This document shows, in pieces, positions 1 through 64,000 of a stretch of DNA of 64,000 nt. This DNA comes from Patescibacteria group bacterium (GTDB lineage Bacteria; Patescibacteriota; Patescibacteriia; PEXW01), in contig JBAYJA010000003.1 in assembly GCA_041665345.1 (NCBI GenBank), positions 39,202 through 103,201 of the forward strand, written 5' to 3'. The position numbers were made by a program, and so were the translations under genes. Each line of letters starts with the position of its first letter. Positions within the stretch are counted from its first letter, which is position 1. The notes below the pieces were generated by a model, which ran no database searches, was not told the DNA's origin, and worked only from the letters and a program-made list of their open reading frames with translations.

Positions 1-157
1 CGCGGAAAGGTACCTGCTTCTTGCCAGTCTGGATTTCCGGGAAATCCTTGATAGTCAAATCACCGACGTGGGCGTAGCGACTTTCATCAATCTCTTTCCA
101 TTGAGGTTCGTCGTAGTCAACTACCTCAATGGTGGGTGTGGTCATGGAATTTTCCAT
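1..157 (-). CDS. hypothetical protein, 5' part only (gene continues past the left window edge); paralog of the 11932..12375 product
   Basis: Reverse translation from ATG at 157 gives MENSMTTPTIEVVDYDEPQWKEIDESRYAHVGDLTIKDF..., closely matching MKNPVTTSTIEEVDYDDPQWKKINESRYAYVGDVTIKDY at 11932. A GGAGGA Shine-Dalgarno site lies 6 nt upstream at 163-168 on the minus strand. Confidence 0.5.
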   Translation of the reverse strand, partial: MENSMTTPTIEVVDYDEPQWKEIDESRYAHVGDLTIKDFPEIQTGKKQVPFR

Positions 158-560
158 GGCGTTTTCCTCCTAATATAAAGTATTGGTACACATCATCCAG
201 ACCAGTCGCTTGTAGACCAGGTGGAATATTTTGCCAGATTTTAAGAACAGTCTTCTCGCAACCTAACAACGTAGGTTTTTACAGAAGGCTGTTCTTAAAC
301 GGAGTGCCAGTTTCTTTACTTGATTTCTATACTTATTAAAGTGCAGACGTGACAAACAAACCTATCATTTATGGATGGGTTTGTCAAGCCCACGGGGGTG
401 GAGGCTGCACGATCCCCGTGAATGTCCTATCTACATGAGTTGCTAAAAAGTAAAAACTTTTTCCCTATTTTCTTACGCTGAAAGATTCGATCTTCGCCTA
501 AGGGTTCAAGAGGTTGTTCTTGGGAACATGTTTTCCAGGTGCCATCACCCCAGTGATATA

Positions 561-590
561 GAAAAACGACCACTTGCTGGTCGTTTTTTC
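561..590 (-). terminator. rho-independent terminator downstream of dnaN (bidirectional hairpin)
   Basis: Stem acgacca/tggtcgt (565-571/577-583) with loop cttgc, flanked by an A-run upstream and a T-run downstream. It lies 13 nt past the dnaN stop. Confidence 0.5.
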
Positions 591-602
591 TTTGTCTTGT
601 AC

Positions 603-1712
603 TTACTGCCGAATGGGCATGAGGAGGTATCGGTACGTTGCCTGACCCTTCCCTGTTTGCTTTGGCAAAATGAGACCAGGACCTTTTTCATCGTTCAATT
701 CCAGAAGGCACTCTTCGGTCTGCAAAGCATTCACTCCATCCAAAAGGTACCGCCAGTTAAAGACGATGCTCCCGCCTTTGCCTTGCACCTGTACATCAAG
801 ATCGGTTTCACTGGTACCCACCTGCGCATTGGCAGCATTCAGGTGTAGTTGCTTGCCGTCGGTATCGTACGTGAGCGTCACATCGTTAATCCCTGCTTTG
901 CAGAAGAGGCTCACTTGGCGTACCACTTTTGCAAAAGCGGAGGTTTCAACCGTGCAGCTGGTGGTGAAACTCTCAGGAATAATTTGGGTGTAGTCTGGGA
1001 ACTGTCCCTCAATGAGCCGCGACACCAGCTCCGTATCACCAACCACGAAACTCACCTGGCTTTCACTCAGACGAATCACCACATCATCAGTTTCCGGGAG
1101 GATGCGGTTTAGCTCTTGCATGGTGCGGCTGGGGAGAATCACACTCTGCTCTTCTTTGCTGGTGGGAAGCGGGATGGTGACCTCTGCCAGGCGGAAGCTA
1201 TCTGTTGCCGCCAGGGTGAGTACTTGGCCCTGCAAGCGCATGAATACCCCATTCAACTCTGGACGAGCATCATCTGCCGCGACCGCAAAAACGACTTGAT
1301 TTAAAGCGGTTTTACACACTTTTGCCGGAAGGACGATGGATACCCCACCCTGCACCTTTGGAATGACTGGAAAATCTTCGGCAGGTAATCCTTTGAGTAC
1401 AGTTTTGGAAGCGCTGCTGGAAATATGGAGATCGGCTTCTTGTAAGGCGCAGGTAACATTCCCTGACCCAAGGAGACTAAGGTACTCATGGAGTAAACGC
1501 GCTTGCACGGTAAAACTCCCTGGTACTTCCACTTTTCCACGGACGTGGGTGGTCATGCCAATTTCTAAATTTGTGGTACTGAGGGTAATACCATCCGCTT
1601 CAGCGGTGATGAGAAGATTTTTTAGGATTGGAAGAGTAGTTGTCTTCCCAGTAATGTGGCTCACTGCATTGAGGGCTGTGGTTAAGTTCTCCTGGGTGCA
1701 AGTAAATTTCAT
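603..1712 (-). CDS. dnaN: DNA polymerase III beta subunit (sliding clamp)
   Basis: 369 aa with three-domain beta-clamp architecture (MKFTCTQENLTTALNAVSHITGKTTTLPILKNLLITA...). It sits immediately downstream of dnaA in the canonical dnaA-dnaN order. Confidence 0.93.
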   Translation of the reverse strand: MKFTCTQENLTTALNAVSHITGKTTTLPILKNLLITAEADGITLSTTNLEIGMTTHVRGKVEVPGSFTVQARLLHEYLSLLGSGNVTCALQEADLHISSSASKTVLKGLPAEDFPVIPKVQGGVSIVLPAKVCKTALNQVVFAVAADDARPELNGVFMRLQGQVLTLAATDSFRLAEVTIPLPTSKEEQSVILPSRTMQELNRILPETDDVVIRLSESQVSFVVGDTELVSRLIEGQFPDYTQIIPESFTTSCTVETSAFAKVVRQVSLFCKAGINDVTLTYDTDGKQLHLNAANAQVGTSETDLDVQVQGKGGSIVFNWRYLLDGVNALQTEECLLELNDEKGPGLILPKQTGKGQATYRYLLMPIRQ

Positions 1713-1921
1713 ATATAGAGAGAAAGAGAAGAAGAGAGTAGAGGTTGGGGAAAAGTGGATAGCTTTTTGAAAGAGGAAAATGTGTTACCTGGGTTGTGTA
1801 TGTATCGCGAGAAAACTTTTAGGTTTGGTGTGTGACTTGTGGGTAGTGTGTGCGGACGAATTGGGGAAAGAATTTTCATCCACATTTTTCTTTTTTCATG
1901 CACACGTCATCCACAAGAACT
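1713..1921. promoter_or_regulatory. candidate oriC / DnaA-box cluster between dnaA and dnaN
   Basis: TCATCCACA at 1876-1884 and 1908-1916 (8/9 to TTATCCACA), AGTGGATAG at 1755-1763 and TGTGGGTAG at about 1838-1846. An AT-rich tract ttttcttttttc lies at 1885-1897. Confidence 0.45.
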
Positions 1922-3298
1922 TCACGTGTTATACAATCGCTGGCGAATGAGTTTTACATCCTGCTGCATTTTTTGGTCCTCCTTAATTTGCTTGGAGACT
2001 TTATCAACGGCGTGCATGGCAGTGGTATGGTCTCGGCCACCAAGTTCCTCACCAATCGTTGGGAAAGACGCGTGAATTTCTTCCCGCATGAGGAACATGA
2101 CGAGTTGGCGTGGCCGCACAAGCTCCTGGCGCCGGCTTTGGCTCAGCAAATCAGAGACTTTAATATCGTAGTACTGGCAAACCGCGCCAATGAGCTGCTT
2201 GGGTGTTACCGCGTGCTGGCGCTTCACCTCAGCCGCCTGTGCCACCGAGGACAGCACTTCTTTAATACTCGTGAGGGTTGGTGGGTCATTCCGCAAGCGC
2301 TGGATAGCAATAATGCGGTTCAACGCGCCTTCTAGTTCCCGAACATTGTTTTGTATTACAGTGCCAATGTAGTTGAGGATTTCATCACTCAGTGGGAATT
2401 TTCGGTCCGAACACTTTGACCGGAGAATGGCAATGCGGGTTTCAAGGTCGGGCTCTTGGACATCAGCGATCATTCCCCACTCAAATCTGGACAGCAGCCG
2501 AGACTCCAAAGCGGCGATGGCTTTGGGTGGCCGGTCAGAGGAGAGGATGATTTGCTTGTTCTGTTGGTGGAGTGCGTTGAAGGTGTGGAAGAATTCTTCC
2601 TGCGTTCCCTCTTTCGCGGTGAAGAATTGGACATCGTCAACCAGCAGGAGGTCAGCGGAGCGCCAGTGCTCGCGGAATTGCACCATGGTGCCTTTGAAGA
2701 TGGCTTGGATGAAGTCATTCGTGAATTGCTCACTGCTGACGTACAGCACTTTTGCTTTGGGGTTGCGCTTCAGGGCGTCGTTGCCAATGGCGTGCATGAG
2801 GTGGGTTTTCCCTAAACCTGCCCCGCCGTAGACGAAGAGGGGGTTGTACACTTCACCCGGTTTTTCTGCACAGGTCATGGCTGCTGCCTGGGCAAGTTCG
2901 TTTCCTTTTCCCACGATGAAGCTGGTGAAGGTGTATTTGGGGTTCAGGCCGGTTTTTTGGGAAACTTTTGCTGGCATGTCGCCTGCCGGTGGGGTTGCAC
3001 TGTCAATTGACGGGGAAAGCGCGTCGGCGGGCGCGGCTTTCATGCTTTCTACCCGGTAGGTCACTTCCGTGATAGCGTTTTGGGTCAAATGCTGGAGGGC
3101 CTGGAGGATATGCGTGTGGTACTTCTTCTCCAGCCACTCTTTGGCAAAGGCGGTGGGGACGGCAACCAGGACTTTACCTTGTTCGTACGCGCTAATGAAG
3201 GTATTGCGGAACCAGGTGGTGAAATTTGCCTTACTTAAATGCAGCTCTAGTTCGCCTAAAGTTGCTTGCCACAGTTGTTCATTAGATAGCTCAGCCAT
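1922..3298 (-). CDS. dnaA: chromosomal replication initiator protein DnaA
   Basis: 458 aa with the AAA+ Walker A motif GGAGLGKTHLMHAIGN, sensor motifs and a C-terminal DNA-binding domain (...TTAMHAVDKVSKQ...). Confidence 0.96.
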   Translation of the reverse strand: MAELSNEQLWQATLGELELHLSKANFTTWFRNTFISAYEQGKVLVAVPTAFAKEWLEKKYHTHILQALQHLTQNAITEVTYRVESMKAAPADALSPSIDSATPPAGDMPAKVSQKTGLNPKYTFTSFIVGKGNELAQAAAMTCAEKPGEVYNPLFVYGGAGLGKTHLMHAIGNDALKRNPKAKVLYVSSEQFTNDFIQAIFKGTMVQFREHWRSADLLLVDDVQFFTAKEGTQEEFFHTFNALHQQNKQIILSSDRPPKAIAALESRLLSRFEWGMIADVQEPDLETRIAILRSKCSDRKFPLSDEILNYIGTVIQNNVRELEGALNRIIAIQRLRNDPPTLTSIKEVLSSVAQAAEVKRQHAVTPKQLIGAVCQYYDIKVSDLLSQSRRQELVRPRQLVMFLMREEIHASFPTIGEELGGRDHTTAMHAVDKVSKQIKEDQKMQQDVKLIRQRLYNT

Positions 3299-3492
3299 TA
3301 ATTTTTTGGCTAATATTAGCGGTTTTTTGATAATACCATAAAACTGCCTGTGGAAAAACCCCCAGAAAGTGCATGCCTGGGGAATAACCTGTGGATTGCC
3401 TATGGATAACTTTTCCTCCCCTGTTTAGGCCTTTGACTGGGAACGAAAGGGTTGGTACACTGCTCGTACTCCTTACTTTTGATAGGTTTTGT
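3299..3492. promoter_or_regulatory. dnaA upstream region with DnaA-box-like sites (dnaA promoter / second oriC module)
   Basis: TGTGGAAAA at 3350-3358, TGTGGATTG at 3390-3398 and TATGGATAA at 3401-3409 (8/9 to TGTGGATAA). AT-rich at 3301-3345. Confidence 0.4.
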
Positions 3493-3630
3493 ATGCCCAA
3501 GCGAACGTACCAACCCAAGAAGCGCCGCCGCGCCCGCGTGCATGGCTTTCTTAAGCGTCAGCGCTCAGCAACCGGGAAAACCGTCCTCCGCCGCCGCCGC
3601 CGGAAGGGTCGGGCTCGGATTGCGGTGTAA
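3493..3630 (+). CDS. rpmH: 50S ribosomal protein L34
   Basis: [45 protein letters not shown] is a near-consensus L34 sequence. It is the first gene of an rpmH-rnpA-yidD-yidC cluster. Confidence 0.9.
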
Positions 3631-3636
3631 ACGCTC

Positions 3637-4044
3637 ATGCTCCCCCGCCCGCGCCGTCTCCATCGTGAACGGGACATTCTGCGGGTTCTGCGCACCGGCC
3701 CACGGAAGCAAGGCCGGTTGGTGCAGCTAGTGGTTACCCCAAGCGCGCACGTCGTCAGTCGAGCAACTGTCGTGGTGGCAAAATCCGTCCATAAACGTGC
3801 GGTTGTCCGTAACCAAGTGCGCCGCCGCCTCCAAGCGCTGCTCCCAACGTTCCTCCCCCGCACACCAGAGGCAATTGATGTGCTGGTTCGTGCACTCCCC
3901 GCGTCCGCGACTGCCACCTCCGCCACTTTTCGCACCGAACTCACCGCCCTTTGGCCAACCCATGCTCCACGTCTCTCACCTCGTGCGTCGCAGCCTCATC
4001 GGCGCCATCCGCGTGTACCAGCGCGTCCTCTCGCCCGACCATAG
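3637..4044 (+). CDS. rnpA: ribonuclease P protein component
   Basis: Basic protein directly after rpmH with the RnpA-like motif ...[18 protein letters not shown].... The 3' end is uncertain because no stop codon occurs before 4044, and it overlaps the yidD start. Confidence 0.75.
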
Positions 4045-4255
4045 CTGGTTGCGCTACCGGCGCCTGACCCGCGCCTGCCGGTACGAGCCAACCTGCTCCA
4101 TGTACGCCATCACCGCAATTGAACGATTTGGCGTTTTCCATGGGAGCTGGCTAACCTTGAAGCGACTGAGCCGGTGCACGCCCTTCCATACCGGCGGCTA
4201 CGATCCTTGCCCTGACGCAACTCCCACGCCTCACCATCACCCCCTTCACTCGTAA
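3962..4255 (+). CDS. yidD: membrane protein insertion efficiency factor YidD
   Basis: [57 protein letters not shown] carries the conserved YQ..SP...CR(F/Y)xPTCS.YA YidD signature. Confidence 0.8.
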
Positions 4256-4264
4256 TTTGCTCCT

Positions 4265-5044
4265 ATGGAAATCTTCGTCCACATTCTGTACAACCCACTC
4301 TTCAATGGTTTGATGTTCCTCTACCGTTACGTGGGCGACTTAGGTGTGGCGATTATTCTCCTGACCATTCTCATTAAACTCATCCTTTTCATCCCCTCGC
4401 TGTCCGCCATTCGAAGCCAGCAGAAAATGCAGGAAATTCAGCCGAAGATGAAGGAGCTGCAAGCAAAGTATAAGGACAACAAAGAGGAGCTTTCACGGCA
4501 GCTCATGGGTTTCTACAAGCAGCACAAGGTGAATCCTTTTTCCTCGTGCTTGCCACTTCTCATCCAACTCCCCATCCTCATTGCGCTCTACCGGGTGTTC
4601 TTCTCTGGGATCATGGTGGATCCTGCCACCGGCATTTTTTCAGCGGATCAGCTAAGCCACCTCTACCCCGCGCTCCGTGGTTTTTTTGAGGGGTTACACA
4701 TTGATATCATGTTCCTGAATTTTGTGAACCTGACTGCCAAGCACAACATTATTCTAGCTGCGCTCGCCGCAGGCGCGCAGTTCTGGCAGAGCTGGATGAT
4801 GCAAGCCAAGCGTCCACCCAAGGTGCCAGGCGCGAAGGATGAGGACACGGCTGCGCTGGTCAACCGGAACATGATGTACCTCCTGCCGGTCATGACCTTT
4901 ATCTTTGGCTACCAATTCCCAGCCGGGCTGGCACTGTACTGGTTAGCCTCAACTTTCTTCCAAGTTGCCCAGCAGTACTACTACTTCAAGTGGAAGCACA
5001 CCCCGCTCTCCCCTGCCCAGCCTGAGGTGCTGCCAAAGCAGTAA
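4265..5044 (+). CDS. yidC: membrane protein insertase YidC/Oxa1 (short form)
   Basis: 259 aa with multiple TM segments and the conserved YidC core (...MQEIQPKMKELQAKYKDNKEELSRQLMGFYKQHKVNPFSSCLPLLIQLPILIALYRVF...). Confidence 0.9.
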   Translation: MEIFVHILYNPLFNGLMFLYRYVGDLGVAIILLTILIKLILFIPSLSAIRSQQKMQEIQPKMKELQAKYKDNKEELSRQLMGFYKQHKVNPFSSCLPLLIQLPILIALYRVFFSGIMVDPATGIFSADQLSHLYPALRGFFEGLHIDIMFLNFVNLTAKHNIILAALAAGAQFWQSWMMQAKRPPKVPGAKDEDTAALVNRNMMYLLPVMTFIFGYQFPAGLALYWLASTFFQVAQQYYYFKWKHTPLSPAQPEVLPKQ

Positions 5045-5054
5045 GCGAAAACCT

Positions 5055-5351
5055 ATGCGCATGGCCTGGGATCAACTGAAGCACCTACCCGTGGTCACCA
5101 AGAGTGGCCAGCACTTGGGGAAAGTGTCTGGTTTCATTTTTGATCCCGAAGGGCACAGCATTCTGCAGTACGAAGTGAAAGCCAGCATGCCTTTTGGCCG
5201 AACCTTGCTGGTTGCCGTAACTCAAGTGCTGAGCGTTACCAGTCAGCAGATGACAGTAGATGACCTCACTGGTAGCCAACCCGCGGTTGCAGAAAATGCC
5301 ACGTCCGTTCCAGACGCGGCAGGGACACTGGCAGCACTGCGGGATAGTTAG
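5055..5351 (+). CDS. PRC-barrel-like domain protein
   Basis: MRMAWDQLKHLPVVTKSGQHLGKVSGFIFDPEGHSILQYEV has the G.hlG.V.dh.fD...g.I..h.V pattern of PRC-barrel proteins. The start was chosen at the in-frame ATG at 5055. Confidence 0.4.
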   Translation: MRMAWDQLKHLPVVTKSGQHLGKVSGFIFDPEGHSILQYEVKASMPFGRTLLVAVTQVLSVTSQQMTVDDLTGSQPAVAENATSVPDAAGTLAALRDS

Positions 5352-5767
5352 CGGATTGTTGCACGGCGTTGGTCGCCGTGGAGGGATAGTTCTACCCACA
5401 CTGGAACGTATGGGCCCAGGTCAGTTTTCAGTTTCTCTGCCCACTCCACAATCACCAAGGTCTTGGGTCGGCTGCACCAGTGCGCAAGGTCTAACGCCGG
5501 TAGTTCGTGTGGCCCGGCAATCCTGTACGCATCAATATGCACCACCGTGTCGTAGTCCGGGTGCTGGCAGGGGTGGATGTGCTGCAGGGTGTACGTGGGT
5601 GACGTCATGGCGCCAGCCACCTTCAAGCGTTTCCCCATTGCCTGGGTTAGGGTGGTTTTACCAGCACCTAATGGTCCAGTGAGCGCGATGACCCGTGGTT
5701 TTTTTGCCAGCACCTGAGCAGCGAGTGTTCGGAGGTCGGCAAGATTGTGGATGACGTGGGTAGACAT
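5348..5767 (-). CDS. tsaE: tRNA threonylcarbamoyladenosine biosynthesis ATPase TsaE
   Basis: P-loop ALTGPLGAGKTTLTQAMGKRL, TSPTYTL and HIDAYRI motifs typical of YjeE/TsaE. The start was taken at MSTHVIHNL (ATG at 5767). Confidence 0.85.
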   Translation of the reverse strand: MSTHVIHNLADLRTLAAQVLAKKPRVIALTGPLGAGKTTLTQAMGKRLKVAGAMTSPTYTLQHIHPCQHPDYDTVVHIDAYRIAGPHELPALDLAHWCSRPKTLVIVEWAEKLKTDLGPYVPVWVELSLHGDQRRATIR

Positions 5768-5839
5768 AGTGGCACGTCGATTGTAGCACCCCGGTGGGTA
5801 AAAAAAGAGCCCCATCCAGATCTGGATGGGGCATGAGCA

Positions 5840-6517
5840 TTAGAATCGTCGTTGCTTTTCAAACGCAACTTGGATATGTGAGTACTTCACCGCAGTATCA
5901 TCTGTATTCCAAGACGTATTCACGAAAGCGCACTGTACGCACTCGCGTGCCGTTGAATCACTTGCGCTGGTTTTCGCTAGCCGAAGTCGTCGAGAGAATT
6001 CATTTCGGCAAGCTGCGTAGTAGTTTTCTGGAGTCCCGTACAGTTCGTGCACAAGCAGCAACATTTCCGGTTCCGGGGTAAAGGTTGCGAAGATCTGCAC
6101 CTCCTCGGCTGCGGCGGTTTTTGCCGTGTAGTGCGTACCTTCAGTGCTGGGTGTCCATAGAAATTCAACATCGTGGACCACATGCGCCGTACCGTTTTGC
6201 AGAAGCAGTAGGTTGTCTTTGTGCAGTGGGAGCACCATGAAAAGCGGAAGTATGAGCACGCAAACCGTCAACGGTATATTCACAAAGCATGCGATGCTGA
6301 AGATTTTTCTCGTTTTCCCCATGCCGCTTCGAAGCGGGAGAAGTGTGAACATGGCGAAAATGATAGAAGGCAAGACCGCTAGAGTGCTGAACACTTGCGC
6401 TCGCCAATTCCACTCTGGGTACCAGCTCCCCATCACACCACAGAATGCCATTAGCCACAGCACCAAGGTAATCACCGAGGCAATTCTGGCAGAACGTGCA
6501 AGATGCGTTCCTTCCAT
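5840..6517 (-). CDS. 4-TM membrane protein with Cys-containing extracytoplasmic C-terminal domain; paralog of 6645..7319
   Basis: Start chosen at MEGTHL (ATG 6517, AGGAGT SD 6 nt upstream). WYPEWNW, 4 TM segments and a CxxCAFxNxSWNT C-terminal motif are shared with the neighbouring gene. Confidence 0.6.
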   Translation of the reverse strand: MEGTHLARSARIASVITLVLWLMAFCGVMGSWYPEWNWRAQVFSTLAVLPSIIFAMFTLLPLRSGMGKTRKIFSIACFVNIPLTVCVLILPLFMVLPLHKDNLLLLQNGTAHVVHDVEFLWTPSTEGTHYTAKTAAAEEVQIFATFTPEPEMLLLVHELYGTPENYYAACRNEFSRRLRLAKTSASDSTARECVQCAFVNTSWNTDDTAVKYSHIQVAFEKQRRF

Positions 6518-6611
6518 ATAGACTCCTATTTTTTGGTTGTTAGATGGCGATTTCTTTTCAGGCAACCTTATCGCAGTAATGAGGGGTTGTCAATGTGATG
6601 ATTGGTATATA

Positions 6612-6639
6612 GAAAACCCCGCCTGGTGAAGGGCGGGGT
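6612..6639 (-). terminator. rho-independent terminator (minus strand) for 6645..7319
   Basis: ccccgcc/ggcgggg stem (6617-6623/6632-6638) with loop tggtgaa. A-run on plus equals a T-run on the minus strand. Confidence 0.65.
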
Positions 6640-6644
6640 AGTAC

Positions 6645-7319
6645 TTATTTGAGCGTTGTTTTGAAAGTGACTACAATATCTGAGTTTCGGACAAGCTCTT
6701 CGTTCGTGTTCCAAGACAGATTTGCAAAGGCGCAGAAAACACAGGCCGCACTTGAGCTATCCGTCGTCAGCAGCCTTGCATCGCGCAGGCGTTTTAATGT
6801 TGAAAGCTCGCATGCGGTATAGTATTCTTCTGAGGAACGGTACGTTTCGCGCAGGCGTAGAGCGGCACCTGGCTTTGGCGAGAACGTTACGGTAATATCA
6901 CCATCTTCTACCCTGGTGATATGCGGTTCGTAATATATTCCTGTGTAACTTGGCACCCAAAGGATAGAGGTGCTCTTCACAATCGTCGTTTTCCCGTCTT
7001 TCTCAATAAGTAGTTCGCCAGTTTCTGCCGGGATGACGACTAGTAGAGGGAGAAGTGTAAAAAGTACCAAGAACGCCGCATTCACGTAGCAGGTAATCTC
7101 CACCACTCTTTTCAATCGAGAGCACGTTTCAAAGTACACAGTGAATGCGGTTCCGGCAATCAGTATCAGGAATAGGCCGTACATGAGAAAGGTAAAATTC
7201 GTATTGAAATTCCAAGCAGGGTACCACCTAAGAAATGTCGCTCCACCAAGGAGCACCCATGAAGTGATTCCGAGCACGCAAGCTAGCCTTGCTCTCGTAG
7301 AAATTTTTATGTTTTCCAC
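6645..7319 (-). CDS. 4-TM membrane protein, paralog of 5840..6517
   Basis: MENIKIST...WYPAWNFN...CVFCAFANLSWNTNE is conserved with the neighbour. GGAGGA SD upstream of ATG at 7319. A TTGACA-N17-TAACGT promoter lies on the minus strand at about 7345-7373. Confidence 0.65.
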   Translation of the reverse strand: MENIKISTRARLACVLGITSWVLLGGATFLRWYPAWNFNTNFTFLMYGLFLILIAGTAFTVYFETCSRLKRVVEITCYVNAAFLVLFTLLPLLVVIPAETGELLIEKDGKTTIVKSTSILWVPSYTGIYYEPHITRVEDGDITVTFSPKPGAALRLRETYRSSEEYYTACELSTLKRLRDARLLTTDSSSAACVFCAFANLSWNTNEELVRNSDIVVTFKTTLK

Positions 7320-7386
7320 GTCTCCTCCAAGTTTTTAAGGTTTTAATTTTCAGGTACGTTACCACCCAAGAAAGAGCATGTCAAAT

Positions 7387-7413
7387 TAAAACCCCGCCTG
7401 GTGAAGGACGGGG
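7387..7413 (-). terminator. rho-independent terminator for 7437..8153
   Basis: ccccgcc tggtgaa ggacgggg hairpin with an A-run upstream on plus. This is a near-duplicate of the 6612-6639 terminator. Confidence 0.65.
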
Positions 7414-7436
7414 TTGTTGAGAGAGTTGCACACGTG

Positions 7437-8153
7437 CTATTTGCACGGGTCGTCGGAGTATTCCTCATACTCAAGTGAGAAATCAACAATAGTCTTTTTT
7501 TGAGTTCGGACCCTTACATTCTTTACTGTAATCCACTGCGTTTCGTTTTCATACACGGTTAACGTGTAGATCCCAGCAGGGATATTGGCCAGAATATAAC
7601 CGCCAAGGGAATCAGATTCCGCGCGGAATTCTTGGTCGTTGATTTGGATCACGAGACCAATGAGTGGTTCTCGCCCAAATGCACCCTGGCAAAGACCCTC
7701 GATACTGCCAAAGCTTCCAGAATCTGAATCAGTACCTTCTAAAGGCCAAAACCCTACAATGTCTGCGGTTCGACGAAAACCGAAATGTATTTCACCATCG
7801 GTTGTTGCTTCATTCATCTGGATTTTGACATGCGTCGTGGAATCAGGCTTTACAATAACGTACGGAACTTTTTTCGTGCACCAACCGGCCAGTTGTGCGG
7901 TTAGTGAGTATCTCCCCGGCGGCACATTGAGCATTTCAAACGTACCATTGATATCTGCTTGGCAACCCAGTGTCGTTCTGTCAATCTGCACAATAGCGTA
8001 GGGTACACCACCTCCACCATGCTTGTTGTAGACTTTGCCGGTGATTGAGCCAAAGGCAGTAGCGGTAGCTGGTTGATAGCCAATTATCCAGGTTAGTACG
8101 AACGCAATAATTATTTCCGTTCCAAAGTTTGCAATTCGTTTTTGCATGAACAT
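7437..8153 (-). CDS. secreted protein with two carboxypeptidase-regulatory-like (CarboxypepD_reg) domains
   Basis: N-terminal signal MFMQKRIANFGTEIIIAFVLTWIIGYQPATATAFG. Two GKV...G.P.A.V...........G.F....V.PG.Y.L transthyretin-like repeats. AGGAGG SD before ATG 8153. Confidence 0.7.
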   Translation of the reverse strand: MFMQKRIANFGTEIIIAFVLTWIIGYQPATATAFGSITGKVYNKHGGGGVPYAIVQIDRTTLGCQADINGTFEMLNVPPGRYSLTAQLAGWCTKKVPYVIVKPDSTTHVKIQMNEATTDGEIHFGFRRTADIVGFWPLEGTDSDSGSFGSIEGLCQGAFGREPLIGLVIQINDQEFRAESDSLGGYILANIPAGIYTLTVYENETQWITVKNVRVRTQKKTIVDFSLEYEEYSDDPCK

Positions 8154-8196
8154 GTCTTCCTCCTGTTTTAACAGTTTTTAGACGAATAAATACTTC

Positions 8197-8727
8197 TTAA
8201 TCATGGATGAGGCGCACCGCTGCCTGGCCATGACCACTTTTGTATGCCCATTCATTAATCCCCTCGGTATCAAAAACATGTGCCCAGGCAAAGGTCGGGT
8301 CATTGTTGTCCTGTGTCGATGACCAGTACCGACCGGTGGGTTCATACTCTCCCGCATCACTAAAACCGCCAATAATGGCACGGTTTTCATACATCACTCT
8401 GAGTTCGGATCTTGTGGGAAGACGGAATTCTACAGTTACACTAGGCACTTCGTCTGGGATGCGGAAGGATCCATCAAGATGATCTAACCCGTTGAAGTGA
8501 GTAGCGTAGGACATTGCTGCTTCCCATTCCATGGTAGAAGGGAGATCAACTGGGAGTACGTAGAACAGCTTGCCAGTTTCCGGAGAAATGCCAGCGATGA
8601 TCGTCCCATCTGATACTTTACTGCCTATACTGCCGGCAGATACGAACTGGAAACTCGTCGCCCAGGTTAGCGTGAACGCAATGAAAACGATAGTCCGAAA
8701 GTCCGTTATTCGCTTTTTAATGTGCAT
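8197..8727 (-). CDS. DUF1566 (Lcl C-terminal domain-like) secreted protein
   Basis: FRLPTRSELRVMYEN...GRYWSSTQDNNDPTFAWAHVFDTEG... matches the DUF1566 signature (WRLPT..EL...YWSST...AW.V.F..G). Start taken at MHIKKRITDF (ATG 8727, GAGGAGG SD). The N-terminal leader resembles the neighbouring genes. Confidence 0.6.
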   Translation of the reverse strand: MHIKKRITDFRTIVFIAFTLTWATSFQFVSAGSIGSKVSDGTIIAGISPETGKLFYVLPVDLPSTMEWEAAMSYATHFNGLDHLDGSFRIPDEVPSVTVEFRLPTRSELRVMYENRAIIGGFSDAGEYEPTGRYWSSTQDNNDPTFAWAHVFDTEGINEWAYKSGHGQAAVRLIHD

Positions 8728-8774
8728 GTGTTCCTCCTCTTTGCACAGATTTTCTGCTTCTTTCAATGCAGACT

Positions 8775-8803
8775 AGCTTAAGCCCAAGACACAGATTCGT
8801 CAA
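8775..8803 (-). promoter_or_regulatory. sigma70-like promoter (TTGACG-N17-TAAGCT) for the DUF1566 gene
   Basis: On the minus strand ttgacg (8798-8803), a 17-nt spacer containing cttggg, then taagct (8775-8780). The same architecture is duplicated at 9623-9651 and 10430-10458. Confidence 0.45.
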
Positions 8804-8807
8804 ATAA

Positions 8808-8833
8808 GAAAACCCCGCTTGTGCTAGGCGGGG
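8808..8833 (-). terminator. rho-independent terminator for 8861..9577
   Basis: ccccgc ttgtgctag gcgggg hairpin with an A-run upstream on plus. Confidence 0.6.
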
Positions 8834-8860
8834 TTGGTAATAAAGTTACATTTTTTAGTA

Positions 8861-9577
8861 TTAGTCGCACGGACCGTCACTGCCCTCTTGGTAACGCTCG
8901 GTTGAGAACTGCACAACGGTCATTCTTTGCGCCCGAACTTCCACGCCTTTTACCAGCAGTCCGGGCAGCCCAGGCATAGACGCGTAAATTGTGTAGATTC
9001 CAGGCGGTATGTTTTCCAGAGCGTACCAGCCGCTCGAATCGGTTACTGCGCTACATGCCTGGCCGTCAATTTGCACGGTGAGACCTTCGATTTTGTCTCT
9101 ACCCCAAGCATTGCTACAGCGGCCCTGGATTCCGCCAGCATTTTCCGTAGTAGGAACTGCTAGTGGCCAAAATTCCTCAAAAATCATTGCAATGAGGCGA
9201 GGACGGAGGTGCGCCACCATTCCGTCCACAATTTCCTCAAGCCGAATTTCAACGTAAGTGGTGTTATAGGGTGACACAACGACGTTTGGAATATGCGCTG
9301 TTCGCCAGCCCTGCAATTGTGCTGTGATTGAGTACGTCCCCGGCTCAACGCTGGGAAATTCATACTCACCTCTGCAATTAGCCTGGCAACTTATTTGCAT
9401 TCCATCAATACACATGAGCGGAAAGGCCACAGACCCATTCGTACTTTTGTTAATTAGCCTGCCCTTAATTTTGCCAAATGTGTCGGCGACCGCAGGTTGG
9501 TAGCCAGATACCCAAGTCAGCGCGAACGCAACAAGCGCGGAAGTCGTAACATTTGTTACTCGGTTTTGAATGAACAT
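8861..9577 (-). CDS. secreted protein with two CarboxypepD_reg-like domains (paralog of 7437..8153)
   Basis: MFIQNRVTNVTTSALVAFALTWVSGYQPAVADTFGKIKGRLINK.... About 40% identity to the 7437..8153 product over its whole length. GGAGGA SD before ATG 9577. Confidence 0.7.
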   Translation of the reverse strand: MFIQNRVTNVTTSALVAFALTWVSGYQPAVADTFGKIKGRLINKSTNGSVAFPLMCIDGMQISCQANCRGEYEFPSVEPGTYSITAQLQGWRTAHIPNVVVSPYNTTYVEIRLEEIVDGMVAHLRPRLIAMIFEEFWPLAVPTTENAGGIQGRCSNAWGRDKIEGLTVQIDGQACSAVTDSSGWYALENIPPGIYTIYASMPGLPGLLVKGVEVRAQRMTVVQFSTERYQEGSDGPCD

Positions 9578-9622
9578 GTATTCCTCCGGTTCAACAGAAT
9601 AGTTTTTCTTTTAATGCAGACT

Positions 9623-9651
9623 AGCATAATCCCAAGGCGGAGATTCGTCAA
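9623..9651 (-). promoter_or_regulatory. sigma70-like promoter (TTGACG-N17-TATGCT) for 8861..9577
   Basis: RC of cgtcaa (9646-9651) and agcata (9623-9628), with a 17-nt spacer containing cttggg. The surrounding 50 nt are about 80% identical to 8761-8812. Confidence 0.45.
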
Positions 9652-9654
9652 TAA

Positions 9655-9688
9655 TAATAAAAACCCCGCTTGTGCTAGGCGGGGTTTC
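9655..9688 (-). terminator. rho-independent terminator for 9699..10397 (bidirectional)
   Basis: ccccgc ttgtgctag gcgggg hairpin (9664-9684) flanked by an A-run and a T-run. It duplicates the 8808-8833 terminator. Confidence 0.6.
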
Positions 9689-9698
9689 AAAGTGCGGT

Positions 9699-10397
9699 TT
9701 ACTCGCTAATGCGCAGCGGCGCTCGGTTGTCGGAGTTTGCCGTAACCCCAGTTTCCATAACCGAGTCCTCCAGTAAGAACTCAACTTGAGTGGTAGTCCC
9801 GGCCTGCACAATGACGTTGGTAGCGTGCGCTGAGCAGTATCCCGTCAAACTCCCTCGTAGGGAGTATATTCCGGGCGGCACTCGACGGATTTGGTACACG
9901 CCGTCGGCATTGGCCTGGGCGCCCATAGGGGTGCCGTCAATTTCTGCAATAGCAAATGCAATAGCCCGATTTCTTTGGTAGTACAAGATACGACCACCAA
10001 TAACCCCAAAAATTGCAGTGCTGTCATTCCAGCTTTGTGGTCTGGACAACGGATCTTCCAGGGCAATGTCTACCCGAATTACCTTTGCCGTGACTTCGAA
10101 AGTATGGACAATGGTTGGCATGAAGCCATCCAGTTTCGCAGTGAGCTTGTGCATTCCTGGTGGAACGTGGTCAAGGACGTACCAGCCAGTGGAGTCGGTC
10201 TGGGTTTCCAGCGCCGTGCTGTCTACTCGGACAGTGACCTGGGCAAGAGGTGCTGCACCCCTGTCTTTGCGAACGACCTTTCCGGTGATTGTGCCATAGG
10301 TTTCTGCAGACGTGGTTTGGTAGCCAACCACCCAGGTCAGGACGAGCGTAAGTAGGACGGTAATCTTGTAGCTCACTGTTCGTTGTTTTATGAACAT
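9699..10397 (-). CDS. secreted protein with two CarboxypepD_reg-like domains (third paralog)
   Basis: Start at MFIKQRTVSYKITVLLTLVLTWVVGYQTTSAETYGTITGKVVRK (ATG 10397, GGAGGA SD). The same leader and repeat architecture as the other two. Confidence 0.7.
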   Translation of the reverse strand: MFIKQRTVSYKITVLLTLVLTWVVGYQTTSAETYGTITGKVVRKDRGAAPLAQVTVRVDSTALETQTDSTGWYVLDHVPPGMHKLTAKLDGFMPTIVHTFEVTAKVIRVDIALEDPLSRPQSWNDSTAIFGVIGGRILYYQRNRAIAFAIAEIDGTPMGAQANADGVYQIRRVPPGIYSLRGSLTGYCSAHATNVIVQAGTTTQVEFLLEDSVMETGVTANSDNRAPLRISE

Positions 10398-10429
10398 TGT
10401 TTCCTCCGTGTGTGATGTTTTTCCGTTTT

Positions 10430-10458
10430 GATTCACCCCAGCTTAAACCTGGATACAG
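10430..10458 (-). promoter_or_regulatory. sigma70-like promoter (TTGACT-N17-TAAGCT) for 9699..10397
   Basis: RC of agtcaa (10453-10458) and agctta (10430-10435), 17-nt spacer. Confidence 0.4.
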
Positions 10459-10558
10459 GGGAAGTCAATGAACGTCCAACCAGCCCCCCAGACCTCAGCC
10501 CTTGACGCATTGGCTGGGATCTTGTACTTTCAAAGACTTGGCTACGCCAGGTGCATTT

Positions 10559-11701
10559 ATGGAATCCACCCCCTTGCAGCAAACCATAGACCTTGTGAAA
10601 AAAGCCCAGCGCGTGCTGGTGTGCTTGCCGCGCGTGCTTTCTACCGATGCGGTAGCAGCCGGTGTGGCGCTCCACGCTGCCCTGAGCAAGCAAGGGAAGC
10701 AGGTTCGGGTTGTGGCTACGGATATCACCCTCCCGGCCACCCACGCCTTTCTGCCCAAGACCGGAGACATTTCCTCAGAGCTGAATAGCCTGCGGAAGTT
10801 TGTGATTACGGTGGATACTGCCAAGGCGCCGGTGGCAGAATTGAGCTACGACGTGGTGGGTGATAAGCTCAACATTTTTTTGACTCCCAAGCACGGCGCG
10901 TATGAATCAAAGGATGTGCAGCTGGCGCCCATGCCACCCAGCTACGATTGCGTCATTACTCTGGACTGCCAAGACTACGATGATCTGGGCCGGCTGTTTG
11001 AAGAGAACGCAGACTTCTTCTACGCCACGCCGGTCATCAACATTGACCACAGCCCAGCCAATCAGCACTTTGGTCAGGTGAACCTGGTGGACCTGGTGGC
11101 GACCTCCGTGTGCGAAATGATGTATGACATTTTGAAAACTCTGGACGAGCGCCTGATTACCGAGGATGTGGCAACCGCACTGCTCGCTGGTATCATTGCC
11201 AAGACCAAGAGCTTCCAAACTGCCACGGTTACGCCCAAGGCGTTGACCGTCGCATCTGCGCTGATGGCCGTGGGCGCGCGGCGGGATGAAATTATTCGCA
11301 ACCTGTTCCAGACCAAGTCGCTGGCCGTCATGAAACTCTGGGGCCGCGCCTTGGCCCGTCTCCGCGTGTCCGACGATGGCCGGCTGGTGTGGGCCGTGCT
11401 GAACCGCGCGGACTTTGAACGCGCAGGCGCCAATCCCGACTCTCTCCCCGGCATTTTGGATGAGCTGATGGTGAATACCCCTGATGCGAGCATTATGGCC
11501 GTGGTGTACGAAGACCCGGCCGGTGGCGTCACCGTGCTGGTGCAAACCCACCGGACTATTCATGCGGGCAAACTCTTTGCCCAGCAGCAGCCCACGTCCA
11601 TGGGGCATGTGGTGTCCTGGCATGTGGACGGCACCATTGCCGATGCCGAGACGAAGCTGATGCTGGCTCTGGAGTCGTTGCCAAAAGTGAGCGCCAGCTA
11701 A
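10559..11701 (+). CDS. DHH-family phosphoesterase (NrnA-like oligoribonuclease/pAp phosphatase), with variant DHS motif
   Basis: DHH/DHHA1 architecture: ...VINIDHSPANQHFG... (DHS in place of DHH), DLVATSVCEMMY, ...GIIAKTKSFQ.... Start taken at MESTPLQQ because the 10502 ATG overlaps a TTGACG-N17-TACTTT promoter-like site. Confidence 0.7.
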   Translation: MESTPLQQTIDLVKKAQRVLVCLPRVLSTDAVAAGVALHAALSKQGKQVRVVATDITLPATHAFLPKTGDISSELNSLRKFVITVDTAKAPVAELSYDVVGDKLNIFLTPKHGAYESKDVQLAPMPPSYDCVITLDCQDYDDLGRLFEENADFFYATPVINIDHSPANQHFGQVNLVDLVATSVCEMMYDILKTLDERLITEDVATALLAGIIAKTKSFQTATVTPKALTVASALMAVGARRDEIIRNLFQTKSLAVMKLWGRALARLRVSDDGRLVWAVLNRADFERAGANPDSLPGILDELMVNTPDASIMAVVYEDPAGGVTVLVQTHRTIHAGKLFAQQQPTSMGHVVSWHVDGTIADAETKLMLALESLPKVSAS

Positions 11702-11931
11702 CTCTGAGAATTGTTGATTTGATAGTAGAACATAGGTTTTCACAATGTGGGCTTTATGCGGAGCTGTTGATTTTACGAGAAAGTTTTTTGGATCGTAGGC
11801 CGTACGTATTAACAAAATCCTAATGTAATGATACGCTACTTTGTTAGTTGTACATTCACAAACCTGATGCATTGACGCATCCATACTGGATGCTTAGCAA
11901 TGTTATCGCAAAACCTAAAGGAGATAACACC

Positions 11932-12375
11932 ATGAAAAATCCCGTGACCACATCCACCATTGAGGAGGTCGACTACGACGACCCTCAATGGAAGAAGATT
12001 AATGAAAGTCGCTACGCCTACGTTGGCGATGTGACTATCAAGGACTATCACGAGACCCAAATCGGCAAGAAGTCAGTTGTTTTCCGTGAACTTAGGTTCG
12101 ATCATAAGTTCACAGACCACGAGGTATTGGCGAAGGTGGCCAAATTGAAGTGCCGTCTGCCCTCTAGAGCCGAGGCGGAGACGTACATCCGTCGGCGCTA
12201 TACGCCCGAACAGTTGGCGAAGAACCCCCGTATCGCCCTTGTTGGTCCTGCGGTGAAGCTTCACGGCCTCTTGGGTCGGGCCTTCGTCCGTGCTGACGAG
12301 GATGGCGTGCAGTTGTCTAGGCGCTGGCCTGACGATCCTTGGCTTCAGCGGTGCCGCGTCGTCGTCCGCAAGTAG
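11932..12375 (+). CDS. hypothetical protein (paralog of the partial gene at the left window edge)
   Basis: AAAGGAGA SD 6 nt upstream of ATG 11932. MKNPVTTSTIEEVDYDDPQWKKINESRYAYVGDVTIKDYHE... matches the 1..157 product. Confidence 0.55.
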   Translation: MKNPVTTSTIEEVDYDDPQWKKINESRYAYVGDVTIKDYHETQIGKKSVVFRELRFDHKFTDHEVLAKVAKLKCRLPSRAEAETYIRRRYTPEQLAKNPRIALVGPAVKLHGLLGRAFVRADEDGVQLSRRWPDDPWLQRCRVVVRK

Positions 12376-12481
12376 TCCTCATACCTTCGGTCATTTTTTG
12401 ATCGGAGGTATATTTTTACCCACGTGTAGGTGTTGGGCGAAGTAGTAGCCGATCTCTCATGCGCCCTGCTATACTAGGCTC

Positions 12482-14164
12482 ATGGACGAAGACCATGGGC
12501 ACATTCAGGTTGCATCCGAAGAAGCGCAGGAGAAATTCCGTGACAAGCTGACGGAAATTCAACTGAAGGAGAAAGAGCAGCTGGCAGCCAAAAGCGCGCA
12601 GAGCCTGGGCTTGGGGTACATTAACCTCAAGGGTTTTCCCATTGGCCCAGAGGTGCTCATTCTGATTCCCGAAACCGTTGCCCGAGATTTACGGGTGATT
12701 ATTTTCTTTGCCCAGCGGGGCGAAATTCGGGTTGGCTGTGTGGACCCCATGAACGAGCACGTGCTGGCGTTGTTGGAAGCCTTGCAGAGTGAGCGTCACT
12801 CCAATGTGATTCCCTACGTCATCTCGCAGCACAGTTTTGACATGGCGATTCAGCTGTACGCGGCGGTGCCAAAAATTCGGCAGTTTGTGAGTGGCGTACA
12901 GGTGAGCGCGCAAGATATTGCAACTTTTGAAAAAGAGCTGACCACCATTCAGGACGTGGACGCAAAGCTGAAACAGGTGAATCTGACGCAGGTCATTACC
13001 CTGCTCATTGCCGGGGCAATTATTAGCCGCGCGTCAGATATTCACATTGAAGCGGAGGAGAAGGATGTGAAAATTCGTTATCGCATTGACGGCGTGCTGC
13101 ACGACATTGCGCACCTGCCCGTTGCAGACTGGAAGAAAGTCATTTCCCGCATCAAACTCCTCAGTCACCTGAAGCTCAACATTACGGTCAAACCCCAAGA
13201 CGGTCGCTTTACCATTGCCCTGGAGAAGGAGACGATTGACGTGCGTGTTTCCACCCTCCCAACCGCGTATGGCGAAAGCGTCGTGATGCGCTTACTGCGC
13301 TCTTCGTCCGTGGGGTTGAAGTTGGCTGACCTGGGTATGCGGGAAAACACCCTGAAGATTGTGGAAAAGCAAATTCAGCGGCCAACCGGGATGCTCCTCA
13401 CCACCGGTCCCACCGGGTCTGGGAAAACCACGGCGCTGTACGCGTTCCTCACGTTGCTCAACACGCCGGAGAGCAACATCATTACCATGGAGAACCCAAT
13501 TGAATATCACTTGGCTGGGATTAACCAGAGCCAGGTGGATGAAGAGCAGGGGTATACCTTTGCGAAAGGCTTGAAGTCCATTCTCCGCCAAGACCCAGAC
13601 GTGGTCATGGTGGGTGAAATCCGGGACGGCGAAACTGCGGACATTGCGGTGAATGCGGCGCTCACTGGTCACTTGGTGCTCAGCACCTTGCACACCAACG
13701 ATGCGGCCGGGGCAATCCCCCGCCTGCTGGCCTTGGGGGTCAAGCCATTTTTACTCGCCCCAGCACTCAATGCGGTCATGGCGCAGCGTTTGGTTCGCCG
13801 GCTGTGCCAAACCTGCCGAAAGGAAATGACCTTGGACGCTGAGACCTTGCAACGGGTGAAAGAGCTGCTCCAAACCATTCCGCCCGCCAGTGGGGAGAAG
13901 GTGGATTTGGAAAATCTCCATTTCTTCCAAGCTGTGGGGTGTGAGACATGCCACGGTATTGGGTACAAGGGGCAGATTGGGATTTACGAAATCATCACCA
14001 TGAATGCAGACGTGGAAAAGGTCATTCTGGCCAGCCAAGTATCTGAATATGAAATGCGGGAAATTGGCCGAAAGCACGGCATGGTCACCATGGTGCAGGA
14101 TGGGCTGCTGAAAGCCGTGGAAGGCATAACCACGGTGGATGAAGTATTCAAAGTTACTGAATAA
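12482..14164 (+). CDS. pilB: type IV pilus assembly / type II secretion ATPase (PilB/GspE family)
   Basis: GSPII_E N-terminal domain, Walker A TGPTGSGKTT, Asp box and His box, and a C-terminal tetracysteine CQTCRK...CETCHG. Confidence 0.9.
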   Translation: MDEDHGHIQVASEEAQEKFRDKLTEIQLKEKEQLAAKSAQSLGLGYINLKGFPIGPEVLILIPETVARDLRVIIFFAQRGEIRVGCVDPMNEHVLALLEALQSERHSNVIPYVISQHSFDMAIQLYAAVPKIRQFVSGVQVSAQDIATFEKELTTIQDVDAKLKQVNLTQVITLLIAGAIISRASDIHIEAEEKDVKIRYRIDGVLHDIAHLPVADWKKVISRIKLLSHLKLNITVKPQDGRFTIALEKETIDVRVSTLPTAYGESVVMRLLRSSSVGLKLADLGMRENTLKIVEKQIQRPTGMLLTTGPTGSGKTTALYAFLTLLNTPESNIITMENPIEYHLAGINQSQVDEEQGYTFAKGLKSILRQDPDVVMVGEIRDGETADIAVNAALTGHLVLSTLHTNDAAGAIPRLLALGVKPFLLAPALNAVMAQRLVRRLCQTCRKEMTLDAETLQRVKELLQTIPPASGEKVDLENLHFFQAVGCETCHGIGYKGQIGIYEIITMNADVEKVILASQVSEYEMREIGRKHGMVTMVQDGLLKAVEGITTVDEVFKVTE

Positions 14165-14173
14165 GAAAATTCT

Positions 14174-14587
14174 ATGCGAAGAAGTCCTGAAAGAGGTCAC
14201 CCTCAAGAGCTGGAGCAAACCCCAGTTCAAAAATACTGGGCTCAATACAATTTTTCCGGCATGGCGCCGCCTCCCGGCTCACCGGTTGAAGAGCGGTTGC
14301 TGAATATTTGCCAGCAGTATGTGAAGATTTGCCTTGAAACGACGGATTCTGGAAGAGTAACCCCTAGTCCGAATGTGCAAAAAGAAGCACTTCAGCATTA
14401 CACAAAATTAGAATCAGAAAGACGTATGCTGCACAATCAAATAGCAATTATGACTCTCGGGAGTATTCGAAGTAAGCTCCCCGAGCATGAAGCGAAACGT
14501 ATCGCAGATTTTGCAGCACAGGTAACGAATAATGGTTTGCGGATGAATGATTTAGAAGAGCTGCAAAAATCTGAACCAGAAGAGTAA
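14174..14587 (+). CDS. hypothetical protein (low confidence)
   Basis: 137-aa ORF in a lower-GC stretch, followed by a hairpin atagccaac gcgcatgtg ttggctat at 14615-14640. No recognisable domain and no clear SD site. Confidence 0.3.
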   Translation: MRRSPERGHPQELEQTPVQKYWAQYNFSGMAPPPGSPVEERLLNICQQYVKICLETTDSGRVTPSPNVQKEALQHYTKLESERRMLHNQIAIMTLGSIRSKLPEHEAKRIADFAAQVTNNGLRMNDLEELQKSEPEE

Positions 14588-14978
14588 AGTCTCAGCTAGA
14601 TTTGTGTGAAAAAATAGCCAACGCGCATGTGTTGGCTATTTATGAAAATGAATGGGGGTGGCAGTTGAATGTAGGAAGCTACGTCCTTTATAGGTCACAC
14701 AGTGTGACCAACTGGTATCACCCTCATCTTGGTTGAGATACTCCGCTTTTCCTCCTGCTTGAAGCAAAAGGTGCAATTCTTCAAGGGTAGCGGGGTAGAA
14801 AGTTCTTTCTCCAAGATCCCTTGTGTATCCGTGGAGTATTTTCCGCGCCCGGGGTCTGTAGAAAAGACTTCGAAGGGCTCGGTAAGAACAAAGAATAAAG
14901 TGCAATGAACCTCCTTGGAAGAAAACCTAAGCTGCGGAAGAATAGCAGGTAATCCTCCTTCTGTCAAGGGTAATGATA

Positions 14979-17555
14979 TTATGCGCCCTGGATATGCTGC
15001 AATTTTTCCTTTGCCGCGGCCAGCTTCTGCTTCTCCCCTGCGACAACCGCAGCTGGAGCGTGGGCGGTGAACGCGGCGTTGCTTAGCTTCTTTTCCAAAG
15101 CCGAAATGTACTGCTGGAGCTGAGCAACCTCTTTGTCTACCGATGCTTTGGTTGCTTGCGGGAGTTCCAACCAGAAGCTCAATCCCCCAGTATGGCCATG
15201 GGCTTTCTGGCTGAGCTTTTTCACCACGTTGACCTGCGTCCGTGTCAGACGTTCAATAATTGCTTGCGCCTGACGAACCACCGCCAGGCTTTCGCCAGCC
15301 AATTGCAACGGGAGCGTTGTTGCCGGCGCGATTTTGTGATTGGCGCGGACATTCCGGATTTCCGTGACCAGAGTTCGGATTGTTTCAAACTGCTTTGCCG
15401 CGGCAGCAGAACTCGCTTTGGCCTTGGGCCAAGGTTGGATCATGAGTAAATCTTTGTCAGCTTTTCCATGCCGGCGTTCCCACAGCGCTTCCGTAATGAA
15501 AGGCGTGAGCGGGTGCAGAAGGGTGAGTAGCGTCTCAAAAGTGTGTACGAGCACCGCAGTGTTGGGCTGGACCTTTTGGATTTCCACGTACCAGTCAGCC
15601 AGGTCATGCCAGGCAAAGTCGTACAGGGCTTGGCCGGCTTCGGAAAAGCGGAAGGCGTGGAAGTCTTTGGTCACGTTGGCTACCAAAGCGTTCAGCCGTT
15701 GGGTTATCCACTTGTCTGCTAATGACAGCGTTTTGGGGGTGTCGAGCTTTGCCGCCTCTTGGCGCTGAACAAAGTTCCCAATGTTCCAGAGCTTGTTGAT
15801 GAAGTTCCGGTAGCCGGCAATTTTCTCTTCGGACAGGCGGAAGTCTTGGCCAGCCGTGGTGCCCAGAGTCAGTGCCAAGCGGACGGCATCTGTACCGTAC
15901 TTCTCGCCCATGAGCAAGGGGTCAATGCCCGTGCCTTTGGACTTGGACATTTTTTTGCCGTCCTTATCCAGCACCAAGCCGTGGAGGTACACGGTTTTGA
16001 ATGGGATTTGCTTGGTGAACTTCAGGGAGAGCATGATCATGCGTGCGACCCAGAAGAAGAGAATGTCCCAGCTGGTTTCCATCACCGACGTGGGGTGGAA
16101 GTGCTTCAGGTCAGGAGTCTTCGTCGGCCAGCCCAGGGTAGAGAACGTCCACAAGCCCGAGGAGAACCAGGTGTCCAAGGTGTCTTGGTCTTGCACGAAG
16201 TGCATGCCTTTGCACTTGGGGCAGTGTTCTGGCATGGTCGTGGCGGCAATGGGCGGACAGGTGTTGGGTTGCCCTTGTTCGGTTCGGCAGTACCAGACGG
16301 GAATTTGGTGGCCCCACCATAGCTGGCGGGAAATGCACCAGTCCCGGATGTTGGTCATCCAGTGGAAGTACACTTTTTCAAAACGCTTGGGGAGAATGGT
16401 AATTTTTCCGTTGCGCACCGCGGCAATGGCGGGCTTGGCCAGAGATTGCATTTTCAAAAACCACTGCTTGGACACCAAAGGTTGGACCACCGAACCGCAC
16501 CGGTCGCAGTGCGGCACATTGGAAGTGTATGGCTCCACTTTCTGCAGCAAGCCTTTGGCCTGCAGGTCAGCCACAATCCGGTCTCGCGCTTCGGAAATGA
16601 GCAGCAGCGCATAGTGTCCCGCGTGGGTGGTCATGCGGTTATCCTCGCCAATCACCTGGACAATGGGCAGCTTGTGCCGCTCCCCCATTTCCCAGTCTGC
16701 GGGGTCGTGCGCTGGGGTGACTTTCACCACGCCCGTGCCAAATTTTGGGTCAACAAGCTTGTCGCCAATGACCGGCAAGGTTTTGTCACCTGACTCCGTG
16801 GTGAACGTCACGTGCTTGCCAATATATTTTTTGTAGCGCTTGTCGCTGGGGTTCACGGCCAAGGCGGTATCTCCCACTTTGGTCTCCGGCCGGGTGGTGG
16901 CTACGGTGAAGGGACCGTAGGTGATGTAGTAGAGGTGTCCTGCTTCCTGCACGTGCTTCACTTCCAAATCCGAGAGCGCGGTTTGGCACCGGCTACACCA
17001 GTTGATGAGCCGCTCACCGCGGTAGATAAGCTTCTCGTTGAAGAGTTGGATGAACGCTTTTTGTACGGCCTGGGTGAGCGCCGGATCCATGGTGAAGTGC
17101 TCGCGGGACCAGTCGCACGACGCGCCAATCTTCCGGGTTTGGTCCGTTATGCGCGTGCCGTACTTCTGCTTCCACCGCCACACGTGCTTCAGGAATTTTT
17201 CCCGACCAATTTCGTGCCGGCTGATGCCCTCTTTCTGCAGCAGGCGTTCCACCATAATCTGCGTGGAAATGCCGGCGTGGTCGGTGCCTGGCAACCAGAG
17301 TGCGCGTTCGCCGAGCATGCGGTGGAAGCGCGTCAGGGCGTCTTGGATGGTGAAGCCCTCAGCATGTCCCAGGTGCAATTCACCAGTCACATTGGACGGC
17401 GGCATGGCAATGGAAAAAGATTTGGTACGCTTCCCAAGCAAATTGTCGGGATTGAAATACCCAGACGCTTCCCAGCGCTTGTAGATAAGCTCTTCCACGC
17501 CCAGCGGATTGTACGCTTCGTTGGCCATATGTAGGTATTGTACCAGGAAAGCCAA
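14979..17555 (-). CDS. valS: valine--tRNA ligase
   Basis: 858 aa class I aaRS with HIGH-type motif PPSNVTGELHLGHA, KMSKS, an editing domain and a C-terminal coiled coil. Confidence 0.95.
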   Translation of the reverse strand: MAFLVQYLHMANEAYNPLGVEELIYKRWEASGYFNPDNLLGKRTKSFSIAMPPSNVTGELHLGHAEGFTIQDALTRFHRMLGERALWLPGTDHAGISTQIMVERLLQKEGISRHEIGREKFLKHVWRWKQKYGTRITDQTRKIGASCDWSREHFTMDPALTQAVQKAFIQLFNEKLIYRGERLINWCSRCQTALSDLEVKHVQEAGHLYYITYGPFTVATTRPETKVGDTALAVNPSDKRYKKYIGKHVTFTTESGDKTLPVIGDKLVDPKFGTGVVKVTPAHDPADWEMGERHKLPIVQVIGEDNRMTTHAGHYALLLISEARDRIVADLQAKGLLQKVEPYTSNVPHCDRCGSVVQPLVSKQWFLKMQSLAKPAIAAVRNGKITILPKRFEKVYFHWMTNIRDWCISRQLWWGHQIPVWYCRTEQGQPNTCPPIAATTMPEHCPKCKGMHFVQDQDTLDTWFSSGLWTFSTLGWPTKTPDLKHFHPTSVMETSWDILFFWVARMIMLSLKFTKQIPFKTVYLHGLVLDKDGKKMSKSKGTGIDPLLMGEKYGTDAVRLALTLGTTAGQDFRLSEEKIAGYRNFINKLWNIGNFVQRQEAAKLDTPKTLSLADKWITQRLNALVANVTKDFHAFRFSEAGQALYDFAWHDLADWYVEIQKVQPNTAVLVHTFETLLTLLHPLTPFITEALWERRHGKADKDLLMIQPWPKAKASSAAAAKQFETIRTLVTEIRNVRANHKIAPATTLPLQLAGESLAVVRQAQAIIERLTRTQVNVVKKLSQKAHGHTGGLSFWLELPQATKASVDKEVAQLQQYISALEKKLSNAAFTAHAPAAVVAGEKQKLAAAKEKLQHIQGA

Positions 17556-17659
17556 GCCTACGCTGGATACGCGGGTTTTTCAAGGGTTGTTGACTACTCC
17601 AGGTGTGCGCGATAGGGTTAGAAAAACAAGACATTGCTCACTGATAGAAAGGAGCCAGC

Positions 17660-18040
17660 TTGAAGAAAATACTTTCCGCTTGTGCCAGGCACCCCATTCG
17701 ATTCTGGGTTAGCGTCGTTCTGGGCACGATCTTCATCTTTTGGTTTGTGGCTTCCAGGTTTGTACTAAGCCTATCCAATACCTTTGGAATCATTTTCCTC
17801 CTTGGCATACTCATTGGGTCGCTTGCGGCACGGCCTGATATATTCACGAAGTGCATGCAACGTTGGAAGTCGGTACTACAAGACGAAAGTGAAGATGCTA
17901 TGGTTCTGCGTTACCGTTGTACTTCCTGTGAGGCGATCTATACCGAAAAGACCCTCCCGAAGGATAAAGTCTGCTCTAAGGACTATGGTCGGCTCGTTAC
18001 TTACGATGCTATCGAAGACCGGCACCGGTCTCCCCTGTAG
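17660..18040 (+). CDS. small 2-TM membrane protein with C-terminal Cys-containing tail (CxxC...C)
   Basis: TTG start with an AAAGGAG SD. Two TM helices, then ...RYRCTSCEAIYTEKTLPKDKVCSKDYGRL. The tail motif C-x2-4-C-x-YTEK-x-VC-x-Y is shared with the next gene. Confidence 0.5.
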   Translation: MKKILSACARHPIRFWVSVVLGTIFIFWFVASRFVLSLSNTFGIIFLLGILIGSLAARPDIFTKCMQRWKSVLQDESEDAMVLRYRCTSCEAIYTEKTLPKDKVCSKDYGRLVTYDAIEDRHRSPL

Positions 18041-18133
18041 ACAATTACCCCACGCTCCTCGTGGGGTTTTTCTTGTTGACGAAAATCGCTGCAGAGATTA
18101 GGGTACGTGCAGAAACACACAGGAAAGGGAATT

Positions 18134-18496
18134 ATGAAAGCTCATTTTTTTCGCATACTTTGGTACGTGCTCATACTCATCGTGGCGCTGACGAATATTA
18201 CTATGCTTGGGTTTCTTACAGGCGCCATGGTGTTTATCATCACACCCAAGCCGGCTGATATTTTGCTCTGGAGCAGCATCGTTGTCGGGGTAGTTGCTGG
18301 GGTACTTTTGACGGTGCAGGAGGTACGTTATCTACGAAGACGTCGTCAACGCAAAACTATTATCCAACCCACAACGAACGTGATGTACCATTGCCCGCTC
18401 CCAGCGTGTCAGTACGAAACCGAAAAAGACGGAGTGTGCCCAGAATACTATACGCTCCTCAAAGCCCGGACGCGTGAAAATCGGCCAACGCCGTAA
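18134..18496 (+). CDS. small 2-TM membrane protein with C-terminal Cys-containing tail, paralog of 17660..18040
   Basis: GGAAAGGG SD before ATG 18134. Two TM helices, then ...MYHCPLPACQYETEKDGVCPEYYTL. Confidence 0.5.
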   Translation: MKAHFFRILWYVLILIVALTNITMLGFLTGAMVFIITPKPADILLWSSIVVGVVAGVLLTVQEVRYLRRRRQRKTIIQPTTNVMYHCPLPACQYETEKDGVCPEYYTLLKARTRENRPTP

Positions 18497-18526
18497 ACGC
18501 CTGCTCATCTGAGTCAGGCGTTTTTC
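18494..18526 (+). terminator. rho-independent terminator after the small membrane protein pair
   Basis: cgcctgctca tc tgagtcaggcg hairpin (18497-18519) followed by a ttttt run. Confidence 0.6.
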
Positions 18527-18609
18527 TATCGTCCCAACTCCCGCATTTCGTCGATTGTTAAACTCCTTTAAATATGTAATAGTTTATACACATTTACTGC
18601 AATGTTTGT

Positions 18610-19980
18610 ATGAGTGAAATATCACCTGAATTCGAAAATCAAGATGATGTGCAGCCACTTCCTGAGCATGAAGAGGCGCGAAAGGCATGGCCGAATATCC
18701 CCGAAACTTTTCCTGAGGGATTCCCGCCTGGTTACCGTCCGTGGGTAGACGGCTGGGCTTTTTCTTTGGAGAAAATGAAAGAGAAGAATGCTGATGGTAC
18801 CTACAAACTCCTCACCCTGGATTTGAGTATTAGTGAGGAGGAGTACATTGAGCGCGTCAATAGTGGACCGGCGGAATCACTAAGCGAGCGCGCGGAAAAA
18901 GAGTACAAGTGTGATATTCGTTGCAAGCACTGCTTTGAATGCAAAACAGACACCAATAACCCGCTCATGACATTCGACGAGGTGAAGGGCGTGGTCGAGC
19001 GCGCGAAAGCACTGGGGCTCGAAACGGTAAAATTTTTGGGACCCGGCGAACTGCTCCACAACCCAAAGCTTTTTGAGATTCTGGACTACTTCGAACAGGA
19101 GGGTATTACCATTTCTATTTTTACCAAAGGAGTTATCCTGGGTGACGATACATTAGCTGAAAAGAATTTTCACCTGTCCGCAAGCGAGTTGTGCAATAAA
19201 ATTGCATCGTATAGTACCGCGCGATTATTGGTTGGGTTTACCTCTGCTTCTCCTGACGTAGAGCAAGCGCGCATTGGTTCCACCATTCAAGACTTCAGTG
19301 AGAAGCGGAATCGAGGCCTAGAAAATGCAACGGAAGCAGGTATGAACAGTAACCCCCAGTTGCAGCGGATGGCACTCATTTGCGCGCCGGTGCTCCGGGA
19401 TAATATTGACGAGGTCCTTGCTATTTACCAGTGGGGAGCGAAGAGAAATATTCCCACGGTTGTAGCGCCAACTATGGTGAGTGGGAAAGGGCAGGAGCAA
19501 CCGGAAGTGACTGACACTGATTTTAAAGAACGCAGGCTTGTTGATCTGTATGCCAGCATTTACGAATGGATGGTACGTGAGGGCATTATGACGCTTGATG
19601 ACGTGAAACAGGAAAGTGTTTCTCCCTATGCGGGGTATGCATGCAATCAATTCATTAATGGTATGTTCATACGGAAAGACGGACGGGTGCAGGCATGCCC
19701 AGGCAACGAAAGTTACGTTTTCCGATACAGCAACGATATCCGCAAGGAAAATCTTGCTGAGGTGTGGAAGCACAGTGTTGGCTACAAGAAGCGAGAGCAG
19801 CTTGTGGAGAGTGGGAAAATTACCCTCACGCAGCCGTGCTACGCGAAGACCGAGGGCGAGCTTATGCTTGGGAATAAACCTGGCTCTATTCCAAAAGATT
19901 TCTACGAATCAGTTCTCCGCCGACTGGAGGTACGGTTGGGTGCACCGCAACCAGAAGCAAACGAACCATTTGAAGTGTAA
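18610..19980 (+). CDS. radical SAM enzyme with C-terminal SPASM-like Cys-rich domain (peptide/protein-modifying maturase family)
   Basis: CDIRCKHC (CxxxCxxC) at residues about 101-108, then a GPGELL glycine-rich SAM motif. C-terminal cysteines YAGYACNQF...GRVQACPGN...QPCYAK are typical of SPASM/twitch extensions. Lower GC than its neighbours. Confidence 0.75.
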   Translation: MSEISPEFENQDDVQPLPEHEEARKAWPNIPETFPEGFPPGYRPWVDGWAFSLEKMKEKNADGTYKLLTLDLSISEEEYIERVNSGPAESLSERAEKEYKCDIRCKHCFECKTDTNNPLMTFDEVKGVVERAKALGLETVKFLGPGELLHNPKLFEILDYFEQEGITISIFTKGVILGDDTLAEKNFHLSASELCNKIASYSTARLLVGFTSASPDVEQARIGSTIQDFSEKRNRGLENATEAGMNSNPQLQRMALICAPVLRDNIDEVLAIYQWGAKRNIPTVVAPTMVSGKGQEQPEVTDTDFKERRLVDLYASIYEWMVREGIMTLDDVKQESVSPYAGYACNQFINGMFIRKDGRVQACPGNESYVFRYSNDIRKENLAEVWKHSVGYKKREQLVESGKITLTQPCYAKTEGELMLGNKPGSIPKDFYESVLRRLEVRLGAPQPEANEPFEV

Positions 19981-20038
19981 AACGCCTGATGGTTTGTGTA
20001 GCGCCTTCATTCCCACATGGGATCAACCTCAATTTCTT

Positions 20039-20629
20039 ATGGCCTACAAAATTCTGTTCAATAACGAGGAATTCCATTTTCACGAGAATGACCTTCCTTG
20101 CCTGGTGCATTACAGAGAAAAGCAAGGCGGTTCACAATTCACGGTAACGCTGGTTGCTGATTTATTTTTGCGGGGGTCAAAGATACTTTTCCTTACAGCA
20201 TATCCCATGGCCAAGGATAACTTTGTAGAGCAGGTGAAAGGCGAGGAATCAAAAATCGCATTTATCACCAATGAAAGCCAGTTCAATACGAACGCACAGG
20301 TAATTATTCTGGAAAGCGGTAATGAAAAGCTGTTTTTGAAGGCTGTTGAAAAACTCGGCGATCTTCACGAGCGCGTCGTGCTAATAAAAAATATGGAAGT
20401 ATTCAGTGACGCAGTTTTTGATGCTTGTGAAAAACTGCAAAAAAGTATCCTTTCTGGAGATATTGATTCATGTGTGGCAAAAAAACGCATTAGCCACAAG
20501 CTCTATACAACAACAATTACATTTTCTGAGCCAGAAACTTCCTTGCCTTTCAAAACCCCAGTGCTGAAAACATACGTTGGATATCTGAAGACCGCCACCA
20601 AGGAAGGGTTTGTACAATTAGAAATGTAA
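20039..20629 (+). CDS. hypothetical protein downstream of radical SAM gene
   Basis: 196 aa from the first in-frame ATG after the rSAM stop. No SD site and no recognisable domain. The longer ORF 19616..20629 overlaps the rSAM gene out of frame and is not credible upstream of 19980. Confidence 0.35.
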   Translation: MAYKILFNNEEFHFHENDLPCLVHYREKQGGSQFTVTLVADLFLRGSKILFLTAYPMAKDNFVEQVKGEESKIAFITNESQFNTNAQVIILESGNEKLFLKAVEKLGDLHERVVLIKNMEVFSDAVFDACEKLQKSILSGDIDSCVAKKRISHKLYTTTITFSEPETSLPFKTPVLKTYVGYLKTATKEGFVQLEM

Positions 20630-20683
20630 AATTGATCGCCGTTTGTTTATCTCCCCAGTTCCCACATAGAGCCAGCAGCAAAT

Positions 20684-20717
20684 AAAAAAGCAATCGACAG
20701 GAGTTCCATCGATTGCT
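20684..20717 (-). terminator. rho-independent terminator for 20728..21183
   Basis: gcaatcga (20690-20697) / tcgattgc (20709-20716) stem with an A-run upstream on plus, which is a T-run on minus. Confidence 0.55.
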
Positions 20718-20727
20718 GATAGCTGGG

Positions 20728-21183
20728 TTACAGCGACTGGAGATGCTTGACGCAAGCCCCCAGTGGATCGCAGGTTACTTTCAACGGGTAGTTGGCTTTC
20801 TGAGTGGCTTGGGTAAACACCAACCCTATTTGTGCAAAGAGCTCAGTATCGTTTGGTGTGATGTACACGTCGCAAACCTTTCGGCTATTCCAGCGGTAGG
20901 CCGGATCATCGACCGTCAACTGGTAAACGTGCCAATGCACCTTTGGGTCCAAGTCACGGTACGGACAGGGGATAAGTGGCCCACGGTAGTCTTTCAGCAA
21001 TGCGTTGTGCTTGCCATGTTCGCCCACATAGAAGCGCCGAAGGGTAATGACAAGCAGCTGTTTGGGAATGACGGCTGTCACTCCTTCGTAGTAGCGCGTT
21101 TGCCACCCACCCCACTGCATTTCCTGCTGTGCGTCTGCAATAATATTAGTGAGCTCAGCTAGACGTTTAACATCGATTGCCAT
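20728..21183 (-). CDS. hypothetical protein
   Basis: 151-aa ORF with its own terminator. No recognisable domain. Confidence 0.45.
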   Translation of the reverse strand: MAIDVKRLAELTNIIADAQQEMQWGGWQTRYYEGVTAVIPKQLLVITLRRFYVGEHGKHNALLKDYRGPLIPCPYRDLDPKVHWHVYQLTVDDPAYRWNSRKVCDVYITPNDTELFAQIGLVFTQATQKANYPLKVTCDPLGACVKHLQSL

Positions 21184-21355
21184 TCACTATTCTCCTTTGG
21201 GAAAGATCGGTTAATGGATGACTGTATCGTCTACCTTAAAATATGTCAATACTACCCCACCCTCTTTGTGAGGTTATGCTTTTTTCCGTGTGCCCAAACC
21301 CTCACCTCACCCTCCATCTATACCTCCATCCAAACCTAAACCACTCATCCTGCAA

Positions 21356-22411
21356 CTACCGTCCCAACTCCCACATGGGGTCAACTTCAATCTTATCCCA
21401 CGGTGTGCGGTGGCCAGCAGCCAGGCTGAAGGCACCAGCCACGGCGATCATGGCGCCGTTGTCCATGGTGTAGGCAAGCGGAGCTACGTGCAGCGGGGTA
21501 TGCTCGGGCAGCAATGCTTTGCCAAGCGCGCTTCGAAGTGGCGCATTCGCTGCCACGCCACCACCCAGAATGACGCTGGCGGGTTTCCGCGTCTTTACTT
21601 CGCGTACGGTTTTGCCAACCAGCACATCCACAATTGCCTGTTGCACAGACGCGGCCAAGTTCGCGCGCTGCTGCAGAGTGAGTTTCGGGTGGAGCTCCAG
21701 GTACCGGCGCACGGCAGTTTTCAAACCCGCAAAGCTGAATTCCGCGTTCGCCTCATGGAGCATTGGTCTGGGCAGATCGATATTTGGTTTTCCACGCTCG
21801 GCAAGTTTGCTCAGCGCTGGGCCGCCGGGGTATGGGAGTCCCAACATCTTCGCCGTTTTATCAAACGCTTCGCCGGCCGCGTCATCCCGCGTGCAGCCAA
21901 TGAGGCTCACTTTCCCCCACCCGTGGATGCCCTGAGGCAAACGCGTGGCTGTATTTTTGGTTGGTGCAATCCACAAAAGTTCTGTATGCCCACCCGAAAC
22001 CACCAATGCTAAGGCAGGAAGTTTGGGAACAATTGGACCCAGCCACGCACTGGCCACGTGCCCGGCAATGTGGTTTACGCCAATGAGGGTTTTCCCAGTG
22101 GCAAAAGCCAGCGTGCGGGCGGTCTCCACGCCCACGAGTAATGCGGTAGACAAACCTGGTCCAGAGGTGACGGCAATTGCGTCTATAGCAGCTAATGATT
22201 TTCGGGCGCGACGGAGGGCTTCCATCAGTGTGGGCATAATGGTTGCTGCATGCTCACGTGCGGCAACTTCGGGCACCACCCCACCAGTCTTTTGATGCGT
22301 GAGCACTTGGGAGGCGGTGACCATGCTCTGCACGGCAAAGCCGGTTCGCCCCACATCCACCACAGCTATGGAGGTGTCGTCGCAGCTCGTCTCAATTCCA
22401 AGAATATGCAT
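21356..22411 (-). CDS. tsaD: tRNA N6-adenosine threonylcarbamoyltransferase TsaD (Kae1/Gcp)
   Basis: MHILGIETSCDDTSIAVV..., HIAGHV metal site and GGVAAN motif. Start taken at ATG 22411. The upstream extension of the track ORF is unsupported. Confidence 0.9.
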   Translation of the reverse strand: MHILGIETSCDDTSIAVVDVGRTGFAVQSMVTASQVLTHQKTGGVVPEVAAREHAATIMPTLMEALRRARKSLAAIDAIAVTSGPGLSTALLVGVETARTLAFATGKTLIGVNHIAGHVASAWLGPIVPKLPALALVVSGGHTELLWIAPTKNTATRLPQGIHGWGKVSLIGCTRDDAAGEAFDKTAKMLGLPYPGGPALSKLAERGKPNIDLPRPMLHEANAEFSFAGLKTAVRRYLELHPKLTLQQRANLAASVQQAIVDVLVGKTVREVKTRKPASVILGGGVAANAPLRSALGKALLPEHTPLHVAPLAYTMDNGAMIAVAGAFSLAAGHRTPWDKIEVDPMWELGR

Positions 22412-22521
22412 GCTCGTAGCGTAGCATAGGCGTTTCTGCTGCGCACAACTTGACCAAAGGTGAGCAAGCACGTACGCTCTTTTCAGAACATTGTACCTAA
22501 AAAATCCAGGAAGGAGTTTGC

Positions 22522-23064
22522 GTGACCAACATTGCATTGCCCAACAGTATTCCGCCTGTCTTCCGAGCAATAATCCCCCACGTGCGACACCAGGAAGGCC
22601 TGTGCCCCACCTTTGAGTACTTGCTCCTCAAGCGTTCGCCTACTGCTGATCGGGATAAGGATCAGTTTGAATGTCCCGGCGGCGTCGCACAGCCAACGGA
22701 AATGAATCCGCTGCAAACGTATATCCGAGAGACCTTCGAAGAAACCGGCCTGAAGGTTACACGCGTGGTGCAGGAAATTTTTTCGTACGAAGTCCCCTAC
22801 GCCATTGACGGATCCTTTGCCGCCGGCCTGGTACGGAAAGTACATTTTGCAATTGTGGAAGTACTCCCGCCGTTTGTTATTGTCCTGAGTTCGGAGCATG
22901 TGGATAGTGCATGGATGACTATTGATGAGATCCTGCGCACCCCAATGGAACACATTCGCAGGGGTTCTGCGCGGGCAATCATCCTTGCGGATCGATCAGT
23001 GCTCACCCCACGCTTTTTGGCCGCTGAGCAGAAAAAAATGTCCGCAAATCGACTCGCTCTTTAA
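22522..23064 (+). CDS. NUDIX hydrolase
   Basis: Nudix box GGVAQPTEMNPLQTYIRETFEETGL (GX5EX7REUXEEXGU). GTG start with an AGGAAGGAG SD. Confidence 0.8.
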   Translation: MTNIALPNSIPPVFRAIIPHVRHQEGLCPTFEYLLLKRSPTADRDKDQFECPGGVAQPTEMNPLQTYIRETFEETGLKVTRVVQEIFSYEVPYAIDGSFAAGLVRKVHFAIVEVLPPFVIVLSSEHVDSAWMTIDEILRTPMEHIRRGSARAIILADRSVLTPRFLAAEQKKMSANRLAL

Positions 23065-23159
23065 GGCAAACCTACATCAATCCCAATCCACCAAGGATTG
23101 GGATTTTTTTACCCAAGAGTATTTTTTGCATTGACTCCAGATCACCGGCAGAGGTAGGC

Positions 23160-23609
23160 TTGAGCAAGAACACTACTTTCGCGAATGGTAAACATATGAC
23201 CCAGCCATCAATTATCCAAAAAGTCGGCGGCATTATCACCAAGGACAAACGGTTGCTGGTGGTGCGGAAGAAGACCGCGGACAATCGGTCGGAGTTTATT
23301 ATTCCCGGTGGTCGCAAGGAAGGAGATGAGTCGCACCAGGAAACGTTGACGAGGGAACTTATGGAAGAGTTAGGCGTTACCCTGCGTGGCATGCGGCTGT
23401 TTGGGAGTTTTGACGAAACGGCAGTATTTGAAAATATTCCATTGCACATGGATGTGTACTACGCGGAGGTCGAAGGCGAACCTACTCCCCACTCGGAAAT
23501 TAAGGAGTACATGTGGATTGACCGGGCGTATGCTGACCACGGCATTGTGCTGGGGTCGGTATTGGCCAAGCACGTGGTACCGAAATTGGTTGCAGAAGGC
23601 GTGCTGTAG
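23160..23609 (+). CDS. NUDIX hydrolase (second copy)
   Basis: Nudix box GGRKEGDESHQETLTRELMEELGV. The start is uncertain between TTG 23160 and ATG 23196. Confidence 0.75.
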   Translation: MSKNTTFANGKHMTQPSIIQKVGGIITKDKRLLVVRKKTADNRSEFIIPGGRKEGDESHQETLTRELMEELGVTLRGMRLFGSFDETAVFENIPLHMDVYYAEVEGEPTPHSEIKEYMWIDRAYADHGIVLGSVLAKHVVPKLVAEGVL

Positions 23610-23628
23610 GACTGAGACTAAAAATACA

Positions 23629-23653
23629 CGGGAGCCGCTTGGCTCCCGTTTTC
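23629..23653 (+). terminator. rho-independent terminator after NUDIX genes
   Basis: cgggagcc gctt ggctcccg hairpin followed by a tttt run. Confidence 0.65.
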
Positions 23654-23735
23654 TATAGGGAAAGTATAGTACTTACTAGGTTGGGTATTCTTATAAGTGA
23701 CATCAGGGATCGCTATAGTGTAAGACATCTCACCC

Positions 23736-24428
23736 TCACTTTTTTGGGGTGCAGGCGTATACCCTATGTACTGTGAGATCTTTTTCTCCCTCTGCCATGA
23801 GCATTCCCTTTGTATCAACAATTCGTATGCTGTAGCCAAGTCGCTTCGCATGGTTTTCAATTTCGTCCAAACGCGCATACGCACTCGTTCCAATGAGCAC
23901 AACTCCTGATGCTGTAAGAAAAGCTGGTGCTTCCTTCAAGAATTGTTGCAGTGCGTTGTAGTTCTCATCAAAGCCTGATTGCAGAAGAATGTCCGTAACC
24001 GGCGACTCCGCCCGGTTAAAAGGGTGATTCCAGAAAATGAAGTCAAACTTTTCTTCATTCCGGAAGGCAGCAAATAAATTACTTTCCCTTACGTCCATTT
24101 GTACGGCAAATCTCTGAGCATTGAGTAAACAGTTTTGGACAGCGGCTGGATTGATATCGGTGGCAGTTACCGTTGCACCATGTAACGCAGCAAAGACCGC
24201 AACGATGCCCGTTCCAGTCCCAATCTCCAGCAATTTTTGTTTCTGAACAAGTTTTGGGATTACGTTTGCGAAATACGCACTATCTGTAAAGTATTTGGGG
24301 GAAAAAACTTCAGGGAGCACCAAAATCTTTTTTCCAAAAATTTCCACTTCATAAGGCGTGGCGTGCTTCCGCATTTTTGCAAATTGTTGCTCTACTTTTT
24401 TTGACCATTCTGGGTAGTCCATATTCAA
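23736..24428 (-). CDS. SAM-dependent methyltransferase, small-domain (MTS/HemK/RsmC-like) family
   Basis: Motif I LEIGTGTGIVAVFAALHGA, D-I-N at ...TATDINPAAV and the motif IV variant NHPF (NPPY-like). Confidence 0.7.
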   Translation of the reverse strand: MNMDYPEWSKKVEQQFAKMRKHATPYEVEIFGKKILVLPEVFSPKYFTDSAYFANVIPKLVQKQKLLEIGTGTGIVAVFAALHGATVTATDINPAAVQNCLLNAQRFAVQMDVRESNLFAAFRNEEKFDFIFWNHPFNRAESPVTDILLQSGFDENYNALQQFLKEAPAFLTASGVVLIGTSAYARLDEIENHAKRLGYSIRIVDTKGMLMAEGEKDLTVHRVYACTPKK

Positions 24429-24562
24429 AAAGAATAATAATCCAGAGACTGCTCGAAGTTTGAATCTGGTAGCCCTTATAGGAAAAGGCTGGAATCAGCT
24501 TATTGTAAGTCTTGTTAGTTTCAACGAGTTATATAGTGGTCAATTTTCCGAGCAACAGCAGG

Positions 24563-25702
24563 CTACTCTAAATTTGGCACCTGCCCATAATGTGTGAGCC
24601 CATTGTGTAGTAGATTGTATATTTCCATGTCGGGCAAAGGGTGCTTAGTAAAGCGCTCGATAATTGCTACATGCTCTGCTGGGTCAGCCTCTTTATCAGT
24701 TTGGTAGTGAAATGAAAAATTAGTTATATATAAGGCATTCTCGCTTGCGGGATTTTTTTCATCATGTTCGCCCAATTCTTCAACATTGTTTCGGATATCC
24801 ATAAACCAGGGCTTATCGGGGAAATTTAATCCAGGCGTTAAAATGCAGTTAATATCAATAAAGATCATAAATGGCATGTCACCTGGATTTTGCGTCATTG
24901 CGGATTTGATTAACCTACCAACATCTCCACGGATTAACTGCTCTTCATGCATTACTCCAGGTGTATGGATAACACCAGGTCTATGACGACTCTTCGCTTC
25001 TACAGCGACTCTTATTCCTCTCTCTTGATGGGTTGCTATGAACTCGCAATGTCTCGTTTGTGGCTTGCTCCTATCAAGAAACTCAATGGTGAATCCAAGT
25101 TGAGTAAATAAAGACGCGATTGCTACTTCATAGCGTGCGCCCTGGTATTGATTTTGGTCTTTCAATCTATTCAACAAACGTACGGGAAGTTTGGCACGAT
25201 GCTGAAGGCAGTAAATATCAAAAGCTAAAGACAATAGAGACCTGCTCCAACCATCAGGAATTGCGCTCCATTTTTTATTTTCAGAATTTTGAGCAGTAGC
25301 ATTCTTTTGTTTCCATGCTTGGAAATGTATGTAACATTGAGTAATAAAGTGTTGCTGCACAGAAGGTAATTGTAGCTGATCCTTTATCCATGCCCGTCCT
25401 AAAGTAACTGCGAGAATATCTATCAGAAACTCATGAAAAGTTTGTTCTATTGGAAGAGAGTGGAACAATCTTGAACCAACTGCTCTAACTCGTTTACCTT
25501 GAAAAATACTTTGTACGTGTGGGAGAAAGTACCCTTGTGCTTGAAGTCGTGATTGCTCAGCCTGCATGTCAAGAATGTATTTTTTAACAGCCTGAAAATC
25601 CTCAGGAGTCGGAGGATTGTTATCAGCATCATGATGACATTTTTTATACTTCTTCCCACTGCCACAATGGCATGGATCATTCCGACCAATTTTTTTTGTC
25701 AT
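24563..25702 (-). CDS. SEC-C motif protein fused to a PD-(D/E)xK (Mrr/restriction-endonuclease-like) fold domain
   Basis: N-terminal RNDPCHCGSGKKYKKCH SEC-C zinc motif. Later YEVAIASLFTQLGFTIEFLD ... IRVAVEAKSR fits the E / D / ExK nuclease core. Overlaps the upstream gene by 26 nt. Confidence 0.55.
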   Translation of the reverse strand: MTKKIGRNDPCHCGSGKKYKKCHHDADNNPPTPEDFQAVKKYILDMQAEQSRLQAQGYFLPHVQSIFQGKRVRAVGSRLFHSLPIEQTFHEFLIDILAVTLGRAWIKDQLQLPSVQQHFITQCYIHFQAWKQKNATAQNSENKKWSAIPDGWSRSLLSLAFDIYCLQHRAKLPVRLLNRLKDQNQYQGARYEVAIASLFTQLGFTIEFLDRSKPQTRHCEFIATHQERGIRVAVEAKSRHRPGVIHTPGVMHEEQLIRGDVGRLIKSAMTQNPGDMPFMIFIDINCILTPGLNFPDKPWFMDIRNNVEELGEHDEKNPASENALYITNFSFHYQTDKEADPAEHVAIIERFTKHPLPDMEIYNLLHNGLTHYGQVPNLE

Positions 25703-26897
25703 TCGGTACTAATTTAGCACTGTTGTCTACAAGATATTTTTGAAGTGCGGGAGGTAGATCTATGCTTCCTGCATCGTGTAATTTGACCCCCACAATTTGC
25801 TTGAACAATGACATTGCCGATCGAAAAACAAGAAGGGCATCTGCCTTTTCATTTCTGGGTTTACGTGCCCAGAAGTGTAGGTAAGAACGACGAACGCCCT
25901 GGATGTCTGAAAACTTTTTTTGCTGCTCTGGTGGGATACGATTGAATGCCTTTAATACACCTAATCTTCTTTCGTGCATCAACCTCTCAAAAGTCCTCTG
26001 GAAAAGCAAAGCCTCCTCCTCTTCGGTGATCGGATGATTTTTAAAAGTCACACTGCTTGTTTTCCAAAGAAAAATTGCTAACATTTCTCCAACAACACCA
26101 CAAACAGCGATGCAAGAGAGGTAGTCACCCAGGCAAAAGTTTCTCTTTGCAGAAACCAAGGGATCCACAAGGTATTTCGAAATTTCTGGATGAGCGGAGA
26201 CGATACCTTGGTGCGTTTCAATTGTCGTGGCCTCGACATATCGATCAAGTATTTCCACAGTTAAGTCAGTCACTTGCCTTTGAAAAAACTCTCCTAATTG
26301 AAAGGATGTGTGGGTAAACTCATCTTTGATTCCATCTGCAGTTATATCCCCATAAGAAAGATAGTCCTTAATTTGAGTACGTTTGATAATTGGGCCAAAT
26401 ACACCAAACTTAATTACTGCTTTCTTGGGGCCACTTTTGGGCAACAACTCCTTTACTGCGTCCTGAACATCTGTTTCCCAGTTCTCAAAAGAAACAAGAG
26501 CGGGTTGTGTTGGAATAGCATCAAACTCACTTTGTGTAATACCTTCAATTTTTTCCCATGACAAACCTAGAGCATTAAAGGTAAGTGGATTAGGGACGTG
26601 CCTTTTGTGCAATTCTGGGAAAGGGAGAACCGCGAATACGTCAGTAGGATTGCTAATGGATTTAATAAGACGAACATTTTTTATGTCCACTAGGCTCCTA
26701 CCATCTTGCAATATATCCAGCTCTTCTTGAGTCTTTTGTGTAAAGTCATCAACCTTAAGCCCCAATGCATTTCGTGTAATGGAGTCAGGGATTAGGAACC
26801 TTTTCCCGTGGTTGATGATATATTTTCTTCCATCTGGCCCCTGTGCTTTGTCCATAGAATTACGTAGTTGTTTTCCTTTTTCTATATAATTTTGCAC
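25677..26897 (-). CDS. hypothetical 406-aa protein, translationally coupled to the SEC-C/nuclease gene
   Basis: GTG start at 26897, or ATG at 26855. No recognisable domain. Tight overlap with both neighbours. Confidence 0.5.
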   Translation of the reverse strand: MQNYIEKGKQLRNSMDKAQGPDGRKYIINHGKRFLIPDSITRNALGLKVDDFTQKTQEELDILQDGRSLVDIKNVRLIKSISNPTDVFAVLPFPELHKRHVPNPLTFNALGLSWEKIEGITQSEFDAIPTQPALVSFENWETDVQDAVKELLPKSGPKKAVIKFGVFGPIIKRTQIKDYLSYGDITADGIKDEFTHTSFQLGEFFQRQVTDLTVEILDRYVEATTIETHQGIVSAHPEISKYLVDPLVSAKRNFCLGDYLSCIAVCGVVGEMLAIFLWKTSSVTFKNHPITEEEEALLFQRTFERLMHERRLGVLKAFNRIPPEQQKKFSDIQGVRRSYLHFWARKPRNEKADALLVFRSAMSLFKQIVGVKLHDAGSIDLPPALQKYLVDNSAKLVPNDKKNWSE

Positions 26898-27411
26898 GCT
26901 CCAAAATTGGTTCTAGTTCTGCTAGTTTTTCATCTAGTTCTTCAAGGCTTAGACCTTCCAAGAACCCATTGTGCAAGACGGAGGATTTGTACAAGTCGCG
27001 TAATTTGTAAGCCTTATCTAGCCCATTAGCGCGCGCTCGCCAATCAGGGTTATCCAGTAGACCTAAATGAACTTGTAAAAGTTTCTCATCGGGCAAGCTT
27101 TCGGTCATCAACTCCTGCCAACCCTTACTCTTCGTAAGCTCCTGAGGCTTTTCGGCAGATCGGTCACTGTAACCCCCTTGGCGCATAGCAGCAGAGACCG
27201 ATTTTCGGGGATTTTCGGATAAAATACGGGCTACGTTGCGCTGTTTGTGAGTAGGCATATCTAACCTAATTATACCCTCAAAACAGCGTTCTGTGACCAA
27301 CTCTGGACCTATAAACGGGTTTCTAGCTAGCCTTCTTACCCCCGCGATACTTAAAGGCCCTCCTAAAGCCTTTGTCTTCAGCCTCTTCGACAGTAGCGCA
27401 ATAGAACTCAC
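26860..27411 (-). CDS. HTH protein with Terminase_2 (phage terminase small subunit)-like DNA-binding motif
   Basis: ...KSVSAAMRQGGYSDRSAEKPQELTKSKGWQEL resembles the NATQAAIRAGYSEKTA...N motif of Terminase_2. The start is uncertain (GTG 27411 or ATG 27258) and overlaps the Mrr-like gene. Confidence 0.4.
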   Translation of the reverse strand: MSSIALLSKRLKTKALGGPLSIAGVRRLARNPFIGPELVTERCFEGIIRLDMPTHKQRNVARILSENPRKSVSAAMRQGGYSDRSAEKPQELTKSKGWQELMTESLPDEKLLQVHLGLLDNPDWRARANGLDKAYKLRDLYKSSVLHNGFLEGLSLEELDEKLAELEPILERAKLYRKRKTTT

Positions 27412-28438
27412 CCTTTCGTGTTTCTATTTTAGTTTTATCGTATTGCTGGTCGAAAGGAAGATGATATATCTTTGTACTATCTACCTTTGAAATGTTGCAC
27501 TTAATACAGGGGTATTGTTTATCTAATGGTAAGTTTTCTTTTAATTCGATATGAAGCTCAGATGCAAAACGGCGAGCGAGATCGGAAAGCTTAGTTGCAG
27601 TGTAGAAAATCGCACGAACTTTTTTATCTGGATTTTTATCTTTGTATTGGAAAACCGTGCCAAAAAATTGAAAAATGTGTTTTTCATATATAGTTCTAAA
27701 TTGTGCCCAATTTTTACATTGCACAATTATAAAGTCTTTACCTTTTCGACAGATCAAATCGCGCCCTAGATCCTCGAAGCCTTTTAGTATACCCACATAC
27801 TCAACATCATATCCCTCTGCTTCAAATAGAAATCCAATGTACCGTTCATAAATCCTACCAATTAACCAGGATGATTTTGGGCGTTTCCAAAATCGATCCA
27901 GAGCCATTTGATTCCGTTCAACACTTGGGAGTTTACGGTATTCTTCCTTTGAGAGATATTGAGTAACCTGATCTACCTTTTCTTCATCAGAGTACTCCGC
28001 GAACATTTTCCGATCCTCTTCAGTTGGAACATCAACCTCTTCTTTTAAATCAACAAGAAAAGGAGCTATCGATTCATAGTATTCAATTATGTACTTTGCG
28101 ATACGAGCTTCTTTCTCTGCTTCACGTCGTAATCTTGACTGTTCTTTCACAACCTCACTGGCTTGGATTGCGGGATGTTTTTTTCTTCTTAAGTAATCAG
28201 ACTGGGCTGCGTCACGGGCTTTAAATAACTCTTTATAAGCATTTGCTAGCCATGGAAATCCCTGTTGGCGTTCTCGAGCCATTTGATGCACACCCTCTTC
28301 AAGTTTTTTATACCATGCAATACCGACATTACGTTCTTGTTTTTCAGATTTTAAATATAGTTCGTAGGATGATTTTTCTGAGGCGATTAACCTAAGAATG
28401 TTATTAAGTTCGTTTTTCTTTTCTTCAAAATATCCCAT
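27323..28438 (-). CDS. Mrr-like (PF04471-type) restriction endonuclease with N-terminal coiled-coil region
   Basis: ...RIYERYIGFLFEAEGYDVEYVG...GFEDLGRDLICRKGKDFIIVQCKNW... matches the Mrr_cat E / DxGxD / QxK pattern. The N-terminal roughly 180 aa are charged and helical. Confidence 0.7.
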   Translation of the reverse strand: MGYFEEKKNELNNILRLIASEKSSYELYLKSEKQERNVGIAWYKKLEEGVHQMARERQQGFPWLANAYKELFKARDAAQSDYLRRKKHPAIQASEVVKEQSRLRREAEKEARIAKYIIEYYESIAPFLVDLKEEVDVPTEEDRKMFAEYSDEEKVDQVTQYLSKEEYRKLPSVERNQMALDRFWKRPKSSWLIGRIYERYIGFLFEAEGYDVEYVGILKGFEDLGRDLICRKGKDFIIVQCKNWAQFRTIYEKHIFQFFGTVFQYKDKNPDKKVRAIFYTATKLSDLARRFASELHIELKENLPLDKQYPCIKCNISKVDSTKIYHLPFDQQYDKTKIETRKGEFYCATVEEAEDKGFRRAFKYRGGKKAS

Positions 28439-28441
28439 AAA

Positions 28442-28798
28442 TTATAGTTTATTTTTTGTATAGCTGCATGATGGGTAATTAGCGCATCCCCAAAATGCAC
28501 CATACCGCCCGCTTCTTGGTATCAACGTACCTCCGTCATTTGGGCATTTTAGTCGGTTATCATTTTTCTCAAGCAGCATTTGATGAATAAATCCTCTGCC
28601 CTTAACTTTTTCATTGACCTCGTCCGGCATGATAGATGGCCCGAGTTGAACAATTTCTGAAACTAAAGTGGCTGTGTCTAAATTACCAGCAACCTCAAAA
28701 GCAGCTTGATCTCGAAGCTTTTGACGATGTTTGTCAACGAAATGTTTAACAACACTCCAAATTATAATTATGGCTACAATTGCCCAAAATACGTACAT
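28442..28798 (-). CDS. membrane-anchored topoisomerase-type C4 zinc-ribbon protein (zf-C4_Topoisom)
   Basis: N-terminal TM MYVFWAIVAIIIIWSV. C-terminal KCPNDGGTLIPRSGRYGAFWGCANYPSCSYTK is the TopA-type zinc-ribbon signature. Its stop is 4 nt from the Mrr-like start. Confidence 0.65.
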   Translation of the reverse strand: MYVFWAIVAIIIIWSVVKHFVDKHRQKLRDQAAFEVAGNLDTATLVSEIVQLGPSIMPDEVNEKVKGRGFIHQMLLEKNDNRLKCPNDGGTLIPRSGRYGAFWGCANYPSCSYTKNKL

Positions 28799-28859
28799 AT
28801 TCTAATTATACGCTTAAAACAATTATCTGTGATGATTGCTGTATTATATTCGCGCTAGC

Positions 28860-29111
28860 CTAGATTCCTATAATGGCCGCCTTAACATCTCCCCGCTTTT
28901 TTCCCCAGCCTTTCCAAGATAATCCTTTTTTACCCTTTCGTTTAGTTCTTTGAGCTTTTAGTTCTTCGGTTGCTAAATCTCTAAGGGATCTCATTGTAGG
29001 GTCGTCCCCATCATCCTTTATGCTTTCTTGGATGCCACGATTCAGCGCTTTAGTAAACCTTTGGCCCCAGTTTGTACTAGGTCTTCTAGATTTTTTAACA
29101 CTTTTTTTCAT
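28860..29111 (-). CDS. small basic hypothetical protein
   Basis: 83 aa, Lys/Arg-rich (MKKSVKKSRRPSTNWGQRFTKALNRG...KRKGKKGLSWKGWGKKRG). First gene downstream of the membrane protein in the operon. Confidence 0.4.
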   Translation of the reverse strand: MKKSVKKSRRPSTNWGQRFTKALNRGIQESIKDDGDDPTMRSLRDLATEELKAQRTKRKGKKGLSWKGWGKKRGDVKAAIIGI

Positions 29112-29122
29112 AATGATTCAAA

Positions 29123-29494
29123 CTAAGAAAATAACTTATATATTAAACCCATAAATAACCAAAAACATGGGATTGCTAAACCAAAAATTGTTATCCATCC
29201 GTGATAGTAAGTTGAGATTGCGCGACCATCAACATTTTCAGACGCTGCTGATTTCCAGAAATATGTTAATTTCTTATTGTGAAGGCTTCCGATTAACCAA
29301 AATGCTGTTACGTAAATGACGCCGAGTGTTAAGCCAGTGCTACCATATTGCCAAATTATACTGCCACCAATTAGCAATGTGGCCAAAGTTTCTTGAGTTT
29401 CCTTTTTCTTTACATGGCTACGCCATAGGAGTAAATATCCTAAAACTCCAGTTATTGAAATTATGAAAAAGTTTGCAATTATATTCCAATCCAT
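29123..29494 (-). CDS. small multi-TM membrane protein
   Basis: MDWNIIANFFIISITGVLGYLLLW... with 4 predicted TM segments. Start at ATG 29494 is preferred over 29563. Confidence 0.45.
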   Translation of the reverse strand: MDWNIIANFFIISITGVLGYLLLWRSHVKKKETQETLATLLIGGSIIWQYGSTGLTLGVIYVTAFWLIGSLHNKKLTYFWKSAASENVDGRAISTYYHGWITIFGLAIPCFWLFMGLIYKLFS

Positions 29495-29628
29495 ATCTCT
29501 GAACGGTTTTATCTGGTAGAAAGCACAAAGCCCCCCGCCAGCGATGACCTTTCGGCCACCCATACCCCTTTCGGAGCATGACCGTTCAGAGTGCTCTGGA
29601 CGAGGAGCTTTATACTCTGAACGGTTTT
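29495..29628. promoter_or_regulatory. repeated 13-14 nt motif (CTCTGAACGGTTTT) in divergent intergenic region; candidate operator sites
   Basis: ctctgaacggtttt at 29497-29510 and 29615-29628 (direct), accgttcagag at 29581-29591 (inverted). These sit between the divergent genes 29123..29494(-) and 29739..30557(+). Confidence 0.35.
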
Positions 29629-29738
29629 GTTGCCATGCCCTAGCAAAGCTAAGGTTTAGGCGATAAAATTAAATTGCTAGTATTTATACTTCAATTGCTT
29701 GATAATTAGAGTGAAACATATCAATTTTACTCGAAAAA

Positions 29739-30557
29739 ATGATAAATGTAAAGGATAATCCGAGTCTTTCAAAGGCGTATTATCGGTGGTTACGAAGAAA
29801 AAAGACCGTGGATTTTGATGTTCTACGTAGTGGATTTTTGAATGCGAATAAAACGTATCTCCATCAAATCAAGTCGTGTATAAATGATGATAAGTTTCAT
29901 AGCATTATGTCAGTTGGAATGGAAGTCGCAGCGTTCTTTAATGCAAACAGAGCGTATTCGGGCTATGAAACTTTAGTAGAAAAAAACATTCTCCCAAAAA
30001 AGGTTTTTAAAATAAAACCACTGACTGAGACATCAGAGGACTTTGCAAATCATTTAATCAATAAATACCATTTGTCAGAAACTACGCTTAGAGAACTCTC
30101 CGAAATTGCGTTTAAGTATCTTCGATCGATTCTTTCAAAGACGAAAAACGGTATACTTCCTTTAGAAAAGGCGAGGTCAGTACAATTCATAAACAATTGC
30201 ATCGATAGATATTTCCCGATTTTAATCCGTTATCTTAAAAAGAAGTACAAATTAAAAAAACTTATATATCTTCGCAAGATAAATAGTCACACATGTAACA
30301 CAGCATGTCCTCGTTGTGGCAAACTTTTGATACGGACGAAAATATATGAACGATGTACAAGGACAGAGAACCGGCATTGCCAAATGGGTTCTAACGCACT
30401 CAGAAGAGGAAGGAAAAAAGATGACAAAAGCTTTGTTGGTAGTTGTAGTTGTTGTGGGGTGTTTTCCCCTTTACTCAAAAGCCACGTATTAAGTGGCGAA
30501 CAACTGCTTTTTTGCAGCCAAAGGTGTTATGAAAGAGTAAGAAAAAAACTTCACTAA
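29739..30557 (+). CDS. AT-rich hypothetical protein with C-terminal Cys-rich (zinc-finger-like) region
   Basis: 272 aa. C-terminus ...HTCNTACPRCGKLLIRTKIYERC...HCQ...CSCCGVFSP...CSQRC. Followed by a terminator. Confidence 0.45.
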   Translation: MINVKDNPSLSKAYYRWLRRKKTVDFDVLRSGFLNANKTYLHQIKSCINDDKFHSIMSVGMEVAAFFNANRAYSGYETLVEKNILPKKVFKIKPLTETSEDFANHLINKYHLSETTLRELSEIAFKYLRSILSKTKNGILPLEKARSVQFINNCIDRYFPILIRYLKKKYKLKKLIYLRKINSHTCNTACPRCGKLLIRTKIYERCTRTENRHCQMGSNALRRGRKKDDKSFVGSCSCCGVFSPLLKSHVLSGEQLLFCSQRCYERVRKKLH

Positions 30558-30576
30558 TTTTAAGTAAAGCTGAATT

Positions 30577-30597
30577 GGCCCATAATGGGCTTTTTTT
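30577..30597 (+). terminator. rho-independent terminator
   Basis: gccca taa tgggc hairpin followed by ttttttt. Confidence 0.6.
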
Positions 30598-30860
30598 GTT
30601 TCCCATTTAATTATGTCCAAAAAGCTGGGGATAAGTTAGCGCGTGCATAATCAAAATGTCGCGAGGAGCACACTCACAGTGCTCAAAGGGCGACAGTAAA
30701 TAAATCCTTTGAAGATTGTGAGCTACGCCTCTAGACCAGCTCGCCAAACGGTGATGATAAGCAGTCTCATAGTACTAGCAGTAAATACTATAAGACTACT
30801 ATCACCGGCGGCAGACTGGGGAGAGGGAAGGTGCCTTAAGTAACTAATCCGGTGGGTAAT

Positions 30861-31043
30861 ATGTCAACTAAGCGACAAGAAGCAAACCAGACAAAGCAGA
30901 TCAGGGTTGCAAAAGGTAACCATAAAGGGTTGAAGATTTTTGCCGCTCGCGAAGGAATGCCAATGATGGCCTTAGCAGATCAAATTATCAGCCAATATCT
31001 TTACGAAACATATCGCTGGCCAGAATACCATGTTGACGATTAA
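30861..31043 (+). CDS. small putative ribbon-helix-helix-like regulator upstream of integrase
   Basis: MSTKRQEANQTKQIRVAKGNHKGLKIFAAREGMPMMALADQIISQYL has a beta-strand then two helices. GGTGGG SD before ATG 30861. Confidence 0.35.
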   Translation: MSTKRQEANQTKQIRVAKGNHKGLKIFAAREGMPMMALADQIISQYLYETYRWPEYHVDD

Positions 31044-31221
31044 ACAGTGTAGACAAATTGAGCCAAGCCTTTCTGAACTTTCTGATGAGGAAATTGTTCA
31101 TCTTCGTGATTCTATGTATGAACTAGCCACTCTGGCTTTTGAATCCACTCAAAAACAAGGGGGTGTTTCCAAAAATCCCACTTGGGTAATGCCAACTTTT
31201 AAAGAAGACGCTAATATATAA
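31030..31221 (+). CDS. small hypothetical protein upstream of integrase (low confidence)
   Basis: 63-aa ORF overlapping the previous stop by 14 nt and ending 6 nt before the integrase start. Confidence 0.3.
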   Translation: MLTIKQCRQIEPSLSELSDEEIVHLRDSMYELATLAFESTQKQGGVSKNPTWVMPTFKEDANI

Positions 31222-31226
31222 ATGCG

Positions 31227-32756
31227 ATGACTACTAAAGAACAAAATATCAAACGAGGAGTTATATACGTTCGTGTTTCCTCAAAAGATCAGGTAGATAA
31301 CACCAGCCTTGAATCTCAGGAAAAGGCCTGTGGGGAGTATTGCCTTCGAAACCATATTGAAGTTGTTAAAGTTTTTATTGAACAAGGTGAATCCGCAAAG
31401 AGTGCAGATCGGACAGAGTTTAATAAGGCAATCCAATTTTGTGGCATCCAAAAAAATAACATTGGGTATTTTGTTGTTTACAAACTTGACCGCTTTGCTC
31501 GAAATCAAGAAGACCATGTGACTGTTCGGGCATTGTTAAAAAAGTATGGCGCTGAGCTGAAGTCGGCAACTGAACCGATCAATGATTCGCCAATAGGAAA
31601 AGCGATGGAAGGTATGCTTTCAGTTTTTGCAGAGTTTGATAACAATGTTCGTACTGAACGAACACGGGGAGGAATGCTTGAAAGAATTCGACAAGGGGCT
31701 TGGGTTTGGTCTGCGCCGCTTGGATATAAACGTGTGGGCGGGGTAAAAAATATCTCGCCGGATGAATTAACTGCGCCACATATAAAACAAATCTTCAATT
31801 TGTACGCAAAAGGCATATACACGTATAAGGCAATTGCTAATTTAATGGACACGGCTGGAATGCGCACGAGGTATGGCAAGCGCCCACGCGCTCAGCTGAT
31901 TGAGAAGATACTACGCAATCCAATTTATTACGGTCACATAGAGGCGTTTGGTGAAGAACACAAAGGTAGTTTCCCGCCATTGATTAGTGAAGAGCTTTAC
32001 TTAAGTTGTCAGCCAAACAGCAAGAACTTAAAAGGCCACGCGGCACCTCGATCGGCAAATAACCCCATGTATCCGCTTAGAGGAGTTGTAGTGTGCGAAG
32101 AGTGCGGCACGAGTTTTACAGGAAGTACTTCTACAGGGCGTGCCAGTCAACGATATTCCTATTATCATCATTACAAAAAAAGTTGTTCTAAAGCCAAGAG
32201 CATCCCTCGCGAATCTTTTGAACAAGAGTTCGTAGAGTATTTGGAGTCAATTACGCCAAGCCTAAAATACGAAAAATGGTTTAAGGCAATAGTTATCGAT
32301 ATTTGGCAAAATAACTACAAAAACATTAGCTCACAAAATCAGAAAGCGAGATTAGAGCTTACACGACTTGAGGCTGAGAGAGATCGTGTATTTACCATGA
32401 TGCGTCAAGGCAAGCTAACTGATGACGAGTTTAGTGAACAAAAAAATGCCGTCAATTTACAAATAGCGAATAAATACCAGCAGCTGAATGAAAAGCAGTA
32501 TGAGGGCTTAGACATGGAGAAAACTTTAGACGCCTGTTTTAGCTTTGTTCGAAACACAGCAAAAACCTGGCGCGAGGCCGATTATGCTGGGCGATTACAA
32601 TTCCAGAAACTTGTTTTTCAAGATAAGCTCCAATTTAATGGGAAGAGGTTTGGAAACGCCAAATTGTCCCCAATCTACGAGATGAATAGGATGTTTGACG
32701 GGAATAAATCTAGCTTGGTAGCCCCACGGGGAATCGAACCCCGATTACCGGCTTGA
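31227..32756 (+). CDS. large serine recombinase (serine integrase)
   Basis: Resolvase catalytic domain GVIYVRVSSKDQ (nucleophilic Ser), recombinase domain, and a C-terminal Zn-ribbon CEECGTSF...YYHHYKK.C, coiled coil. The last 41 nt overlap tRNA-Glu on the other strand (...GIEPRLPA reads through the T-arm). Confidence 0.9.
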   Translation: MTTKEQNIKRGVIYVRVSSKDQVDNTSLESQEKACGEYCLRNHIEVVKVFIEQGESAKSADRTEFNKAIQFCGIQKNNIGYFVVYKLDRFARNQEDHVTVRALLKKYGAELKSATEPINDSPIGKAMEGMLSVFAEFDNNVRTERTRGGMLERIRQGAWVWSAPLGYKRVGGVKNISPDELTAPHIKQIFNLYAKGIYTYKAIANLMDTAGMRTRYGKRPRAQLIEKILRNPIYYGHIEAFGEEHKGSFPPLISEELYLSCQPNSKNLKGHAAPRSANNPMYPLRGVVVCEECGTSFTGSTSTGRASQRYSYYHHYKKSCSKAKSIPRESFEQEFVEYLESITPSLKYEKWFKAIVIDIWQNNYKNISSQNQKARLELTRLEAERDRVFTMMRQGKLTDDEFSEQKNAVNLQIANKYQQLNEKQYEGLDMEKTLDACFSFVRNTAKTWREADYAGRLQFQKLVFQDKLQFNGKRFGNAKLSPIYEMNRMFDGNKSSLVAPRGIEPRLPA

Positions 32757-32790
32757 AAAGCCGATGTCCTAACCGTTAGACGATAGGGCC
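32716..32790 (-). tRNA. tRNA-Glu (anticodon UUC)
   Basis: RC gives GGCCCTA TC GTCT AACGGTTA GGAC A TCGGC TTTTCAA GCCGG TAATC GGGGT TCGATTC CCCGT GGGGCTA CCA, a cloverleaf with T-loop GTTCGATTC, anticodon loop UUUUCAA (UUC) and encoded CCA. Closely resembles bacterial tRNA-Glu. Confidence 0.85.
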
Positions 32791-32930
32791 GTGATACAGC
32801 AACCTATAACGAATAATACCTGCGGTCAAGGGTTTTGCCTAGGACTTGATGGGTTACTTACCCCCGGCGAAAAGTTTTCTGCATTTAGGCTTGCGCGTCT
32901 TCGAACGAGCATTAAACCCCGCCTCCCTCT

Positions 32931-34298
32931 TTACTTGAACCCGAAGAGTGGTGGGAAGAGGAAGATGACAAGGGAAGCCCAGGCTGCATAGACCGGTATG
33001 TAGTTCGTTTGCCATCGCTCAATGTGCGCGAACGTCCCCCGCCCGCGGAGGAAACGCACGTACAGCACGGTTGACCACGCAAGATTGACGAGCAAGATAA
33101 AATTTTCGCCCAAGGCCGCAACCCGGTTTGGGCTAAAGCCGAATTCAGAGATGCGCGAGGCAATTGCCCACAGTGCCACTGCATCGGCCAAGAGGGCGCT
33201 CACCAGCAGGACCACTTGCAAGACATCAAAGGCGTTGCGAGGGGCCAGCGGGGCGCGGGCGGAGATGGAGTAGACCAGCAAGCCAAGGACGACCACTAAG
33301 AGCAAATCGAAGGCAATGAGGATGTTGCGGTCAACGTCTATGCCATGGCCTGACACCACGATGGTGACCAGGAACACCACCAAGACGATGGCGAAGAGGG
33401 GCGTGAACAGCCGGGTTAACACTGGCGCCATGTTTTCAATCACACTCTGCTTCGCTTCCACCAACCACGAGCCAATGATAACCGCTCCCGCTGCACCGCA
33501 CGGGATAATCCAGGTGCCAACAATTGGCTCTACATTGAAACCGATTGACTGAAAAATCGCAAAGAGAAAGCCAGTGAGCACGCCGCCACCCAAGGCAATG
33601 AGCACGTAGTAAATGAGCAGCTCGCCTGTGTAGCGGATGAAGTCCATGCGGCCGGCAACGTCACGCCAGCGTTTTCCGGCATAGGCCAGACCCACAATGA
33701 GCCACATTGCAATGGGCACGTGCAAGCTGGTGAGAGCTTCGGTGGAGCCGCCGGCCAGGAAAGGGTAGGCGTTCGCACCTATCGCACCAATGACAAACCC
33801 AATAGCCGCGGGAATGATCGTCTGACGAGAGACGCCCCGCTTCCAGATGAAGTAGGCAGCCAAGATGGGCAGGACGAAGAAGCTGATATTCCGCATGTAG
33901 AAACTTTCATCATGCTCAATATCCAGGCCGAAGATCGTCGGAAGCTTCACCAGTAAGCCCGCGACTATCGCCAAGCCAAAAGCGACGGCTGTTTCTCTGC
34001 GGCTCCCCCGCTTGGAGTGCTCTGCATCCGGAGAAGTGAGCACGAGCTGCTTCCACAGCCGATCCGAATGCTCCCGGGCGAATTCTTTGGACAGTGCATC
34101 CAGATTCCCCATCCGCTTGACGGCAATCAGAAACGCTTCATCCGCAGCTAAGCCGGCATCGGTCAGCCCGGTGATGTGCTCGCGCAGATGGTCTTCCAGT
34201 TCGGCCACGTCGGTTGCCTGGATAACTTGGTGGCGCTGGAGGAAGTTTCGCCACTGATTGATTTGCTCCTCAAGCTGTTCGGTCTGGGGTGTTGGCAT
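32931..34298 (-). CDS. HAAS (DUF1700)-like N-terminal domain + polytopic membrane (DUF4153-like) protein, partner of PadR
   Basis: N-terminal ...LEDHLREHITGLTDAGLAADEAFLIAVKRMGNLDALSKEF fits the HAAS pattern, followed by at least 8 TM segments. Its start is 9 nt after the PadR stop. Confidence 0.55.
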   Translation of the reverse strand: MPTPQTEQLEEQINQWRNFLQRHQVIQATDVAELEDHLREHITGLTDAGLAADEAFLIAVKRMGNLDALSKEFAREHSDRLWKQLVLTSPDAEHSKRGSRRETAVAFGLAIVAGLLVKLPTIFGLDIEHDESFYMRNISFFVLPILAAYFIWKRGVSRQTIIPAAIGFVIGAIGANAYPFLAGGSTEALTSLHVPIAMWLIVGLAYAGKRWRDVAGRMDFIRYTGELLIYYVLIALGGGVLTGFLFAIFQSIGFNVEPIVGTWIIPCGAAGAVIIGSWLVEAKQSVIENMAPVLTRLFTPLFAIVLVVFLVTIVVSGHGIDVDRNILIAFDLLLVVVLGLLVYSISARAPLAPRNAFDVLQVVLLVSALLADAVALWAIASRISEFGFSPNRVAALGENFILLVNLAWSTVLYVRFLRGRGTFAHIERWQTNYIPVYAAWASLVIFLFPPLFGFK

Positions 34299-34307
34299 AT
34301 GCGTTGC

Positions 34308-34667
34308 TTAGACTACGGCTGCAGGGTGAAATGATTGGAGCAGCGTGGAACCGATTCCCCGAATTGTCGCTTCAACTGCCCGCCACTGCTCAAGTTCTTC
34401 CGCCAGCTGCGTTTTACCACTGGCGGTGATGCGGTAGTACTTCCGCTTCCGTCCATTCTCCGCGGCTTTCCACTGCCCTTCAATAAATCCCAGCCGCTCC
34501 AGGCGATGCAGGACGGGGTAGAGCATGCCGTCGGTCCAGGTGATTTGGCGGGCAGAAGCTTCCTGCACCTGTTTGAGGATTGCGTAGCCGTAATTCTCCT
34601 GCTGTACCAAAGTGGCAAGGACAATTGGGGTAGAAGAGGCGGCAATCAGGTCTTTGTTAATCTCCAT
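34308..34667 (-). CDS. PadR family transcriptional regulator
   Basis: YGYAILKQV...GMLYPVLHRLERLGFIEGQW....RKRKYYRITASG is the PadR winged-helix signature. Confidence 0.85.
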   Translation of the reverse strand: MEINKDLIAASSTPIVLATLVQQENYGYAILKQVQEASARQITWTDGMLYPVLHRLERLGFIEGQWKAAENGRKRKYYRITASGKTQLAEELEQWRAVEATIRGIGSTLLQSFHPAAVV

Positions 34668-34709
34668 ACGTTCCCAAGATGCGTTAGGTAATCAAACGTG
34701 ATTCCACTA

Positions 34710-34728
34710 TACATAGCACATCTATGTA
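34710..34728. promoter_or_regulatory. perfect 7-bp inverted repeat TACATAG-N5-CTATGTA upstream of padR; candidate PadR operator
   Basis: tacatag cacat ctatgta at 34710-34728, 43 nt upstream of the padR start. PadR operators are typically ATGT/ACAT-containing palindromes. Confidence 0.35.
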
Positions 34729-34939
34729 TGTAAAGACCCACAAAACCGGGGTAATGGAATTGAATCTCTGTTTTTGCTACGACGGAAAAGGCTTTTCTGA
34801 TCTGCATCCCCCACTTGTTGCAAGCCATAACCCTTACCAGCAGCTGTTCACAATTGAGTGATTCCAATTTGACAAATCCGCTAAAAATAGGCAAGATATC
34901 AGGCCATGCCCAAACGTTTTTTGCTCGTTTCGATCCAAT

Positions 34940-37315
34940 ATGATTTTCTACAGTTCCGGACGCCTTCGGAAGCTGATTTTTCGTGGAATGGTAGTTGTTG
35001 TCTTGGCAAGTGCCGTGGTCACCACAACCTTTTTTTCCTACGGACTGCTCTCCGCTTCGCGCCCGCCCGCCCAAATTAATATCAACTACTACTACAACAA
35101 CGTAGGATCTTCAAAGGTCCTGGCGTTAACTTTTGACGATGGCCCGTTTCCTGGCCGCACCGAGGCAATCATGGACGTGCTGGAGAAAGAAAAAGTACCT
35201 GCCACTTTTTTCTTCATTGGCTCGCGTGCGCTGCGGTATCCAGATTTGGTGAAGCAGGTTGCAGAGCGGGGTTTTGAAATTGGGAATCACAGCTTCACGC
35301 ACGCCCCGTCGGTCCACGCTGCGCCCTGGCGGCTGCGGCTGGAGCTCAACCTAGCCGCGACAATGATTGAGTCGGTGACCGGCCAACCCATTCGTTTGTA
35401 TCGCCCACCTTTTCTCCTGGACATTGGCAGCGACCCCACCACGACATTTCCGGGGTCACGCCCAGAACTTGCTTGGGCCGTGCAAGATGGGTACGTGGTC
35501 GTGGGCGCAGATGTTGATCCCAAAGACTGGCTGGCAACGTCATCCAAAGACATTGTGGAGGATTTGGTGAAGCAGCTGGAGAACGGCGGCCACATTATCC
35601 TCCTCCATGATGGGAGCAGCGAGCACCACACCGTGGAAGCTTTGCCTGGGATGATTAAAGAATTACGAAAGCGGGGGTATACCTTCGCCACGGCGTCCGA
35701 CCTGCTGGGCCTGGATGCGGCAAAGAAAATGGTTATCACCCATGACTTGAAACTGGGCGCCGTGGATGCGAAGACGCAGGGCTCGGTGACTGCCTTGCAA
35801 GAATTTTTGATCATGACCGGCTTTCCCATTGTTGACCAGGGCGGCGTCTACGGGCCTTCAACGCAGCGTGCAGTGGCAACGTGGCAAGGCCAACGTAACG
35901 TGGGAGACACAAGTGGCCAAGTGAACCTCCCTACCCGCTTGGCCATTGTGCAGGCACTGGAGGAGACCACCTACCAACCCCTACCCCCCAGTAAGCTGAA
36001 TGACGTTTTTCTCTTCACCCAAGCAACCCGGCTGTACATGTGGATTGCACCGTACTTTGCCACGGGCATTGTGTGGATTGTGAAGAGCGTGCTACTCCTG
36101 GTAGCCATTCGGCTGTTCTTCGCTTTGCTCCTCCGCGGGTACGCCGTGTGGAAAGCGAAGGCCAAGCACGAGCAGTGGAAAGGATTGGTATCGGTTATCA
36201 TTCCGGCGTACAACGAGGAAGAGAATATTGGCGCGACGGTGAAAAGCGTCCTCCGGAATACGTATAGGAATATCCAGGTACTGGTGATCAATGACGGTTC
36301 CAAAGATAACACGGAGAAAATTGTGCAGCAGTTGGTGAAGCAACACCCCAAGCGTTTGCAACTGCTGACCATTGAGAATGGCGGAAAAGCGCAAGCGCTG
36401 AATTATGGTTTTGCGCGGGCGCAGAGTGACGTTGTGGTCACCTTGGATGGTGACACGATTTTTGATCGGGAGACAATTACCAACATGGTGCAGCATTTTC
36501 GTGATCCTAATGTGGGCGCGGTGGCGGGGAAAGTGTGCACCACGCGGTCACGAAATATCCTCAATCTCTTCCAAGCGGCGGAGTACGTCATTTCCCAAAA
36601 CATGGATAAGCAAGGCTTCAATACCATTAATGCCGTGGGAATTGTGCCGGGTCCGGTTGGGGCTTGGCGAAAATCTTTCGTGCTGGCGGCAGGCGGGTAC
36701 AGTGTTGATACGTTGGTGGAAGACCAAGACCTTACCCTGGCGCTGCTGGCTGCCGGCCACCGGGTAGTGTACGAACCCCAGGCCCGGGCGTACAGCGAGA
36801 CGCCGTACCATGTCAAAGACTTTGCCAAGCAGCGGTTCCGCTGGATTTTTGGCACGGTCCAGTGCCTGTGGAAGTACAAGCGCTACACGTTTAGTTTCCG
36901 TCGGCCGGCGTTGGGCTGGGCTGTGCTGCCAAACACTTTTTTCTTTACGGTGGTGCTGCCGTTGCTCATCCCGCTCATGGATATCTTGCTCATCCTGGCG
37001 CTGGTGACCGGCTTTGGTCGTTCCACCTTCTTGCTCTACCTCATTTTTGTGGGCGTGGATTTTACCTATGCCGCGTTGGCCTTCTGGCAAGAGAATAGAC
37101 GGCGTTGGCTACTACTCCTGCTCCCCGTGCAACGCATTTTCTACCGCGTTCTCATTTTCCTGGTGGTGGCGCGCAGCGTGATTAAAGCAATTGAAGGTGC
37201 CGCACCAAATTGGAATAAAGTGCGGAAGCGGGGTGACGTGCACACCTACCACTTGCAGCTTCTGCAGGAAGCAAAGGTGAAAGTGTCAGTCGATAGCATT
37301 CACCACGAGACATAA
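34940..37315 (+). CDS. fused polysaccharide deacetylase (NodB) - peptidoglycan-binding domain - family 2 glycosyltransferase (PNAG/chitin-synthase-like)
   Basis: N-terminal TM, then the NodB motifs ALTFDDGP, FFFIGSRA, GNHSFTH, LLHDGS. PG_binding_1-like GGVYGPSTQRAVATWQ. GT2 motifs VSVIIPAYNEEENI, INDGSKDNT, DGD, QRFRW with multiple C-terminal TMs. Confidence 0.85.
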   Translation: MIFYSSGRLRKLIFRGMVVVVLASAVVTTTFFSYGLLSASRPPAQININYYYNNVGSSKVLALTFDDGPFPGRTEAIMDVLEKEKVPATFFFIGSRALRYPDLVKQVAERGFEIGNHSFTHAPSVHAAPWRLRLELNLAATMIESVTGQPIRLYRPPFLLDIGSDPTTTFPGSRPELAWAVQDGYVVVGADVDPKDWLATSSKDIVEDLVKQLENGGHIILLHDGSSEHHTVEALPGMIKELRKRGYTFATASDLLGLDAAKKMVITHDLKLGAVDAKTQGSVTALQEFLIMTGFPIVDQGGVYGPSTQRAVATWQGQRNVGDTSGQVNLPTRLAIVQALEETTYQPLPPSKLNDVFLFTQATRLYMWIAPYFATGIVWIVKSVLLLVAIRLFFALLLRGYAVWKAKAKHEQWKGLVSVIIPAYNEEENIGATVKSVLRNTYRNIQVLVINDGSKDNTEKIVQQLVKQHPKRLQLLTIENGGKAQALNYGFARAQSDVVVTLDGDTIFDRETITNMVQHFRDPNVGAVAGKVCTTRSRNILNLFQAAEYVISQNMDKQGFNTINAVGIVPGPVGAWRKSFVLAAGGYSVDTLVEDQDLTLALLAAGHRVVYEPQARAYSETPYHVKDFAKQRFRWIFGTVQCLWKYKRYTFSFRRPALGWAVLPNTFFFTVVLPLLIPLMDILLILALVTGFGRSTFLLYLIFVGVDFTYAALAFWQENRRRWLLLLLPVQRIFYRVLIFLVVARSVIKAIEGAAPNWNKVRKRGDVHTYHLQLLQEAKVKVSVDSIHHET

Positions 37316-37316
37316 A

Positions 37317-37353
37317 AAAACCGCCCGCACCTTTCGGTGCTGGTGGTTTTTGC
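37317..37353. terminator. bidirectional terminator between convergent genes
   Basis: aaaaa ccgcccgcacc tttc ggtgctggtgg ttttt imperfect hairpin with an A-run and a T-run. Confidence 0.4.
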
Positions 37354-37372
37354 CGTTGCTACCCTGAAATTA

Positions 37373-38524
37373 TTATTTGATGGTGTAACTGTCTCCGTAG
37401 GTTTTCCAGCTGAGGGGTGTGTTCAAGTCAAGATTGCCGGCGTTCAAGAACACTCGCTGCGCCGTGTCCACTCGGCTGGTGTCATCATGCGCGGCTTCGG
37501 TAAGCATGGCTGCTTTGCGGGCATCCAAAAATGCGTGGAGGTAGGTGGTTTCATTGCCACCCTGCGCGGGGCTCTTCGCTTTCTTCAAGGCCGTCGCGCG
37601 GATACCGCCGAAGCTCACGGAATCATTCCCCGGGCCGTGCATAACCATGGCATCGTAGTAGATGAACTGCCCCAAAGCGCGCAGGCCATCAGCTTTGGCT
37701 TGGTTCACTGCCGGGTTGAAGTACACCACGTCACGTTCGTGGTTCTGCGCTTCTTGGAATTTTGGATCAGCGGCTGCTGTCTTCCAGTCATTCACGTAGG
37801 CCGTACCCAGGCCGCTATGCGAACTGGAGCCATCAACCTGCTGTAAGGCAGGAATGTACTTCTGTAAAATATTGCCGGGCGCAATTTGTGCGTAGTACTG
37901 CACCATTTGTAACATGTCATGCGTGCCAGAGGTGAAGCCAATGATGCCACCGGTGTAGCCCCGGCTATCGCCAATATCTTCAATGTAGCCGTACTGCGCC
38001 TTCCAGTTCAGCGTCGAGTTCTCTGCGCTGGAAACCAGCTGCATGGTGATCTCTTTTTTGGCTGCGTCAAACAAGTCTGCAGTGGAAGTGGGTGCCGGCG
38101 CGCTATTCGTATTGACAGCGGTGTTCGTGTTCGCCGATGTATTCGTTGGCTTCGTCACGTTCGTATTTTTCTTCACCGGGGTTTTCTTCTTCACCGGCAC
38201 GGCCTTCTTCGTCGCCTGCTTCGCCGTCGTTGGTTGTGCGGCCGCGGTATTGGTTTGTACGTCCGCTGTAGCATTCACATTCATCATTTCGGGAACCACA
38301 AGCACGGCGGAATTGACCATTTCGCCTTCTACCATCCCGTCGACGTATGGTATCTCATACGCATTTACCAAAACCTCCTCATTCGTGGACACGGCCACGG
38401 TTGGGGCTTCTTCTTGCTGGGCCGCAATGGCGACCCCGATGGTGACTGCGAGCACGACTATGCTAAAGAGGAGCACCACTGAGAATGCGTGTCTTTTTGT
38501 CATAGAATACACAGTATAGCGCAT
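37373..38524 (-). CDS. secreted GH46-family chitosanase-like protein with Lys/Thr/Asn-rich linker
   Basis: NSTLNWKAQYGYIEDIGDSRGYTGGIIGFTSGTHDML closely matches the GH46 chitosanase catalytic-region signature. Signal peptide MRYTVYSMTKRHAFSVVLLFSIVVLAVTIGVAIAA. AGGAGGA SD before ATG 38524. Confidence 0.65.
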   Translation of the reverse strand: MRYTVYSMTKRHAFSVVLLFSIVVLAVTIGVAIAAQQEEAPTVAVSTNEEVLVNAYEIPYVDGMVEGEMVNSAVLVVPEMMNVNATADVQTNTAAAQPTTAKQATKKAVPVKKKTPVKKNTNVTKPTNTSANTNTAVNTNSAPAPTSTADLFDAAKKEITMQLVSSAENSTLNWKAQYGYIEDIGDSRGYTGGIIGFTSGTHDMLQMVQYYAQIAPGNILQKYIPALQQVDGSSSHSGLGTAYVNDWKTAAADPKFQEAQNHERDVVYFNPAVNQAKADGLRALGQFIYYDAMVMHGPGNDSVSFGGIRATALKKAKSPAQGGNETTYLHAFLDARKAAMLTEAAHDDTSRVDTAQRVFLNAGNLDLNTPLSWKTYGDSYTIK

Positions 38525-38819
38525 TTTTGTCCTCCTGTCCAGATTAGCCCAACTTGCGTTGAGCTTTTCCGTTTGCAAAGTGCGTCCTTTCCCGTTACGA
38601 AGTGCGGCAAAAGTCGGCCATGGAAAGTGTGAAAAATGTCACTTTTTAACATATTTAACTCATACTGTCAAGGGATAAGTTTTAAATTGACAGCGGTTCA
38701 CAAAAATGATAAAAAGCATTACTAGCCGAAATACAGAAGCAGGCACCAACACTAAAATTCAGCCAAAAATCCCCCCTTACATTTTCGTGGGCACTTCTCT
38801 TTGGTAACGTTACAAGCCT

Positions 38820-41285
38820 ATGCAACGCATCTACAGTCGGGTATCTCTCTTTCGGAATCGCCGCGCTATTCAGCGCCGCGCCTTTTTGCAGAATCTGAAA
38901 AAAGGTCTCCATGTGTTGGTCATCACTGTGACCATCTCCAACCTGGGCATGCTCAGCTCCGTTATTCGTCCCCTGACAGCCAGCGCTGCCACACTTGACG
39001 GCACCATTAGCGTCCAGAAGCAGTTTGACACAAATGGTGATGGCGTGGTTGATATCAACGGCACTACCGCGGATCCAATTTTGAGCGGCTGGGATTTTAC
39101 GGTGGAGGACGCCCTTGCGGCAACGCAAACCCAAACCACCACCGACACCGGTTTCCTGACCTTCGATGTGTACAACGGAACCTACTCGCTGCAGGAGTCT
39201 GGCTACTCCACTGGTTTCCACTTCGCAGATGCACGCTGCACCAATGCGGCCGGCGCACCAGTGGGAACGGTTGATCCAGCGGCGTTCGCGGTAACCGGAA
39301 TTCCGGTGAACACAGATGCAATTAGCTGCATTTTTATTAATACAATAGATACGGCCTCCATTAACGGCCAAAAGTGGAATGACCTGAATGGGAATGGCCA
39401 GTGGGATGAAGTTGCTCCAGCGCAAATTGGCGGCTGGCAGGTTTTCTTAGATACCAACAGCAATGGCGTCCTCGATGCTGGTGAGCAGACTGCCTCCACG
39501 ACGAATGTGCATGGTCCAAACGAGTACAACGCTATAGATGATTATGGATGGTATCATTTTGAAGATCTGCCCTACGGCACGTACCGTGTGTGCGAAACTA
39601 CAGTTGCAGGTTGGAACCAAACTTTCCCCGGTACTGCGAACGGCTGCCACACAGTCTCTATTCTCGACCCGCAGCAAGGCGACACCTGCTCTCCAGCTGC
39701 ACCCGAAGACCCGTACAACCTGGTTTGCGACTTTGGCAACCAAGAGCAGGCTCGCATAACCGTGCTGAAGAATGTGGACATGAATGGCGACGGCGACGTA
39801 CTGGATGCTGAAGATGTTGTGGGTGCCACAAACTGGACGTGGGATCTGAACAACGGCAACCAAAATTTTGCTACGGGTGGCACGCAGTACGCGACACCTG
39901 GTACGACCGTGACGGTGAAGGAAGACCAGAAGTCTGGTTTCCACTTCACCAGCGTCAGTTGTGTGGATGGCCGGGGTACAGTGCAAGTTGCGCAGAACGA
40001 GGAAGTGAGCTTTGCCGTGGCAACTGGCGTCACGTACACCTGCACGTATACGAATACGAAGAATCTTTCCACAACTATCGACAAGCAAGGTCCCGCCACG
40101 GCCGCTGCAGGTGCCAATGCGACCTACACCATCAACTGGACGGTTACGGGCGCACCTGCGGCAACCAATGTGACCATTACCGATCCCCTGCCAGCCAACA
40201 CCAGCTTTGTCTCTGCAGACAACAGCGGCGCGCTGAGTGGCAGCACGGTTACCTGGAACCTGGGCACGCAAGCGCCTGGTACCAGCGGCACGGTGTCCGT
40301 CACGGTGAAAGTGAACAGCCCCCTGGCCAATGGCACAGTACTGACGAACGTTGCGACCTTGGATACAGATCAAACTGAACCAGTGTCAGACACTGTCACG
40401 ACCACGGTTACTTCCGCACCAAGCTTGTCTATTACCAAAACGCACTCCGCTGCCAGTTTTGTGAATCCTGGTGCAGCGGTCACGTATACCGTTGTGGTTA
40501 CGAACGCAGCGAGCGCGACGGATAGCGCCAATGCAGTTGTGCTGACGGACGTCTTGCCCAGTGGTTTCACCTACACCACGGGTGGTACCACCAAGACCTT
40601 TGCCCTGGGGAACATTGCGCCTGGTGCGTCTGTGACCACGACCTACACAGTGACGGTAAGCGCCAGCCAGAAGGCGGGCAGCTTTACCAACACGGCGACG
40701 GCCAAAGGCAGTAACACCAGCACGGTGACCGCAACCTCTGCCGTTGAAGTCCGCGTGCCAGCAGTCTTGGGTGAGCAAACCCCATCGATTACCCCAACTC
40801 TCAAACCAACATTGACGCTGACCAAAACCGTGAGTGCGACCATGGCAAATCCTGGACAGGTGGTGACGTACACCATGGTGGTGAAGAACACGGGCACGCT
40901 CAAGGTTGCCAACGTGGTTATTACAGACACGCTCCCAACTGGCTTTACGTTCTTGGATGGTGGGAAAATCACCAAGACTTGGACCTTCGCCAGCATCGCT
41001 GCGGGAGCTAGCCAAACCGTAACCGCGTTGGTGAAAATTGGTTCGGGCGTGAAAGCTGGTACATACCCCAACACCGCGAAGGTGTCTGCCACAGCTGTAG
41101 ATCCTATTACTGCCACGGCAACCCTGCGCATCGCAGTGCCGCAAGTGAAGGGCGAACTGGCAGCGACAGGTGCCTCAGCATCTGACTACGGCATCTTTGG
41201 CCTGGGCATGCTCTTGCTCAGCTTTGGCTTTGTCGCCCTCCACGACTCCCGACGCAAAAACCCGGAAGTTGAGGAAGTCAAGTAA
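38820..41285 (+). CDS. cell-surface repeat protein (SdrD B-like / Cna-B folds and DUF11 repeats) with C-terminal LAATG sorting signal
   Basis: N-terminal QRRAFLQNLKKG plus a hydrophobic stretch. SdrD-B-like GNGQWDE...GWYHFEDLPYGTYRVCE. Multiple DUF11-type repeats (TYT.TV.N.G...A.NVV.TD.LP.G). C-terminal LAATG, then a hydrophobic segment and RRKNPE tail. Confidence 0.8.
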   Translation: MQRIYSRVSLFRNRRAIQRRAFLQNLKKGLHVLVITVTISNLGMLSSVIRPLTASAATLDGTISVQKQFDTNGDGVVDINGTTADPILSGWDFTVEDALAATQTQTTTDTGFLTFDVYNGTYSLQESGYSTGFHFADARCTNAAGAPVGTVDPAAFAVTGIPVNTDAISCIFINTIDTASINGQKWNDLNGNGQWDEVAPAQIGGWQVFLDTNSNGVLDAGEQTASTTNVHGPNEYNAIDDYGWYHFEDLPYGTYRVCETTVAGWNQTFPGTANGCHTVSILDPQQGDTCSPAAPEDPYNLVCDFGNQEQARITVLKNVDMNGDGDVLDAEDVVGATNWTWDLNNGNQNFATGGTQYATPGTTVTVKEDQKSGFHFTSVSCVDGRGTVQVAQNEEVSFAVATGVTYTCTYTNTKNLSTTIDKQGPATAAAGANATYTINWTVTGAPAATNVTITDPLPANTSFVSADNSGALSGSTVTWNLGTQAPGTSGTVSVTVKVNSPLANGTVLTNVATLDTDQTEPVSDTVTTTVTSAPSLSITKTHSAASFVNPGAAVTYTVVVTNAASATDSANAVVLTDVLPSGFTYTTGGTTKTFALGNIAPGASVTTTYTVTVSASQKAGSFTNTATAKGSNTSTVTATSAVEVRVPAVLGEQTPSITPTLKPTLTLTKTVSATMANPGQVVTYTMVVKNTGTLKVANVVITDTLPTGFTFLDGGKITKTWTFASIAAGASQTVTALVKIGSGVKAGTYPNTAKVSATAVDPITATATLRIAVPQVKGELAATGASASDYGIFGLGMLLLSFGFVALHDSRRKNPEVEEVK

Positions 41286-41326
41286 TTCTTTCCCTTTTCC
41301 ATCTCAGTTCGCCTAACCGTTACCGT

Positions 41327-43024
41327 ATGAAGAAAGTCCTCGCTGTGCTCTCCGTGCTCGCACTTACCATTGCCGTGCTCCCACTGCGCCCATCGGCAGC
41401 GGTGGCTGCGGGTGTGAACCTCGTACTCAACCCATCCTTTGAGACGGGAACCACCAGCCCAACCTCGTGGTCCAAGGTGAATGGCTCCTCACGGAATCGG
41501 GCGACCTTTACTTACCCCGCTACCCCAGCCTTTGACGGGGCGAAGGCAGCGCGGATTACCGTGACCACGTATAAATCCGGTGATATTGGCTGGGCGTCTG
41601 CCAACTTTCCTGTGACCGCAGGGCTGCAGTATGATCTGTCCGTTTCCTCCAAGTCCGGCGTTTCCAGCACAGTCTTGGCAGTCTACAAACGCGCCGGCGG
41701 TGTTTCATCCACGGTCTCCCTGGGAACCGTGTCCGGAACAAATGCCTGGAAGACATTCACCAAAGTCGTCACCATCCCCGCGGGTGTGACCTCCATGTCC
41801 TTGCGCCAAGTGCTTCGGCGCACAGGTACTTTGGATGTAGATGCGTACTCCTTCAGCCTGCACGTCACAACCCCAACAACCCCAAACTTGATTGCGAACG
41901 GCGATTTGGAAAGCCTAACGCCTGGCACGCCTTCTCAGCCGCTATCGTGGACGACGGGATACTGGGGTACGCTCACGCCAGTCTTCACGTATCCCGTGGC
42001 AGGGAAGACCGGCAACGGCGCAAAAGTGCAGGTGACCAGCTACACCTCCGGTGATGCCAAGTGGGTGTTCAACCCCGTGGCCACCTCCGGTGGGAAGACG
42101 TACACGATCGCCTTTGACTACGCTGCAAACGTGGCGACGAACGTGTCCATTGAGTTTCACATGACTGATGGTTCGTACACTTACGCCTGGTTGGGTGACC
42201 CTGCAGCCAGCGCTGCCTGGACGACCTTCAACAGCCAGTTCACCTCCCCGGCTGGTTCGGACTCCTTCACCGTTTTCCAATCCCTGGTGAGCGTGGGGAC
42301 GTTGACTATTGATAACTACGTTGCCATGGATATCACCTCTGGTGCGCTGAACTTTGCCAACGGGATGATCACCCTGGACTTCGACGACACAATTTTGGAT
42401 CACTACACGGTGGCTCGGCCAATTCTTAATGCCGCTGGTATCAAGGCTAGCTTCTTCGCTATTACAGATCCAAGTGTTGGCATTGGTTCAGATGGGTACA
42501 TGACCTGGACCCAGGTGCAGCAGCTCCAAGCTGACGGTCACGAAATTGGCGCACACACCCGTACGCATGCTGATCTGGCCTCGCTGACTTTGGCACAGGC
42601 GCAGGCAGAAATTGTCGGTTCCAAAGCAGACCTGGCAGCGCGCGGCATTACAGCAACGAGCTTTGTGTACCCTTATGGCGTGCACAATGCCGCCATTCGG
42701 CAGATGGTGCAAGACGCAGGCTTCACCAGCGCCCGGAGCGTGAGCGATGGGTACAACTTCCCGGGCTCCAACAAGTTTGCCTTGCTGGACAAGCACGTTG
42801 AGTCCACCACCACGCTGGCGGATGTGCAGGGCTGGATTAACCAAGCCAAAGCCAACAAGACCTGGCTGATGCTGGAATTGCACGAGCAGACCAACACCCC
42901 CGGGCCAGACACGGGTGTGTACTACAACACCCCAGCAATGCTGCAGAATATCGTCAACGCGATTACTGCCAGCGGGATTCAGGTAGTGACCCAAGCGCAA
43001 GGTCGAGCCTTGATGAATCCGTAA
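41327..43024 (+). CDS. secreted polysaccharide deacetylase with two N-terminal CBM4/9-like carbohydrate-binding modules
   Basis: Signal peptide MKKVLAVLSVLALTIAVLPLRPSAAVAAG. Two NPSFE.G...W CBM-like repeats. NodB motifs ITLDFDD, HEIGAHTRTH, then YGV and ELHEQ. Confidence 0.85.
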   Translation: MKKVLAVLSVLALTIAVLPLRPSAAVAAGVNLVLNPSFETGTTSPTSWSKVNGSSRNRATFTYPATPAFDGAKAARITVTTYKSGDIGWASANFPVTAGLQYDLSVSSKSGVSSTVLAVYKRAGGVSSTVSLGTVSGTNAWKTFTKVVTIPAGVTSMSLRQVLRRTGTLDVDAYSFSLHVTTPTTPNLIANGDLESLTPGTPSQPLSWTTGYWGTLTPVFTYPVAGKTGNGAKVQVTSYTSGDAKWVFNPVATSGGKTYTIAFDYAANVATNVSIEFHMTDGSYTYAWLGDPAASAAWTTFNSQFTSPAGSDSFTVFQSLVSVGTLTIDNYVAMDITSGALNFANGMITLDFDDTILDHYTVARPILNAAGIKASFFAITDPSVGIGSDGYMTWTQVQQLQADGHEIGAHTRTHADLASLTLAQAQAEIVGSKADLAARGITATSFVYPYGVHNAAIRQMVQDAGFTSARSVSDGYNFPGSNKFALLDKHVESTTTLADVQGWINQAKANKTWLMLELHEQTNTPGPDTGVYYNTPAMLQNIVNAITASGIQVVTQAQGRALMNP

Positions 43025-43047
43025 TTGTTGCAACAATTTTCCCACGA

Positions 43048-43072
43048 ACCCGGCCACATGGTCGGGTTTTTG
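43048..43072 (+). terminator. rho-independent terminator after the deacetylase gene
   Basis: cccggcc acat ggtcggg hairpin followed by ttttt. Confidence 0.55.
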
Positions 43073-43200
43073 GTACATTACGAATTACGAAATAAAGATA
43101 CGAAAATACGTCCGGCGAAGCCGGATCCGGCTCCGCCGGAAATTATGAAAAGAAAGGAGTTACGCCCCGCGGTGTGAGGTCCCGCAGCTCGACCAGGGAT

Positions 43201-43262
43201 TATTGAACGGGAGGTAGAGGTGTGGAGGCTCGTTAGGTTGGAGGGTGGAGGTTTGGGATGGG
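43201..43262 (+). repeat. G-rich intergenic repeat (family GAGGTGTGGA.GCT.GTTAGG.TGGAGG), copy A
   Basis: ggaggtagaggtgtggaggctcgttaggttggagggtggaggtttgggatggggagggagg. Related copies occur at 47027-47054 (+) and 47100-47134 (-), with weaker ones at 53893-53925 and 21290-21340. Confidence 0.55.
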
Positions 43263-43446
43263 GAGGGAGGGGTCTGTGAAAATTTGGCTTGATTTGAAGC
43301 AATCTAGATTTTTGTAGTACAGACTTTGGGCCAGTAAGGGTTACCCCTCCTAACCCCGGGGTGCTTCCGATGGGTCGCACCCGCCTGCTGGCCCCCTTGG
43401 AAAGGGGAGGACAGATACAAACAGACTTGGTCTGTAATGAACCGCA

Positions 43447-43504
43447 AACTCCTCCCCTCCTTTTGAAGGAGGGGGGAGGGGGAGGTAACCCTGATGGGGA
43501 AGAC
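43447..43504 (+). repeat. approx. 60-nt GC-rich hairpin repeat, copy 1 (inverted copy at 53834-53890)
   Basis: aactcctcccctcc ttttgaa ggaggggggagggggaggtaaccctgatgggga is about 92% identical to the reverse complement of 53834-53890. Stem ctcccctcc/ggagggg with loop ttttgaa. Confidence 0.6.
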
Positions 43505-43701
43505 TAAGGTGCAAAGAACCAGGAGCGCAAGAAGAACACGTTTGGCATACCCTTCCCTATCTTATTCGGGCTGAAGGTTTTCCTCTTGACGACTACACCC
43601 TACCGGCGTAAGGTGTTCTGAAACCCACACCCTGGCAGTGCCAGGGGTATAACATAAACAACTGCAGCGAGCAGTGCTCGAAAGGCAGTACGGAGGTAAC
43701 A

Positions 43702-44085
43702 GTGTTTAACAAATTTATCATCCTAAAACTCATTGGGGTTACTGCGGCACAATTGCATGGCCTGCATGATTATGCAAGTAGTGATGCCTCACGGTTATTT
43801 TCAAGTTTAAAGAATGAAATTCCCTTAAAGTGCGTATCTATTCTTTCGGCGAAGCTTGATGAGACCCATGGGACGTATACCATTGAGGTGCAGGTAATGA
43901 CTGTATTTCAGTATAGCGAGTACAATGATGCGGAGGGAATACGACACAGATGCCCATCGATGATCAAGGGGCAGACAAGAATTTTGGGTTCTTATTACAT
44001 TCAAGTCCCTTCCAGCATTCTTAACCACGTCTTGAACATTCTTGGTTTACTGGAAAACGAGTTGCAGGTAACCGAGACATATTAA
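43702..44085 (+). CDS. hypothetical protein (low GC)
   Basis: GTG start with GGAGGT 8 nt upstream. 127 aa, followed by a terminator. No recognisable domain. Confidence 0.45.
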   Translation: MFNKFIILKLIGVTAAQLHGLHDYASSDASRLFSSLKNEIPLKCVSILSAKLDETHGTYTIEVQVMTVFQYSEYNDAEGIRHRCPSMIKGQTRILGSYYIQVPSSILNHVLNILGLLENELQVTETY

Positions 44086-44106
44086 ACTGAATTATGTTCT
44101 TTCAGC

Positions 44107-44135
44107 CCGCAGTATACGTACTGCGGACTTTTTTA
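44107..44135 (+). terminator. rho-independent terminator
   Basis: ccgcagta tacg tactgcgg perfect 8-bp stem followed by a cttttttatt run. Confidence 0.65.
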
Positions 44136-44147
44136 TTCCAGGGGTTG

Positions 44148-44176
44148 TTGCGTATCCGGTCAAAAGTTGGTATAGT
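44148..44176 (+). promoter_or_regulatory. sigma70-like promoter TTGCGT-N17-TATAGT driving hsp20 (predicted leaderless or very short leader)
   Basis: ttgcgt at 44148-44153 and tatagt at 44171-44176. ATG at 44186 is only about 3 nt after the predicted TSS, and there is no SD site. Confidence 0.45.
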
Positions 44177-44185
44177 ACATGCACC

Positions 44186-44605
44186 ATGCCAAAGAAAGTG
44201 CAAACCAAAAATGTGGCGGTGGCGGAGGGAAATGCTGTCCCACAGAAAGACTGGCTGGAAGAGCGGTACGACGGCCAACTGGCAGTCGACGTTTTTCAAA
44301 CCCCAGACAGCATTGTCATTCAGTCCACGGTGGCTGGAGTGCGTTCGGAAGACCTGGATGTGGCGGTGAGTAATGACCTGGTGACCATCCGCGGCGTACG
44401 GCACAATGACCAGCAGGTAGATGACGAGCAGTACTTCACCCAGGAGTGCTACTGGGGCGGGTTTTCCCGGTCCATTGTGCTGCCGGTGGATGTGCTGAGC
44501 GAGAAAGCTGATGCCAGCATGAAGAATGGTGTCCTGACCATTACCATCCCCAAAGTCAAAACCGCCAAGACCCAGGTTTTGAAAGTGAAGAGTGAGGACG
44601 AGTAA
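44186..44605 (+). CDS. Hsp20/alpha-crystallin family small heat-shock protein
   Basis: Alpha-crystallin domain ...DVFQTPDSIVIQSTVAGVRSEDLDVAV...GVLTITIPK. Confidence 0.9.
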   Translation: MPKKVQTKNVAVAEGNAVPQKDWLEERYDGQLAVDVFQTPDSIVIQSTVAGVRSEDLDVAVSNDLVTIRGVRHNDQQVDDEQYFTQECYWGGFSRSIVLPVDVLSEKADASMKNGVLTITIPKVKTAKTQVLKVKSEDE

Positions 44606-44691
44606 CGTCCCTTTTCGTCCGCACGCGCGGCAAGAGTCTGTGCGGTGGGCGTTTCCCACCGTTTTTTGTTAGCTCCAATCCCTTACTTTTT

Positions 44692-44910
44692 ATGCGTGGA
44701 GTGATTGAAAAAATTGACGGCGGCCTGGCTACCATCCACTGCGATGACGGCCAAGTGCTGCAGTGGCAAACCCGGCAGCTGCCCATTGGCAGCAGGGTGG
44801 CTTCGGTGGTGGACATCACCGTGACCGTCGTCAACGTGCCAGCGCATGATCACGCTGAGGTTTCTCGCAAAGCCCTGAACACGATTCTCCAAAGCCATCC
44901 ACCGGCATGA
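44692..44910 (+). CDS. DUF3006-like small protein
   Basis: MRGVIEKIDGGLATIHCDDGQVLQWQTRQLPIGSRVASVVDIT fits the DUF3006 pattern (G.VdriEg..A.ie.ddG....vP...LP.ga.eG.vl). Overlaps the VanW start by 4 nt. Confidence 0.5.
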   Translation: MRGVIEKIDGGLATIHCDDGQVLQWQTRQLPIGSRVASVVDITVTVVNVPAHDHAEVSRKALNTILQSHPPA

Positions 44911-46736
44911 AGCGGAATTTCCTTCACCACGTGCGCAAGCAGGCCAAGAAAGTCCGTGGACCAGATGGCTGGTTTGCATTAGGGTTGCTGGTGCTCCTGG
45001 TTGCTGTCCTGGTGGCCGTGCCCAAACTCTATGCCAAGACCATTGTCCCTGGAGTGTGGATTGGGAATATGCCCGTGGGCGGGAAGACCGTGGCCGAAGC
45101 AACAGAGTTGCTGAATGTTCGGATGGATGTGCTGTACGACAAAGGCGTGAAAGTAACCATTGATGGGAAGACCACGAACCTGGCGACGCAGCAAGCGATT
45201 ACGGCCAGCGACGTGGCTCCCCCACTGGTGGATGTGAATGTGGAAGCCAGTGTGGACGGGGCGTTTGCCTATGGTCGAAACTTCGGCGTGGTACGCAGCA
45301 CGTTGCAGGCCTGGCGCGCCATGCTCTTCCGCAAACATGTTGACCCAGCCATGGAAGCAGATCCAACCTACATTGCTGATGCCTTGCACAAGCAGTACGG
45401 CGCGAAAGACAATCCAGCACAGGATGCACACCTGCAGTACGTTGGCGGTACGTTTCAAACCAAACCCGAGCAAGCCGGCAAAGCGTTGCAGTACGAGCCA
45501 GCAGCCATCGAAGTAGTTCGTGTCTGGAAAGCCTTGGCCGAGCCAGCGGTGACTCTGGTGGAAGGTGAAGATGTGGCGAAGGTGAAGGTTGCAGATGTGG
45601 AAAAGTTTTTTGATGATGCGCAAGAGATTGTTGACCGTGCGCCGGTAACCTTGCAGGTACCGGATGGTGAGGCGGTAACGTTGAACGCGGCAGCCGTGGC
45701 TGGGGGTCTGGACGTGATTCCTGGTACCAAGCGCGGGTCGTTCACATTGGCGTTTACCGAAGCGAAGTTACAGAAAACCCTAGACAGCATTCGGGCGAAG
45801 ACCGATGTGGAAGCCCAGGATGCGCGTTTCCAGATCAGCGGAGGAAAAGTTACTGAGTTTGCTGCCGGGAAAATTGGGAAGCAGCTTGATGACGCGGCAA
45901 CGGTGGCTGCGCTGAACACTCAGGTCATTGGGAAAGACGCAAGTGTTGCGGTTGCTGTAGTGACGACTGTCCAACCGCAGTCAGCGGCAGACAGCGCAGC
46001 GGAGCTGGGCATTACTGAGCTGGTGGCGACCGGGAAAACGAATTTCGCCGGCAGTCCTACCAATCGCCGGAAGAACATTGCCAACGCGGTGAGGTTACTG
46101 AATGGATTGCTGATTCAGTCCGGCGAGGAATTTTCATTGGTGAAAGCGCTGTCCCCCATCGAACTTAGCAACGGGTACTTCCCAGAGTTGGTCATTAAAG
46201 GTAATCGGACCATCCCAGAAGTTGGCGGCGGTCTCTGTCAGGTTGGTACCACCATGTTCCGTTTGATTCTCAATTCCGGCCTGCCCGTCTTGGAACGGCG
46301 GAACCACAGCTACCGGGTGAGCTACTACGAGCCGCCCGTGGGCATGGACGCTACCATTTACGATCCCAGTCCAGATTTCCGATTCACAAACGACTACGCC
46401 ACAGCCTTGCTCCTCCAAACTCGGGTGGTGAAAGACGATCTCATCTTTGACTTCTACGGTACCAAAGATGGCCGCGTGGCGCACTCCTCTACGCCCAAGC
46501 TTTTCAATGTCACCAAGCCACCAGCGGTGAAGTACATTAAGACCACAGACATGGCCGTGGGGCAGAAGAAGCGTCTGGAGCGGGCGCACAACGGCGGGTC
46601 AGCGGAGTTTACCTATACGGTGACCAAAGATGGGAAGACCACCACCAAAGTCTTCACCAGTAAGTACCGTGCCTGGCAGGAAGTCTGGTTGGTTGGCGCC
46701 ACTGCTGAGGAAGTTGCAGCTGAGCAAGCAGCGTGA
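44907..46736 (+). CDS. VanW family protein (membrane-anchored)
   Basis: N-terminal TM anchor. C-terminal VanW core GEEFSLVKALSPIELSNGYFPELVIKGNRTIPEVGGGLCQVGTTMFRLILNSGLPVLERRNHSYRVSYY. Confidence 0.85.
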   Translation: MKRNFLHHVRKQAKKVRGPDGWFALGLLVLLVAVLVAVPKLYAKTIVPGVWIGNMPVGGKTVAEATELLNVRMDVLYDKGVKVTIDGKTTNLATQQAITASDVAPPLVDVNVEASVDGAFAYGRNFGVVRSTLQAWRAMLFRKHVDPAMEADPTYIADALHKQYGAKDNPAQDAHLQYVGGTFQTKPEQAGKALQYEPAAIEVVRVWKALAEPAVTLVEGEDVAKVKVADVEKFFDDAQEIVDRAPVTLQVPDGEAVTLNAAAVAGGLDVIPGTKRGSFTLAFTEAKLQKTLDSIRAKTDVEAQDARFQISGGKVTEFAAGKIGKQLDDAATVAALNTQVIGKDASVAVAVVTTVQPQSAADSAAELGITELVATGKTNFAGSPTNRRKNIANAVRLLNGLLIQSGEEFSLVKALSPIELSNGYFPELVIKGNRTIPEVGGGLCQVGTTMFRLILNSGLPVLERRNHSYRVSYYEPPVGMDATIYDPSPDFRFTNDYATALLLQTRVVKDDLIFDFYGTKDGRVAHSSTPKLFNVTKPPAVKYIKTTDMAVGQKKRLERAHNGGSAEFTYTVTKDGKTTTKVFTSKYRAWQEVWLVGATAEEVAAEQAA

Positions 46737-46745
46737 GGAAGTCGT

Positions 46746-46780
46746 AAAGCTGTAAAGCCATAGAGCTGTAGAGGTCTTGA
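46746..46780 (+). repeat. tandem short repeats gtaaagctgtaaag / atagagctgtagag (also at 53702-53735)
   Basis: cgtaaagctgtaaagccatagagctgtagagg versus gccgtagagctgtagagcggtaaagctgtaaggg at 53702-53735. Confidence 0.5.
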
Positions 46781-46883
46781 AGGCTCGTGCCATTCTGTAA
46801 TTGTGAAGTCTCGCCTTTGGCGGGGTGTGGCCGACGAGGCAGGTATTGTAGTACGGAGTCGTAACGCGGCAAACGTTTTATTT

Positions 46884-46961
46884 TTCTGTCATCCTGAATC
46901 ATATGAAGGATCTCCAGACTATGGATGAACCTCGGAGATTCTTCGTCAGACTCAGAATGAC
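46884..46961 (+). repeat. nested inverted-repeat (double hairpin) element
   Basis: Outer IR tgtcatcctga (46886-46896) / tcagaatgaca (46948-46958). Inner IR gaaggatctcc / ggagattcttc. Related tctgtcat motif at 53741. Confidence 0.45.
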
Positions 46962-47026
46962 AAAGGGAGGGAAGGATTAAGGTTAGGTTTTCGATGGTGG
47001 ATGGAAGAGGGGGATGCGGGTCAGGC

Positions 47027-47134
47027 AAGGGTATGGATGCTCGTTATGGTATAGGGTATGGAAGAAGGGTGCTCTGCATTTTTTCACCAAACCCAAGACC
47101 TCCACCCTAACAAGCATCCACACCTCTATCCTTC
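47027..47134. repeat. imperfect palindrome formed by two inverted copies of the G-rich repeat family
   Basis: gggtatggatgctcgttatggtataggg (47027-47054) and the RC of 47100-47134 (gaggtgtggatgcttgttagggtggagg) align at about 80% identity, forming potential long hairpin arms about 45 nt apart. Confidence 0.5.
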
Positions 47135-47196
47135 AACCATGCTCGTCATACCCAAACCCCCGCTACATAAGCTTGTGTACGTAAAAAAGTAGGTAA

Positions 47197-47230
47197 GAAA
47201 AAACCAGGCGTCCGAAGCGTCTGGCTTTTT
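47197..47230. terminator. bidirectional rho-independent terminator
   Basis: aaaaaa ccaggcg tccgaag cgtctgg cttttt, a 7-bp stem (one G-U pair) with both an A-run and a T-run. It lies 76 nt downstream of gene 47307..47951(-). Confidence 0.55.
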
Positions 47231-47306
47231 GGTAGGAACAATTTGGGGAAGGGAGGTTCGTCGTCGGGCACGATCCGTGTGCTCGGGAAGTAGGTTATCA
47301 CTGGTT

Positions 47307-47951
47307 CTAGAACATAGTTGCGAGTGAACGTTTCAGTGACTGGTACATATTATCGTTCTGCTCAAGTCTCGCCTGCGCCTGATTCTCGCTCAAGCCGCTG
47401 ATCCAGGTTTTTCCCTGTGAAAGGGAGATTTCAATGAATGCTCCAGGCTGCAAAGATGTGCCTGTTGCTATTTCCATCTCACCCGCTTTGAAGACTGAAC
47501 CTTCGGGTTTCTGTGCGACTTGCTCTGCCTCATCTAGATGTAGCTGTCTACAGTAGAGAACGGTTTTGCCAGTCTCTTCTCCGCAGTTCATCATGATTTC
47601 GTACTGTCCAGATTCAAGGTTTGTTAATCCAGATCCAGCATCGGCAACTGCGCCATTTCTCTGACTGCCGACCGTTATGAATGCGAAGGCCAAGAATACG
47701 GATGATGCAGTTAGTCCCCAGCGAAGGACGCGGTTACGCCCCTCATGGACTTTAATAGCAGCTTTCCCCCACCACTTTTCCTGGAGTTCAGCAGCATTAA
47801 AGTTCTTCGTGTACTTGGCAGCGAGGTAGCGTAAACCACCAGTCGCTGCGAGGCACAGAAGAAATAATGTCCCCCAATCGATGTCCGTAATGATCCAGGA
47901 TTTCGTGGCAACGAAGAAATCGAGGATTAACCGGATAATGTCTTGAACCAC
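47307..47951 (-). CDS. hypothetical membrane protein
   Basis: 214 aa with N-terminal TM segments. No recognisable domain. Confidence 0.5.
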   Translation of the reverse strand: MVQDIIRLILDFFVATKSWIITDIDWGTLFLLCLAATGGLRYLAAKYTKNFNAAELQEKWWGKAAIKVHEGRNRVLRWGLTASSVFLAFAFITVGSQRNGAVADAGSGLTNLESGQYEIMMNCGEETGKTVLYCRQLHLDEAEQVAQKPEGSVFKAGEMEIATGTSLQPGAFIEISLSQGKTWISGLSENQAQARLEQNDNMYQSLKRSLATMF

Positions 47952-48395
47952 GTTTACCTCCTTGTGTAGTGTAACGTGCGTTGTTAGGTTACGGTTTATT
48001 TCCCTTCAATCTAATAATAACAAAAATCAGCTACCCATCTGCAGCCGAGGGCAAGAGGAATCTGCAGCCAAGAAGATTGTAACGTGGTAGGACGCAGAAA
48101 AAATCCGTGTCCACCGCGCTACAACCCCCATGCTTGTCGTGGCTGCAGGTTGCTCCTGCCGGGGTTGTATCGGGGTGCAAATGGCTAGCTGGTTTATCAA
48201 GGTGGTGCGTTTGGGAACAGCACTGCTGTACACGCAAAACACCTCTTTCAGAACGTGTGACCTTAGCACTGGGTGCAAATCCTGTCAAGGCCTGGGGAGC
48301 GAATTTGGCTAAGGTTAGCCAAAAAGTGCCTTGATTCTTCTGAAAAAGGGTGGTACGCTTGGCAAGCTACAGTATTTTCCCCTTCATTATCGCAT

Positions 48396-49907
48396 ATGAT
48401 TGTTACTCCCGTCCCCTACCGTTCCAAACCCACAAGCCGCGTGACGATTCTCGCCCTCTTTGCCAAGGCAGAGGTGCGACAGCACCCGTTCTTTTCCGGT
48501 TTACCCAGTGGTGTGCAGCAAACTGTCCTTGCATTTGTGAAGTCCAAAGAATTTGCAGGCCGGGCTGATGAAGTGCGGGTGATCCCCTACGGCAGTACCG
48601 GCAAGTCAGTACTCCTGCTGGGATTAGGTGAGAAGAAAACCTGGAACCATCGGACAGCAATGGTAGCGAGCCGACGCATTGTCATGGTGGCAAAGCAGCA
48701 CCGTTTGGTGGATGTGGCAGTGCGTTTGGAAGATTTGGCGTGGGCGAATGCTTCTCCTTCGGCAGTGGCCCAGGTGATTACGGAGAACGCGCACCTGGCA
48801 CACTACGATTACACGCGGTACCGCAGCTCGCCCACGGGTGGCTGGCCGAATGTCCGCAAGCTCACCCTGCTTTGTGCAGTAGGCATCCTCCCAGCAGTGA
48901 AGCGCGGGGTGAAGGCTGGTACGGTGATTGCTGACGCGACGAATCACGCGCGGGATTTGGCAAACACGCCGGGTGGCGACTTAACACCCGAGGGGGTTTC
49001 TGCTGCTGCGGTGAACGTTGGGAAGGACCACGGTGTCCGCGTACACGTTCTTCATAAGAAAGATTTAGAAAAGTTGGGTGCTGGTGGCATCCTGGGTGTT
49101 GCCCGAGGTTCTGATGCGCCCCCAACGCTGACCATCATGGAGTACGCCGCACCAGGCCATGCCAAAGACCAGCCACTTGTCTTCATTGGTAAAGGGGTGA
49201 CCTTTGATTCCGGTGGTTTGAATGTGAAGCCAGATACGTCCATGTACGAGATGCACATGGATATGTCGGGTGGTGCAGCCGTCATTGGTGCCCTGGCGGC
49301 GGTGGCGCAGCTGAAGCTCCCTGTCCGGGTCATTGGACTTATCCCAGCGGCTGAGAATATGTCGGCGGGCGCGGCGTACCGGCCAGGTGACCAGCTGAAG
49401 AGTTTATCAGGCAAGACTATTGAGGTGATGCACACTGATGCCGAAGGTCGCATTCTGTTGGCTGACGCCCTCACCTATGCGGAACGCTACCAGCCCGCAG
49501 CAGTTATTGATGTGGCCACACTGACCGGAGCCGCGGTTGTAGCCTTAGGAAATCGTGCTGCAGCGCTGCTCTCCCCCAATGAAACATTCTCTCAGGAATT
49601 GCGGACGCTGGCGGAAACGAGCGGAGATTTTGCCTGGCCGCTCCCTTTGTGGACAGAGTACGAAGCTGAAATAAAAGGCACGTTTGGAGACTTCTCGAAT
49701 ACAGGGAAAAGTCGGAGTGGTGGGGCGATTACCGCCGCTGCGTTCCTGTGGCAGTTTGCCAAGAAGTTTTCCAAATGGGCGCACATGGACATCGCGCCAA
49801 CTATGACCAGTATTGAAGGGCAGCACTTGGCCAAAGGTGCCACCGGAGCAGGTACGCGCTTGTTGGTTGCTTACGCTCGGAGTCTCGTTGCGTCATTGCA
49901 AGAGTAA
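48396..49907 (+). CDS. pepA: leucyl aminopeptidase (M17 family)
   Basis: M17 signatures NHARDLANTPGGDLTPEG, VFIGKGVTFDSGGLNVKP and NTDAEGRILLADALTYAE. Start at ATG 48396. The alternative GTG at 48273 would add 41 aa. Confidence 0.85.
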   Translation: MIVTPVPYRSKPTSRVTILALFAKAEVRQHPFFSGLPSGVQQTVLAFVKSKEFAGRADEVRVIPYGSTGKSVLLLGLGEKKTWNHRTAMVASRRIVMVAKQHRLVDVAVRLEDLAWANASPSAVAQVITENAHLAHYDYTRYRSSPTGGWPNVRKLTLLCAVGILPAVKRGVKAGTVIADATNHARDLANTPGGDLTPEGVSAAAVNVGKDHGVRVHVLHKKDLEKLGAGGILGVARGSDAPPTLTIMEYAAPGHAKDQPLVFIGKGVTFDSGGLNVKPDTSMYEMHMDMSGGAAVIGALAAVAQLKLPVRVIGLIPAAENMSAGAAYRPGDQLKSLSGKTIEVMHTDAEGRILLADALTYAERYQPAAVIDVATLTGAAVVALGNRAAALLSPNETFSQELRTLAETSGDFAWPLPLWTEYEAEIKGTFGDFSNTGKSRSGGAITAAAFLWQFAKKFSKWAHMDIAPTMTSIEGQHLAKGATGAGTRLLVAYARSLVASLQE

Positions 49908-49910
49908 GGT

Positions 49911-50939
49911 ATGGCGAAAGTGATAAATAATGTTCTGACCCCGGAAGAGCAACCAGAAGAGCAGACTTTTGACATTAGCCTGCGACCAAAGAAATTGGCG
50001 GAGTACGTGGGGCAGTCGCAGATTAAGGAGAGCCTGGTCATTGCTATTCGAGCAGCGCAGCACCGCAAAGAAGCGCTGGACCACGTGCTGCTGTACGGCG
50101 GCCCGGGTTTGGGCAAGACCACGCTGGCACACGTCATTGGCGAAGAGCTAGGCACCACTGTCCGCGTGACCAGTGGTCCGGCCTTGGAGCGCGCGGGTGA
50201 CCTGGCTGCCATTCTCACTAACCTGGCCGAAGGTGACATTCTCTTCATTGATGAAATCCACCGCTTGCCCCGCGCCGTGGAAGAAATTCTGTACCCGGCG
50301 TTGGAAGATTTTGCCATCGACATTGTCGTGGGTAAAGGCCCCGGCGCCCGCACGCTGCGTTTGGATTTACCGCACTGCACCATTGTGGGTGCGACCACGC
50401 GTTTAGCGCTTCTCTCGGGGCCACTTCGAGACCGGTTTGGGTTGACGTTCCATTTGGACTACTACACGGACGAAGACATTGCGGCAATTTTGGAACGCTC
50501 GGCTCGGTTGCTGAATATCACATTGGATCCAGCAGCCAAGCAGCTGCTCTCCACCCGCGCGCGCCGTACCCCCCGGGTTGCGAATCGACTACTGAAGCGG
50601 GTTCGGGACTTTGCTCAGGTACGGCACGATGGCGTGGTTACCGTGCCCGCGGCAACTGCAGCCCTGGAGCAGCTGGGCATTGATACGCTGGGCCTGGATG
50701 TGGTTGACCGGCGCGTGCTCACCACGATCATTGACCAATTTAATGGCGGGCCGGTAGGTTTGAGCACGGTCGCAGCAACTACCGGTGAAGACATGCAAAC
50801 GCTGGAAGATGTGGTGGAACCGTTCCTCTTGCAAATGGGCTTGCTCGCTCGTACCCCGCGGGGTCGGGTAGCCACGCCCGCCGCGTACACACACCTGGAG
50901 CGGGAGATGCCCAAGGATTTGCAGCAAAGGTTGGTCTGA
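49911..50939 (+). CDS. ruvB: Holliday junction branch migration helicase RuvB
   Basis: AAA+ Walker [29 protein letters not shown] and a C-terminal winged helix. Confidence 0.95.
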
Positions 50940-51002
50940 GGGGTAGCGAGTTAGTGCGTTGGCAAGCTGGCGAGTTAGTAAGTATTCATATTTTGGGTAT
51001 AC

Positions 51003-51028
51003 AAAAACCGACACGGGTGAGGTGTCGG
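51003..51028 (-). terminator. rho-independent terminator for 51051..52055
   Basis: ccgacac gggtgag gtgtcgg hairpin with an A-run upstream on plus. Confidence 0.55.
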
Positions 51029-51050
51029 CTGAAAGGTGCATGATAGAAAA

Positions 51051-52055
51051 CTACAAATTTGCGTAGTACCGCTCGGCGCATTTTTGTGCCATTGTGATCG
51101 CAGCCTGCTCATTCGGAAAGTCGCCGAACTGAGCGAGGAGGCTCACAGTGGCGCCGTCAGCACTCCGGACGTATAGGACAGGTTCAACATTAGGTTCAGC
51201 ATCAGGTCGGTAGCTCCCCTCCACAATACTAATAGCATCCGGTGTGACCGCAACACAGGCATGGTAGTCGGCTCTCTGAACAGCGAGCAAGCGATTCCCG
51301 AATTCTTGTGGCGGCGTGGGAAAGTGGACGATAACTGATGCATTTCCATTTACCGGATAGTCGAACAAATTTGGCCAGTAGTTTTTGAGCCTTTTTTGTT
51401 CCCATAAACGCCTCTGCTGTTCATGGACACTATTGGATCGGAGTTTACTAGCTTTCTTTGAGTCCAAGACGATTAATGTGATGACGCATAAAATTGTCAG
51501 GATCCCGACTGGGAGCCATATTGCACTTTTCTGCAACCTGAGCACGCATGTTCCCACAAAGGAGAGAAGCATTAGGATGATTGTGATTTTCGTCGCGGTG
51601 TCTTCCATTCTTTGAGAATATAAGAGTTTTTTCTCAAATTCATCGTGTCGGAATAGTATTCCTGTGCGCCCCTGCGCATCCATGTTTTCAAAGCGGTACA
51701 GTCCGCAGGCCAGGCAGAAGTCTTGCCAAAGCTTTGCGGGTAGTGTGGCCAAAGGCATGGTACCGGTCTTGGAGAGCACCTCGGCTTCAAAGTTCCGAAT
51801 CGCAAGTTCTTCGGCGTCCAGCGATCCCAATTGCTGCGGGTTCTTGTAGCCCACAACCGTTGAGACAGTAAATCCTGCGAGTTCCTCCTGTTGGTAGATG
51901 GGCTCACCTGGTTCATTGTGATCAATGCTCGCTCGGATAGATGACCGCAGTTGGTTCCGACGTTCTTCGGTTACCTCTGCGAGAGTAAGAATTGGGTTCA
52001 TGTATTCCTCCTGCACGAAGGGTTTTAGGTTTTCAAGATTACTTTCTTTATTCAA
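51051..52055 (-). CDS. hypothetical membrane protein
   Basis: 334 aa with two central TM helices. No recognisable domain. Confidence 0.5.
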   Translation of the reverse strand: MNKESNLENLKPFVQEEYMNPILTLAEVTEERRNQLRSSIRASIDHNEPGEPIYQQEELAGFTVSTVVGYKNPQQLGSLDAEELAIRNFEAEVLSKTGTMPLATLPAKLWQDFCLACGLYRFENMDAQGRTGILFRHDEFEKKLLYSQRMEDTATKITIILMLLSFVGTCVLRLQKSAIWLPVGILTILCVITLIVLDSKKASKLRSNSVHEQQRRLWEQKRLKNYWPNLFDYPVNGNASVIVHFPTPPQEFGNRLLAVQRADYHACVAVTPDAISIVEGSYRPDAEPNVEPVLYVRSADGATVSLLAQFGDFPNEQAAITMAQKCAERYYANL

Positions 52056-52134
52056 CTGACTTTACAATGCTGGATGTTCATTGTCAAGCATTTGTCGACT
52101 TTCTTTGATTCGACCAAAAAGCTATACTAATGAT

Positions 52135-52389
52135 ATGGAATTTAGCGCGTCGCTCATGCTCATCCCTTTCATCCTCCTGCTTTTGGCTTGGGGGTTTTTC
52201 AGTATTATCGCCATCCGGCAGGTGCTGCGCTTTGGATTCCTCACCCCAGTTGCTGTCCTCTCATCTTGTGCATACCTAGCTTTCTCTCTGATTATTGTCA
52301 CCATGGTGATCACTGAACTCCGGGGCGTTGACTGGTCAGCGGTTGTTACCGTGCCACTTCCCTCATTCTCCAGTACCCCAACCCTATGA
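52135..52389 (+). CDS. small membrane protein (3 TM)
   Basis: MEFSASLMLIPFILLLLAWGFFSIIAIRQVL.... Its stop overlaps the start of the next gene (ATGA). Confidence 0.4.
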   Translation: MEFSASLMLIPFILLLLAWGFFSIIAIRQVLRFGFLTPVAVLSSCAYLAFSLIIVTMVITELRGVDWSAVVTVPLPSFSSTPTL

Positions 52390-53039
52390 GGTTGCGCCCC
52401 ACATTTCCGGGGATGGTGCCGGGGGAGAAAGTTGTCCTGCTCTTGCACCGGCACTGGGTCTTTGGCTTGCGTTTGATTCTCGCTCACTTTGTTTTTATCA
52501 TTCCCCCGCTCGCTGCCTGGTGGGTACTGGGGCGGTACTCAACCGTCCTGGTGGATGGGACAAGCGCAGCGTACGCTTTTACCATTCTCCTCTTTGGGAC
52601 GTATGCACTTTTTTGGGCACTCGCCTTCTTCATTGCGTGGTTAAATTTTTACTTGGATACGTGGATTATCACTAACGAACGCATTATCAACATTGAACAG
52701 TTGCGCCTTTTCTACCGAACGGTTTCCGAGCAAAAGCTTTTTCGGGTGCAGGACGTCACGACTGATGTGCATGGGTTCTTTGCTGGCATTTTCCGGTACG
52801 GCAACGTGAGTGTGCAAACCGCCGCAGAAAAAGAGCGCTTCGTCTTTGAGCAAGTGCCGCACCCAGAAGACGTGGCGAAGACGATTATGCACCTCTTGGA
52901 ATCCATTGAATCGCAAATTGGCCTGGACGCCATGGCCAGGATTGAAGGGGACATTCCGCCGCCGGGACCAGCTACGCCGCGTTCCCAATCGCCGAAAGTC
53001 CCGCCCGCTCCAAAAGCACCAACCGGCTCAGCTGGGTAG
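52386..53039 (+). CDS. bacterial PH domain (bPH_2/YdbT-like) membrane protein
   Basis: GEKVVLLLHRHWVFGLRLIL..., two TM segments, then the bPH core ...TWIITNERIINIEQ...QDVTTDVHGFFAGIFRYGNVSVQTA. Confidence 0.65.
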   Translation: MRLRPTFPGMVPGEKVVLLLHRHWVFGLRLILAHFVFIIPPLAAWWVLGRYSTVLVDGTSAAYAFTILLFGTYALFWALAFFIAWLNFYLDTWIITNERIINIEQLRLFYRTVSEQKLFRVQDVTTDVHGFFAGIFRYGNVSVQTAAEKERFVFEQVPHPEDVAKTIMHLLESIESQIGLDAMARIEGDIPPPGPATPRSQSPKVPPAPKAPTGSAG

Positions 53040-53670
53040 CGTAGCCAAGCCAGTACTTCTGCTGGCGGCTCGCTTCCAATTCCACGGAGAAATTTTGCCA
53101 CACCGTTGGCTGCAGCCGCAGCCGAGTTTTTGCGCGGTCGCTATCAATGTCTGCTAAGCACGCACTCAGCCGGAACACTGCATCCCAGTTGGCGCTGTTG
53201 TTCTCCGCGTCAATGACATTTTGCACGCTGTCCCAGTCTGTGTCCGTCACCAACGCTGGCCGAAACCGATCTGCATCTGCGCCGTGCAAGTGCATGGCGT
53301 GAATGGTAAAGGCGGCCCAGTTTTGGGCTGCGCGGTGCGCATCAAGAACCCCAAGCATGGCTGCCCACAGATCTTCTGGTACCACAAGAATTGCTCCACG
53401 GGCAGGGTCGAGTTTCTTGAGGTGTGCCAGCCAGGCGGCGACGTTCTGCCAGTCTGCAGTTGCTTCCACTCTGGAGAGTTCACCCATAAGCCCTTCCCAA
53501 TCCACATCCGTCACTTCAAGCTGTTGTGTTCGCATTGGATCAATCATCATCAAATGCGCGCCCAACCAGGCAAAGTCATGCCAGCGTCGGCTCGCCGAAG
53601 CATTGGTGAGTTCTTGGACCATCGCTGCCCAGGTTTCCCCGTCGAGTAATTCCGTTGCAGACTTGAACAT
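52972..53670 (-). CDS. hypothetical protein with about four tandem approx. 45-aa repeats
   Basis: Start at MFKSATELL (ATG 53670). Repeat units ...TDxDWxxLxxxLxxxxAxxNWxAxxxHLxxLD.... Overlaps the 3' end of 52386..53039 (convergent). Confidence 0.45.
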   Translation of the reverse strand: MFKSATELLDGETWAAMVQELTNASASRRWHDFAWLGAHLMMIDPMRTQQLEVTDVDWEGLMGELSRVEATADWQNVAAWLAHLKKLDPARGAILVVPEDLWAAMLGVLDAHRAAQNWAAFTIHAMHLHGADADRFRPALVTDTDWDSVQNVIDAENNSANWDAVFRLSACLADIDSDRAKTRLRLQPTVWQNFSVELEASRQQKYWLGYATQLSRLVLLERAGLSAIGNAA

Positions 53671-53833
53671 GCAGGAAGTATAGCAGGGGGGAGGGGGAAG
53701 CCGTAGAGCTGTAGAGCGGTAAAGCTGTAAGGGCTTTTCTCTGTCATTGCGAGCTCCAGCAGGAGCGTGGCAATCTTTCGGTAATACGGAACCAGGCTGC
53801 ACCCTTTTTGCATACCTGGTTTATTTCACAATG

Positions 53834-53890
53834 TCTCCCCATCAGGATTACCTCCCCCACCCCCTCCTTCAAAAGGAGGGGAGGAGTTTT
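53834..53890 (-). repeat. approx. 60-nt GC-rich hairpin repeat, copy 2 (inverted relative to 43447-43504)
   Basis: RC reads aaactcctcccctccttttgaaggagggggtgggggaggtaatcctgatggggagac. Confidence 0.6.
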
Positions 53891-53975
53891 AGCTCTCAGC
53901 CATACCTCCTATCCGGCCCACACCTCCACCCAAAAACTCCACTCGCTGCCCCAACAAAACCGAGGCTTAATTACC

Positions 53976-55877
53976 TCAGTACACCTTCCGCAGGCTAATG
54001 CCGGTGTAGTAGTTGGTGAGAATCCAGTCGTAGGTTTTGCCTTGGTCTTTGGCGTACTTCAAGGCGCCAAAGGCAGACATGCCCACCATGTGGTTTCCCG
54101 AGCCGCCAGTAAGGTAGCTGGTTGGGTAGGGTGGCGTGGTGCAGGTGCCAATGGCATCTGGCACAGTCAGGAGGTACGGAAAGTAGATTTGATCGTAGCC
54201 CCACACTTCAGGGATGCTGCGCGTCCGGCCGTCCGTGCAGGAAGAGTACGCGGCGACAATTGCGCCCACAGTGTTCTTGGGTGACACGGCTGCGCTGTGC
54301 GTGGCGACAATGCCACGTGTCGCAACGACTGCTGCTACCAAGTTTGGCACTTTCAGTTCATACCCATACCCACGGTATACCTGGTCCGTGGTTGCATTGA
54401 TATCGTAGAATTCATCTGCGTGCTTGGTCTGCCGAAGATTGTGGAAGAGCGCGTACGTCCGCGCCGCAACAACCAAACTTTTCATAAATTCGGTTGGACC
54501 AGTATTCCCAGTTTCCGCTAAGCCGCTGACGTACTGCTCCATAAGGAGCTCATTAATCACCCAAACTTTTCCCGTGGCCGGGGTGGAACGAAATTCCAGG
54601 AGGTTGCGGAATTTGTTGTACTGGCCGTTCCAGCTGGTGATGGTGAGAATTGCAGGCGTGGATTTACCGAAGAAACGGTACGGCCCCGTCACCTTCTTGG
54701 TCACCCCGTTGAGCGTGTAGCTGTACGCACCTTGGAGATAGGTGAAGCGGACTATTGTCGCTGCTGGAATTTCTTCCAGCGTTGTGCCGTCCGCGTCGGT
54801 CAGTAGTGCAAGCTGGTCACTGCTCACTTCCACCCAGCCGTCAGACGTCGTGACCACACCCACACGCACGGTTGGCTCAGCAGCCAGCACAGCGCCAGCT
54901 CCTTCTACAACCGGGGCAGGAACAACCACGGTCAGCGTCACCTCGCCATTCACCACGCGGGTCAAGTTTGGAACCACTATTTGCGCGGCTTGGCTAAATT
55001 CACCGTACGCATCTGGTGCCTGCAAGGCAAAGCGGAAGGTCCCCTTCTTGCCGGGTTTCACTTCCCCAGTCGTCAGACGGCCAATGATGGTTTTGGAAAT
55101 CCAATTCGCATGGTAGAACGCGCTGGTTTTTGACGGATCCACCAAAGCCAGAACCACGGCGCCAGGTCCGGAGCGTTTCCAGGTTTGCGTGCCGGTGTTC
55201 GTCACGGTGAAGGAAAACGTTTTTGCCTTGCCTTTGGGCATGGTGAAGGTCGTGTCCGTAGACACGCCACCGCTCATCCGATACTGCGCAGCCTTGGGAT
55301 CGTCTGCTCGCAAGAGGAGTTCAAATGCACCGCCAGGCATCCAGTCCACGCCCTTGATCGCCAGGGAAAATCGCTCTCGATACTCCCCCGCTTTGGTTGG
55401 CGCGCGGAGTTTGAAGCTGAGGCGAACAGTTTCTCCAGGCTTCACATTTTTGGCGAGCTTGGCTGGCCGATTAAAGGCGTTCCAGGATTTGTCGCGGAGT
55501 TTGGTGGCGGTGTTTGGGACGAGTTCAGTTTTCTCCAAACGGACGGGGTTGAGCGCAACGAGATTGTTGCCGTTGGCGAGCCAGGTCTTGGTTCCGGTAT
55601 TCTTCACGTCCACCCAAAAGTCCACGGCGGCTTTGGGTTCCACAAACAGCGCATCGGTGGAACGACGAAGAATTTCCGCGCGGTACGGCGGGGTGACCGG
55701 TTTCTTTGCAGGAGCCGCGTTACTGTACAAGGGCAAGGACAGCCCAGCCATGACAAACAGCGCCCCAAAAATTTGTAGGGCGGGTCGGAAGAAAACGTAA
55801 CGCGGCAGTGCGGGGTACTTTTTCGTTTCCACGCTTGCATCATAGCATGAAAAGTGGTCAAATGTCAATTCGTTCAT
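53976..55877 (-). CDS. SpoIID/LytB domain protein (secreted peptidoglycan-remodelling)
   Basis: C-terminal ...LMEQYVSGLAETGNTGPTEFMKSLVVAARTYAL...YDINATTDQVYRGYGYE...THSAAVSPKNTV...EVWGYDQIYFPYLLTVPD matches SpoIID/LytB. N-terminal TM plus repeated beta-rich domains. The start is uncertain. Confidence 0.8.
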   Translation of the reverse strand: MNELTFDHFSCYDASVETKKYPALPRYVFFRPALQIFGALFVMAGLSLPLYSNAAPAKKPVTPPYRAEILRRSTDALFVEPKAAVDFWVDVKNTGTKTWLANGNNLVALNPVRLEKTELVPNTATKLRDKSWNAFNRPAKLAKNVKPGETVRLSFKLRAPTKAGEYRERFSLAIKGVDWMPGGAFELLLRADDPKAAQYRMSGGVSTDTTFTMPKGKAKTFSFTVTNTGTQTWKRSGPGAVVLALVDPSKTSAFYHANWISKTIIGRLTTGEVKPGKKGTFRFALQAPDAYGEFSQAAQIVVPNLTRVVNGEVTLTVVVPAPVVEGAGAVLAAEPTVRVGVVTTSDGWVEVSSDQLALLTDADGTTLEEIPAATIVRFTYLQGAYSYTLNGVTKKVTGPYRFFGKSTPAILTITSWNGQYNKFRNLLEFRSTPATGKVWVINELLMEQYVSGLAETGNTGPTEFMKSLVVAARTYALFHNLRQTKHADEFYDINATTDQVYRGYGYELKVPNLVAAVVATRGIVATHSAAVSPKNTVGAIVAAYSSCTDGRTRSIPEVWGYDQIYFPYLLTVPDAIGTCTTPPYPTSYLTGGSGNHMVGMSAFGALKYAKDQGKTYDWILTNYYTGISLRKVY

Positions 55878-55903
55878 CAGAATGATTATGCTAGTGTACT
55901 AGT

Positions 55904-57334
55904 ATGTCACTCACCAAGGCTTTAGTCTGGAATTCAGGCGTGCAAGTAGCTGGGAAAGCTGCGAGTACGGCTTTGGGTTTTGTGGTTATTGCCCTGGTGG
56001 CGCGGGCGCTGGGACCCACCGGCGCCGGGCACTACTACACCGCCCTGGCCTTCCTGCAAATTATTGGCGTGCTGGCAGACCTGGGGCTGTACATCGTGCT
56101 CATCAAGAAACTGGCTGAAGATCCAACCAATGCCGATGCTTGGGCCAGCACTGCATTTACGCTTCGGCTCATTACTGCTGCGGCCATTCTCATCATCGCA
56201 CCGGCGGTGGGTGCGCTGACCAGCTACCCGGGTGACGTGAAAGTTGGCATTGCCATTGGCGCCTTCTCCACCTTCGCCATTGTGGTGAACCAAGTCCTGG
56301 TGGGGATTTTCCAACGTGGATTGCAAATGGGTCGGGTGGTCATTGCAGAAATTGTTGGACGGGTGGTTCTCCTGGGCGCCACACTCGTGGTGGCAGCAAC
56401 CCACCCAACCGTGCCGTGGGTGCTGGGTGCGGTGGCTATTGGCGCGCTGGCGAATCTCGGTTTCAGCTTCTGGTTTAGCCGCGGACTTGTTCGCATCCGC
56501 CTGGTGTGGGACCGCGTGCGGACAATAACTATCATACGTGAAGGCTGGCCCATTGCACTGTCCGTTGGCTTCAACCTCATTTACTTTAAAACGGACATGC
56601 TGGTTCTAGCTGCGACGCACCCGGCCAGTGATGCAGGTCTGTACGGCCAGGCCAATAAAGTGCTGGAAGTGCTGGCGACCTTCCCGGCCATGCTCGCTGG
56701 TCTGCTCACTCCCATCCTCGCCAATGCTTTTGCCAGCCACGACCGTGAACGTTTTCGGTCCATTCTCCAACGCGCTGTCGATGGTTTGGCGCTCCTGGCA
56801 TTGCCGCTGGCCGTGGGCACGCCGTTTGTCGCCGTCCAAGTGATGCGGCTGTCTGGCGGTGAAGAGTTCACTGCCGCATCGGGTGCCCTCACTGCACTGA
56901 TGGTTGCCACGGCTGTCATTTTCTTTGGGAACTTGTTTGCGAATACCGTGGTGGCAGTTGGGCAGCAGCGCCGCATGCTCTGGGGGTACATGGCCGTGGC
57001 CATGGGCGCGCTCGTTGCGTACCTGCTGGCCATTCCGGCAGCGGGCATGATGGCGGGCGCGTACATCCGGGTGGCAAGTGAAGTGGCAATCACCGTGGTG
57101 GCAGTCATTCTGGTCTTCCGCACGGTTCGGATTCGTTTGGATCTTCGGGCGTGCTTTCGCATTGCGTTAGCCTGCGCAGCCATGGCATTGGTGCTGTGGG
57201 TGACGCCAACCTGGCTCCTCCTCCCCCGCCTGAGCATTGCGGTTGCGGTCTACGGCATTGCGCTCCTCCTGCTGCGCGCCATCCCTTCAGAACTCTTAGG
57301 CTCGTACCTCAAACGTTTTGCGTATGCGCGTTAG
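55904..57334 (+). CDS. polysaccharide biosynthesis protein / Wzx-like flippase (MOP superfamily)
   Basis: 476 aa, about 12-14 TM segments, N-terminal ...KAASTALGFVVIALVARALGPTGAGHYY... typical of PST-family flippases. Confidence 0.75.
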   Translation: MSLTKALVWNSGVQVAGKAASTALGFVVIALVARALGPTGAGHYYTALAFLQIIGVLADLGLYIVLIKKLAEDPTNADAWASTAFTLRLITAAAILIIAPAVGALTSYPGDVKVGIAIGAFSTFAIVVNQVLVGIFQRGLQMGRVVIAEIVGRVVLLGATLVVAATHPTVPWVLGAVAIGALANLGFSFWFSRGLVRIRLVWDRVRTITIIREGWPIALSVGFNLIYFKTDMLVLAATHPASDAGLYGQANKVLEVLATFPAMLAGLLTPILANAFASHDRERFRSILQRAVDGLALLALPLAVGTPFVAVQVMRLSGGEEFTAASGALTALMVATAVIFFGNLFANTVVAVGQQRRMLWGYMAVAMGALVAYLLAIPAAGMMAGAYIRVASEVAITVVAVILVFRTVRIRLDLRACFRIALACAAMALVLWVTPTWLLLPRLSIAVAVYGIALLLLRAIPSELLGSYLKRFAYAR

Positions 57335-58391
57335 CATTGATTGCCAAGCACTGGCTGGGAAGCAAACGGGCTTTGGGACGTACCTGAGTCAGTTGCTGCC
57401 AGCCTTGCGACACGTTGCAGGTCCAGACGATGTCTTTCAGGAAATACGTTCCATTGTGAAAGACTTGCGTACGCCCAGCCGGATGTTCTGGGATCAGGTA
57501 CGACTTCCTCTGGTGGCCATGCGCCAGCGACCAGACGTGCTCTTTGTTCCGGCATTTACCGCCCCCCTGCTGTGGCGAGGAAAATTAGTGGTCACGTGCC
57601 ACGATGTGATTGGCATGATTTTTCCACAGTACTTTTCCAAGAGCGCGCAGCTGTACTGGAAGACCCTGCTCCCGGCAAGCTTACGACATGCGGACCATGT
57701 GCTTACGGTGTCCACGGCGAGCAAGCGGGATATTGTCCGCTTGGTTGGGATTCCTGAGTCACGCATTACGGTCACTCCCCTGGCGGCAAAAAAAGTATTC
57801 CAGCCGCAATCCAACCCCGCATTGCTGACGCAGGTGCGGAGGACGTACAACCTGCCCCGCCCATTCTGCCTGGCTGTGGGTACCATAGAACCCCGCAAGA
57901 ATCTCCCGTTTCTCATTGAAACCTTTGCCACGGCCAAGCGGGAGAGCCATGATTTGGTCATCGTGGGCAAGCGAGGGTGGGACGCACCGCAAGTGGACCA
58001 GCGTATCCGGCAATTGCACTTAGGTGACCGGGTGCACATTCTGGAGTACGTCGCGGAAGCTGAGGTGGTGCAGCTCATGGCCGGGGCCACGGCACTGCTC
58101 TTCCCCTCGCGCTACGAAGGCTTTGGGTTGCCTGTTTTGGAGGCCATGGCTAGTGGGACGCCAGTGGTTGCAAGTACGTCCTCTTCCATTCCTGAAGTTG
58201 CGGGTGATGCAGTGCTGTACGCTGATCCATCGGACATGGACGCTTGGCGGAGTCACATTGGTAACGTCATTAACGACAGTTTCCTGCGAGCGAAACTTCG
58301 GGCCAACGGCTTGCAGCGTGCCAAGCAGTTTACCTGGGAGAACACGGCGCAGCGTACCCTCGCCGTTTTCCATACCGTATGCAAAGTGTAG
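57318..58391 (+). CDS. glycosyltransferase family 4 (GT-B, group 1)
   Basis: EGFGLPVLEAMASGTPVVAS...PEVAGDAVLY is the E-X7-E motif region. Confidence 0.85.
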   Translation: MRMRVSIDCQALAGKQTGFGTYLSQLLPALRHVAGPDDVFQEIRSIVKDLRTPSRMFWDQVRLPLVAMRQRPDVLFVPAFTAPLLWRGKLVVTCHDVIGMIFPQYFSKSAQLYWKTLLPASLRHADHVLTVSTASKRDIVRLVGIPESRITVTPLAAKKVFQPQSNPALLTQVRRTYNLPRPFCLAVGTIEPRKNLPFLIETFATAKRESHDLVIVGKRGWDAPQVDQRIRQLHLGDRVHILEYVAEAEVVQLMAGATALLFPSRYEGFGLPVLEAMASGTPVVASTSSSIPEVAGDAVLYADPSDMDAWRSHIGNVINDSFLRAKLRANGLQRAKQFTWENTAQRTLAVFHTVCKV

Positions 58392-59809
58392 GCATCACCT
58401 GGTCACGTGGGCGCGTATGGCTGCTTGCCAGCGTTGCGCTGGTGCTCAGCTTGCCCATTGCCTGGGCAGCCAGCCGCGAACCACTCTTGGTTCTGGGGGG
58501 CATTGTGGGAATGCTAGCTTTGGGCGTGTGCATTGCTCGGCCGTGGTGGGGCATGCTTGGGGTGATTTTCCTTTTGCCGTTTGAACGCATTGGCTCCATT
58601 GATCTGGTTGGTATCACCATTCGGCCCAGTCAAGTGTTGGCTGTGTGCGTTTTGGTGGCCTGGCTGGTTCGGGTCATGGTGCGCGGGCGGCTGCGCTGGG
58701 AAGCGCAGCCCTTGCTGTGGCCCATGCTTGTCTTCTTGGCGGTGCAGGCAATTGCGCTGACGCACGTAGCGAATTCCACGCGGGGCATTGCCGTCTTTGC
58801 CTTTACCGCCTTCACCTTTGCGGTGTGCTTGGTGGTGCCACAGCTCGTGCGCTCCGAAGCGCACGCCCGCGCCGTCATTCTTACCCTGTCCATCAGCACG
58901 TTCTTGGTAGCGGGCTTTGGGTTGTTCCAATTCCTGGGTGATTTTGCGGGTTTACCAACATCGGTGACTGGTCTGCGCGACCTCTACACGAAAGCCGTGT
59001 TGGGTTTCCCCCGCGTGCAATCCACAGCATTGGAGCCGTTGTACTTTGCAAACTTCCTCCTGCTCCCGCTCTCCTTCCTCACGGCGCTCCTCTTTGGGCG
59101 GGAAGCACGCCGGGGTTTGTTGGGCATTCCCCTGCTCCTCATCGCTGGGCTGGCCTTCGTACTCACCGTGGCGCGGGGTGGGTACATTGCATTCGCCGCT
59201 TCCCTCATAGTCATCCTCGCCTTGTCCTGGCGCCAGCTGCTTCACCCTGGACGCATCCTGGCATTTGGCGCAGGCGCAGTGGTCATTGGCGTTTTTGCTT
59301 TGCAACTGTTGAACCTGGGGACCGATGCGTTTTCCGCACAGAAGTTTTCTGACCATGTTCGCAACCTTTTCACCGGTGCGTCATACGAAGAACGCATTGA
59401 TACGTTTACCTTGGCACAGCAAGCGTTCCGCGAGCAGCCGCTGGTGGGTATTGGCCCCGGGCAGTTTGGCCCGTACGCATCCATCAATCCGTTCTACCAA
59501 CCCAAAGACGGCTGGAAAATTGTGAACAATCTCAGCTTAGAATTGCTGGCCGAAACTGGGCTGCTTGGAACATTTGCAATTGCTAGTGCGTTCCTTATTC
59601 TGCTGATCAGAAGTGTACGCGCTTTGCGTGCTAAGCCACAGCCCTACGTCCGAGCATTGATTGTGGGTGGGACAGCGGTGGTTGTTGGCATCATGGTGCA
59701 GTACCAAACGTTTTCCATTCTCTACATCATGCACGTGTGGGTAGCGATTGGTTTGCTTATAGCGTTCCAAAATCTCGCATTGCGTAAACCAGCTGTCCCC
59801 AATGTCTGA
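58379..59809 (+). CDS. O-antigen ligase/polymerase (Wzy_C)-like membrane protein
   Basis: Polytopic membrane protein. ...LTVARGGYIAFAASLIV... central periplasmic loop typical of the Wzy_C family. Confidence 0.65.
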   Translation: MQSVGITWSRGRVWLLASVALVLSLPIAWAASREPLLVLGGIVGMLALGVCIARPWWGMLGVIFLLPFERIGSIDLVGITIRPSQVLAVCVLVAWLVRVMVRGRLRWEAQPLLWPMLVFLAVQAIALTHVANSTRGIAVFAFTAFTFAVCLVVPQLVRSEAHARAVILTLSISTFLVAGFGLFQFLGDFAGLPTSVTGLRDLYTKAVLGFPRVQSTALEPLYFANFLLLPLSFLTALLFGREARRGLLGIPLLLIAGLAFVLTVARGGYIAFAASLIVILALSWRQLLHPGRILAFGAGAVVIGVFALQLLNLGTDAFSAQKFSDHVRNLFTGASYEERIDTFTLAQQAFREQPLVGIGPGQFGPYASINPFYQPKDGWKIVNNLSLELLAETGLLGTFAIASAFLILLIRSVRALRAKPQPYVRALIVGGTAVVVGIMVQYQTFSILYIMHVWVAIGLLIAFQNLALRKPAVPNV

Positions 59810-61070
59810 TTGGTTCCTTCTGGGATTCATTGTGCTGAGCCTGACTGCAGGCGCGGTTGCTTGGTGGCGACCACAAGCTGGTGCACTCCTGCTAGTGCTC
59901 GCCTTGCCAGCGTACCAAGTTCGGGGAAGCATCTTCCACCTACCAACAACCTTGCTTGAGGGTATGCTTTTGCTTGCAGTTGCTGGTGCAGTGCTGCACT
60001 GGTGGTCTGGCCGGTCGCCCTGGCCGCGGATACCTAGCACCTGGTTGGTTTTTGCCGGTTTGTGGCTGGGCGTTGGGGTGGTGGGAGTGCTGGCCGCCCC
60101 AGATCACTGGCAGGCATTGGGGTTGTGGCGGGCGTACTTTCTGGAACCACTACTGACCATCCCCCTCTGGTGGTCGGTTGCTTCTTCGGAGGTTTGGCGC
60201 ATTCGGCTGCTCAATTTGGTTGCAGTGCAACTTGTGGTGATCGGTAGCATTGCTGTGCTGCAGCGATTGGGCTGGGTGTGGAGCCCAAGCCCCTGGATCG
60301 AGGAAAGTCCAGCACGCGTCACCAGCTGGTTTGCGTACCCCAATGCTGCGGCACTCTACGTCGCGCCACTCACTGCCTACCTTTTTGGCGCGGCAATCCG
60401 CTTACGAGAGCGCATTTCGGTGGTTCATTCCAGCCTGTGGATAACTGCCGCACTTTTTGGCTTTTTCACCTGTTTCTTGGTCTACTCGCGCGGCGCACTC
60501 TTCGCCCTTGGGGTTGGGATTGTCCTGACCAGCTTTTGGGCAGCACATCGGAAGCGTTGGTGGACGGTCATCGCGCTGGTCATCGTCGTTGGCTTGCTGC
60601 TCCCCGCAACGCGCCAGGTAGTAACCAAAGTTTTGACCAAGCAAGACACTTCCACCGACGTGCGGTCTGTCCTCTGGCAAGGGACGTGGCGTGTGGTGCG
60701 TGCCGAACCAATTTCCGGCGCTGGCTTGGGCGGGTTTCCCGTTGCGTACCAGAAGTACAAGCTCCCACAGCACATTGAATTTTTGCAGTACCCGCACAAT
60801 GCACTCCTGAATGTATGGACTGAACTTGGGATACTGGGCGTCGTGGCGAGCTGCATAGGCGTTTTCGGGCTTGGTGTAGCCCTTTTTCGGGGCTTGCGCA
60901 GGCGGGATCCGTGGGCAGTACCTGCACTCATTGCGTGGAGCGTGCTGCTCATCCATGGAATGATTGATGTACCGTACTTCAAAAATGATTTGGCAGTTCT
61001 GGCAGTGCTCCTGGCTGCACTGACGGTGTGTGCGCCAACCGGAGAAAACAAAAACGTCGTTCGCCACTGA
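59802..61070 (+). CDS. O-antigen ligase/polymerase (Wzy_C)-like membrane protein (second copy)
   Basis: ...LVYSRGALFALGVGIVL.... About 10 TM segments. Overlaps the previous gene by 8 nt. Confidence 0.65.
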   Translation: MSDWFLLGFIVLSLTAGAVAWWRPQAGALLLVLALPAYQVRGSIFHLPTTLLEGMLLLAVAGAVLHWWSGRSPWPRIPSTWLVFAGLWLGVGVVGVLAAPDHWQALGLWRAYFLEPLLTIPLWWSVASSEVWRIRLLNLVAVQLVVIGSIAVLQRLGWVWSPSPWIEESPARVTSWFAYPNAAALYVAPLTAYLFGAAIRLRERISVVHSSLWITAALFGFFTCFLVYSRGALFALGVGIVLTSFWAAHRKRWWTVIALVIVVGLLLPATRQVVTKVLTKQDTSTDVRSVLWQGTWRVVRAEPISGAGLGGFPVAYQKYKLPQHIEFLQYPHNALLNVWTELGILGVVASCIGVFGLGVALFRGLRRRDPWAVPALIAWSVLLIHGMIDVPYFKNDLAVLAVLLAALTVCAPTGENKNVVRH

Positions 61071-61138
61071 TCGGCTACGACGTCCTTGCTGTCTCAGCAG
61101 TGCGCACAGGGTGCGACTGCTGAGGAAGAGAAACGCGT

Positions 61139-61216
61139 TTAGCGCTTCTTTTTCTTTTTTGCAACTTTCTTTTTCTTTGTTGCTTTCTTGGTCTTCTTTA
61201 CCTTTTTCTTTGCCAT
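61139..61216 (-). CDS. candidate 25-aa lysine-rich small protein MAKKKVKKTKKATKKKKVAKKKKKR
   Basis: ATG at 61216 on the minus strand, preceded by AGGAGGTG 7 nt upstream. TTGACT-N17-TTTTAT promoter-like site upstream. A hairpin (61097-61125) lies downstream. Below the 60-aa threshold of the ORF track. Confidence 0.35.
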   Translation of the reverse strand: MAKKKVKKTKKATKKKKVAKKKKKR

Positions 61217-61345
61217 GGTGGTCGCACCTCCTTCCAATAAAAGCGTTAGTGACTATGAAAGTCAACGCTCACTCGAACGTGCAGACAGTGTAGCACAAAA
61301 AAACGTACTGCACAATGAAGTGCATGAAGTGTCAAGCAAAATGTA

Positions 61346-62143
61346 TTACCAGGGATGAGGTGCTCGTTCTCTTTCGGTGAAAAAAGTGTAAAAACCAACT
61401 GCAGCAAGTACCTCCACTACCCCGACGAAAAAAAATTCTTCATATGGAATTCCGGGAGTGCCGAAAAAAGTGAGCTTTTGGATTGCGTAGTTTCCGTGAA
61501 ACAGCCACTGTCCCAGGAAGGTCTCGGTGTATTCAAGGAGGAACGTCAGGAAGAGAAAATAGACGATAAGGTAGCCTACTTTTGCGTATGCGCGCCAGAA
61601 GCGCATCATGAGTATAGCCGTTGGAATGCCAGCGAACGTGAGGCCGAGCGTAAGATAGGCAAACGAACCGTGCCACACAAACAGTTCCGGGTACACCGTG
61701 CTGCTCATACAAAAGACAGCCAAGCCAATTGCTGCTATTGCGCAGAAGTAGAGAAGTTTTCGAGGCGCTAGTTTGTCTTGCGCCTTGTTTGAAAAAAATG
61801 TGTAGCAGGTAATTATGGTGTAGACTCCACAGGCCATCCAAACAAAATCTTCCAAAGGAATCACACCGTAGATTCGCCAGGGTAGGAATGTATGCGGAAC
61901 ATACCACAGATTGCTTACGGTTCCAATATAGTCAACGACAAATGCAAACGGGAATGGGATCAGTAACGCAAAAGTTGCGTGTTGCGCAGCTTGACGCCAA
62001 TTTGCCTTGCGCAAGGTGAGGTACAATCCAGGAACAAGGTACATGAGTATGACATTTGTGAAAAATGAAAGTTCGTAGTGAATCGCGAAAAAACATCCGA
62101 GGACGGGGAGTAGTAGCAGCATGAGTATCGTCACAGGTTGCAT
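61346..62143 (-). CDS. lycopene cyclase domain-containing membrane protein (CrtYcd-like fold, function unclear)
   Basis: 7-TM protein with two PxEE-type motifs (GVIPLEDFVW, GIPYEEFFFV) characteristic of the lycopene cyclase domain family. Confidence 0.45.
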   Translation of the reverse strand: MQPVTILMLLLLPVLGCFFAIHYELSFFTNVILMYLVPGLYLTLRKANWRQAAQHATFALLIPFPFAFVVDYIGTVSNLWYVPHTFLPWRIYGVIPLEDFVWMACGVYTIITCYTFFSNKAQDKLAPRKLLYFCAIAAIGLAVFCMSSTVYPELFVWHGSFAYLTLGLTFAGIPTAILMMRFWRAYAKVGYLIVYFLFLTFLLEYTETFLGQWLFHGNYAIQKLTFFGTPGIPYEEFFFVGVVEVLAAVGFYTFFTERERAPHPW

Positions 62144-62253
62144 GTGCGTAGCTCTTACTCTAGATTTTCGTCATTTTCCTCTCGACCAGGAGGGTTTTGT
62201 TCGTCTCATTCATACAGTCATTTCTTCATGTAGTATACCCGTTGATCGTTGAA

Positions 62254-62286
62254 AGAAAAAGCAGAGGAACGAATAATGTTCGTTCC
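62254..62286 (-). terminator. rho-independent terminator for bipA
   Basis: ggaacgaa taatg ttcgttcc perfect 8-bp stem with an A-run upstream on plus. It lies 22 nt past the bipA stop. Confidence 0.6.
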
Positions 62287-62308
62287 CCTCTCGTCGTTCT
62301 TGAAGATG

Positions 62309-64000
62309 TTAGCGACCGCTGCGGCCAGCGCGCTTGCGATCATTCGGATCCAGCAAGCGTTTGCGCACGCGGACACTCTTGGGTGTAACTTCGACCAGTT
62401 CATCACCGCCAATGTACTCCAGCGCAGCCTCTAAGGTGAGGAGACGGGCGGGTGCCAGCTGAATTGCTTCATCGGCGCCCGAGGCGCGCATGTTGGACAG
62501 GCGCTTGGACTTGCAAATGTTCACTTCAATATCCTCATCCCGGCTGTTTTGACCCACGACCATACCCTGGTACACCGGGGTGGCCGGGTTAATGAAGAGC
62601 ACGCCACGACCCTGGGCAGCTTCCAAACCGTAGGCATTTGCTTCCCCGGCTTCGGTGGCAATCAGGGAGCCATGCGGGAACGGGTTCATATCTCCGGCGG
62701 CTGGGCGGTAGCCTTCCACCAGGTGGTGCATGATGACTGTGCCGCGGGTGGCCGTGAGCAGTACGTTCTTCAGGCCAATCAGTCCACGGGTGGGAATTTG
62801 GTACTCCAGGTGCGCCTCGCCATTGGGTGTTACTTCCAAGTGCGTGAGCTCGGCACGGCGCTTTCCCACTTCGGCAATCACGTCGCCCTGGTTTGCTTCG
62901 GGCACATCAATGGTTAGCTCTTCCCAGGGTTCGTGGATGACGCCGTTCACCTCTTTGGTAATGACGCGTGGCTGTGCAATTTGCAATTCAAAGCCTTCGC
63001 GCCGCATGGTTTCAATGAGCACGCTTAGGTGGAGCTCGCCGCGACCCGAAACCAGGAATTGGTCTGAACCACTGGTCACTTCTACGCGAAGTGCAACGTT
63101 CGTTTCCAGCTCTTTGGCCAGCCGCGCTTGCAGGTGGCGGGAGGTCACAAACTTTCCTTCCTTGCCGGCAAAGGGACTGTTGTTCACCCCAAAGGTCATT
63201 TGAATGGTGGGTTCATCAATCGCCACCGGTGGCAAGGGGCTGGGGTTAACGGCGCTGGTGACGGTTTCACCAATCCGGATGTCATCAAAACCTGCCACGG
63301 CAACAATATCACCAACAGTTGCAGAGGGAACGCTCACCCGGTCAAGCCCGTGGTAGACCAGGAGATCCGTAGCTTTCGCTTTGGTTAAGGTTTTATCTAG
63401 ACGAGCAAGAGCAACTTCTTCAGCGCGGGTAATGGTGCCGGCCGTCACTTTGCCAATGCCCATGCGGCCTTTGTAATTATCGTACGCAATGGACAGGGTG
63501 AGGATTTGCAGGGGGGCGTTGGGGTCGCCTTTTGGCTCGGAGACGGTTTTGAGAATAGTTTCAAAAAGCGGTTGCATGTCCACGCCGGGGACGGCCATGT
63601 CCAAGGTAGCCTGCCCGTGGACGGCAGCGGTGTAGACAATGGGAAATTCCAGCTGCTCGTGCGTGGCGCCCAGCTCAACGAATAAATCAAATGTCCGGTT
63701 CACGACATGCTCCACTTGCGCGTCCTTTCGGTCAATTTTGTTGATGACCACAATGGCGCGGTGGCCCAGTTCCAGAGCTTTCCGGAGGACGAACTTGGTT
63801 TGGGGCATGGGGCCTTCTTTCGCGTCAATCAGCAGCAGCACACCGTCCACCATGCGCAGGGTTCGTTCCACTTCCCCGCCAAAGTCGGCGTGGCCAGGCG
63901 TGTCCACAATGTTTATCGTTGTATCGTGGTACACCACGCTAGCGTTCTTGGCCTTGATGGTAATGCCGCGTTCCCGCTCCAAATCCATGGAGTCCATGAT
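62309..64000 (-). CDS. typA: translational GTPase BipA/TypA (N-terminus beyond the window)
   Basis: ...RERGITIKAKNASV...VDTPGHADFGGEVER...INKIDR... are the G-domain motifs, with EF-G-like domains II, III and V. The ORF runs to the window edge, and the true start with the G1 P-loop lies outside. Confidence 0.9.
   Translation of the reverse strand: MMDSMDLERERGITIKAKNASVVYHDTTINIVDTPGHADFGGEVERTLRMVDGVLLLIDAKEGPMPQTKFVLRKALELGHRAIVVINKIDRKDAQVEHVVNRTFDLFVELGATHEQLEFPIVYTAAVHGQATLDMAVPGVDMQPLFETILKTVSEPKGDPNAPLQILTLSIAYDNYKGRMGIGKVTAGTITRAEEVALARLDKTLTKAKATDLLVYHGLDRVSVPSATVGDIVAVAGFDDIRIGETVTSAVNPSPLPPVAIDEPTIQMTFGVNNSPFAGKEGKFVTSRHLQARLAKELETNVALRVEVTSGSDQFLVSGRGELHLSVLIETMRREGFELQIAQPRVITKEVNGVIHEPWEELTIDVPEANQGDVIAEVGKRRAELTHLEVTPNGEAHLEYQIPTRGLIGLKNVLLTATRGTVIMHHLVEGYRPAAGDMNPFPHGSLIATEAGEANAYGLEAAQGRGVLFINPATPVYQGMVVGQNSRDEDIEVNICKSKRLSNMRASGADEAIQLAPARLLTLEAALEYIGGDELVEVTPKSVRVRKRLLDPNDRKRAGRSGR

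Follow-up and report, generated by a model that had tools for sequence, protein, structure and literature searches.

A strain-variable island of predicted exported-protein cassettes with a common leader in a Kerfeldbacteria-like Patescibacteria genome

Introduction

Why do proteins with unrelated mature domains begin with the same N-terminal leader? This question is raised by a gene array in the window (the whole 64-kb stretch of Patescibacteria DNA analyzed here), in which an initial annotation recognized three CarboxypepD_reg proteins and a DUF1566 protein with a common start, and proposed either a dedicated sorting or secretion signal or leader swapping by recombination. We examined the array, its leaders, and the corresponding site in related genomes.

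Results

Composition of the accessory island

The array belongs to a 4.7-kb accessory insert located between tsaE and a DHH phosphoesterase gene, two divergent genes whose promoters abut the ends of the island, and dnaA lies a few kb away (Table 1). GC content is 48.7% in the island versus 52.5% in the flanks. Neither an integrase gene, a tRNA target, nor flanking direct repeats were detected in or beside positions 5790-10498, and no recombinase gene was found in or next to the island, the sole recombinase of the window being 21 kb away inside a separate low-GC element. Six genes (A, B, C, D, E, and F) are present, all on the minus strand. Except for C and D, they follow a common cassette plan, namely the hairpin terminator of the preceding gene, then a promoter (TTGAC-N17-TAAnnT), a ribosome-binding site (GGAGGAA), and the coding sequence. 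C and D form one transcription unit, in which C has no terminator, D has no promoter, and the two are separated by a 43-nt spacer; the same arrangement is found in the relative L002, whose orthologues are designated A', C', and D'. The initial description, in which each unit comes with a promoter and terminator of its own, is overstated: five of the six genes have a promoter-like site, but the description fails for this pair.

Table 1. Features of the accessory island, in window coordinates
Feature	Position	Strand	Evidence or remark
Accessory island between tsaE promoter and DHH-phosphoesterase promoter	5790..10498	-	Flanks joined in L076/L077; empty in other relatives
Promoter-like site of A, TTGACT-N17-TAAGCT	10440..10468	-	Motif scan; motif also precedes A' of L002
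Gene A, 232 aa, signal peptide + two CarboxypepD_reg domains	9699..10397	-	PF13620 86.7 bits, 2 stretches
Leader of A, 31 codons, MFIKQRTVSYKITVLLTLVLTWVVGYQTTSA	10305..10397	-	Leader HMM 66.9 bits
Type-1 hairpin terminator after A, CCCCGCCTAGCACAAGCGGGG + U-tract	9655..9688	-	-15.6 kcal/mol, z = -3.4
Promoter-like site of B, TTGACG-N17-TATGCT, copy of C promoter module	9623..9651	-	87% repeat family
Gene B, 238 aa, signal peptide + two CarboxypepD_reg domains	8861..9577	-	PF13620 70.2 bits, 2 stretches; no L002 counterpart
Leader of B, MFIQNRVTNVTTSALVAFALTWVSGYQPAVA	9485..9577	-	Leader HMM 70.7 bits
Type-1 hairpin terminator after B	8805..8838	-	-13.5 kcal/mol
Promoter-like site of C-D unit, TTGACG-N17-TAAGCT	8775..8803	-	Orthologous module upstream of C' in L002
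Gene C, 176 aa, array leader fused to DUF1566/Lcl_C-like (C-type-lectin-like) domain	8197..8727	-	Sub-threshold Pfam Lcl_C + motifs
Leader of C, MHIKKRITDFRTIVFIAFTLTWATSFQFVSA	8635..8727	-	Leave-out HMM 26.6 bits, E = 6e-7
Gene D, 238 aa, signal peptide + two CarboxypepD_reg domains	7437..8153	-	PF13620 70.9 bits, 2 stretches
Leader of D, MFMQKRIANFGTEIIIAFVLTWIIGYQPATA	8061..8153	-	Leader HMM 72.0 bits
Type-2 hairpin terminator after D	7388..7417	-	-15 kcal/mol; L002 has an orthologous hairpin after D'
Promoter-like site of E, TTGACA-N17-TAACGT	7356..7384	-	Motif scan
Gene E, 224 aa	6645..7319	-	~3 N-terminal helices + Cys-containing C-terminal domain
Type-2 hairpin terminator after E	6613..6642 (hairpin 6616-6639)	-	93% identical to post-D hairpin; -17.1 kcal/mol
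Promoter-like site of F, TTGACA-N17-TAAGGT	6565..6593	-	Motif scan
Gene F, 225 aa	5840..6517	-	Paralogue of E, 31% identity
Hairpin terminator after F, island edge nearest tsaE	5809..5832	-	Hairpin scan

The A, B, and D proteins all score above the Pfam gathering cut-off for PF13620 (CarboxypepD_reg, 32.3 bits), and the matches begin at residue 36. Mature B is 42% identical to D and also to D'. PDB matches of these domains include the transthyretin-like domain of carboxypeptidase D, NOMO, and scaffoldin chains, and a repeat of the anammox S-layer protein was matched as well. A transthyretin-like beta-sandwich domain is common to A, B, D, and the surface, S-layer, and adhesin proteins of PF13620; however, most relatives are giant multi-repeat proteins, whereas A, B, and D represent a short two-domain form. 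This form, with the array leader and a C-terminal SDxPC motif, is restricted to one small clade, and no other full-length member was present among the matches listed from 1.84 billion representative proteins. We infer a surface or adhesion role for the array proteins.

Gene C matches Lcl_C (PF07603) with 28.2 bits (E = 2.4e-6) over model positions 20-116 of 117, which is below the gathering cut-off of 34.9. Its product contains the hallmark DUF1566 motifs of PF07603 proteins, which have a C-type-lectin-like fold, namely FRLPTRSEL (WRLPT-like) and GRYWSST (YWSST); further weak matches were to adhesin_Lcl, FISUMP, and PDB 8q4e, and its AlphaFold model, with a pLDDT of 32, is too poor to use. We therefore designate C as DUF1566/Lcl_C-like, on the basis of the sub-threshold match and the motifs. 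The N-terminal helices of E are likely transmembrane according to a low-confidence model; a family search with this gene gave no match, and it is confined to the window strain among the relatives compared.

Promoters and terminators

In the 64 kb, the motif TTGAC-N18-TAWGCT is found three times (0.05 expected), precisely at the sites preceding A, B, and C; in L002, it is seen again at A', C', and G' (a fourth gene of the locus). Three units had been described as carrying near-identical promoters; the motif does precede all of them, but only the promoter modules of B and C are true near-copies (46 nt, 87%), the A promoter sharing just the hexamers. Considering that TTGAC-N17-TAAnnT is also found upstream of genes elsewhere in the window, it is probably the ordinary promoter consensus of this organism. 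The hairpin terminators, with fold energies of -13.5 to -17.1 kcal/mol, are of two duplicated types as initially described: type 1 after A and B (21/21 identical) and type 2 after D and E (93%), the copy after E lying outside the region of the initial annotation (7437-10458).

Extent and anatomy of the shared leader

The N-termini of A, B, C, and D are homologous over about 31 residues. A leader HMM gave 67-72 bits for the four array genes and at most 7 bits for all other six-frame segments of the window. Even a leave-out HMM built solely from the CarboxypepD_reg leaders matched C (26.6 bits, E = 6e-7) and C' (22.5 bits), with alignments that start at the Met and span the whole leader, in agreement with the common start reported for the two families. 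The leader had been given a length of 35 residues, but the shared part terminates in a T/A/V-x-A site, and the rest (FGxIxGK) is the first strand of the CarboxypepD_reg domain and is not truly common to the DUF1566 protein. Likewise, the regular expression proposed for the leader serves as a consensus but fits closely in B and D only.

Comparison of seven leaders (A, B, C, and D of the window, and A', C', and D' of L002) revealed five invariant positions (R6, L20, W22, Q27, and A31), and paralogue identity is 35-65% in the leaders versus 28-42% in the mature parts. This conservation exceeds that of many signal peptides and may reflect additional constraint or gene conversion. Leader A is nearer to leader D' than to leader A'. 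No further copies were detected in ~73 kb of the source genome or ~510 kb of other loci, and scans of genome and metagenome collections with the leader pattern gave no match; in the DNA scanned, carriers number at most four per genome and occupy a single locus. Other probable exported proteins of the window, such as a GH46 enzyme starting at 38524, have unrelated N-termini.

Each of the seven leaders has a Met-x4-Arg start with one or two further K/R residues at positions 4-11, followed by an uncharged hydrophobic core (residues ~12-26, ~14-15 long, mean Kyte-Doolittle hydropathy 2.2-3.1) and a Q-x-x-x-A segment. A small-x-small cleavage site is predicted in all seven, with T/A/V at -3 and Ala at -1 (TSA, AVA, VSA, ATA, ASA, VAA, and ASA), ending at residue 31 (30 in C', which is one residue shorter), and Pro or Gly precedes it in most of them. 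By these features, the leader appears to be of the Sec/signal peptidase I (SPase I) type, with export by Sec and cleavage after Ala31 predicted. Specialized N-terminal signal models did not match in NCBIfam and Pfam scans (E up to 1 and 0.1), including those for YSIRK-G/S and KxYKxGKxW leaders. We also rejected a prepilin/GFxxxE reading (the Gly -1/Glu +5 pair is not conserved; Gly before the core in two of seven leaders), a Tat signal (no twin arginine), and a lipoprotein (SPase II) signal, as six of the seven leaders lack Cys and no lipobox is conserved. VTGC is found only in C' of L002 among these leaders, and G' has a lipobox-like LLCGC in an unrelated signal peptide.

Variability of the island among relatives

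A comparison of array length and content among strains, which the initial annotation had suggested, revealed that the array is not invariant: the window carries six genes at the site, L002 four (A'-C'-D'-G', with B, E, and F absent), and L076/L077 none. DHH proteins are 92.6-94.5% identical and YidC proteins 98-99% identical among these genomes, the DHH identity of L076/L077, with their empty site, being 92.6%. In these two, 25 nt connect the sequences that correspond to window positions 5768-5789 and 10499-10558, and the intergenic region measures 107 bp. All six more distant relatives examined (L003, L004, L006, and L008-L010) likewise have no island at the site. The array shows 0 differences among the window, L001, and L073, which are three assemblies of one strain.

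A' is 62% identical to A (dN/dS 0.25), C' 76% to C, and D' 54% to D (dN/dS 0.31), and G' (P0096) is a three-domain paralogue to which mature B and D align over their full length but which has a different signal peptide. The dN/dS of A, C, and D is 0.25-0.31, versus 0.01-0.09 for DHH, PilB, YidC, and TsaE at similar dS, and amino-acid change in the array proteins is approximately 10 times that of the flanking genes. The leaders take part in this change, their dN between orthologues (0.23-0.33) being at least that of the mature region in A and C. Both the copy-number differences and the rate of change support the proposed variable family of secreted or surface type; an island carried in different versions or absent among close relatives is a familiar pattern for such proteins.

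DNA-level similarity among the paralogues is detectable around the 5' end only. Homology between the B and C cassettes covers the terminator, promoter, 5' UTR, ribosome-binding site, and signal peptide and ceases at about codons 31-35, which supports leader swapping by recombination. The window order A-module-B-module-C corresponds to A'-module-C' in L002, with breakpoints inside the repeated module, and we infer that recombination at modules is the mechanism of array change. As for the suggested expansion by duplication of whole cassettes, the whole cassette is indeed the unit of change, but the difference in B may reflect either gain in the lineage of the window or loss from L002.

Discussion

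We consider it likely that the locus is a small, dispensable, strain-variable island of exported-protein cassettes in a Kerfeldbacteria-like Patescibacteria genome, and that the leaders are Sec/SPase I signal peptides derived from one spread 5' module, which has been joined at least once to an unrelated domain. An ancestral single module of ~210 nt, comprising terminator, promoter, 5' UTR, ribosome-binding site, and signal peptide, probably spread by tandem duplication or unequal recombination and was fused one or more times to an unrelated domain at the signal/mature junction. The leaders would then be alike because all of them descend from this module, and the repeated modules would offer homology for gain or loss of whole cassettes, which would explain the presence of six, four, or no genes in close relatives.

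A dedicated, sequence-specific sorting signal that is read by export, anchoring, or processing machinery peculiar to the lineage and reused on different cargo would also account for a leader common to two unrelated domain families, for the five invariant positions, for paralogous leaders that are more alike than the mature parts, and for the lack of this leader on other window proteins that are probably exported. YSIRK, KxYKxGKxW, and prepilin leaders are known analogues. However, the anatomy of the leader is generic, and orthologous leaders diverge at least as fast as the mature region and about 10 times as fast as flanking genes. In addition, G' uses an unrelated signal peptide in the same island, carriers are few and confined to one locus, and the two island versions have no candidate machinery gene in common, L002 lacking E and F. 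We thus regard the dedicated signal put forward initially as improbable, and the same low probability applies to its extension, in which the leader would be a sorting tag of a small Patescibacteria clade directing varied cargo to, e.g., a host-cell contact site, with the terminator-promoter-leader module acting as a portable adaptor that exports captured domains and mediates cassette exchange between strains. It is also unlikely that the N-terminus stays uncleaved as a signal anchor holding beta-sandwich and lectin-like domains on the outer face of the cytoplasmic membrane: the long n-region (~11-13 residues), the conserved Trp within the hydrophobic stretch, and the conserved Gln just past it would fit an anchor, but the canonical cleavage site is kept in all seven leaders, and a stable membrane span would usually need a core longer than 14-15 residues.

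A reading with a small but somewhat better chance is that the DNA module rather than the peptide is conserved, as a gene-converted portable recombination site at which cassettes are captured, exchanged, and deleted, integron-like but without an integrase. Both type-1 modules of the window share derived features (the identical hairpin and the spacer GAATCTnnGnCTTGGG) that are missing from the single L002 copy, although B is only 42% identical to any paralogue; both array differences between the window and L002 fall at such modules, and the L002 module is mosaic, composed of the A-proximal and the C-proximal halves found in the two window modules. This reading largely overlaps with our preferred explanation, and ordinary homologous recombination between tandem repeats would yield the same picture. 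Moreover, exchange between strains rests on two island versions and empty sites, the island lacks a recombinase, and within-genome homogenization of the leaders is not clear, as the affinity of leader A to D' illustrates. Programmed variation, with the DUF1566 gene as a target of a diversity-generating retroelement (DGR) or with a Mycoplasma-like phase-variable family served by a site-specific recombinase, appears highly improbable. DGRs often target DUF1566 domains and are common in Patescibacteria (PMC11661182), and vsp and vpma loci typically have conserved 5' UTRs and signal peptides (PMC2268961). Nevertheless, a sensitive blastn search of the 64-kb window with the 3'-terminal 204 nt of C returned only the self-match, leaving no template repeat there, and divergence between C and C' is no greater in the C-terminal region than overall. 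The array contains no tandem repeats, and no inverted repeats bracketing promoters or otherwise suited to promoter-moving inversion, as in Mycoplasma loci, were found in the island; almost all genes have a promoter of their own, the distant recombinase belongs to a separate element, and the array is identical in the three assemblies of the strain.

The strain-variable cassette island that we favor can be compared by analogy with the variable surface lipoprotein loci vsp of M. bovis and vpma of M. agalactiae (PMC2268961), in which the genes are also clustered, the 5' UTRs and the regions encoding signal peptides are conserved, and the mature parts differ; the encoded surface proteins are thought to act in host interaction. 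The Mycoplasma loci have an AAKC lipobox, internal repeats, and a Xer-type recombinase that moves a single promoter, whereas the array has no lipobox, internal repeat, or recombinase and provides a promoter for each unit. It appears to be an ordinary, if clean, case of a tandem exported-protein family that varies among strains, with one leader swap by recombination. A further parallel is the lpl (lipoprotein-like) cluster of the S. aureus nuSa-alpha island, whose tandem exported paralogues diversify via conserved segments (Tsuru & Kobayashi 2008, PMC2568036). In both cases, tandem exported paralogues vary in copy number by strain within a strain-variable island, conserved stretches provide the homology for rearrangement, and the evolving unit consists of an intergenic region and the 5' end of the next gene. 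The conserved segment of lpl genes lies in the middle of the ORF and their products are lipoproteins, whereas in the array it is a terminator-promoter-signal-peptide module, the signal is predicted to be of SPase I type, and an unrelated domain is present in one member.

A strain-variable island near the replication origin

The four minus-strand genes that share a leader (A-D) and two further genes beyond D (E and F) are located in the neighborhood of the replication origin (flanks at window positions 1-5800 and 10500-17555), with dnaN, dnaA, rnpA, yidC, a PRC-domain gene, and tsaE on one side and genes for a DHH phosphoesterase, a PilB/T2SSE ATPase, and ValRS on the other. The order of these flanking genes is conserved in all relatives examined, and homologues of the flanking DHH protein mostly carry Kerfeldbacteria or Parcubacteria labels. 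What lies between the flanks differs among strains, as the initial annotation had anticipated for a variable family. The array is identical, with zero differences, in three assemblies of essentially one strain (the window, L001, and L073; overall identity to the window 99.9% for L001 and 100% for L073), in which six genes are found. L002, a relative's locus (Logan SRR28495930) with the same flanks (DHH 94%, PilB 96%, and YidC 98% identical), has the array A' (232 aa)-C' (173 aa)-D' (237 aa)-G' (P0096, 384 aa) and lacks B, E, and F. In L076/L077, from another close lineage (identity to the window 92.6% for DHH and 98.8% for YidC), the site is empty: the gap between tsaE and the DHH gene is only 107 bp and its edges match window 5768-5789 and 10499-10558, which defines the island as window 5790-10498. 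The same empty site was observed in six more distant relatives (DHH 63-67% identical). In L001, an N run and extra bases (13723-13738 versus window 2857-2858) split the dnaA gene call into 147 and 313 aa, which is an assembly artefact.

Two differences separate the L002 array from that of the window, and both are situated at terminator-promoter modules. L002 has only one module between A' and C', and this is a mosaic that resembles the window A-B module in the half next to A and the B-C module in the half next to C, which is the signature of exactly one cassette gained or lost by recombination inside the repeated module. It is possible that the module served as the recombination site, the cassette concerned being B and the direction either way.

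Cassette organization and domain content

Coordinates and units are compiled in the table below. The type-1 and type-2 hairpins are all followed by a U-tract and have fold energies of -13.5 to -17.1 kcal/mol; the two type-1 hairpins are identical at 21 of 21 nt, and the type-2 pair shows 93% identity. The window has three copies of the motif TTGAC-N18-TAWGCT (0.05 expected), one each at A, B, and C and none elsewhere, and the looser form TTGAC-N18-TAANNT is present at three more window sites outside the array, suggesting that the array sites are normal promoters of this organism. True copies of the promoter module are limited to B and C (46 nt, 87%). The earlier claim that each gene was duplicated with its own promoter and terminator does not hold, since C has no terminator and D no promoter; considering that the 43-nt C-D junction is also kept in L002, these two genes most likely form one transcription unit. 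The possibility that the 5' region contains a conserved RNA element was rejected because no Rfam match was found and the consensus fold (-2.8 kcal/mol) shows no meaningful covariation.

Features of the island and of other parts of the window (window coordinates unless L002 is indicated)
Feature	Position	Strand	Length	Description
Gene A	9699-10397	minus	232 aa	two CarboxypepD_reg domains
Gene B	8861-9577	minus	238 aa	two CarboxypepD_reg domains
Gene C	8197-8727	minus	176 aa	sub-threshold Lcl_C/DUF1566 match
Gene D	7437-8153	minus	238 aa	two CarboxypepD_reg domains
Gene E	6645-7319	minus		predicted membrane protein, paralogue of F
Gene F	5840-6517	minus		predicted membrane protein, paralogue of E
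Unit 1		minus		promoter-like TTGACT-N17-TAAGCT, A, type-1 hairpin
Unit 2		minus		promoter-like TTGACG-N17-TATGCT, B, type-1 hairpin
Unit 3		minus		promoter-like TTGACG-N17-TAAGCT, C, 43-nt spacer, D, type-2 hairpin
Unit 4		minus		promoter-like TTGACA-N17-TAACGT, E, type-2 hairpin
Unit 5		minus		promoter-like TTGACA-N17-TAAGGT, F, final hairpin
C-terminal Cys motif sites	7437-7460, 8861-8884; L002 9850-9872, 11130-11155
SEC-C-motif protein	24563-25702	minus		low-GC block
Mrr-type restriction endonuclease	27323-28438	minus		low-GC block
Large serine recombinase	31227-32756	plus		low-GC block, overlaps or abuts tRNA-Glu
tRNA-Glu	32716-32790	minus		low-GC block
GH46 (chitosanase-family) enzyme	37373-38524			own, unrelated signal peptide

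Proteins A, B, and D match CarboxypepD_reg in Pfam at 86.7, 70.2, and 70.9 bits (cut-off 32.3), and their mature parts, used as a profile, match the carboxypeptidase D transthyretin-like domain, NOMO, and scaffoldin chains in PDB. Protein C matches Lcl_C/DUF1566 at 28.2 bits (E = 2.4e-6), below the 34.9-bit cut-off; it contains the family motifs FRLPTRSEL and GRYWSST and has weak matches to adhesin_Lcl, FISUMP, and PDB 8q4e, and an AlphaFold2 model of C alone is unusable (pLDDT 32). No family match was found for E or F (31% identical to each other) in Pfam or NCBIfam. A low-confidence model places about three probably transmembrane helices at the N-terminus of each, their C-terminal domains contain conserved CxxC and YYxAC motifs, and a model of E with F is poor and unusable (pLDDT 51).

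This distal end of the island carries E and F only in the window strain, and L002 has the three-domain paralogue G' there. G' aligns with the whole mature parts of B and D, including the conserved Cys and the C-terminal GPC motif. It differs in carrying one more domain at its N-terminus and in its signal peptide, which is unrelated and lipobox-like. The C-termini of B, D, D', and G' share a conserved acidic motif in which a Cys stands close to the end (SDGPCD, SDDPCK, SNDVCD, and PEGPCP), which A and A' lack, and a second invariant Cys is found at the start of domain 2; this pattern suggests a disulphide or another C-terminal feature.

Elsewhere in the window, positions 24000-32800 form a low-GC block (38-41% versus 51% overall) that also contains several ORFs without a family match and resembles a mobile or defence element integrated at the tRNA. 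The probably secreted GH46 glycoside hydrolase is notable for a reduced Patescibacteria genome.

A homologous probable signal peptide and an apparent domain swap

A profile covering residues 1-33 scores 67-72 bits on A-D and at most 7 bits on any other segment of the 64 kb translated in six frames. When built from the five CarboxypepD_reg leaders only (A, B, D, A', and D'), excluding the DUF1566 protein, it still matches the C leader at 26.6 bits (E = 6e-7) and the C' leader at 22.5 bits, both alignments starting at the initiator Met, against 7.1 bits for the top background segment (210,000 residues). The leader homology across A, B, C, and D is real. Of the 35-aa common leader originally described, the homologous N-terminus is present in all four proteins and the common part stops at about residue 31; the FGxIxGK stretch included in it is the first CarboxypepD_reg strand (Pfam matches begin at residue 36) and is not convincingly shared by C.

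Each of the seven leaders, of which four are from the window and three from L002, has an n-region of Met-x4-Arg plus more K/R, a hydrophobic core of 14-15 uncharged residues, and then Gln followed by T/A/V at -3 and Ala at -1 (TSA, AVA, VSA, ATA, ASA, VAA, and ASA). This anatomy corresponds, as judged from sequence, to a long monoderm-style Sec/signal-peptidase-I signal peptide, and we infer that the array proteins are cleaved and exported. The C' leader (L002 8594-8690) has a lipobox-like VTGC where window C has ATSF, which raises the possibility that this protein has a lipid anchor in one strain but is secreted in the other.

The search for other leader carriers, envisaged genome-wide in the initial annotation, covered the window, an additional 9.4 kb on the left side of the same contig, and ~510 kb of other loci, including 62 loci encoding generic CarboxypepD_reg proteins (from a metagenome scan with the mature-domain alignment), and no further copy was found in this DNA. 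Other likely exported window proteins have unrelated signals, such as the GH46 enzyme starting at 38524. Three leader-pattern scans, two of a genome collection with a single genome for each of 185,579 species and one of JGI metagenomes, gave pattern matches and no confirmed relative. When the leader alignment was used in a word-indexed search of proteins, one candidate was returned and nothing scored, this method being too insensitive for the family (a protein D query recovers D alone). When 1.84 billion representative proteins were searched with a profile, the best 150 matches were almost all giant multi-repeat proteins; the full-length matches among them (to ~160 bits) were A, B, and D only, G' alone being another close relative.

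Paralogue DNA similarity was detected by blastn only around the 5' end. Between the B and C cassettes, homology is unbroken across the hairpin, promoter, 5' UTR, GGAGGAA ribosome-binding site, and leader and becomes random beyond approximately codons 31-35, indicating that the DUF1566 gene is the family 5' module joined to a foreign body. The proposed leader swapping by recombination was thus borne out, as one apparent domain swap at the signal/mature junction. All array genes would have inherited one promoter-plus-signal-peptide module.

Evolutionary rates and alternative explanations

Between the window and L002, dS is 0.5-1.1 for the array and 0.7-1.2 for the flanks, and this similarity implies that A, C, and D are orthologues diverged in place. 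Protein evolution in the array is fast, as expected for the variable secreted or surface-type family proposed earlier: dN/dS is 0.25-0.31 for A/C/D versus 0.01-0.09 for DHH/PilB/YidC/TsaE, and amino-acid identity is 54-76% versus 83-98% in the flanks. A dedicated sorting signal, also proposed earlier, should be the most conserved part of each protein between orthologues, but leader dN (A 0.33, C 0.23, and D 0.29) is comparable to that of the mature parts (0.26, 0.13, and 0.34). Among paralogues, leaders (35-65% identity) are indeed more alike than mature parts (28-42%), and values of 22-33% are reached in the same global alignment by signal peptides that are unrelated (e.g., the one of G'); this excess can be attributed to common descent, restricted signal-peptide composition, and saturation of the fast-evolving mature parts, possibly with some gene conversion among leaders. 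No prepilin, Tat, YSIRK, or KxYKxGKxW signal model in Pfam or NCBIfam matches the leader, and pilin-, Tat-, and lipoprotein-type leaders were rejected, their motifs being absent or not conserved. Given this generic anatomy, we consider a dedicated sorting signal very improbable.

DUF1566 domains are common targets of DGRs, which are common in Patescibacteria (PMC11661182). A DGR targeting C was rejected, as the window contains no template-like copy of the C 3' end and this end is no more divergent between C and C' than the rest. Conserved 5' UTRs and signal peptides are also typical of Mycoplasma-like phase-variation loci (PMC2268961), but the array lacks a lipobox, internal repeats, a recombinase, and promoter-bracketing inverted repeats, and almost all of its genes have promoters of their own, so that this explanation was rejected as well. 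As for an integrative element, integrase, tRNA, and flanking repeats are absent from the island borders. No tandem repeats were found, nor was there a defence-system match.

The explanation that we favor for the array as a whole, with good though not full confidence, is a lineage-specific, strain-variable island of independently transcribed cassettes for small, fast-evolving exported proteins with binding-type folds. The object is real but ordinary, and the locus reveals neither a new secretion route nor a new kind of genetic element. Most Patescibacteria are uncultured and live as epibionts, which probably attach to their hosts by means of surface and secreted proteins. The domain types, export signal, and evolutionary pattern make it plausible that the array proteins act at the surface or in adhesion during such a life, and this strain-variable, fast-evolving locus, with a promoter for each unit and two binding-type folds, provides a compact candidate set for host attachment. 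It also offers a clear case of a promoter-plus-signal-peptide module apparently reused for exporting a new domain. Tandem exported paralogues that diversify by recombination are a familiar pattern, and in evolutionary behavior the nearest described analogue of this island is the lpl tandem cluster of S. aureus (PMC2568036).

Follow-up and report, generated by a model that had tools for sequence, protein, structure and literature searches.

A question raised by the 64,000-nt stretch of DNA analysed here (the window, to which all coordinates refer) is how a packed series of nuclease genes came to lie beside a tRNA-Glu gene and what they might do there. Judged from its sequence, the block that carries them is a mobile element that a large serine recombinase (LSR) placed at the tRNA-Glu 3' end in a Patescibacteria (CPR) host. 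The element occupies positions 24476-32715 (8.25 kb) and is bounded by two 9-bp cores, TGGTAGCCC, at 24467-24475 and 32716-32724, neither of which is assigned a strand. GC content is 0.37-0.44 between ~23.5 and 32.7 kb, compared with 0.53-0.57 in both flanks. The right core is the functional 3' end of an intact tRNA-Glu(UUC), the integration target (32716-32790, minus strand; ARAGORN, 63 bits with Rfam). The left core, located where the GC content changes between a methyltransferase gene and the SEC-C gene, copies the final 9 nt of this tRNA, i.e., the acceptor 3' strand, the discriminator base and CCA. The initial annotation had already described a low-GC block upstream of a recombinase, reaching to the tRNA-Glu 3' end, and its tentative left boundary (24468-24476) was right to within one base.

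The two copies of TGGTAGCCC are the only ones in the whole window, and since 6 of 100 shuffled sequences also contained at least two copies, the 9-mer repeat by itself is weak evidence. The 11 nt left of the first core (AAGTTTGAATC; 24456-24466, minus strand, GATTCAAACTT in the tRNA sense) recur immediately behind an intact tRNA-Glu gene in each of two unrelated metagenome contigs (L086 and L087), the rest of whose flanks is unlike the window. The chimera AAGTTTGAATC+TGGTAGCCC+CACGGGGAATCG, composed of left flank, core and tRNA and not contiguous in the window, has an exact match in both, where it belongs to an intact tRNA-Glu with its 3' trailer. As AAGTTTGAATC follows intact tRNA-Glu elsewhere, the left end is a displaced tRNA terminus, and the 11 nt, host DNA just outside the element, are the displaced native trailer. 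L086 and L087 are different loci and not the locus of the window without the island; the proposed comparison with related genomes yielded the junction at unrelated loci and no empty site within the species. The island is present, at 99.96-100% identity, in each of the three metagenomes in which the organism occurs, so that present-day mobility is unproven. No dyad symmetry was detectable at the att sites. We propose that the LSR would have joined the core of attP, TGGTAGCCC, to the terminal 9 nt of tRNA-Glu(UUC), which are identical to it, leaving the tRNA intact and moving the native trailer and the 9-nt copy 8.25 kb away. The earlier suggestion that integration rebuilds the tRNA 3' end holds for at most 9 nt.

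The recombinase (31227-32756, plus strand, 509 aa) is complete, has the three domains Resolvase (1e-31), Recombinase and Zn_ribbon_recom and contains the motif GVIYVRVSSKDQ. As initially noted, it ends inside the opposite-strand tRNA-Glu: the reading frame extends through the att core to a stop codon 41 nt within the tRNA gene, and after excision it would be read with a different C-terminus. A homologue in another CPR genome (L122), 50% identical, ends inside an opposite-strand tRNA-Ala. The 63-aa ORF that immediately precedes the integrase gene (31030-31221, plus strand), which is called as a gene, matches no family and is unlike its counterpart in L122, might be a candidate directionality factor or regulator. 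A second 63-aa ORF (30852-31043, plus strand) is possibly a ribbon-helix-helix regulator, given a weak Omega_Repress match (E 0.003) below the cut-off. The neighbouring 272-aa protein with a Cys-rich C-terminus (29739-30557, plus strand) has no match in Pfam, PHROGs, NCBIfam, PADLOC, PDB or phage genomes.

The element also contains a full-length LOOT RNA (29543-29662, minus strand; 91.5 bits versus a gathering score of 46.4, E 6e-17). A second copy (81.2 bits) is present in L122 beside the homologous integrase, and in both loci the RNA is on the opposite strand, 1.1-1.6 kb upstream of the LSR. LOOT is absent from seven other CPR loci, and the known co-occurrences of LOOT and LSR are only these two. 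We propose that LOOT is part of the core of the element, which would also include the recombinase and two or three small ORFs; the RNA, whose direction of transcription leads away from the recombinase, may have a role there.

On the evidence of homologues, the cargo is modular rather than the single operon or system of the initial annotation, of which the integrative LSR element at tRNA-Glu stands. Elsewhere, the SEC-C protein, the HEPN protein and the Zn-ribbon/Mrr_cat pair each have homologues that stand by themselves in unrelated gene neighbourhoods. The genes of the element make up at least three transcription units, and any regulation of one gene by another is something we infer. One 31-nt promoter-like repeat precedes two of the units: copy A (28802-28832, minus strand), with a -10 box ending 6 nt upstream of the ATG at 28798, so that its transcript would be leaderless or nearly so, and copy B (27266-27296, minus strand), with a -10 box ending 10 nt upstream of the ATG at 27258. 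Upstream of copy A are an 83-aa basic protein (28860-29111, minus strand; ORF only) and a 146-aa predicted membrane protein (29123-29563, minus strand), both lacking a family match; as the first 21 nt of the latter ORF overlap LOOT, translation more likely begins at M24, near 29494. The seven minus-strand genes are indeed packed, and some of the overlaps first described are artefacts of taking the longest ORF (183 instead of 132 aa, 406 instead of 392 aa).

The 406-aa product, initially without a recognisable domain, proves to be a HEPN protein and a predicted RNase, and the cargo therefore encodes three nuclease types and not two. Two restriction-endonuclease-fold proteins had been recognised correctly, as had the absence of a DNA methylase partner: none was found inside the element with Pfam, PADLOC, PHROGs and NCBIfam profiles, and the neighbouring methyltransferase is MTS-type (7e-14) and lies outside. 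Apart from the SEC-C motif, nothing in the cargo proteins is matched by a PADLOC model, in agreement with the view that no named defence system fits. Taken as a whole, we hold it fairly probable that this is a tRNA-Glu LSR element with accreted nuclease modules that most likely serve defence. Independent modules would have accumulated under at least two copies of one promoter, the first consisting of the Zn-ribbon protein and the Mrr_cat DNase, and a second group of a small HTH-like protein, the HEPN RNase-type protein and the SEC-C/PD-(D/E)xK nuclease. Gene context suggests that the three uncharacterised nuclease modules probably act in defence, protecting the host, and hence the element, from phages or other invading DNA. 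The same context makes a type-IV-like or abortive-infection role reasonable: the DNases would work independently of a methylase (type-IV-like) or by self-targeted abortive action, whereas the HEPN protein would cleave RNA abortively.

The second group begins with p132 (26860-27258, minus strand), the first gene of unit B, for which the start of the gene caller (132 aa) was preferred to that of the longest ORF (183 aa); many of its 1041 representative homologues align from residue 1. It has no Pfam match and is probably an HTH DNA-binding protein, its family consensus S.S.AMR.AGYS... resembling the small-terminase N-terminal HTH. The Terminase_2 identity first given to it was dropped, since the similarity to TerS is not significant (one of 44 relatives matches phrog_641 terS, at 9e-4, and the PDB TerS DNA-binding domain 2cmp gives E 0.52). 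Only 4 nt away, in the same unit, is the HEPN gene (25677-26855, minus strand; the longest ORF extends to 26897), whose 392-aa product combines a poorly modelled N-terminal domain with a C-terminal domain of helical HEPN fold, in which an Rx4H motif is invariant. This family is very rare (18 clusters), and the extra 140-residue N-terminal domain is common to only one relative. The 379-aa protein (24563-25702, minus strand) carries the N-terminal SEC-C zinc motif (8e-9) reported initially, a middle domain and a C-terminal PD-(D/E)xK-fold nuclease domain, and its homologues adjoin type II and type III R-M, AbiEii, MNT/HEPN and SocA/Panacea genes. It is conceivable, given p132 and HEPN in one unit, an HTH_3 gene preceding the short HEPN homologue in L089 and an island fixed in all three sampled populations, that the nuclease genes are addiction or stabilisation (TA-like) modules retaining the element, e.g., a HEPN toxin checked by the HTH protein. 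We consider this unlikely, as Pfam, PADLOC, PHROGs and NCBIfam revealed no MNT or other known antitoxin domain, the neighbours of HEPN differ from locus to locus, and SEC-C and Mrr_cat homologues occur without such partners; TA and Abi roles are not mutually exclusive.

The initial calls for the other module hold as well. The 371-aa nuclease (27323-28438, minus strand) consists of an N-terminal coiled coil, Mrr_cat (Pfam 3.5e-9; NCBIfam NF051437 1.5e-6) with invariant residues D223, D227 and Q240-x-K242, and a C-terminal 'sunset' domain. The 118-aa protein (28442-28798, minus strand) has an N-terminal TM helix and a topoisomerase-type C4 zinc ribbon (Pfam Zn_ribbon_Top1 7.8e-11), which by the positive-inside rule should face the cytoplasm. 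Their adjacency, with 2-4 nt spacing or overlap, is kept in L120-L123, L127 and L128, and natural fusions exist (P0249, P0191). We infer that, through its anchored Zn-ribbon partner, the coiled-coil DNase would be tethered at the membrane's inner face. Conservation of Mrr_cat is unusually high for a defence gene, the best-scoring 120 of >3,330 homologues being 61-73% identical over the full length.

Given how strongly conserved the pair is, and how common across CPR chromosomes, a role other than defence is conceivable, namely that of a housekeeping membrane nuclease, e.g., one that processes or breaks down imported DNA for nucleotide salvage, travelling on the element as a passenger. CPR bacteria rely on scavenged nucleotides, and the membrane-anchored pair occurs in plain chromosomal settings among ftsZ, comEC, ndk and rpmB (L127, next to comEC and ndk) or near dprA and topA (L128). 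Yet here it sits on low-GC foreign DNA in a mobile element, its neighbourhoods are not syntenic between loci, and the zinc ribbon is predicted to face the cytoplasm. Furthermore, relatives 37-50% identical belong to the lysogeny modules of temperate viral contigs; Mrr_cat homologues there immediately follow a CI-like repressor or immediately precede a serine integrase, a setting that, like the neighbours of the SEC-C homologues, is of the defence type. These observations make the housekeeping role quite improbable.

A phage satellite (PICI-like) or the remains of a prophage, in which p132 would serve packaging in the manner of a small terminase, would fit the small size, the integrase adjoining att, the tRNA insertion and the TerS-HTH-like consensus. 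We regard this as highly improbable: the TerS similarity is below significance, Pfam, PHROGs and NCBIfam gave no capsid, portal, primase/replicase or large-terminase match, the p183 ORF and p272 matched nothing meaningful among 50,697 phage genomes, and IMG/VR contains neither the attP junction nor the integrase. That the seven minus-strand genes are one new defence system, functional only as a set, is similarly far-fetched despite their dense packing on one strand and the promoter motif used twice, as every module occurs alone elsewhere and no other locus repeats the combination.

The element that we favour, an LSR island with accreted nuclease modules, resembles the tRNA-targeting islands (P4-like satellites, PICIs, tycheposons, pipolins) in its integrase adjoining an intact tRNA, the displaced tRNA 3' fragment at its far end, its foreign base composition and its stand-alone immunity-type cargo genes. 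Their integrases are usually of the tyrosine type, whereas that of the element is a serine recombinase, as used by a minority of tycheposons (bioRxiv 10.1101/2020.12.28.424599). The element further differs in a shared core limited to the terminal 9 bp of the tRNA, crossed by the integrase ORF, in having no recognisable replication or packaging genes, in its CPR host and in the LOOT RNA of its core. With the large serine integrases of phages and ICEs (phiC31, Bxb1, A118, TP901-1 type) it shares the Resolvase/Recombinase/zinc-ribbon set, the catalytic serine and a short attP/attB identity. The well-studied members target protein-coding genes or intergenic sites and are not known to target the 3' end of a tRNA. 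In contrast to theirs, the gene of the element has no stop before the att core; it encodes 509 aa when integrated and would encode 539 aa when excised; no directionality factor was identified for it.

The 371-aa protein is similar to Mrr-type (type IV) endonucleases in Mrr_cat with its D...QxK signature and in having no cognate methylase, but a long coiled coil and 'sunset' replace the DNA-binding Mrr_N domain, and a membrane-anchored Zn-ribbon is an obligate partner or fusion. Likewise, the 392-aa protein has the helical fold and Rx4H of HEPN RNases (AbiV, the AbiA C-terminal domain, LsoA/RnlA, HEPN-MNT toxins, Csm6), yet it matches no Pfam, PADLOC or PHROG HEPN profile, has no MNT partner and belongs to a rare family with an additional N-terminal domain. 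Finally, the LOOT RNA motif (Rfam RF03000; Weinberg et al. 2017, PMC5737381), for which the literature searched describes neither function nor genetic context, is matched by the copy in the window at full length and well over the gathering score, and lies within a serine-recombinase element at two independent loci, a placement through which this orphan RNA gains a genomic context.

The window has a single tRNA gene, which encodes tRNA-Glu(UUC) (minus strand, 32716-32790; ARAGORN, with Rfam in agreement) and borders the lower-GC block described in the initial annotation, with a GC content of 0.37-0.44 between ~23.5 and 32.7 kb compared to 0.53-0.57 around it. The 9-mer TGGTAGCCC is present in two copies, at 24467-24475 and at 32716-32724, the second being the last 9 nt of tRNA-Glu including CCA, and no longer repeat was found at the element ends. 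A second copy of this 9-mer arises in 6 of 100 shuffles and by itself it is weak evidence for a boundary; therefore we built the junction expected of an unoccupied site (the core, preceded by 11 nt of left flank and followed by 12 nt of tRNA) and looked for exact matches in a metagenome collection. The junction was found intact in two metagenome contigs, L086 and L087, in each of which the trailer GATTCAAACTT comes directly after a complete tRNA-Glu gene. The tRNA-Glu of L087 is identical to that of the window, and that of L086 is a variant. As both contigs are unrelated to the window outside the 11-nt trailer and 5' of the tRNA, they represent different loci rather than the window locus minus the island. 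This match shows that window positions 24456-24475 are a displaced 3' end of tRNA-Glu with its native trailer, so that the element spans 24476-32715 and one of the 9-bp cores, ~8.25 kb in all. The left boundary proposed earlier was thus at the right site and one base off in position. The trailer is identical in three otherwise unrelated contexts (window 24456-24466, L086 1265-1275 and L087 727-737), and may have been conserved as a signal for processing or termination, or as a piece of an attachment site common to them.

As in a tRNA-inserted island, the tRNA next to the integrase is intact and its 3' end is repeated directly at the opposite end of the element. No close relative with an unoccupied site was found, nor was an excised circle; the comparison with related genomes, proposed earlier as a check, yielded no empty site. 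The island is carried by all three populations, with 99.96-100% identity in all three metagenomes that hold the host organism. Public records attribute proteins identical to those of the window to Patescibacteria (CPR). The attP junction is absent from IMG/VR, exact-protein look-ups of the flanking genes returned island-bearing contigs only, and a genome scan for an empty site anchored on the 455-aa flanking protein, which is distributed over many phyla at ~65% identity, detected no close host relative and no empty site. Contig breaks within the tRNA in SRR6484324 were uninformative, and dyad symmetry around the att core did not exceed background.

Outside the element, two other regions drew our attention. 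A second low-GC block at 17600-20700 (GC 0.45-0.49) encodes a 456-aa radical SAM protein (18610-19980) and two small proteins (17660-18040 and 18107-18496) that both contain CxxC pairs and a TM helix, and may be another acquired cluster. On the other side, at 32931-34667 (minus strand), a PadR regulator lies beside the 455-aa multi-pass membrane protein, whose relatives with 61-69% identity are found in MAGs of Actinomycetota, Chloroflexota, Gemmatimonadota, Verrucomicrobiota and other phyla, a distribution that suggests wide horizontal spread.

The recombinase ORF (31227-32756, plus strand; 509 aa) carries the catalytic motif YVRVSSKDQ and the three domains of a large serine recombinase, i.e., the catalytic serine domain (PF00239 Resolvase, 1e-31), Recombinase (PF07508, 5e-12) and the zinc beta-ribbon (PF13408 Zn_ribbon_recom, 4e-9). 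Its stop codon (32754-32756) is positioned 41 nt into tRNA-Glu, in agreement with the initial annotation of a large serine recombinase ending in the opposite-strand tRNA-Glu(UUC); the further claim that the integrase rebuilds the tRNA 3' end holds only in so far as the element contributes no more than 9 nt of the tRNA. The ORF has no stop ahead of the att core, and in the integrated state its final 11 codons are provided by the tRNA. Once the element is excised, the protein is predicted to be 539 aa long rather than 509, reading on into the left end of the element (24476-24598), where its last ~40 codons would be convergent with the SEC-C gene (24563-25702, minus strand). The recombinase homologue of L122, a contig from another CPR genome, shares 50% identity in the catalytic domain and likewise terminates in an opposite-strand tRNA, tRNA-Ala(UGC), with an overlap of 65 nt, which makes this arrangement characteristic of a family rather than accidental. 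No relatives of the integrase were found in IMG/VR.

The assembled L122 recombinase gene (11916-13479) contains a frameshift that divides it into 198 + 308 aa. Immediately past tRNA-Ala, at 13909-14205, there is a group I intron (68 bits), and a borderline match to a SAM riboswitch (44.6 versus 44.4 bits) lies upstream of the recombinase at 11504-11606. The 8-mer TGGTGGAC of the tRNA 3' end is found again at 10226, with no GC step; this is a possible left junction of the L122 element.

Between the string of cargo genes and the gene of the 272-aa protein (29739-30557, plus strand) lies a full-length LOOT RNA (Rfam RF03000; 29543-29662, minus strand), scoring 91.5 bits over model positions 1-121 compared to a gathering threshold of 46.4. 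A second LOOT RNA is present in L122 (10737-10856, minus strand; 81.2 bits). In both loci LOOT is opposite in strand to the recombinase and upstream of it, by 1.6 kb in the window and 1.1 kb in L122; none was detected in seven other CPR loci totalling ~125 kb. Many paired positions differ between the two copies, and ~22 nt located 3' of the Rfam model are conserved between them (GCTGGCGKGGGGYTYTGTGYTT). The ORFs downstream of the two copies are unrelated, and the searchable literature reports no function or context for LOOT. We considered a bridge-RNA-like guide, yet complementarity or identity of LOOT to attL and attR was no better than that of shuffles in either locus. A pattern search of IMG/VR for further copies produced six chance matches, none of which is LOOT by Rfam.

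The cargo had been described as a seven-gene overlapping operon. The dense packing is evident, but the genes fall into two units and an upstream stretch made of LOOT, a 146-aa ORF and an 83-aa ORF. Unit A consists of the Zn-ribbon and Mrr_cat genes and unit B of the genes for p132, the HEPN protein and the SEC-C protein. A 31-nt repeat, 81% identical between its copies at 28802-28832 and 27266-27296 (minus strand), holds a good predicted sigma-70-like promoter and is positioned 6 nt ahead of the Zn-ribbon ATG and 10 nt ahead of an internal ATG in the "183-aa" ORF. This internal ATG, also picked by gene callers, yields a protein of 132 aa (p132; 26860-27258, minus strand), and most of 1041 representative homologues align from it. 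The presence of the repeat ahead of both units implies that they are likely to be nearly leaderless and co-regulated.

Both unit A proteins conform to their initial annotation as a membrane-anchored topoisomerase-type zinc-ribbon protein and an Mrr_cat-type endonuclease with a long coiled-coil N-terminus. In the first (118 aa; 28442-28798, minus strand), a topoisomerase-type C4 zinc ribbon (7.8e-11) is combined with a single TM helix at the N-terminus. The second (371 aa; 27323-28438, minus strand) combines a helical N-terminus, an Mrr_cat catalytic domain as in type IV enzymes (PF04471, 3.5e-9), and a C-terminal "sunset" domain; D223, D227 and Q240-x-K242 are invariant. The winged-helix DNA-recognition domain Mrr_N was not found, residues 1-190 being helical, coiled-coil-like and without a Pfam match. 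The Mrr_cat family exceeds 3,330 members, the best 120 of which are 61-73% identical over the full length, and in every CPR locus examined the two genes adjoin, 2-4 nt apart or overlapping. Two homologous proteins, P0249 and P0191 (471-475 aa), are natural fusions that carry the TM helix, zinc ribbon, coiled coil, Mrr_cat and sunset domain in one chain, with a degenerate zinc ribbon in P0191. With thousands of homologues, few gene pairs of accessory appearance in the phylum are as conserved as this one. A seemingly split Mrr_cat gene in another locus (L126), considered as a natural inactivation, turned out to be broken by a run of N in the scaffold.

The pair occurs in differing genomic contexts. 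In two loci (L120 and L122) it resides in islands beside tRNAs or a large serine recombinase, and 26 IMG/VR contigs hold Mrr_cat relatives of 37-50% identity, one directly following a CI-like repressor (L103) and another directly preceding a serine integrase (L105). Two other loci are plain chromosomal, ftsA-ftsZ-comEC-ndk-pair-rpmB (L127) and HTH-pair-ATPase near dprA and topA (L128). Given its high conservation and common occurrence in such ordinary chromosomal settings, a housekeeping role at the membrane, for example in DNA uptake or salvage, is a live rival to a role of the pair in defence.

In unit B, the protein of the 406-aa ORF (392 aa; 25677-26855, minus strand) had been annotated as lacking a recognizable domain, and indeed family searches gave no profile match. 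Nevertheless, R322 and H327 (R-x4-H, within the Rx4-6H motif) are invariant in 10 aligned sequences and the AlphaFold model, confident for residues 150-356, displays an all-helical HEPN fold; together the alignment and the model identify it as a HEPN protein, a predicted RNase. It has only 18 homologues, 16 of which correspond to the C-terminal 240 residues alone. The N-terminal domain, modelled with low confidence, is common to only one homologue (P0002), and residues 25-115 contain two similar segments, TRNALGLKVDDFTQKTQEELD and TFNALGLSWEKIEGITQSEFD. A 243-aa HEPN-only relative in another locus (L089, 7928-8732) begins 3 nt past a tRNA-Ala(CGC) gene, with an HTH_3 gene and an HNH-repeat gene ahead of it, in another tRNA-adjacent variable spot. 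The HEPN unit may be a toxin-antitoxin or addiction module; the neighbouring ORFs have no NTP_transf_2 or Polbeta match, as would characterize a HEPN-MNT pair, and elsewhere (including L088) the neighbours of HEPN homologues are unrelated to p132 or the SEC-C protein, with no conserved partner.

The SEC-C protein, as proposed initially, fuses a SEC-C motif to a PD-(D/E)xK core: its model (pLDDT 89.8) has the alpha-beta-beta-beta-alpha-beta core carrying the invariant E192, E220 and E235-x-K237. It has more than 830 full-length homologues, mostly in CPR, which stand alone beside R-M systems, AbiEii, MNT/HEPN and SocA/Panacea genes. A profile-profile link between the SEC-C and Mrr_cat families was not significant.

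The view of p132 as a Terminase_2-like HTH protein was not borne out, neither p132 nor 43 relatives having a Pfam match to Terminase_2 or any other family. The large family that includes p132 has an "AGYS" consensus resembling a helix-turn-helix; one relative matches phrog_641 at 9e-4, and the match to PDB 2cmp has an E of 0.52. Against cultured-phage genomes, the Mrr_cat protein and the 183-aa reading of p132 had no match and the 272-aa protein had chance-level matches only (E 0.1-0.7). The proposition that the element is a satellite or prophage remnant has almost no support.

It is well supported that the element is a serine-recombinase element at the 3' end of tRNA-Glu, with a core of the recombinase, small ORFs and LOOT, and that its cargo comprises three independent nuclease modules without a methylase. 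As initially annotated, no cognate DNA methyltransferase is encoded within 24476-32715, the neighbouring one (23736-24428) being of the MTS type and outside the att core. The statement that the cargo fits no named defence system also stands: no cargo protein matches a system model of PADLOC-DB v2.0.0, the only matches being to the 20-residue SEC-C motif and of the flanking methyltransferase to mad2. This combination of cargo genes is repeated in no other locus. Based on the folds of the nucleases, the fact that no methylase accompanies them, their location on a mobile element, the defence-island neighbours of SEC-C homologues and the lysogeny-module positions of Mrr_cat relatives, we infer that the cargo serves defence, either type-IV-like or abortive.

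A wider proposal, which we regard as unlikely, is that the element exemplifies a CPR family in which a serine recombinase at tRNA 3' ends, encoded by a gene that spans its own attP, and an obligatory LOOT core ferry unrecognized CPR-specific immune nucleases. Under such a scheme, integration would swap the C-terminus of the recombinase, which could be a built-in directionality switch; LOOT could regulate integration, excision or maintenance or take part in them as a cofactor; and the ferried nucleases would be the membrane-tethered Mrr_cat pair, the SEC-C/PD-(D/E)xK protein and the rare HEPN protein.

Patescibacteria are hard to grow. The element supplies three compact, well-delimited candidate modules with clear catalytic residues that can be tested in E. 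coli, and settling whether the Zn-ribbon/Mrr_cat pair acts in defence or in DNA uptake or salvage would give general insight into CPR biology. The presence of LOOT in the core of a serine-recombinase element offers a direct, testable hypothesis for this RNA, and CPR genetics could gain a useful tool from the serine integrase, whose 9-bp core is defined and lies within a conserved tRNA. Known defence systems are few in Patescibacteria (PMC12366544); the same paper describes LdgA and DdgA as defence genes of this group.

Mobile islands that are located at tRNA genes and carry defence genes are already a recognized kind. The element described here differs in residing in a CPR host and in employing a serine instead of a tyrosine integrase, which targets a core of 9 bp at the end of the tRNA and whose ORF spans this core. 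It further differs in carrying three uncatalogued nuclease families, one of them newly seen as HEPN, and in having a LOOT RNA in its core.

Follow-up and report, generated by a model that had tools for sequence, protein, structure and literature searches.

Two genes whose reading frames overlap by 26 nt raise the question of whether they form a dedicated functional pair or simply lie side by side. We take up this question for a locus within a 64,000-nt stretch of DNA from a Patescibacteria group bacterium (assembly GCA_041665345.1, contig JBAYJA010000003.1), referred to here as the window. An earlier note had described the locus as a two-gene module, in which a SEC-C/nuclease fusion of 379 aa is translationally coupled to a domainless partner of 406 aa, and had likened it to sensor/effector defense pairs.

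Both reading frames and their overlap are found at the positions given, on the minus strand (Table 1). The partner does exist as a maximal ORF of 406 aa beginning at GTG, but as a gene it is shorter: all gene callers, those of NCBI and JGI included, choose the ATG at 26855, which lies 4 nt past the stop codon of a 132-aa upstream gene and yields a protein of 392 aa. The 379-aa protein (P0001) is identical in NCBI, JGI, ENA and Logan, and the 2335-nt region, along with the run of eight A residues (A8) in the overlap, is 100% identical across three assemblies (ENA, Logan, JGI). Because these assemblies agree, the overlap cannot be attributed to an assembly error. A frameshift at the A8 run is ruled out on the same grounds, and also because the SEC-C ATG falls exactly at the N-terminus typical of the family. 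Reading of the sequence further indicates that a -1 slip at the overlap would not reach the SEC-C frame, and that no Shine-Dalgarno-like sequence lies 5′ of the SEC-C ATG. The overlap falls where the upstream protein is not conserved, in its C-terminal tail, and we infer that it probably couples translation of the two genes locally.

Table 1. Features of the locus, numbered by position in the window.
Feature	Position	Strand	Remarks
SEC-C protein gene	24563..25702	-	ORF, 379 aa; PD-(D/E)xK-like
SEC-C zinc knuckle	25631..25684	-	residues 7-24, CxCx8CH; Pfam PF02810
PD-(D/E)xK-like core	24653..25147	-	residues 186-350; predicted, from AF2 and conservation
E192 codon	25127-25129	-	conserved 76/76
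E220 codon	25043-25045	-	74 E + 2 D of 76
E235 codon	24998-25000	-	conserved 76/76
K237 codon	24992-24994	-	conserved 76/76
Reading-frame overlap	25677..25702	-	26 nt; contains A8 run at 25690-25697
HEPN-like protein gene	25677..26855	-	392 aa; ORF extends to GTG at 26897
HEPN-like domain	25716..26408	-	residues ~150-380; invariant Rx4H motif
Rx4H motif	25875-25892	-	RRSYLH in translation
132-aa gene	26860..27258	-	gene calls in L111 and L113; 4 nt upstream of HEPN-like gene
Promoter-like element	27266..27296	-	GTCACA-17-TATAAT; consensus match only, putative function
MTS-family methyltransferase	23736-24428	-	134 nt downstream of SEC-C gene; GC 0.44
Low-GC island	24430..32790	.	~8.4 kb; GC 0.36-0.45 vs flanks 0.51-0.57; left boundary approximate
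Large serine recombinase	31227-32756	+	Resolvase, Recombinase and Zn_ribbon_recom domains
tRNA-Glu	32716-32790	-	island end

The upstream protein does contain a domain: over its C-terminal ~240 aa it is a member of a family of 622 representatives (E<=1e-3), most of which are stand-alone proteins of about that length. Just three residues, E257, R322 and H327, are invariant among 59 diverse members. AF2 models this domain as helical, and the Foldseek matches of highest probability are the HEPN structures 2hsb and 1o3u (TM 0.55-0.61, E ~1-3). Pfam HEPN models do not match the 392-aa protein itself; among the 59 relatives there are nine family-level Pfam matches, to DUF4145, HEPN_Cthe2314 and HEPN_Apea (best E=8e-5). 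The N-terminal extension of ~145 aa is poorly predicted and common to few relatives, and searches of PADLOC, PHROGs and NCBIfam return nothing for either the 392-aa or the 132-aa protein. Taken with the invariant Rx4H motif, these observations point to a probable divergent member of the HEPN superfamily, and a putative Rx4H RNase. A family so far called "hypothetical", with over 600 representatives, thereby becomes assignable to that superfamily. As the protein carries Rx4H, it is more likely a second effector than the sensor it had been supposed to be. No nucleotidyltransferase domain is found in the 132-aa or 379-aa neighbors, so the arrangement is not that of a HEPN-MNT toxin-antitoxin system.

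Do the two families travel together? Using tblastn and HMMs, we find the partner family within 8 kb of the SEC-C family at 0 of ~80 loci; conversely, the SEC-C family HMM matches at 0/22 partner-family loci. The nearest homolog of each gene also lacks the other. The closest SEC-C homolog (63% identity) lies after dnaK, and the sole full-length homolog of the partner (49%) is followed by an unrelated gene, which we considered as a cryptic SEC-C relative and which proved not to be one. In general, the SEC-C family has no conserved neighbor: clustering of the neighboring genes reveals none common to more than 9 of 78 loci, and these 9 have it at scattered positions, and a Pfam tally of the genes at ±1 yields no family in more than 3/150. 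Genes tightly coupled upstream of SEC-C homologs elsewhere vary, and include a Type I S subunit, a HEPN_Cthe2314 protein, and proteins with weak, sub-threshold matches to SduA_C-like and M78 peptidase models. The HEPN_Cthe2314 case, at locus L045, represents a second and independent adjacency of HEPN and SEC-C genes, with the former abutting the latter; when compared, this HEPN protein was not a member of the partner's family.

These data bear directly on the proposal of an obligate sensor/effector defense pair, in which the large upstream protein senses and the SEC-C nuclease executes. The 26-nt overlap, with its downstream ATG devoid of a Shine-Dalgarno sequence, the shared putative operon, the stability of the arrangement in three assemblies and the different HEPN protein at L045 are all what such a pair might look like; set against them are the zero co-occurrence in both directions, the solitary nearest homologs, the effector-type Rx4H motif of the upstream protein itself, and the position of the overlap in a non-conserved tail. 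The co-occurrence test has already largely refuted the proposal, and we regard it as very unlikely. The note itself had named homologs that never co-occur as evidence against its reading, and that is what we observe. With the proposed two-gene system absent, there is no new defense pair here. Tight overlap as a sign of co-expression remains plausible in this genome. The overlap, the shared operon and the L045 adjacency also make a functional link within this genome conceivable. On balance, we think it reasonably likely that the locus consists of two independent single-gene modules stacked on a mobile island, rather than a dedicated pair. Genes of the SEC-C family normally occur alone, and the relatives of its HEPN-like neighbor are usually stand-alone proteins.

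What, then, might the SEC-C protein do by itself? The N-terminal motif is as first described: PF02810 matches the protein with E=8e-9 and 35.6 bits, above the Pfam gathering cutoff of 20.4, and the matched segment translates as RNDPCHCGSGKKYKKCHH. The same motif is matched by Pfam in 35/38 family members, and its cysteines are kept in 61-63 of 76. We find 830 homologs, the best 120 of these 830 being full length, and 190 matching stretches in a collection of species-representative genomes. The 76 homologs that were aligned come from more than 10 phyla and share 31-63% identity. The family reaches across Patescibacteria, Actinomycetota, Acidobacteriota, Planctomycetota and others, a distribution that is widespread yet rare and patchy; in IMG/VR viral contigs the family is absent. 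To date, its members have been annotated only as "SEC-C domain-containing protein". PADLOC detects nothing in the 379-aa protein beyond the SEC-C motif. After the SEC-C knuckle comes an alpha/beta middle region that is conserved (residues 30-185), and then a predicted core of the PD-(D/E)xK type.

The AF2 model of the 379-aa protein is confident (pLDDT 88.9, pTM 0.86), and its DSSP elements (H186-201, E204-208, E221-225, E231-238, H253-269, E278-283) follow the alpha-beta-beta-beta-alpha-beta order that is canonical for PD-(D/E)xK enzymes. In the model, the first helix bears E192, strand 3 holds E235-x-K237, and E220, in the "PD" position, stands where strand 2 begins. The catalytic triad first proposed stands in two of its parts, E192 in YEVAIA and E235-x-K237 in VEAKS (76/76); the aspartate of TIEFLD is kept in only 54/76, and E220 takes its place. 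This middle acidic motif has the form H-[C/P]-E-F, and reads P-E in 18/76 members. The best-probability Foldseek matches in PDB and BFVD are PD-(D/E)xK nucleases of several families. The structural matches are weak, though almost all fall on nucleases of this superfamily, mostly on Hjc (prob 0.98), HindIII, DdmD, FokI, RecU/PrfA, Cas4 and VRR-NUC; the match to Hjc spans only ~57 columns, and none in PDB has E<1e-3. Overall, the topology and the acidic/ExK signature of PD-(D/E)xK enzymes are present in the predicted structure, which lends weak support to a nuclease-like fold.

Comparisons of sequence profiles do not connect the family with nucleases. Pfam Mrr_cat (PF04471) matches residues 187-240 with E=0.026 and 15.1 bits, below its cutoff of 21; the location agrees with the predicted core segment, and Mrr_cat is matched, even weakly, in only 2/38 family members. 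We also compared the family and core-only profiles by hhalign with an Mrr_cat subfamily profile, built from homologs of the neighboring Mrr gene, and obtained a probability of <1%. Alignment to a single Mrr protein covers the first helix only, again with a probability of <1%, and the core-only profile retrieves no nuclease from the PDB sequences. We do not assign the protein to Mrr_cat, given its sub-threshold score and these hhalign probabilities. If the core is what its fold and invariant residues suggest, it would be a metal-dependent endonuclease with its active site at E192, E220 and E235-x-K237, and the N-terminal parts may regulate or target it. For a large family annotated by its SEC-C motif alone, this constitutes an active-site hypothesis.

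It is also possible that the protein is not a nuclease at all, and that the SEC-C motif tethers a body with a non-catalytic or other enzymatic role, perhaps associated with the ribosome or SecB in the manner of YecA and YchJ. The SEC-C motifs of SecA, YecA and YchJ are protein- or ribosome-binding modules, the family profile matches the metal-binding tails of SecA, YchJ and 2I9W in PDB (over the SEC-C motif only), and neither fold nor sequence yields a significant nuclease match. This idea must contend with invariant charged residues at exactly the positions and spacing of a PD-(D/E)xK site. Nor does the protein resemble YecA or YchJ over its full length, an outcome that the note had listed as contrary to its reading: the NCBIfam equivalogs reach the 20-residue motif only, with 23-33 bits against cutoffs of 140-267. 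(The label "YecA family protein" on one homolog, P0017, is likewise supported by no more than the SEC-C motif.) A housekeeping role, moreover, is ill suited to the rare and patchy distribution of the family. We consider a non-nuclease function unlikely, and retain the predicted nuclease core as our working model.

The genomic setting is that of a mobile element. The SEC-C gene is the terminal gene of a low-GC island that encodes a large serine recombinase and ends at a tRNA-Glu gene. Att-like direct repeats flanking the island were not found, as would be expected for a serine integrase. The 132-aa gene, whose product has no Pfam or PHROG match, probably opens the transcription unit, which would also comprise the HEPN and SEC-C genes. 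The promoter-like element upstream of it is duplicated at 28802-28832, 5′ of a Zn-ribbon/Mrr gene pair, as seen by direct repeat, promoter scan and alignment. The locus illustrates how a compact integrase island can stack effector genes in the CPR, a group whose defense content is poorly charted. Elsewhere, serine recombinases are found near SEC-C homologs at 7/80 loci (8-kb flanks on each side), and in 4 of those 7 the recombinase lies within ~1.5 kb upstream. Plasmid-borne homologs adjoin a tyrosine recombinase and a Type I R-M system. The ±1 neighbors of the family are not conspicuously rich in PADLOC defense genes, so a defense role would be argued from context only. Such a role would cast the 379-aa protein as a self-contained effector on mobile elements, of a restriction-like or abortive-infection type.

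Might the SEC-C protein instead serve the island, for instance by aiding excision, replication or addiction, or by forming a stabilizing toxin-antitoxin-like pair with the HEPN protein, and have no part in antiviral defense? Its recurrent closeness to serine recombinases (and to a tyrosine recombinase) and its terminal position on the island would fit, yet the 8-kb surroundings of most of the 78 loci are free of recombinases, the family keeps no conserved neighbor, and we find neither an MNT-type antitoxin nor any other known antidote. We judge such service to the island to be improbable. Another thought is that restriction-modification is at work, the SEC-C protein being the endonuclease and its counterpart the methyltransferase encoded just downstream on the same strand, 134 nt away, whose GC content lies between the values of island and flank. 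This we consider extremely unlikely: relatives of the methyltransferase occur at 0/80 SEC-C family loci, DNA methylases make up only 2/150 neighbors, and most enzymes of the MTS family methylate rRNA or proteins. We return to the two stacked, independent modules as the preferred reading, and ask which known systems they resemble.

The predicted core may be compared with the PD-(D/E)xK nucleases of the Hjc/Mrr type, with which it would share the alpha-beta-beta-beta-alpha-beta order, the glutamate of helix 1, the acid of strand 2 and the ExK of strand 3; its residue spacing would resemble that of Hjc. As with Mrr-type enzymes, the gene stands alone in variable, mobile contexts. The SEC-C family differs in having glutamate for the "PD" aspartate, in carrying an extra conserved N-terminal region of 150 aa plus the SEC-C knuckle, and, with respect to Mrr, in the lack of threshold or hhalign similarity described above. 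The C-terminal metal-binding domain of SecA, YecA and YchJ have the same CxCx8C[HC] zinc knuckle; in the 379-aa protein the motif is N-terminal and the remainder is unrelated. Shedu (SduA) and other single-protein nuclease defenses appear to follow an analogous logic, with a PD-(D/E)xK effector and N-terminal regulatory domains on one polypeptide, although Pfam SduA_C does not match the 379-aa protein, and the SduA_C-like match mentioned above is to a neighbor, at one locus. The upstream protein, for its part, shares the all-helical domain and invariant Rx4H with DUF4145, Cthe_2314-like, Apea-like and HEPN-type abortive infection proteins, and differs from these in its N-terminal extension, in having no Pfam HEPN match of its own, and in the lack of an MNT antitoxin neighbor.

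By architecture, the closest described system to the 379-aa protein is Rugutis (pUCCL633_059), a single-gene antiphage system with an N-terminal SEC-C motif, encoded on a lactococcal plasmid (Grafakou et al. NAR 2024, PMC11381338; Mosterd et al. PNAS 2025, PMC12184496). Rugutis acts by abortive infection triggered by a phage large terminase, and so provides a precedent for one protein with an N-terminal SEC-C motif being a complete antiphage system (PMC11381338, PMC12184496). It is 359 aa long, with the SEC-C motif in its ~20 N-terminal residues, and its confident AF2 model finds no significant counterpart in PDB (PMC11381338); neither report proposes a nuclease site (PMC11381338, PMC12184496). 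Size, architecture, carriage as a single gene on mobile DNA, and a high-confidence model of a body without a significant PDB match are thus common to both, whereas antiphage activity and the terminase trigger have been demonstrated for Rugutis, and the 379-aa family is known from sequence alone.

These likenesses raise the prospect that the 379-aa protein is a true Rugutis homolog with the same mode of action. Searches of PLSDB gave no Lactococcus match to the full protein, a Firmicutes homolog or its core (tblastn, E<=10), or to the bare motif. Among other plasmid matches, those in Enterococcus, Klebsiella, Pontibacillus and Vibrio have the SEC-C motif at the C-terminus, and those in Bacillus and Alkaliphilus, at 226 and 158 aa, are short and differ in architecture; an N-terminal SEC-C protein of A. 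baumannii has the motif alone in common with the 379-aa family. Since other N-terminal SEC-C proteins have unrelated bodies, the motif by itself is no proof of homology. Weighing the shared architecture against these searches, we hold true homology to be somewhat doubtful.

A bolder reading, which we think unlikely as a whole, makes the SEC-C family a cross-phylum form of Rugutis-type single-protein immunity. The SEC-C knuckle elsewhere docks onto ribosomes or SecB. The family's seemingly "fold-less" body may be a cryptic PD-(D/E)xK nuclease that the knuckle places or gates, and in this CPR island the SEC-C protein may be wired to a HEPN RNase through one operon. Should the overlap's A8 tract lose one A, the two effectors would become a single fused polypeptide, and the tract could possibly serve as an on/off or fusion switch. 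Finally, if the 379-aa family is related to Rugutis, its predicted active site would provide a concrete candidate for the mechanism of Rugutis itself.

The two overlapping genes that the earlier note described are real. Their frames share 26 nt, and because three assemblies (ENA, Logan, JGI) agree at 100% identity over the 2335-nt region, the overlap is no assembly artefact. The SEC-C gene's ATG coincides exactly with the start of the family N-termini (MKIGRNDPC), and the overlap maps to the non-conserved tail of the upstream protein. The length of 406 aa needs revision: in public gene calls, the upstream gene begins with the ATG at 26855 (392 aa), 4 nt past the stop codon of the preceding gene. 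Inside the overlap lies a run of eight A residues, present as A8 in all three assemblies; loss of one A would bring the HEPN-like ORF in frame with the SEC-C ORF (…DKKIGRNDPC…), giving a single fusion protein.

Features of the low-GC island and its edges (window positions)
Feature	Position	Strand	Description
Methyltransferase	23736-24428		MTS family, NHPF motif
SEC-C protein ORF (cargo 7)	24563-25702	minus	379 aa, ATG start
A8 homopolymer	25690-25697
Upstream HEPN protein, maximal ORF (cargo 6)	25677-26897	minus	406 aa, GTG start
Cargo 5	26860-27258	minus	132-aa protein
Promoter-like element	27266-27296		31 nt, before 132-aa gene
Cargo 4	27323-28438	minus	371 aa, long N-terminal region + Mrr_cat + NCBIfam 'sunset' domain
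Promoter-like element	28802-28832		31 nt, before zinc-ribbon gene
Cargo 3		minus	Top1-type zinc-ribbon protein
Cargo 2		minus	83-aa protein
Cargo 1		minus	146-aa protein
Serine recombinase ORF and tRNA-Glu gene	31227-32790

The proposal that the pair forms a two-gene module is not supported, as the two families do not co-occur in either direction. Partner tblastn and partner-family HMMs gave no match in the 8 kb on either side of about 80 loci of the SEC-C family, and the SEC-C family HMM gave none in 22 partner-family loci. No SEC-C neighbour stands beside the full-length partner homologue (49%) or a 243-aa relative. The nearest SEC-C homologue (63%; JBBTVB010000002.1) follows dnaK and lacks a partner; it belongs, with HD_4, Fic and Trypco2 genes, to a variable insertion that separates dnaK from dnaJ. 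In a second locus, too, dnaK lies immediately upstream. Clustering of all 1362 neighbouring ORFs yielded no conserved neighbour, and each Pfam family among immediate neighbours occurs in at most 3 of 150. Tightly coupled upstream genes, where present, vary between genomes: a Type I S subunit, HEPN_Cthe2314, several unknowns, and weak, sub-threshold matches to SduA_C-like and M78 peptidase proteins. The HEPN_Cthe2314 case, in an unrelated metagenome-assembled genome (locus L045, 6816-7559 and 8001-8936), is a second, independent HEPN/SEC-C adjacency: a 247-aa protein adjoins the SEC-C-family gene with a 0-nt gap, and by hhalign it is unrelated to the HEPN-like family of the window.

Pfam confirms the N-terminal SEC-C motif (E=8e-9, residues 7-24). 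YecA and YchJ models match this motif alone; the protein is therefore no housekeeping protein of the SEC-C type. AlphaFold2 gives a confident model (pLDDT 88.9, pTM 0.86; 38-sequence alignment), in which the zinc knuckle is followed by a long helix and then a three-stranded sheet with a helical region (residues 30-185). The predicted core beyond it (H186-201, E204-208, E221-225, E231-238, H253-269, E278-283) has its elements in the alpha-beta-beta-beta-alpha-beta order known from PD-(D/E)xK nucleases. In a 76-protein family alignment (31-63% identity), E192, E235 and K237 of the triad proposed earlier are invariant (76/76 each), whereas the D of its TIEFLD motif is kept in only 54. Q187, R179, R241 and N285 are likewise conserved in 76/76 each and D283 in 73/76; position 220 is E in 74 and D in 2, and in 18 members it is preceded by proline, so that the PD motif there reads 'PE'.

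Foldseek found no PDB match at E<1e-3; the matches of highest probability were Hjc resolvase (0.98, 57 columns), DdmD, HindIII, FokI, RecU/PrfA and MunI, and structural matches in BFVD were Cas4, VRR-NUC, RecU-type (PrfA-like) resolvases and generic PD-(D/E)xK proteins. Mrr_cat reaches only a below-cutoff E=0.026 and is seen in just 2 of 38 members; hhalign against an Mrr_cat subfamily profile found no similarity, and the core profile found no nuclease among PDB sequences. As confirmation from sequence methods is lacking, we regard a PD-(D/E)xK nuclease as probable, not established. The 'nuclease fusion' of the earlier note is plausible.

The upstream protein, previously called domainless, has a C-terminal HEPN-like domain. 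A word-indexed search returned only 12 relatives, one full length (49% identity) and the others of ~240 aa, equivalent to this domain; an exhaustive profile search extended the family to 622 representatives. Only E257, R322 and H327 are invariant among 59 diverse members, giving an Rx4H motif; Pfam matches in these are DUF4145 (5), HEPN_Cthe2314 (3) and HEPN_Apea (1). AlphaFold2 models the C-terminal domain well (pLDDT 80-94) and the N-terminal 145 residues poorly. The top-probability PDB matches are the HEPN structures 2hsb and 1o3u (TM 0.55-0.61), with non-significant E-values. We take the protein for a divergent HEPN-superfamily member and a probable RNase, with an effector role likelier than a sensor role.

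For the SEC-C protein, 830 relatives are detectable; the top 120 are full-length proteins (39-63% identity), mostly from Patescibacteria metagenome-assembled genomes, with SEC-C as sole Pfam domain. When one genome per species was scanned by pattern, 190 stretches coding for a relative were matched, in Patescibacteria, Actinomycetota, Acidobacteriota, Planctomycetota, Omnitrophota, Nitrospirota, Desulfobacterota, Eremiobacterota, Bacillota and Pseudomonadota; the family thus has a sparse but very broad distribution. It is also plasmid-borne in Caballeronia, Agrobacterium and Rhizobium, and none was found among IMG/VR viral contigs. Plasmid-borne members are longer: 477 aa in Agrobacterium (pAt1D1609b) and 496 aa in Caballeronia (p2, L114 2829-4319). 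The Agrobacterium copy (region L115 4190-6434) shares 17 nt with a 275-aa gene upstream that matches PHROG 7075 (unknown function).

Both genes lie in a low-GC island (~24.4-32.8 kb; GC 0.36-0.45 versus 0.51-0.57 in the flanks) that carries a large serine recombinase and ends at a tRNA-Glu; no flanking direct repeats were found. The recombinase ORF enters the opposite-strand tRNA-Glu gene by 41 nt, its last residues (…GIEPRLPA) being the antisense translation. In 7 of 80 other loci a serine recombinase occurs in the 8 kb on either side of the SEC-C homologue, in four of them ~1.5 kb or less upstream, and one plasmid copy is flanked by a tyrosine recombinase on one side and a Type I R-M system on the other. 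Given its intermediate GC (0.44), the methyltransferase that directly follows the SEC-C gene downstream may be where the island's gene content ends; at other loci it is not found together with the SEC-C family. In the JGI assembly of this island (L113 2923-4013) the Mrr_cat/'sunset' gene is broken into two pieces of 183 and 157 aa. The 132-aa protein has no Pfam or PHROG match; its N-terminus (KQRNVARILSENPRKSVSAAMRQGGYSDRSA) may resemble the helix-turn-helix of small terminase subunits. Because the promoter/operator-like element (TCACAGA…TGTTTT…GTATAATTAG) is duplicated, each -10 box only 7-11 nt ahead of an ATG, the sequence points to two transcription units under shared control and perhaps leaderless, the second comprising the 132-aa, HEPN and SEC-C genes.

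Most likely, then, a small integrative island carries two independent effector-type genes, one SEC-C/PD-(D/E)xK-like and the other HEPN-like, which are stacked and expressed together. As to a possible homology with Rugutis, the single-gene antiphage protein of a lactococcal plasmid, Lactococcus plasmids in PLSDB gave no match to the SEC-C family, and an N-terminal SEC-C motif is also borne by unrelated proteins. The SEC-C protein, a putative nuclease, represents a new architecture among stand-alone nuclease-type accessory or defence proteins, themselves a known kind of gene.
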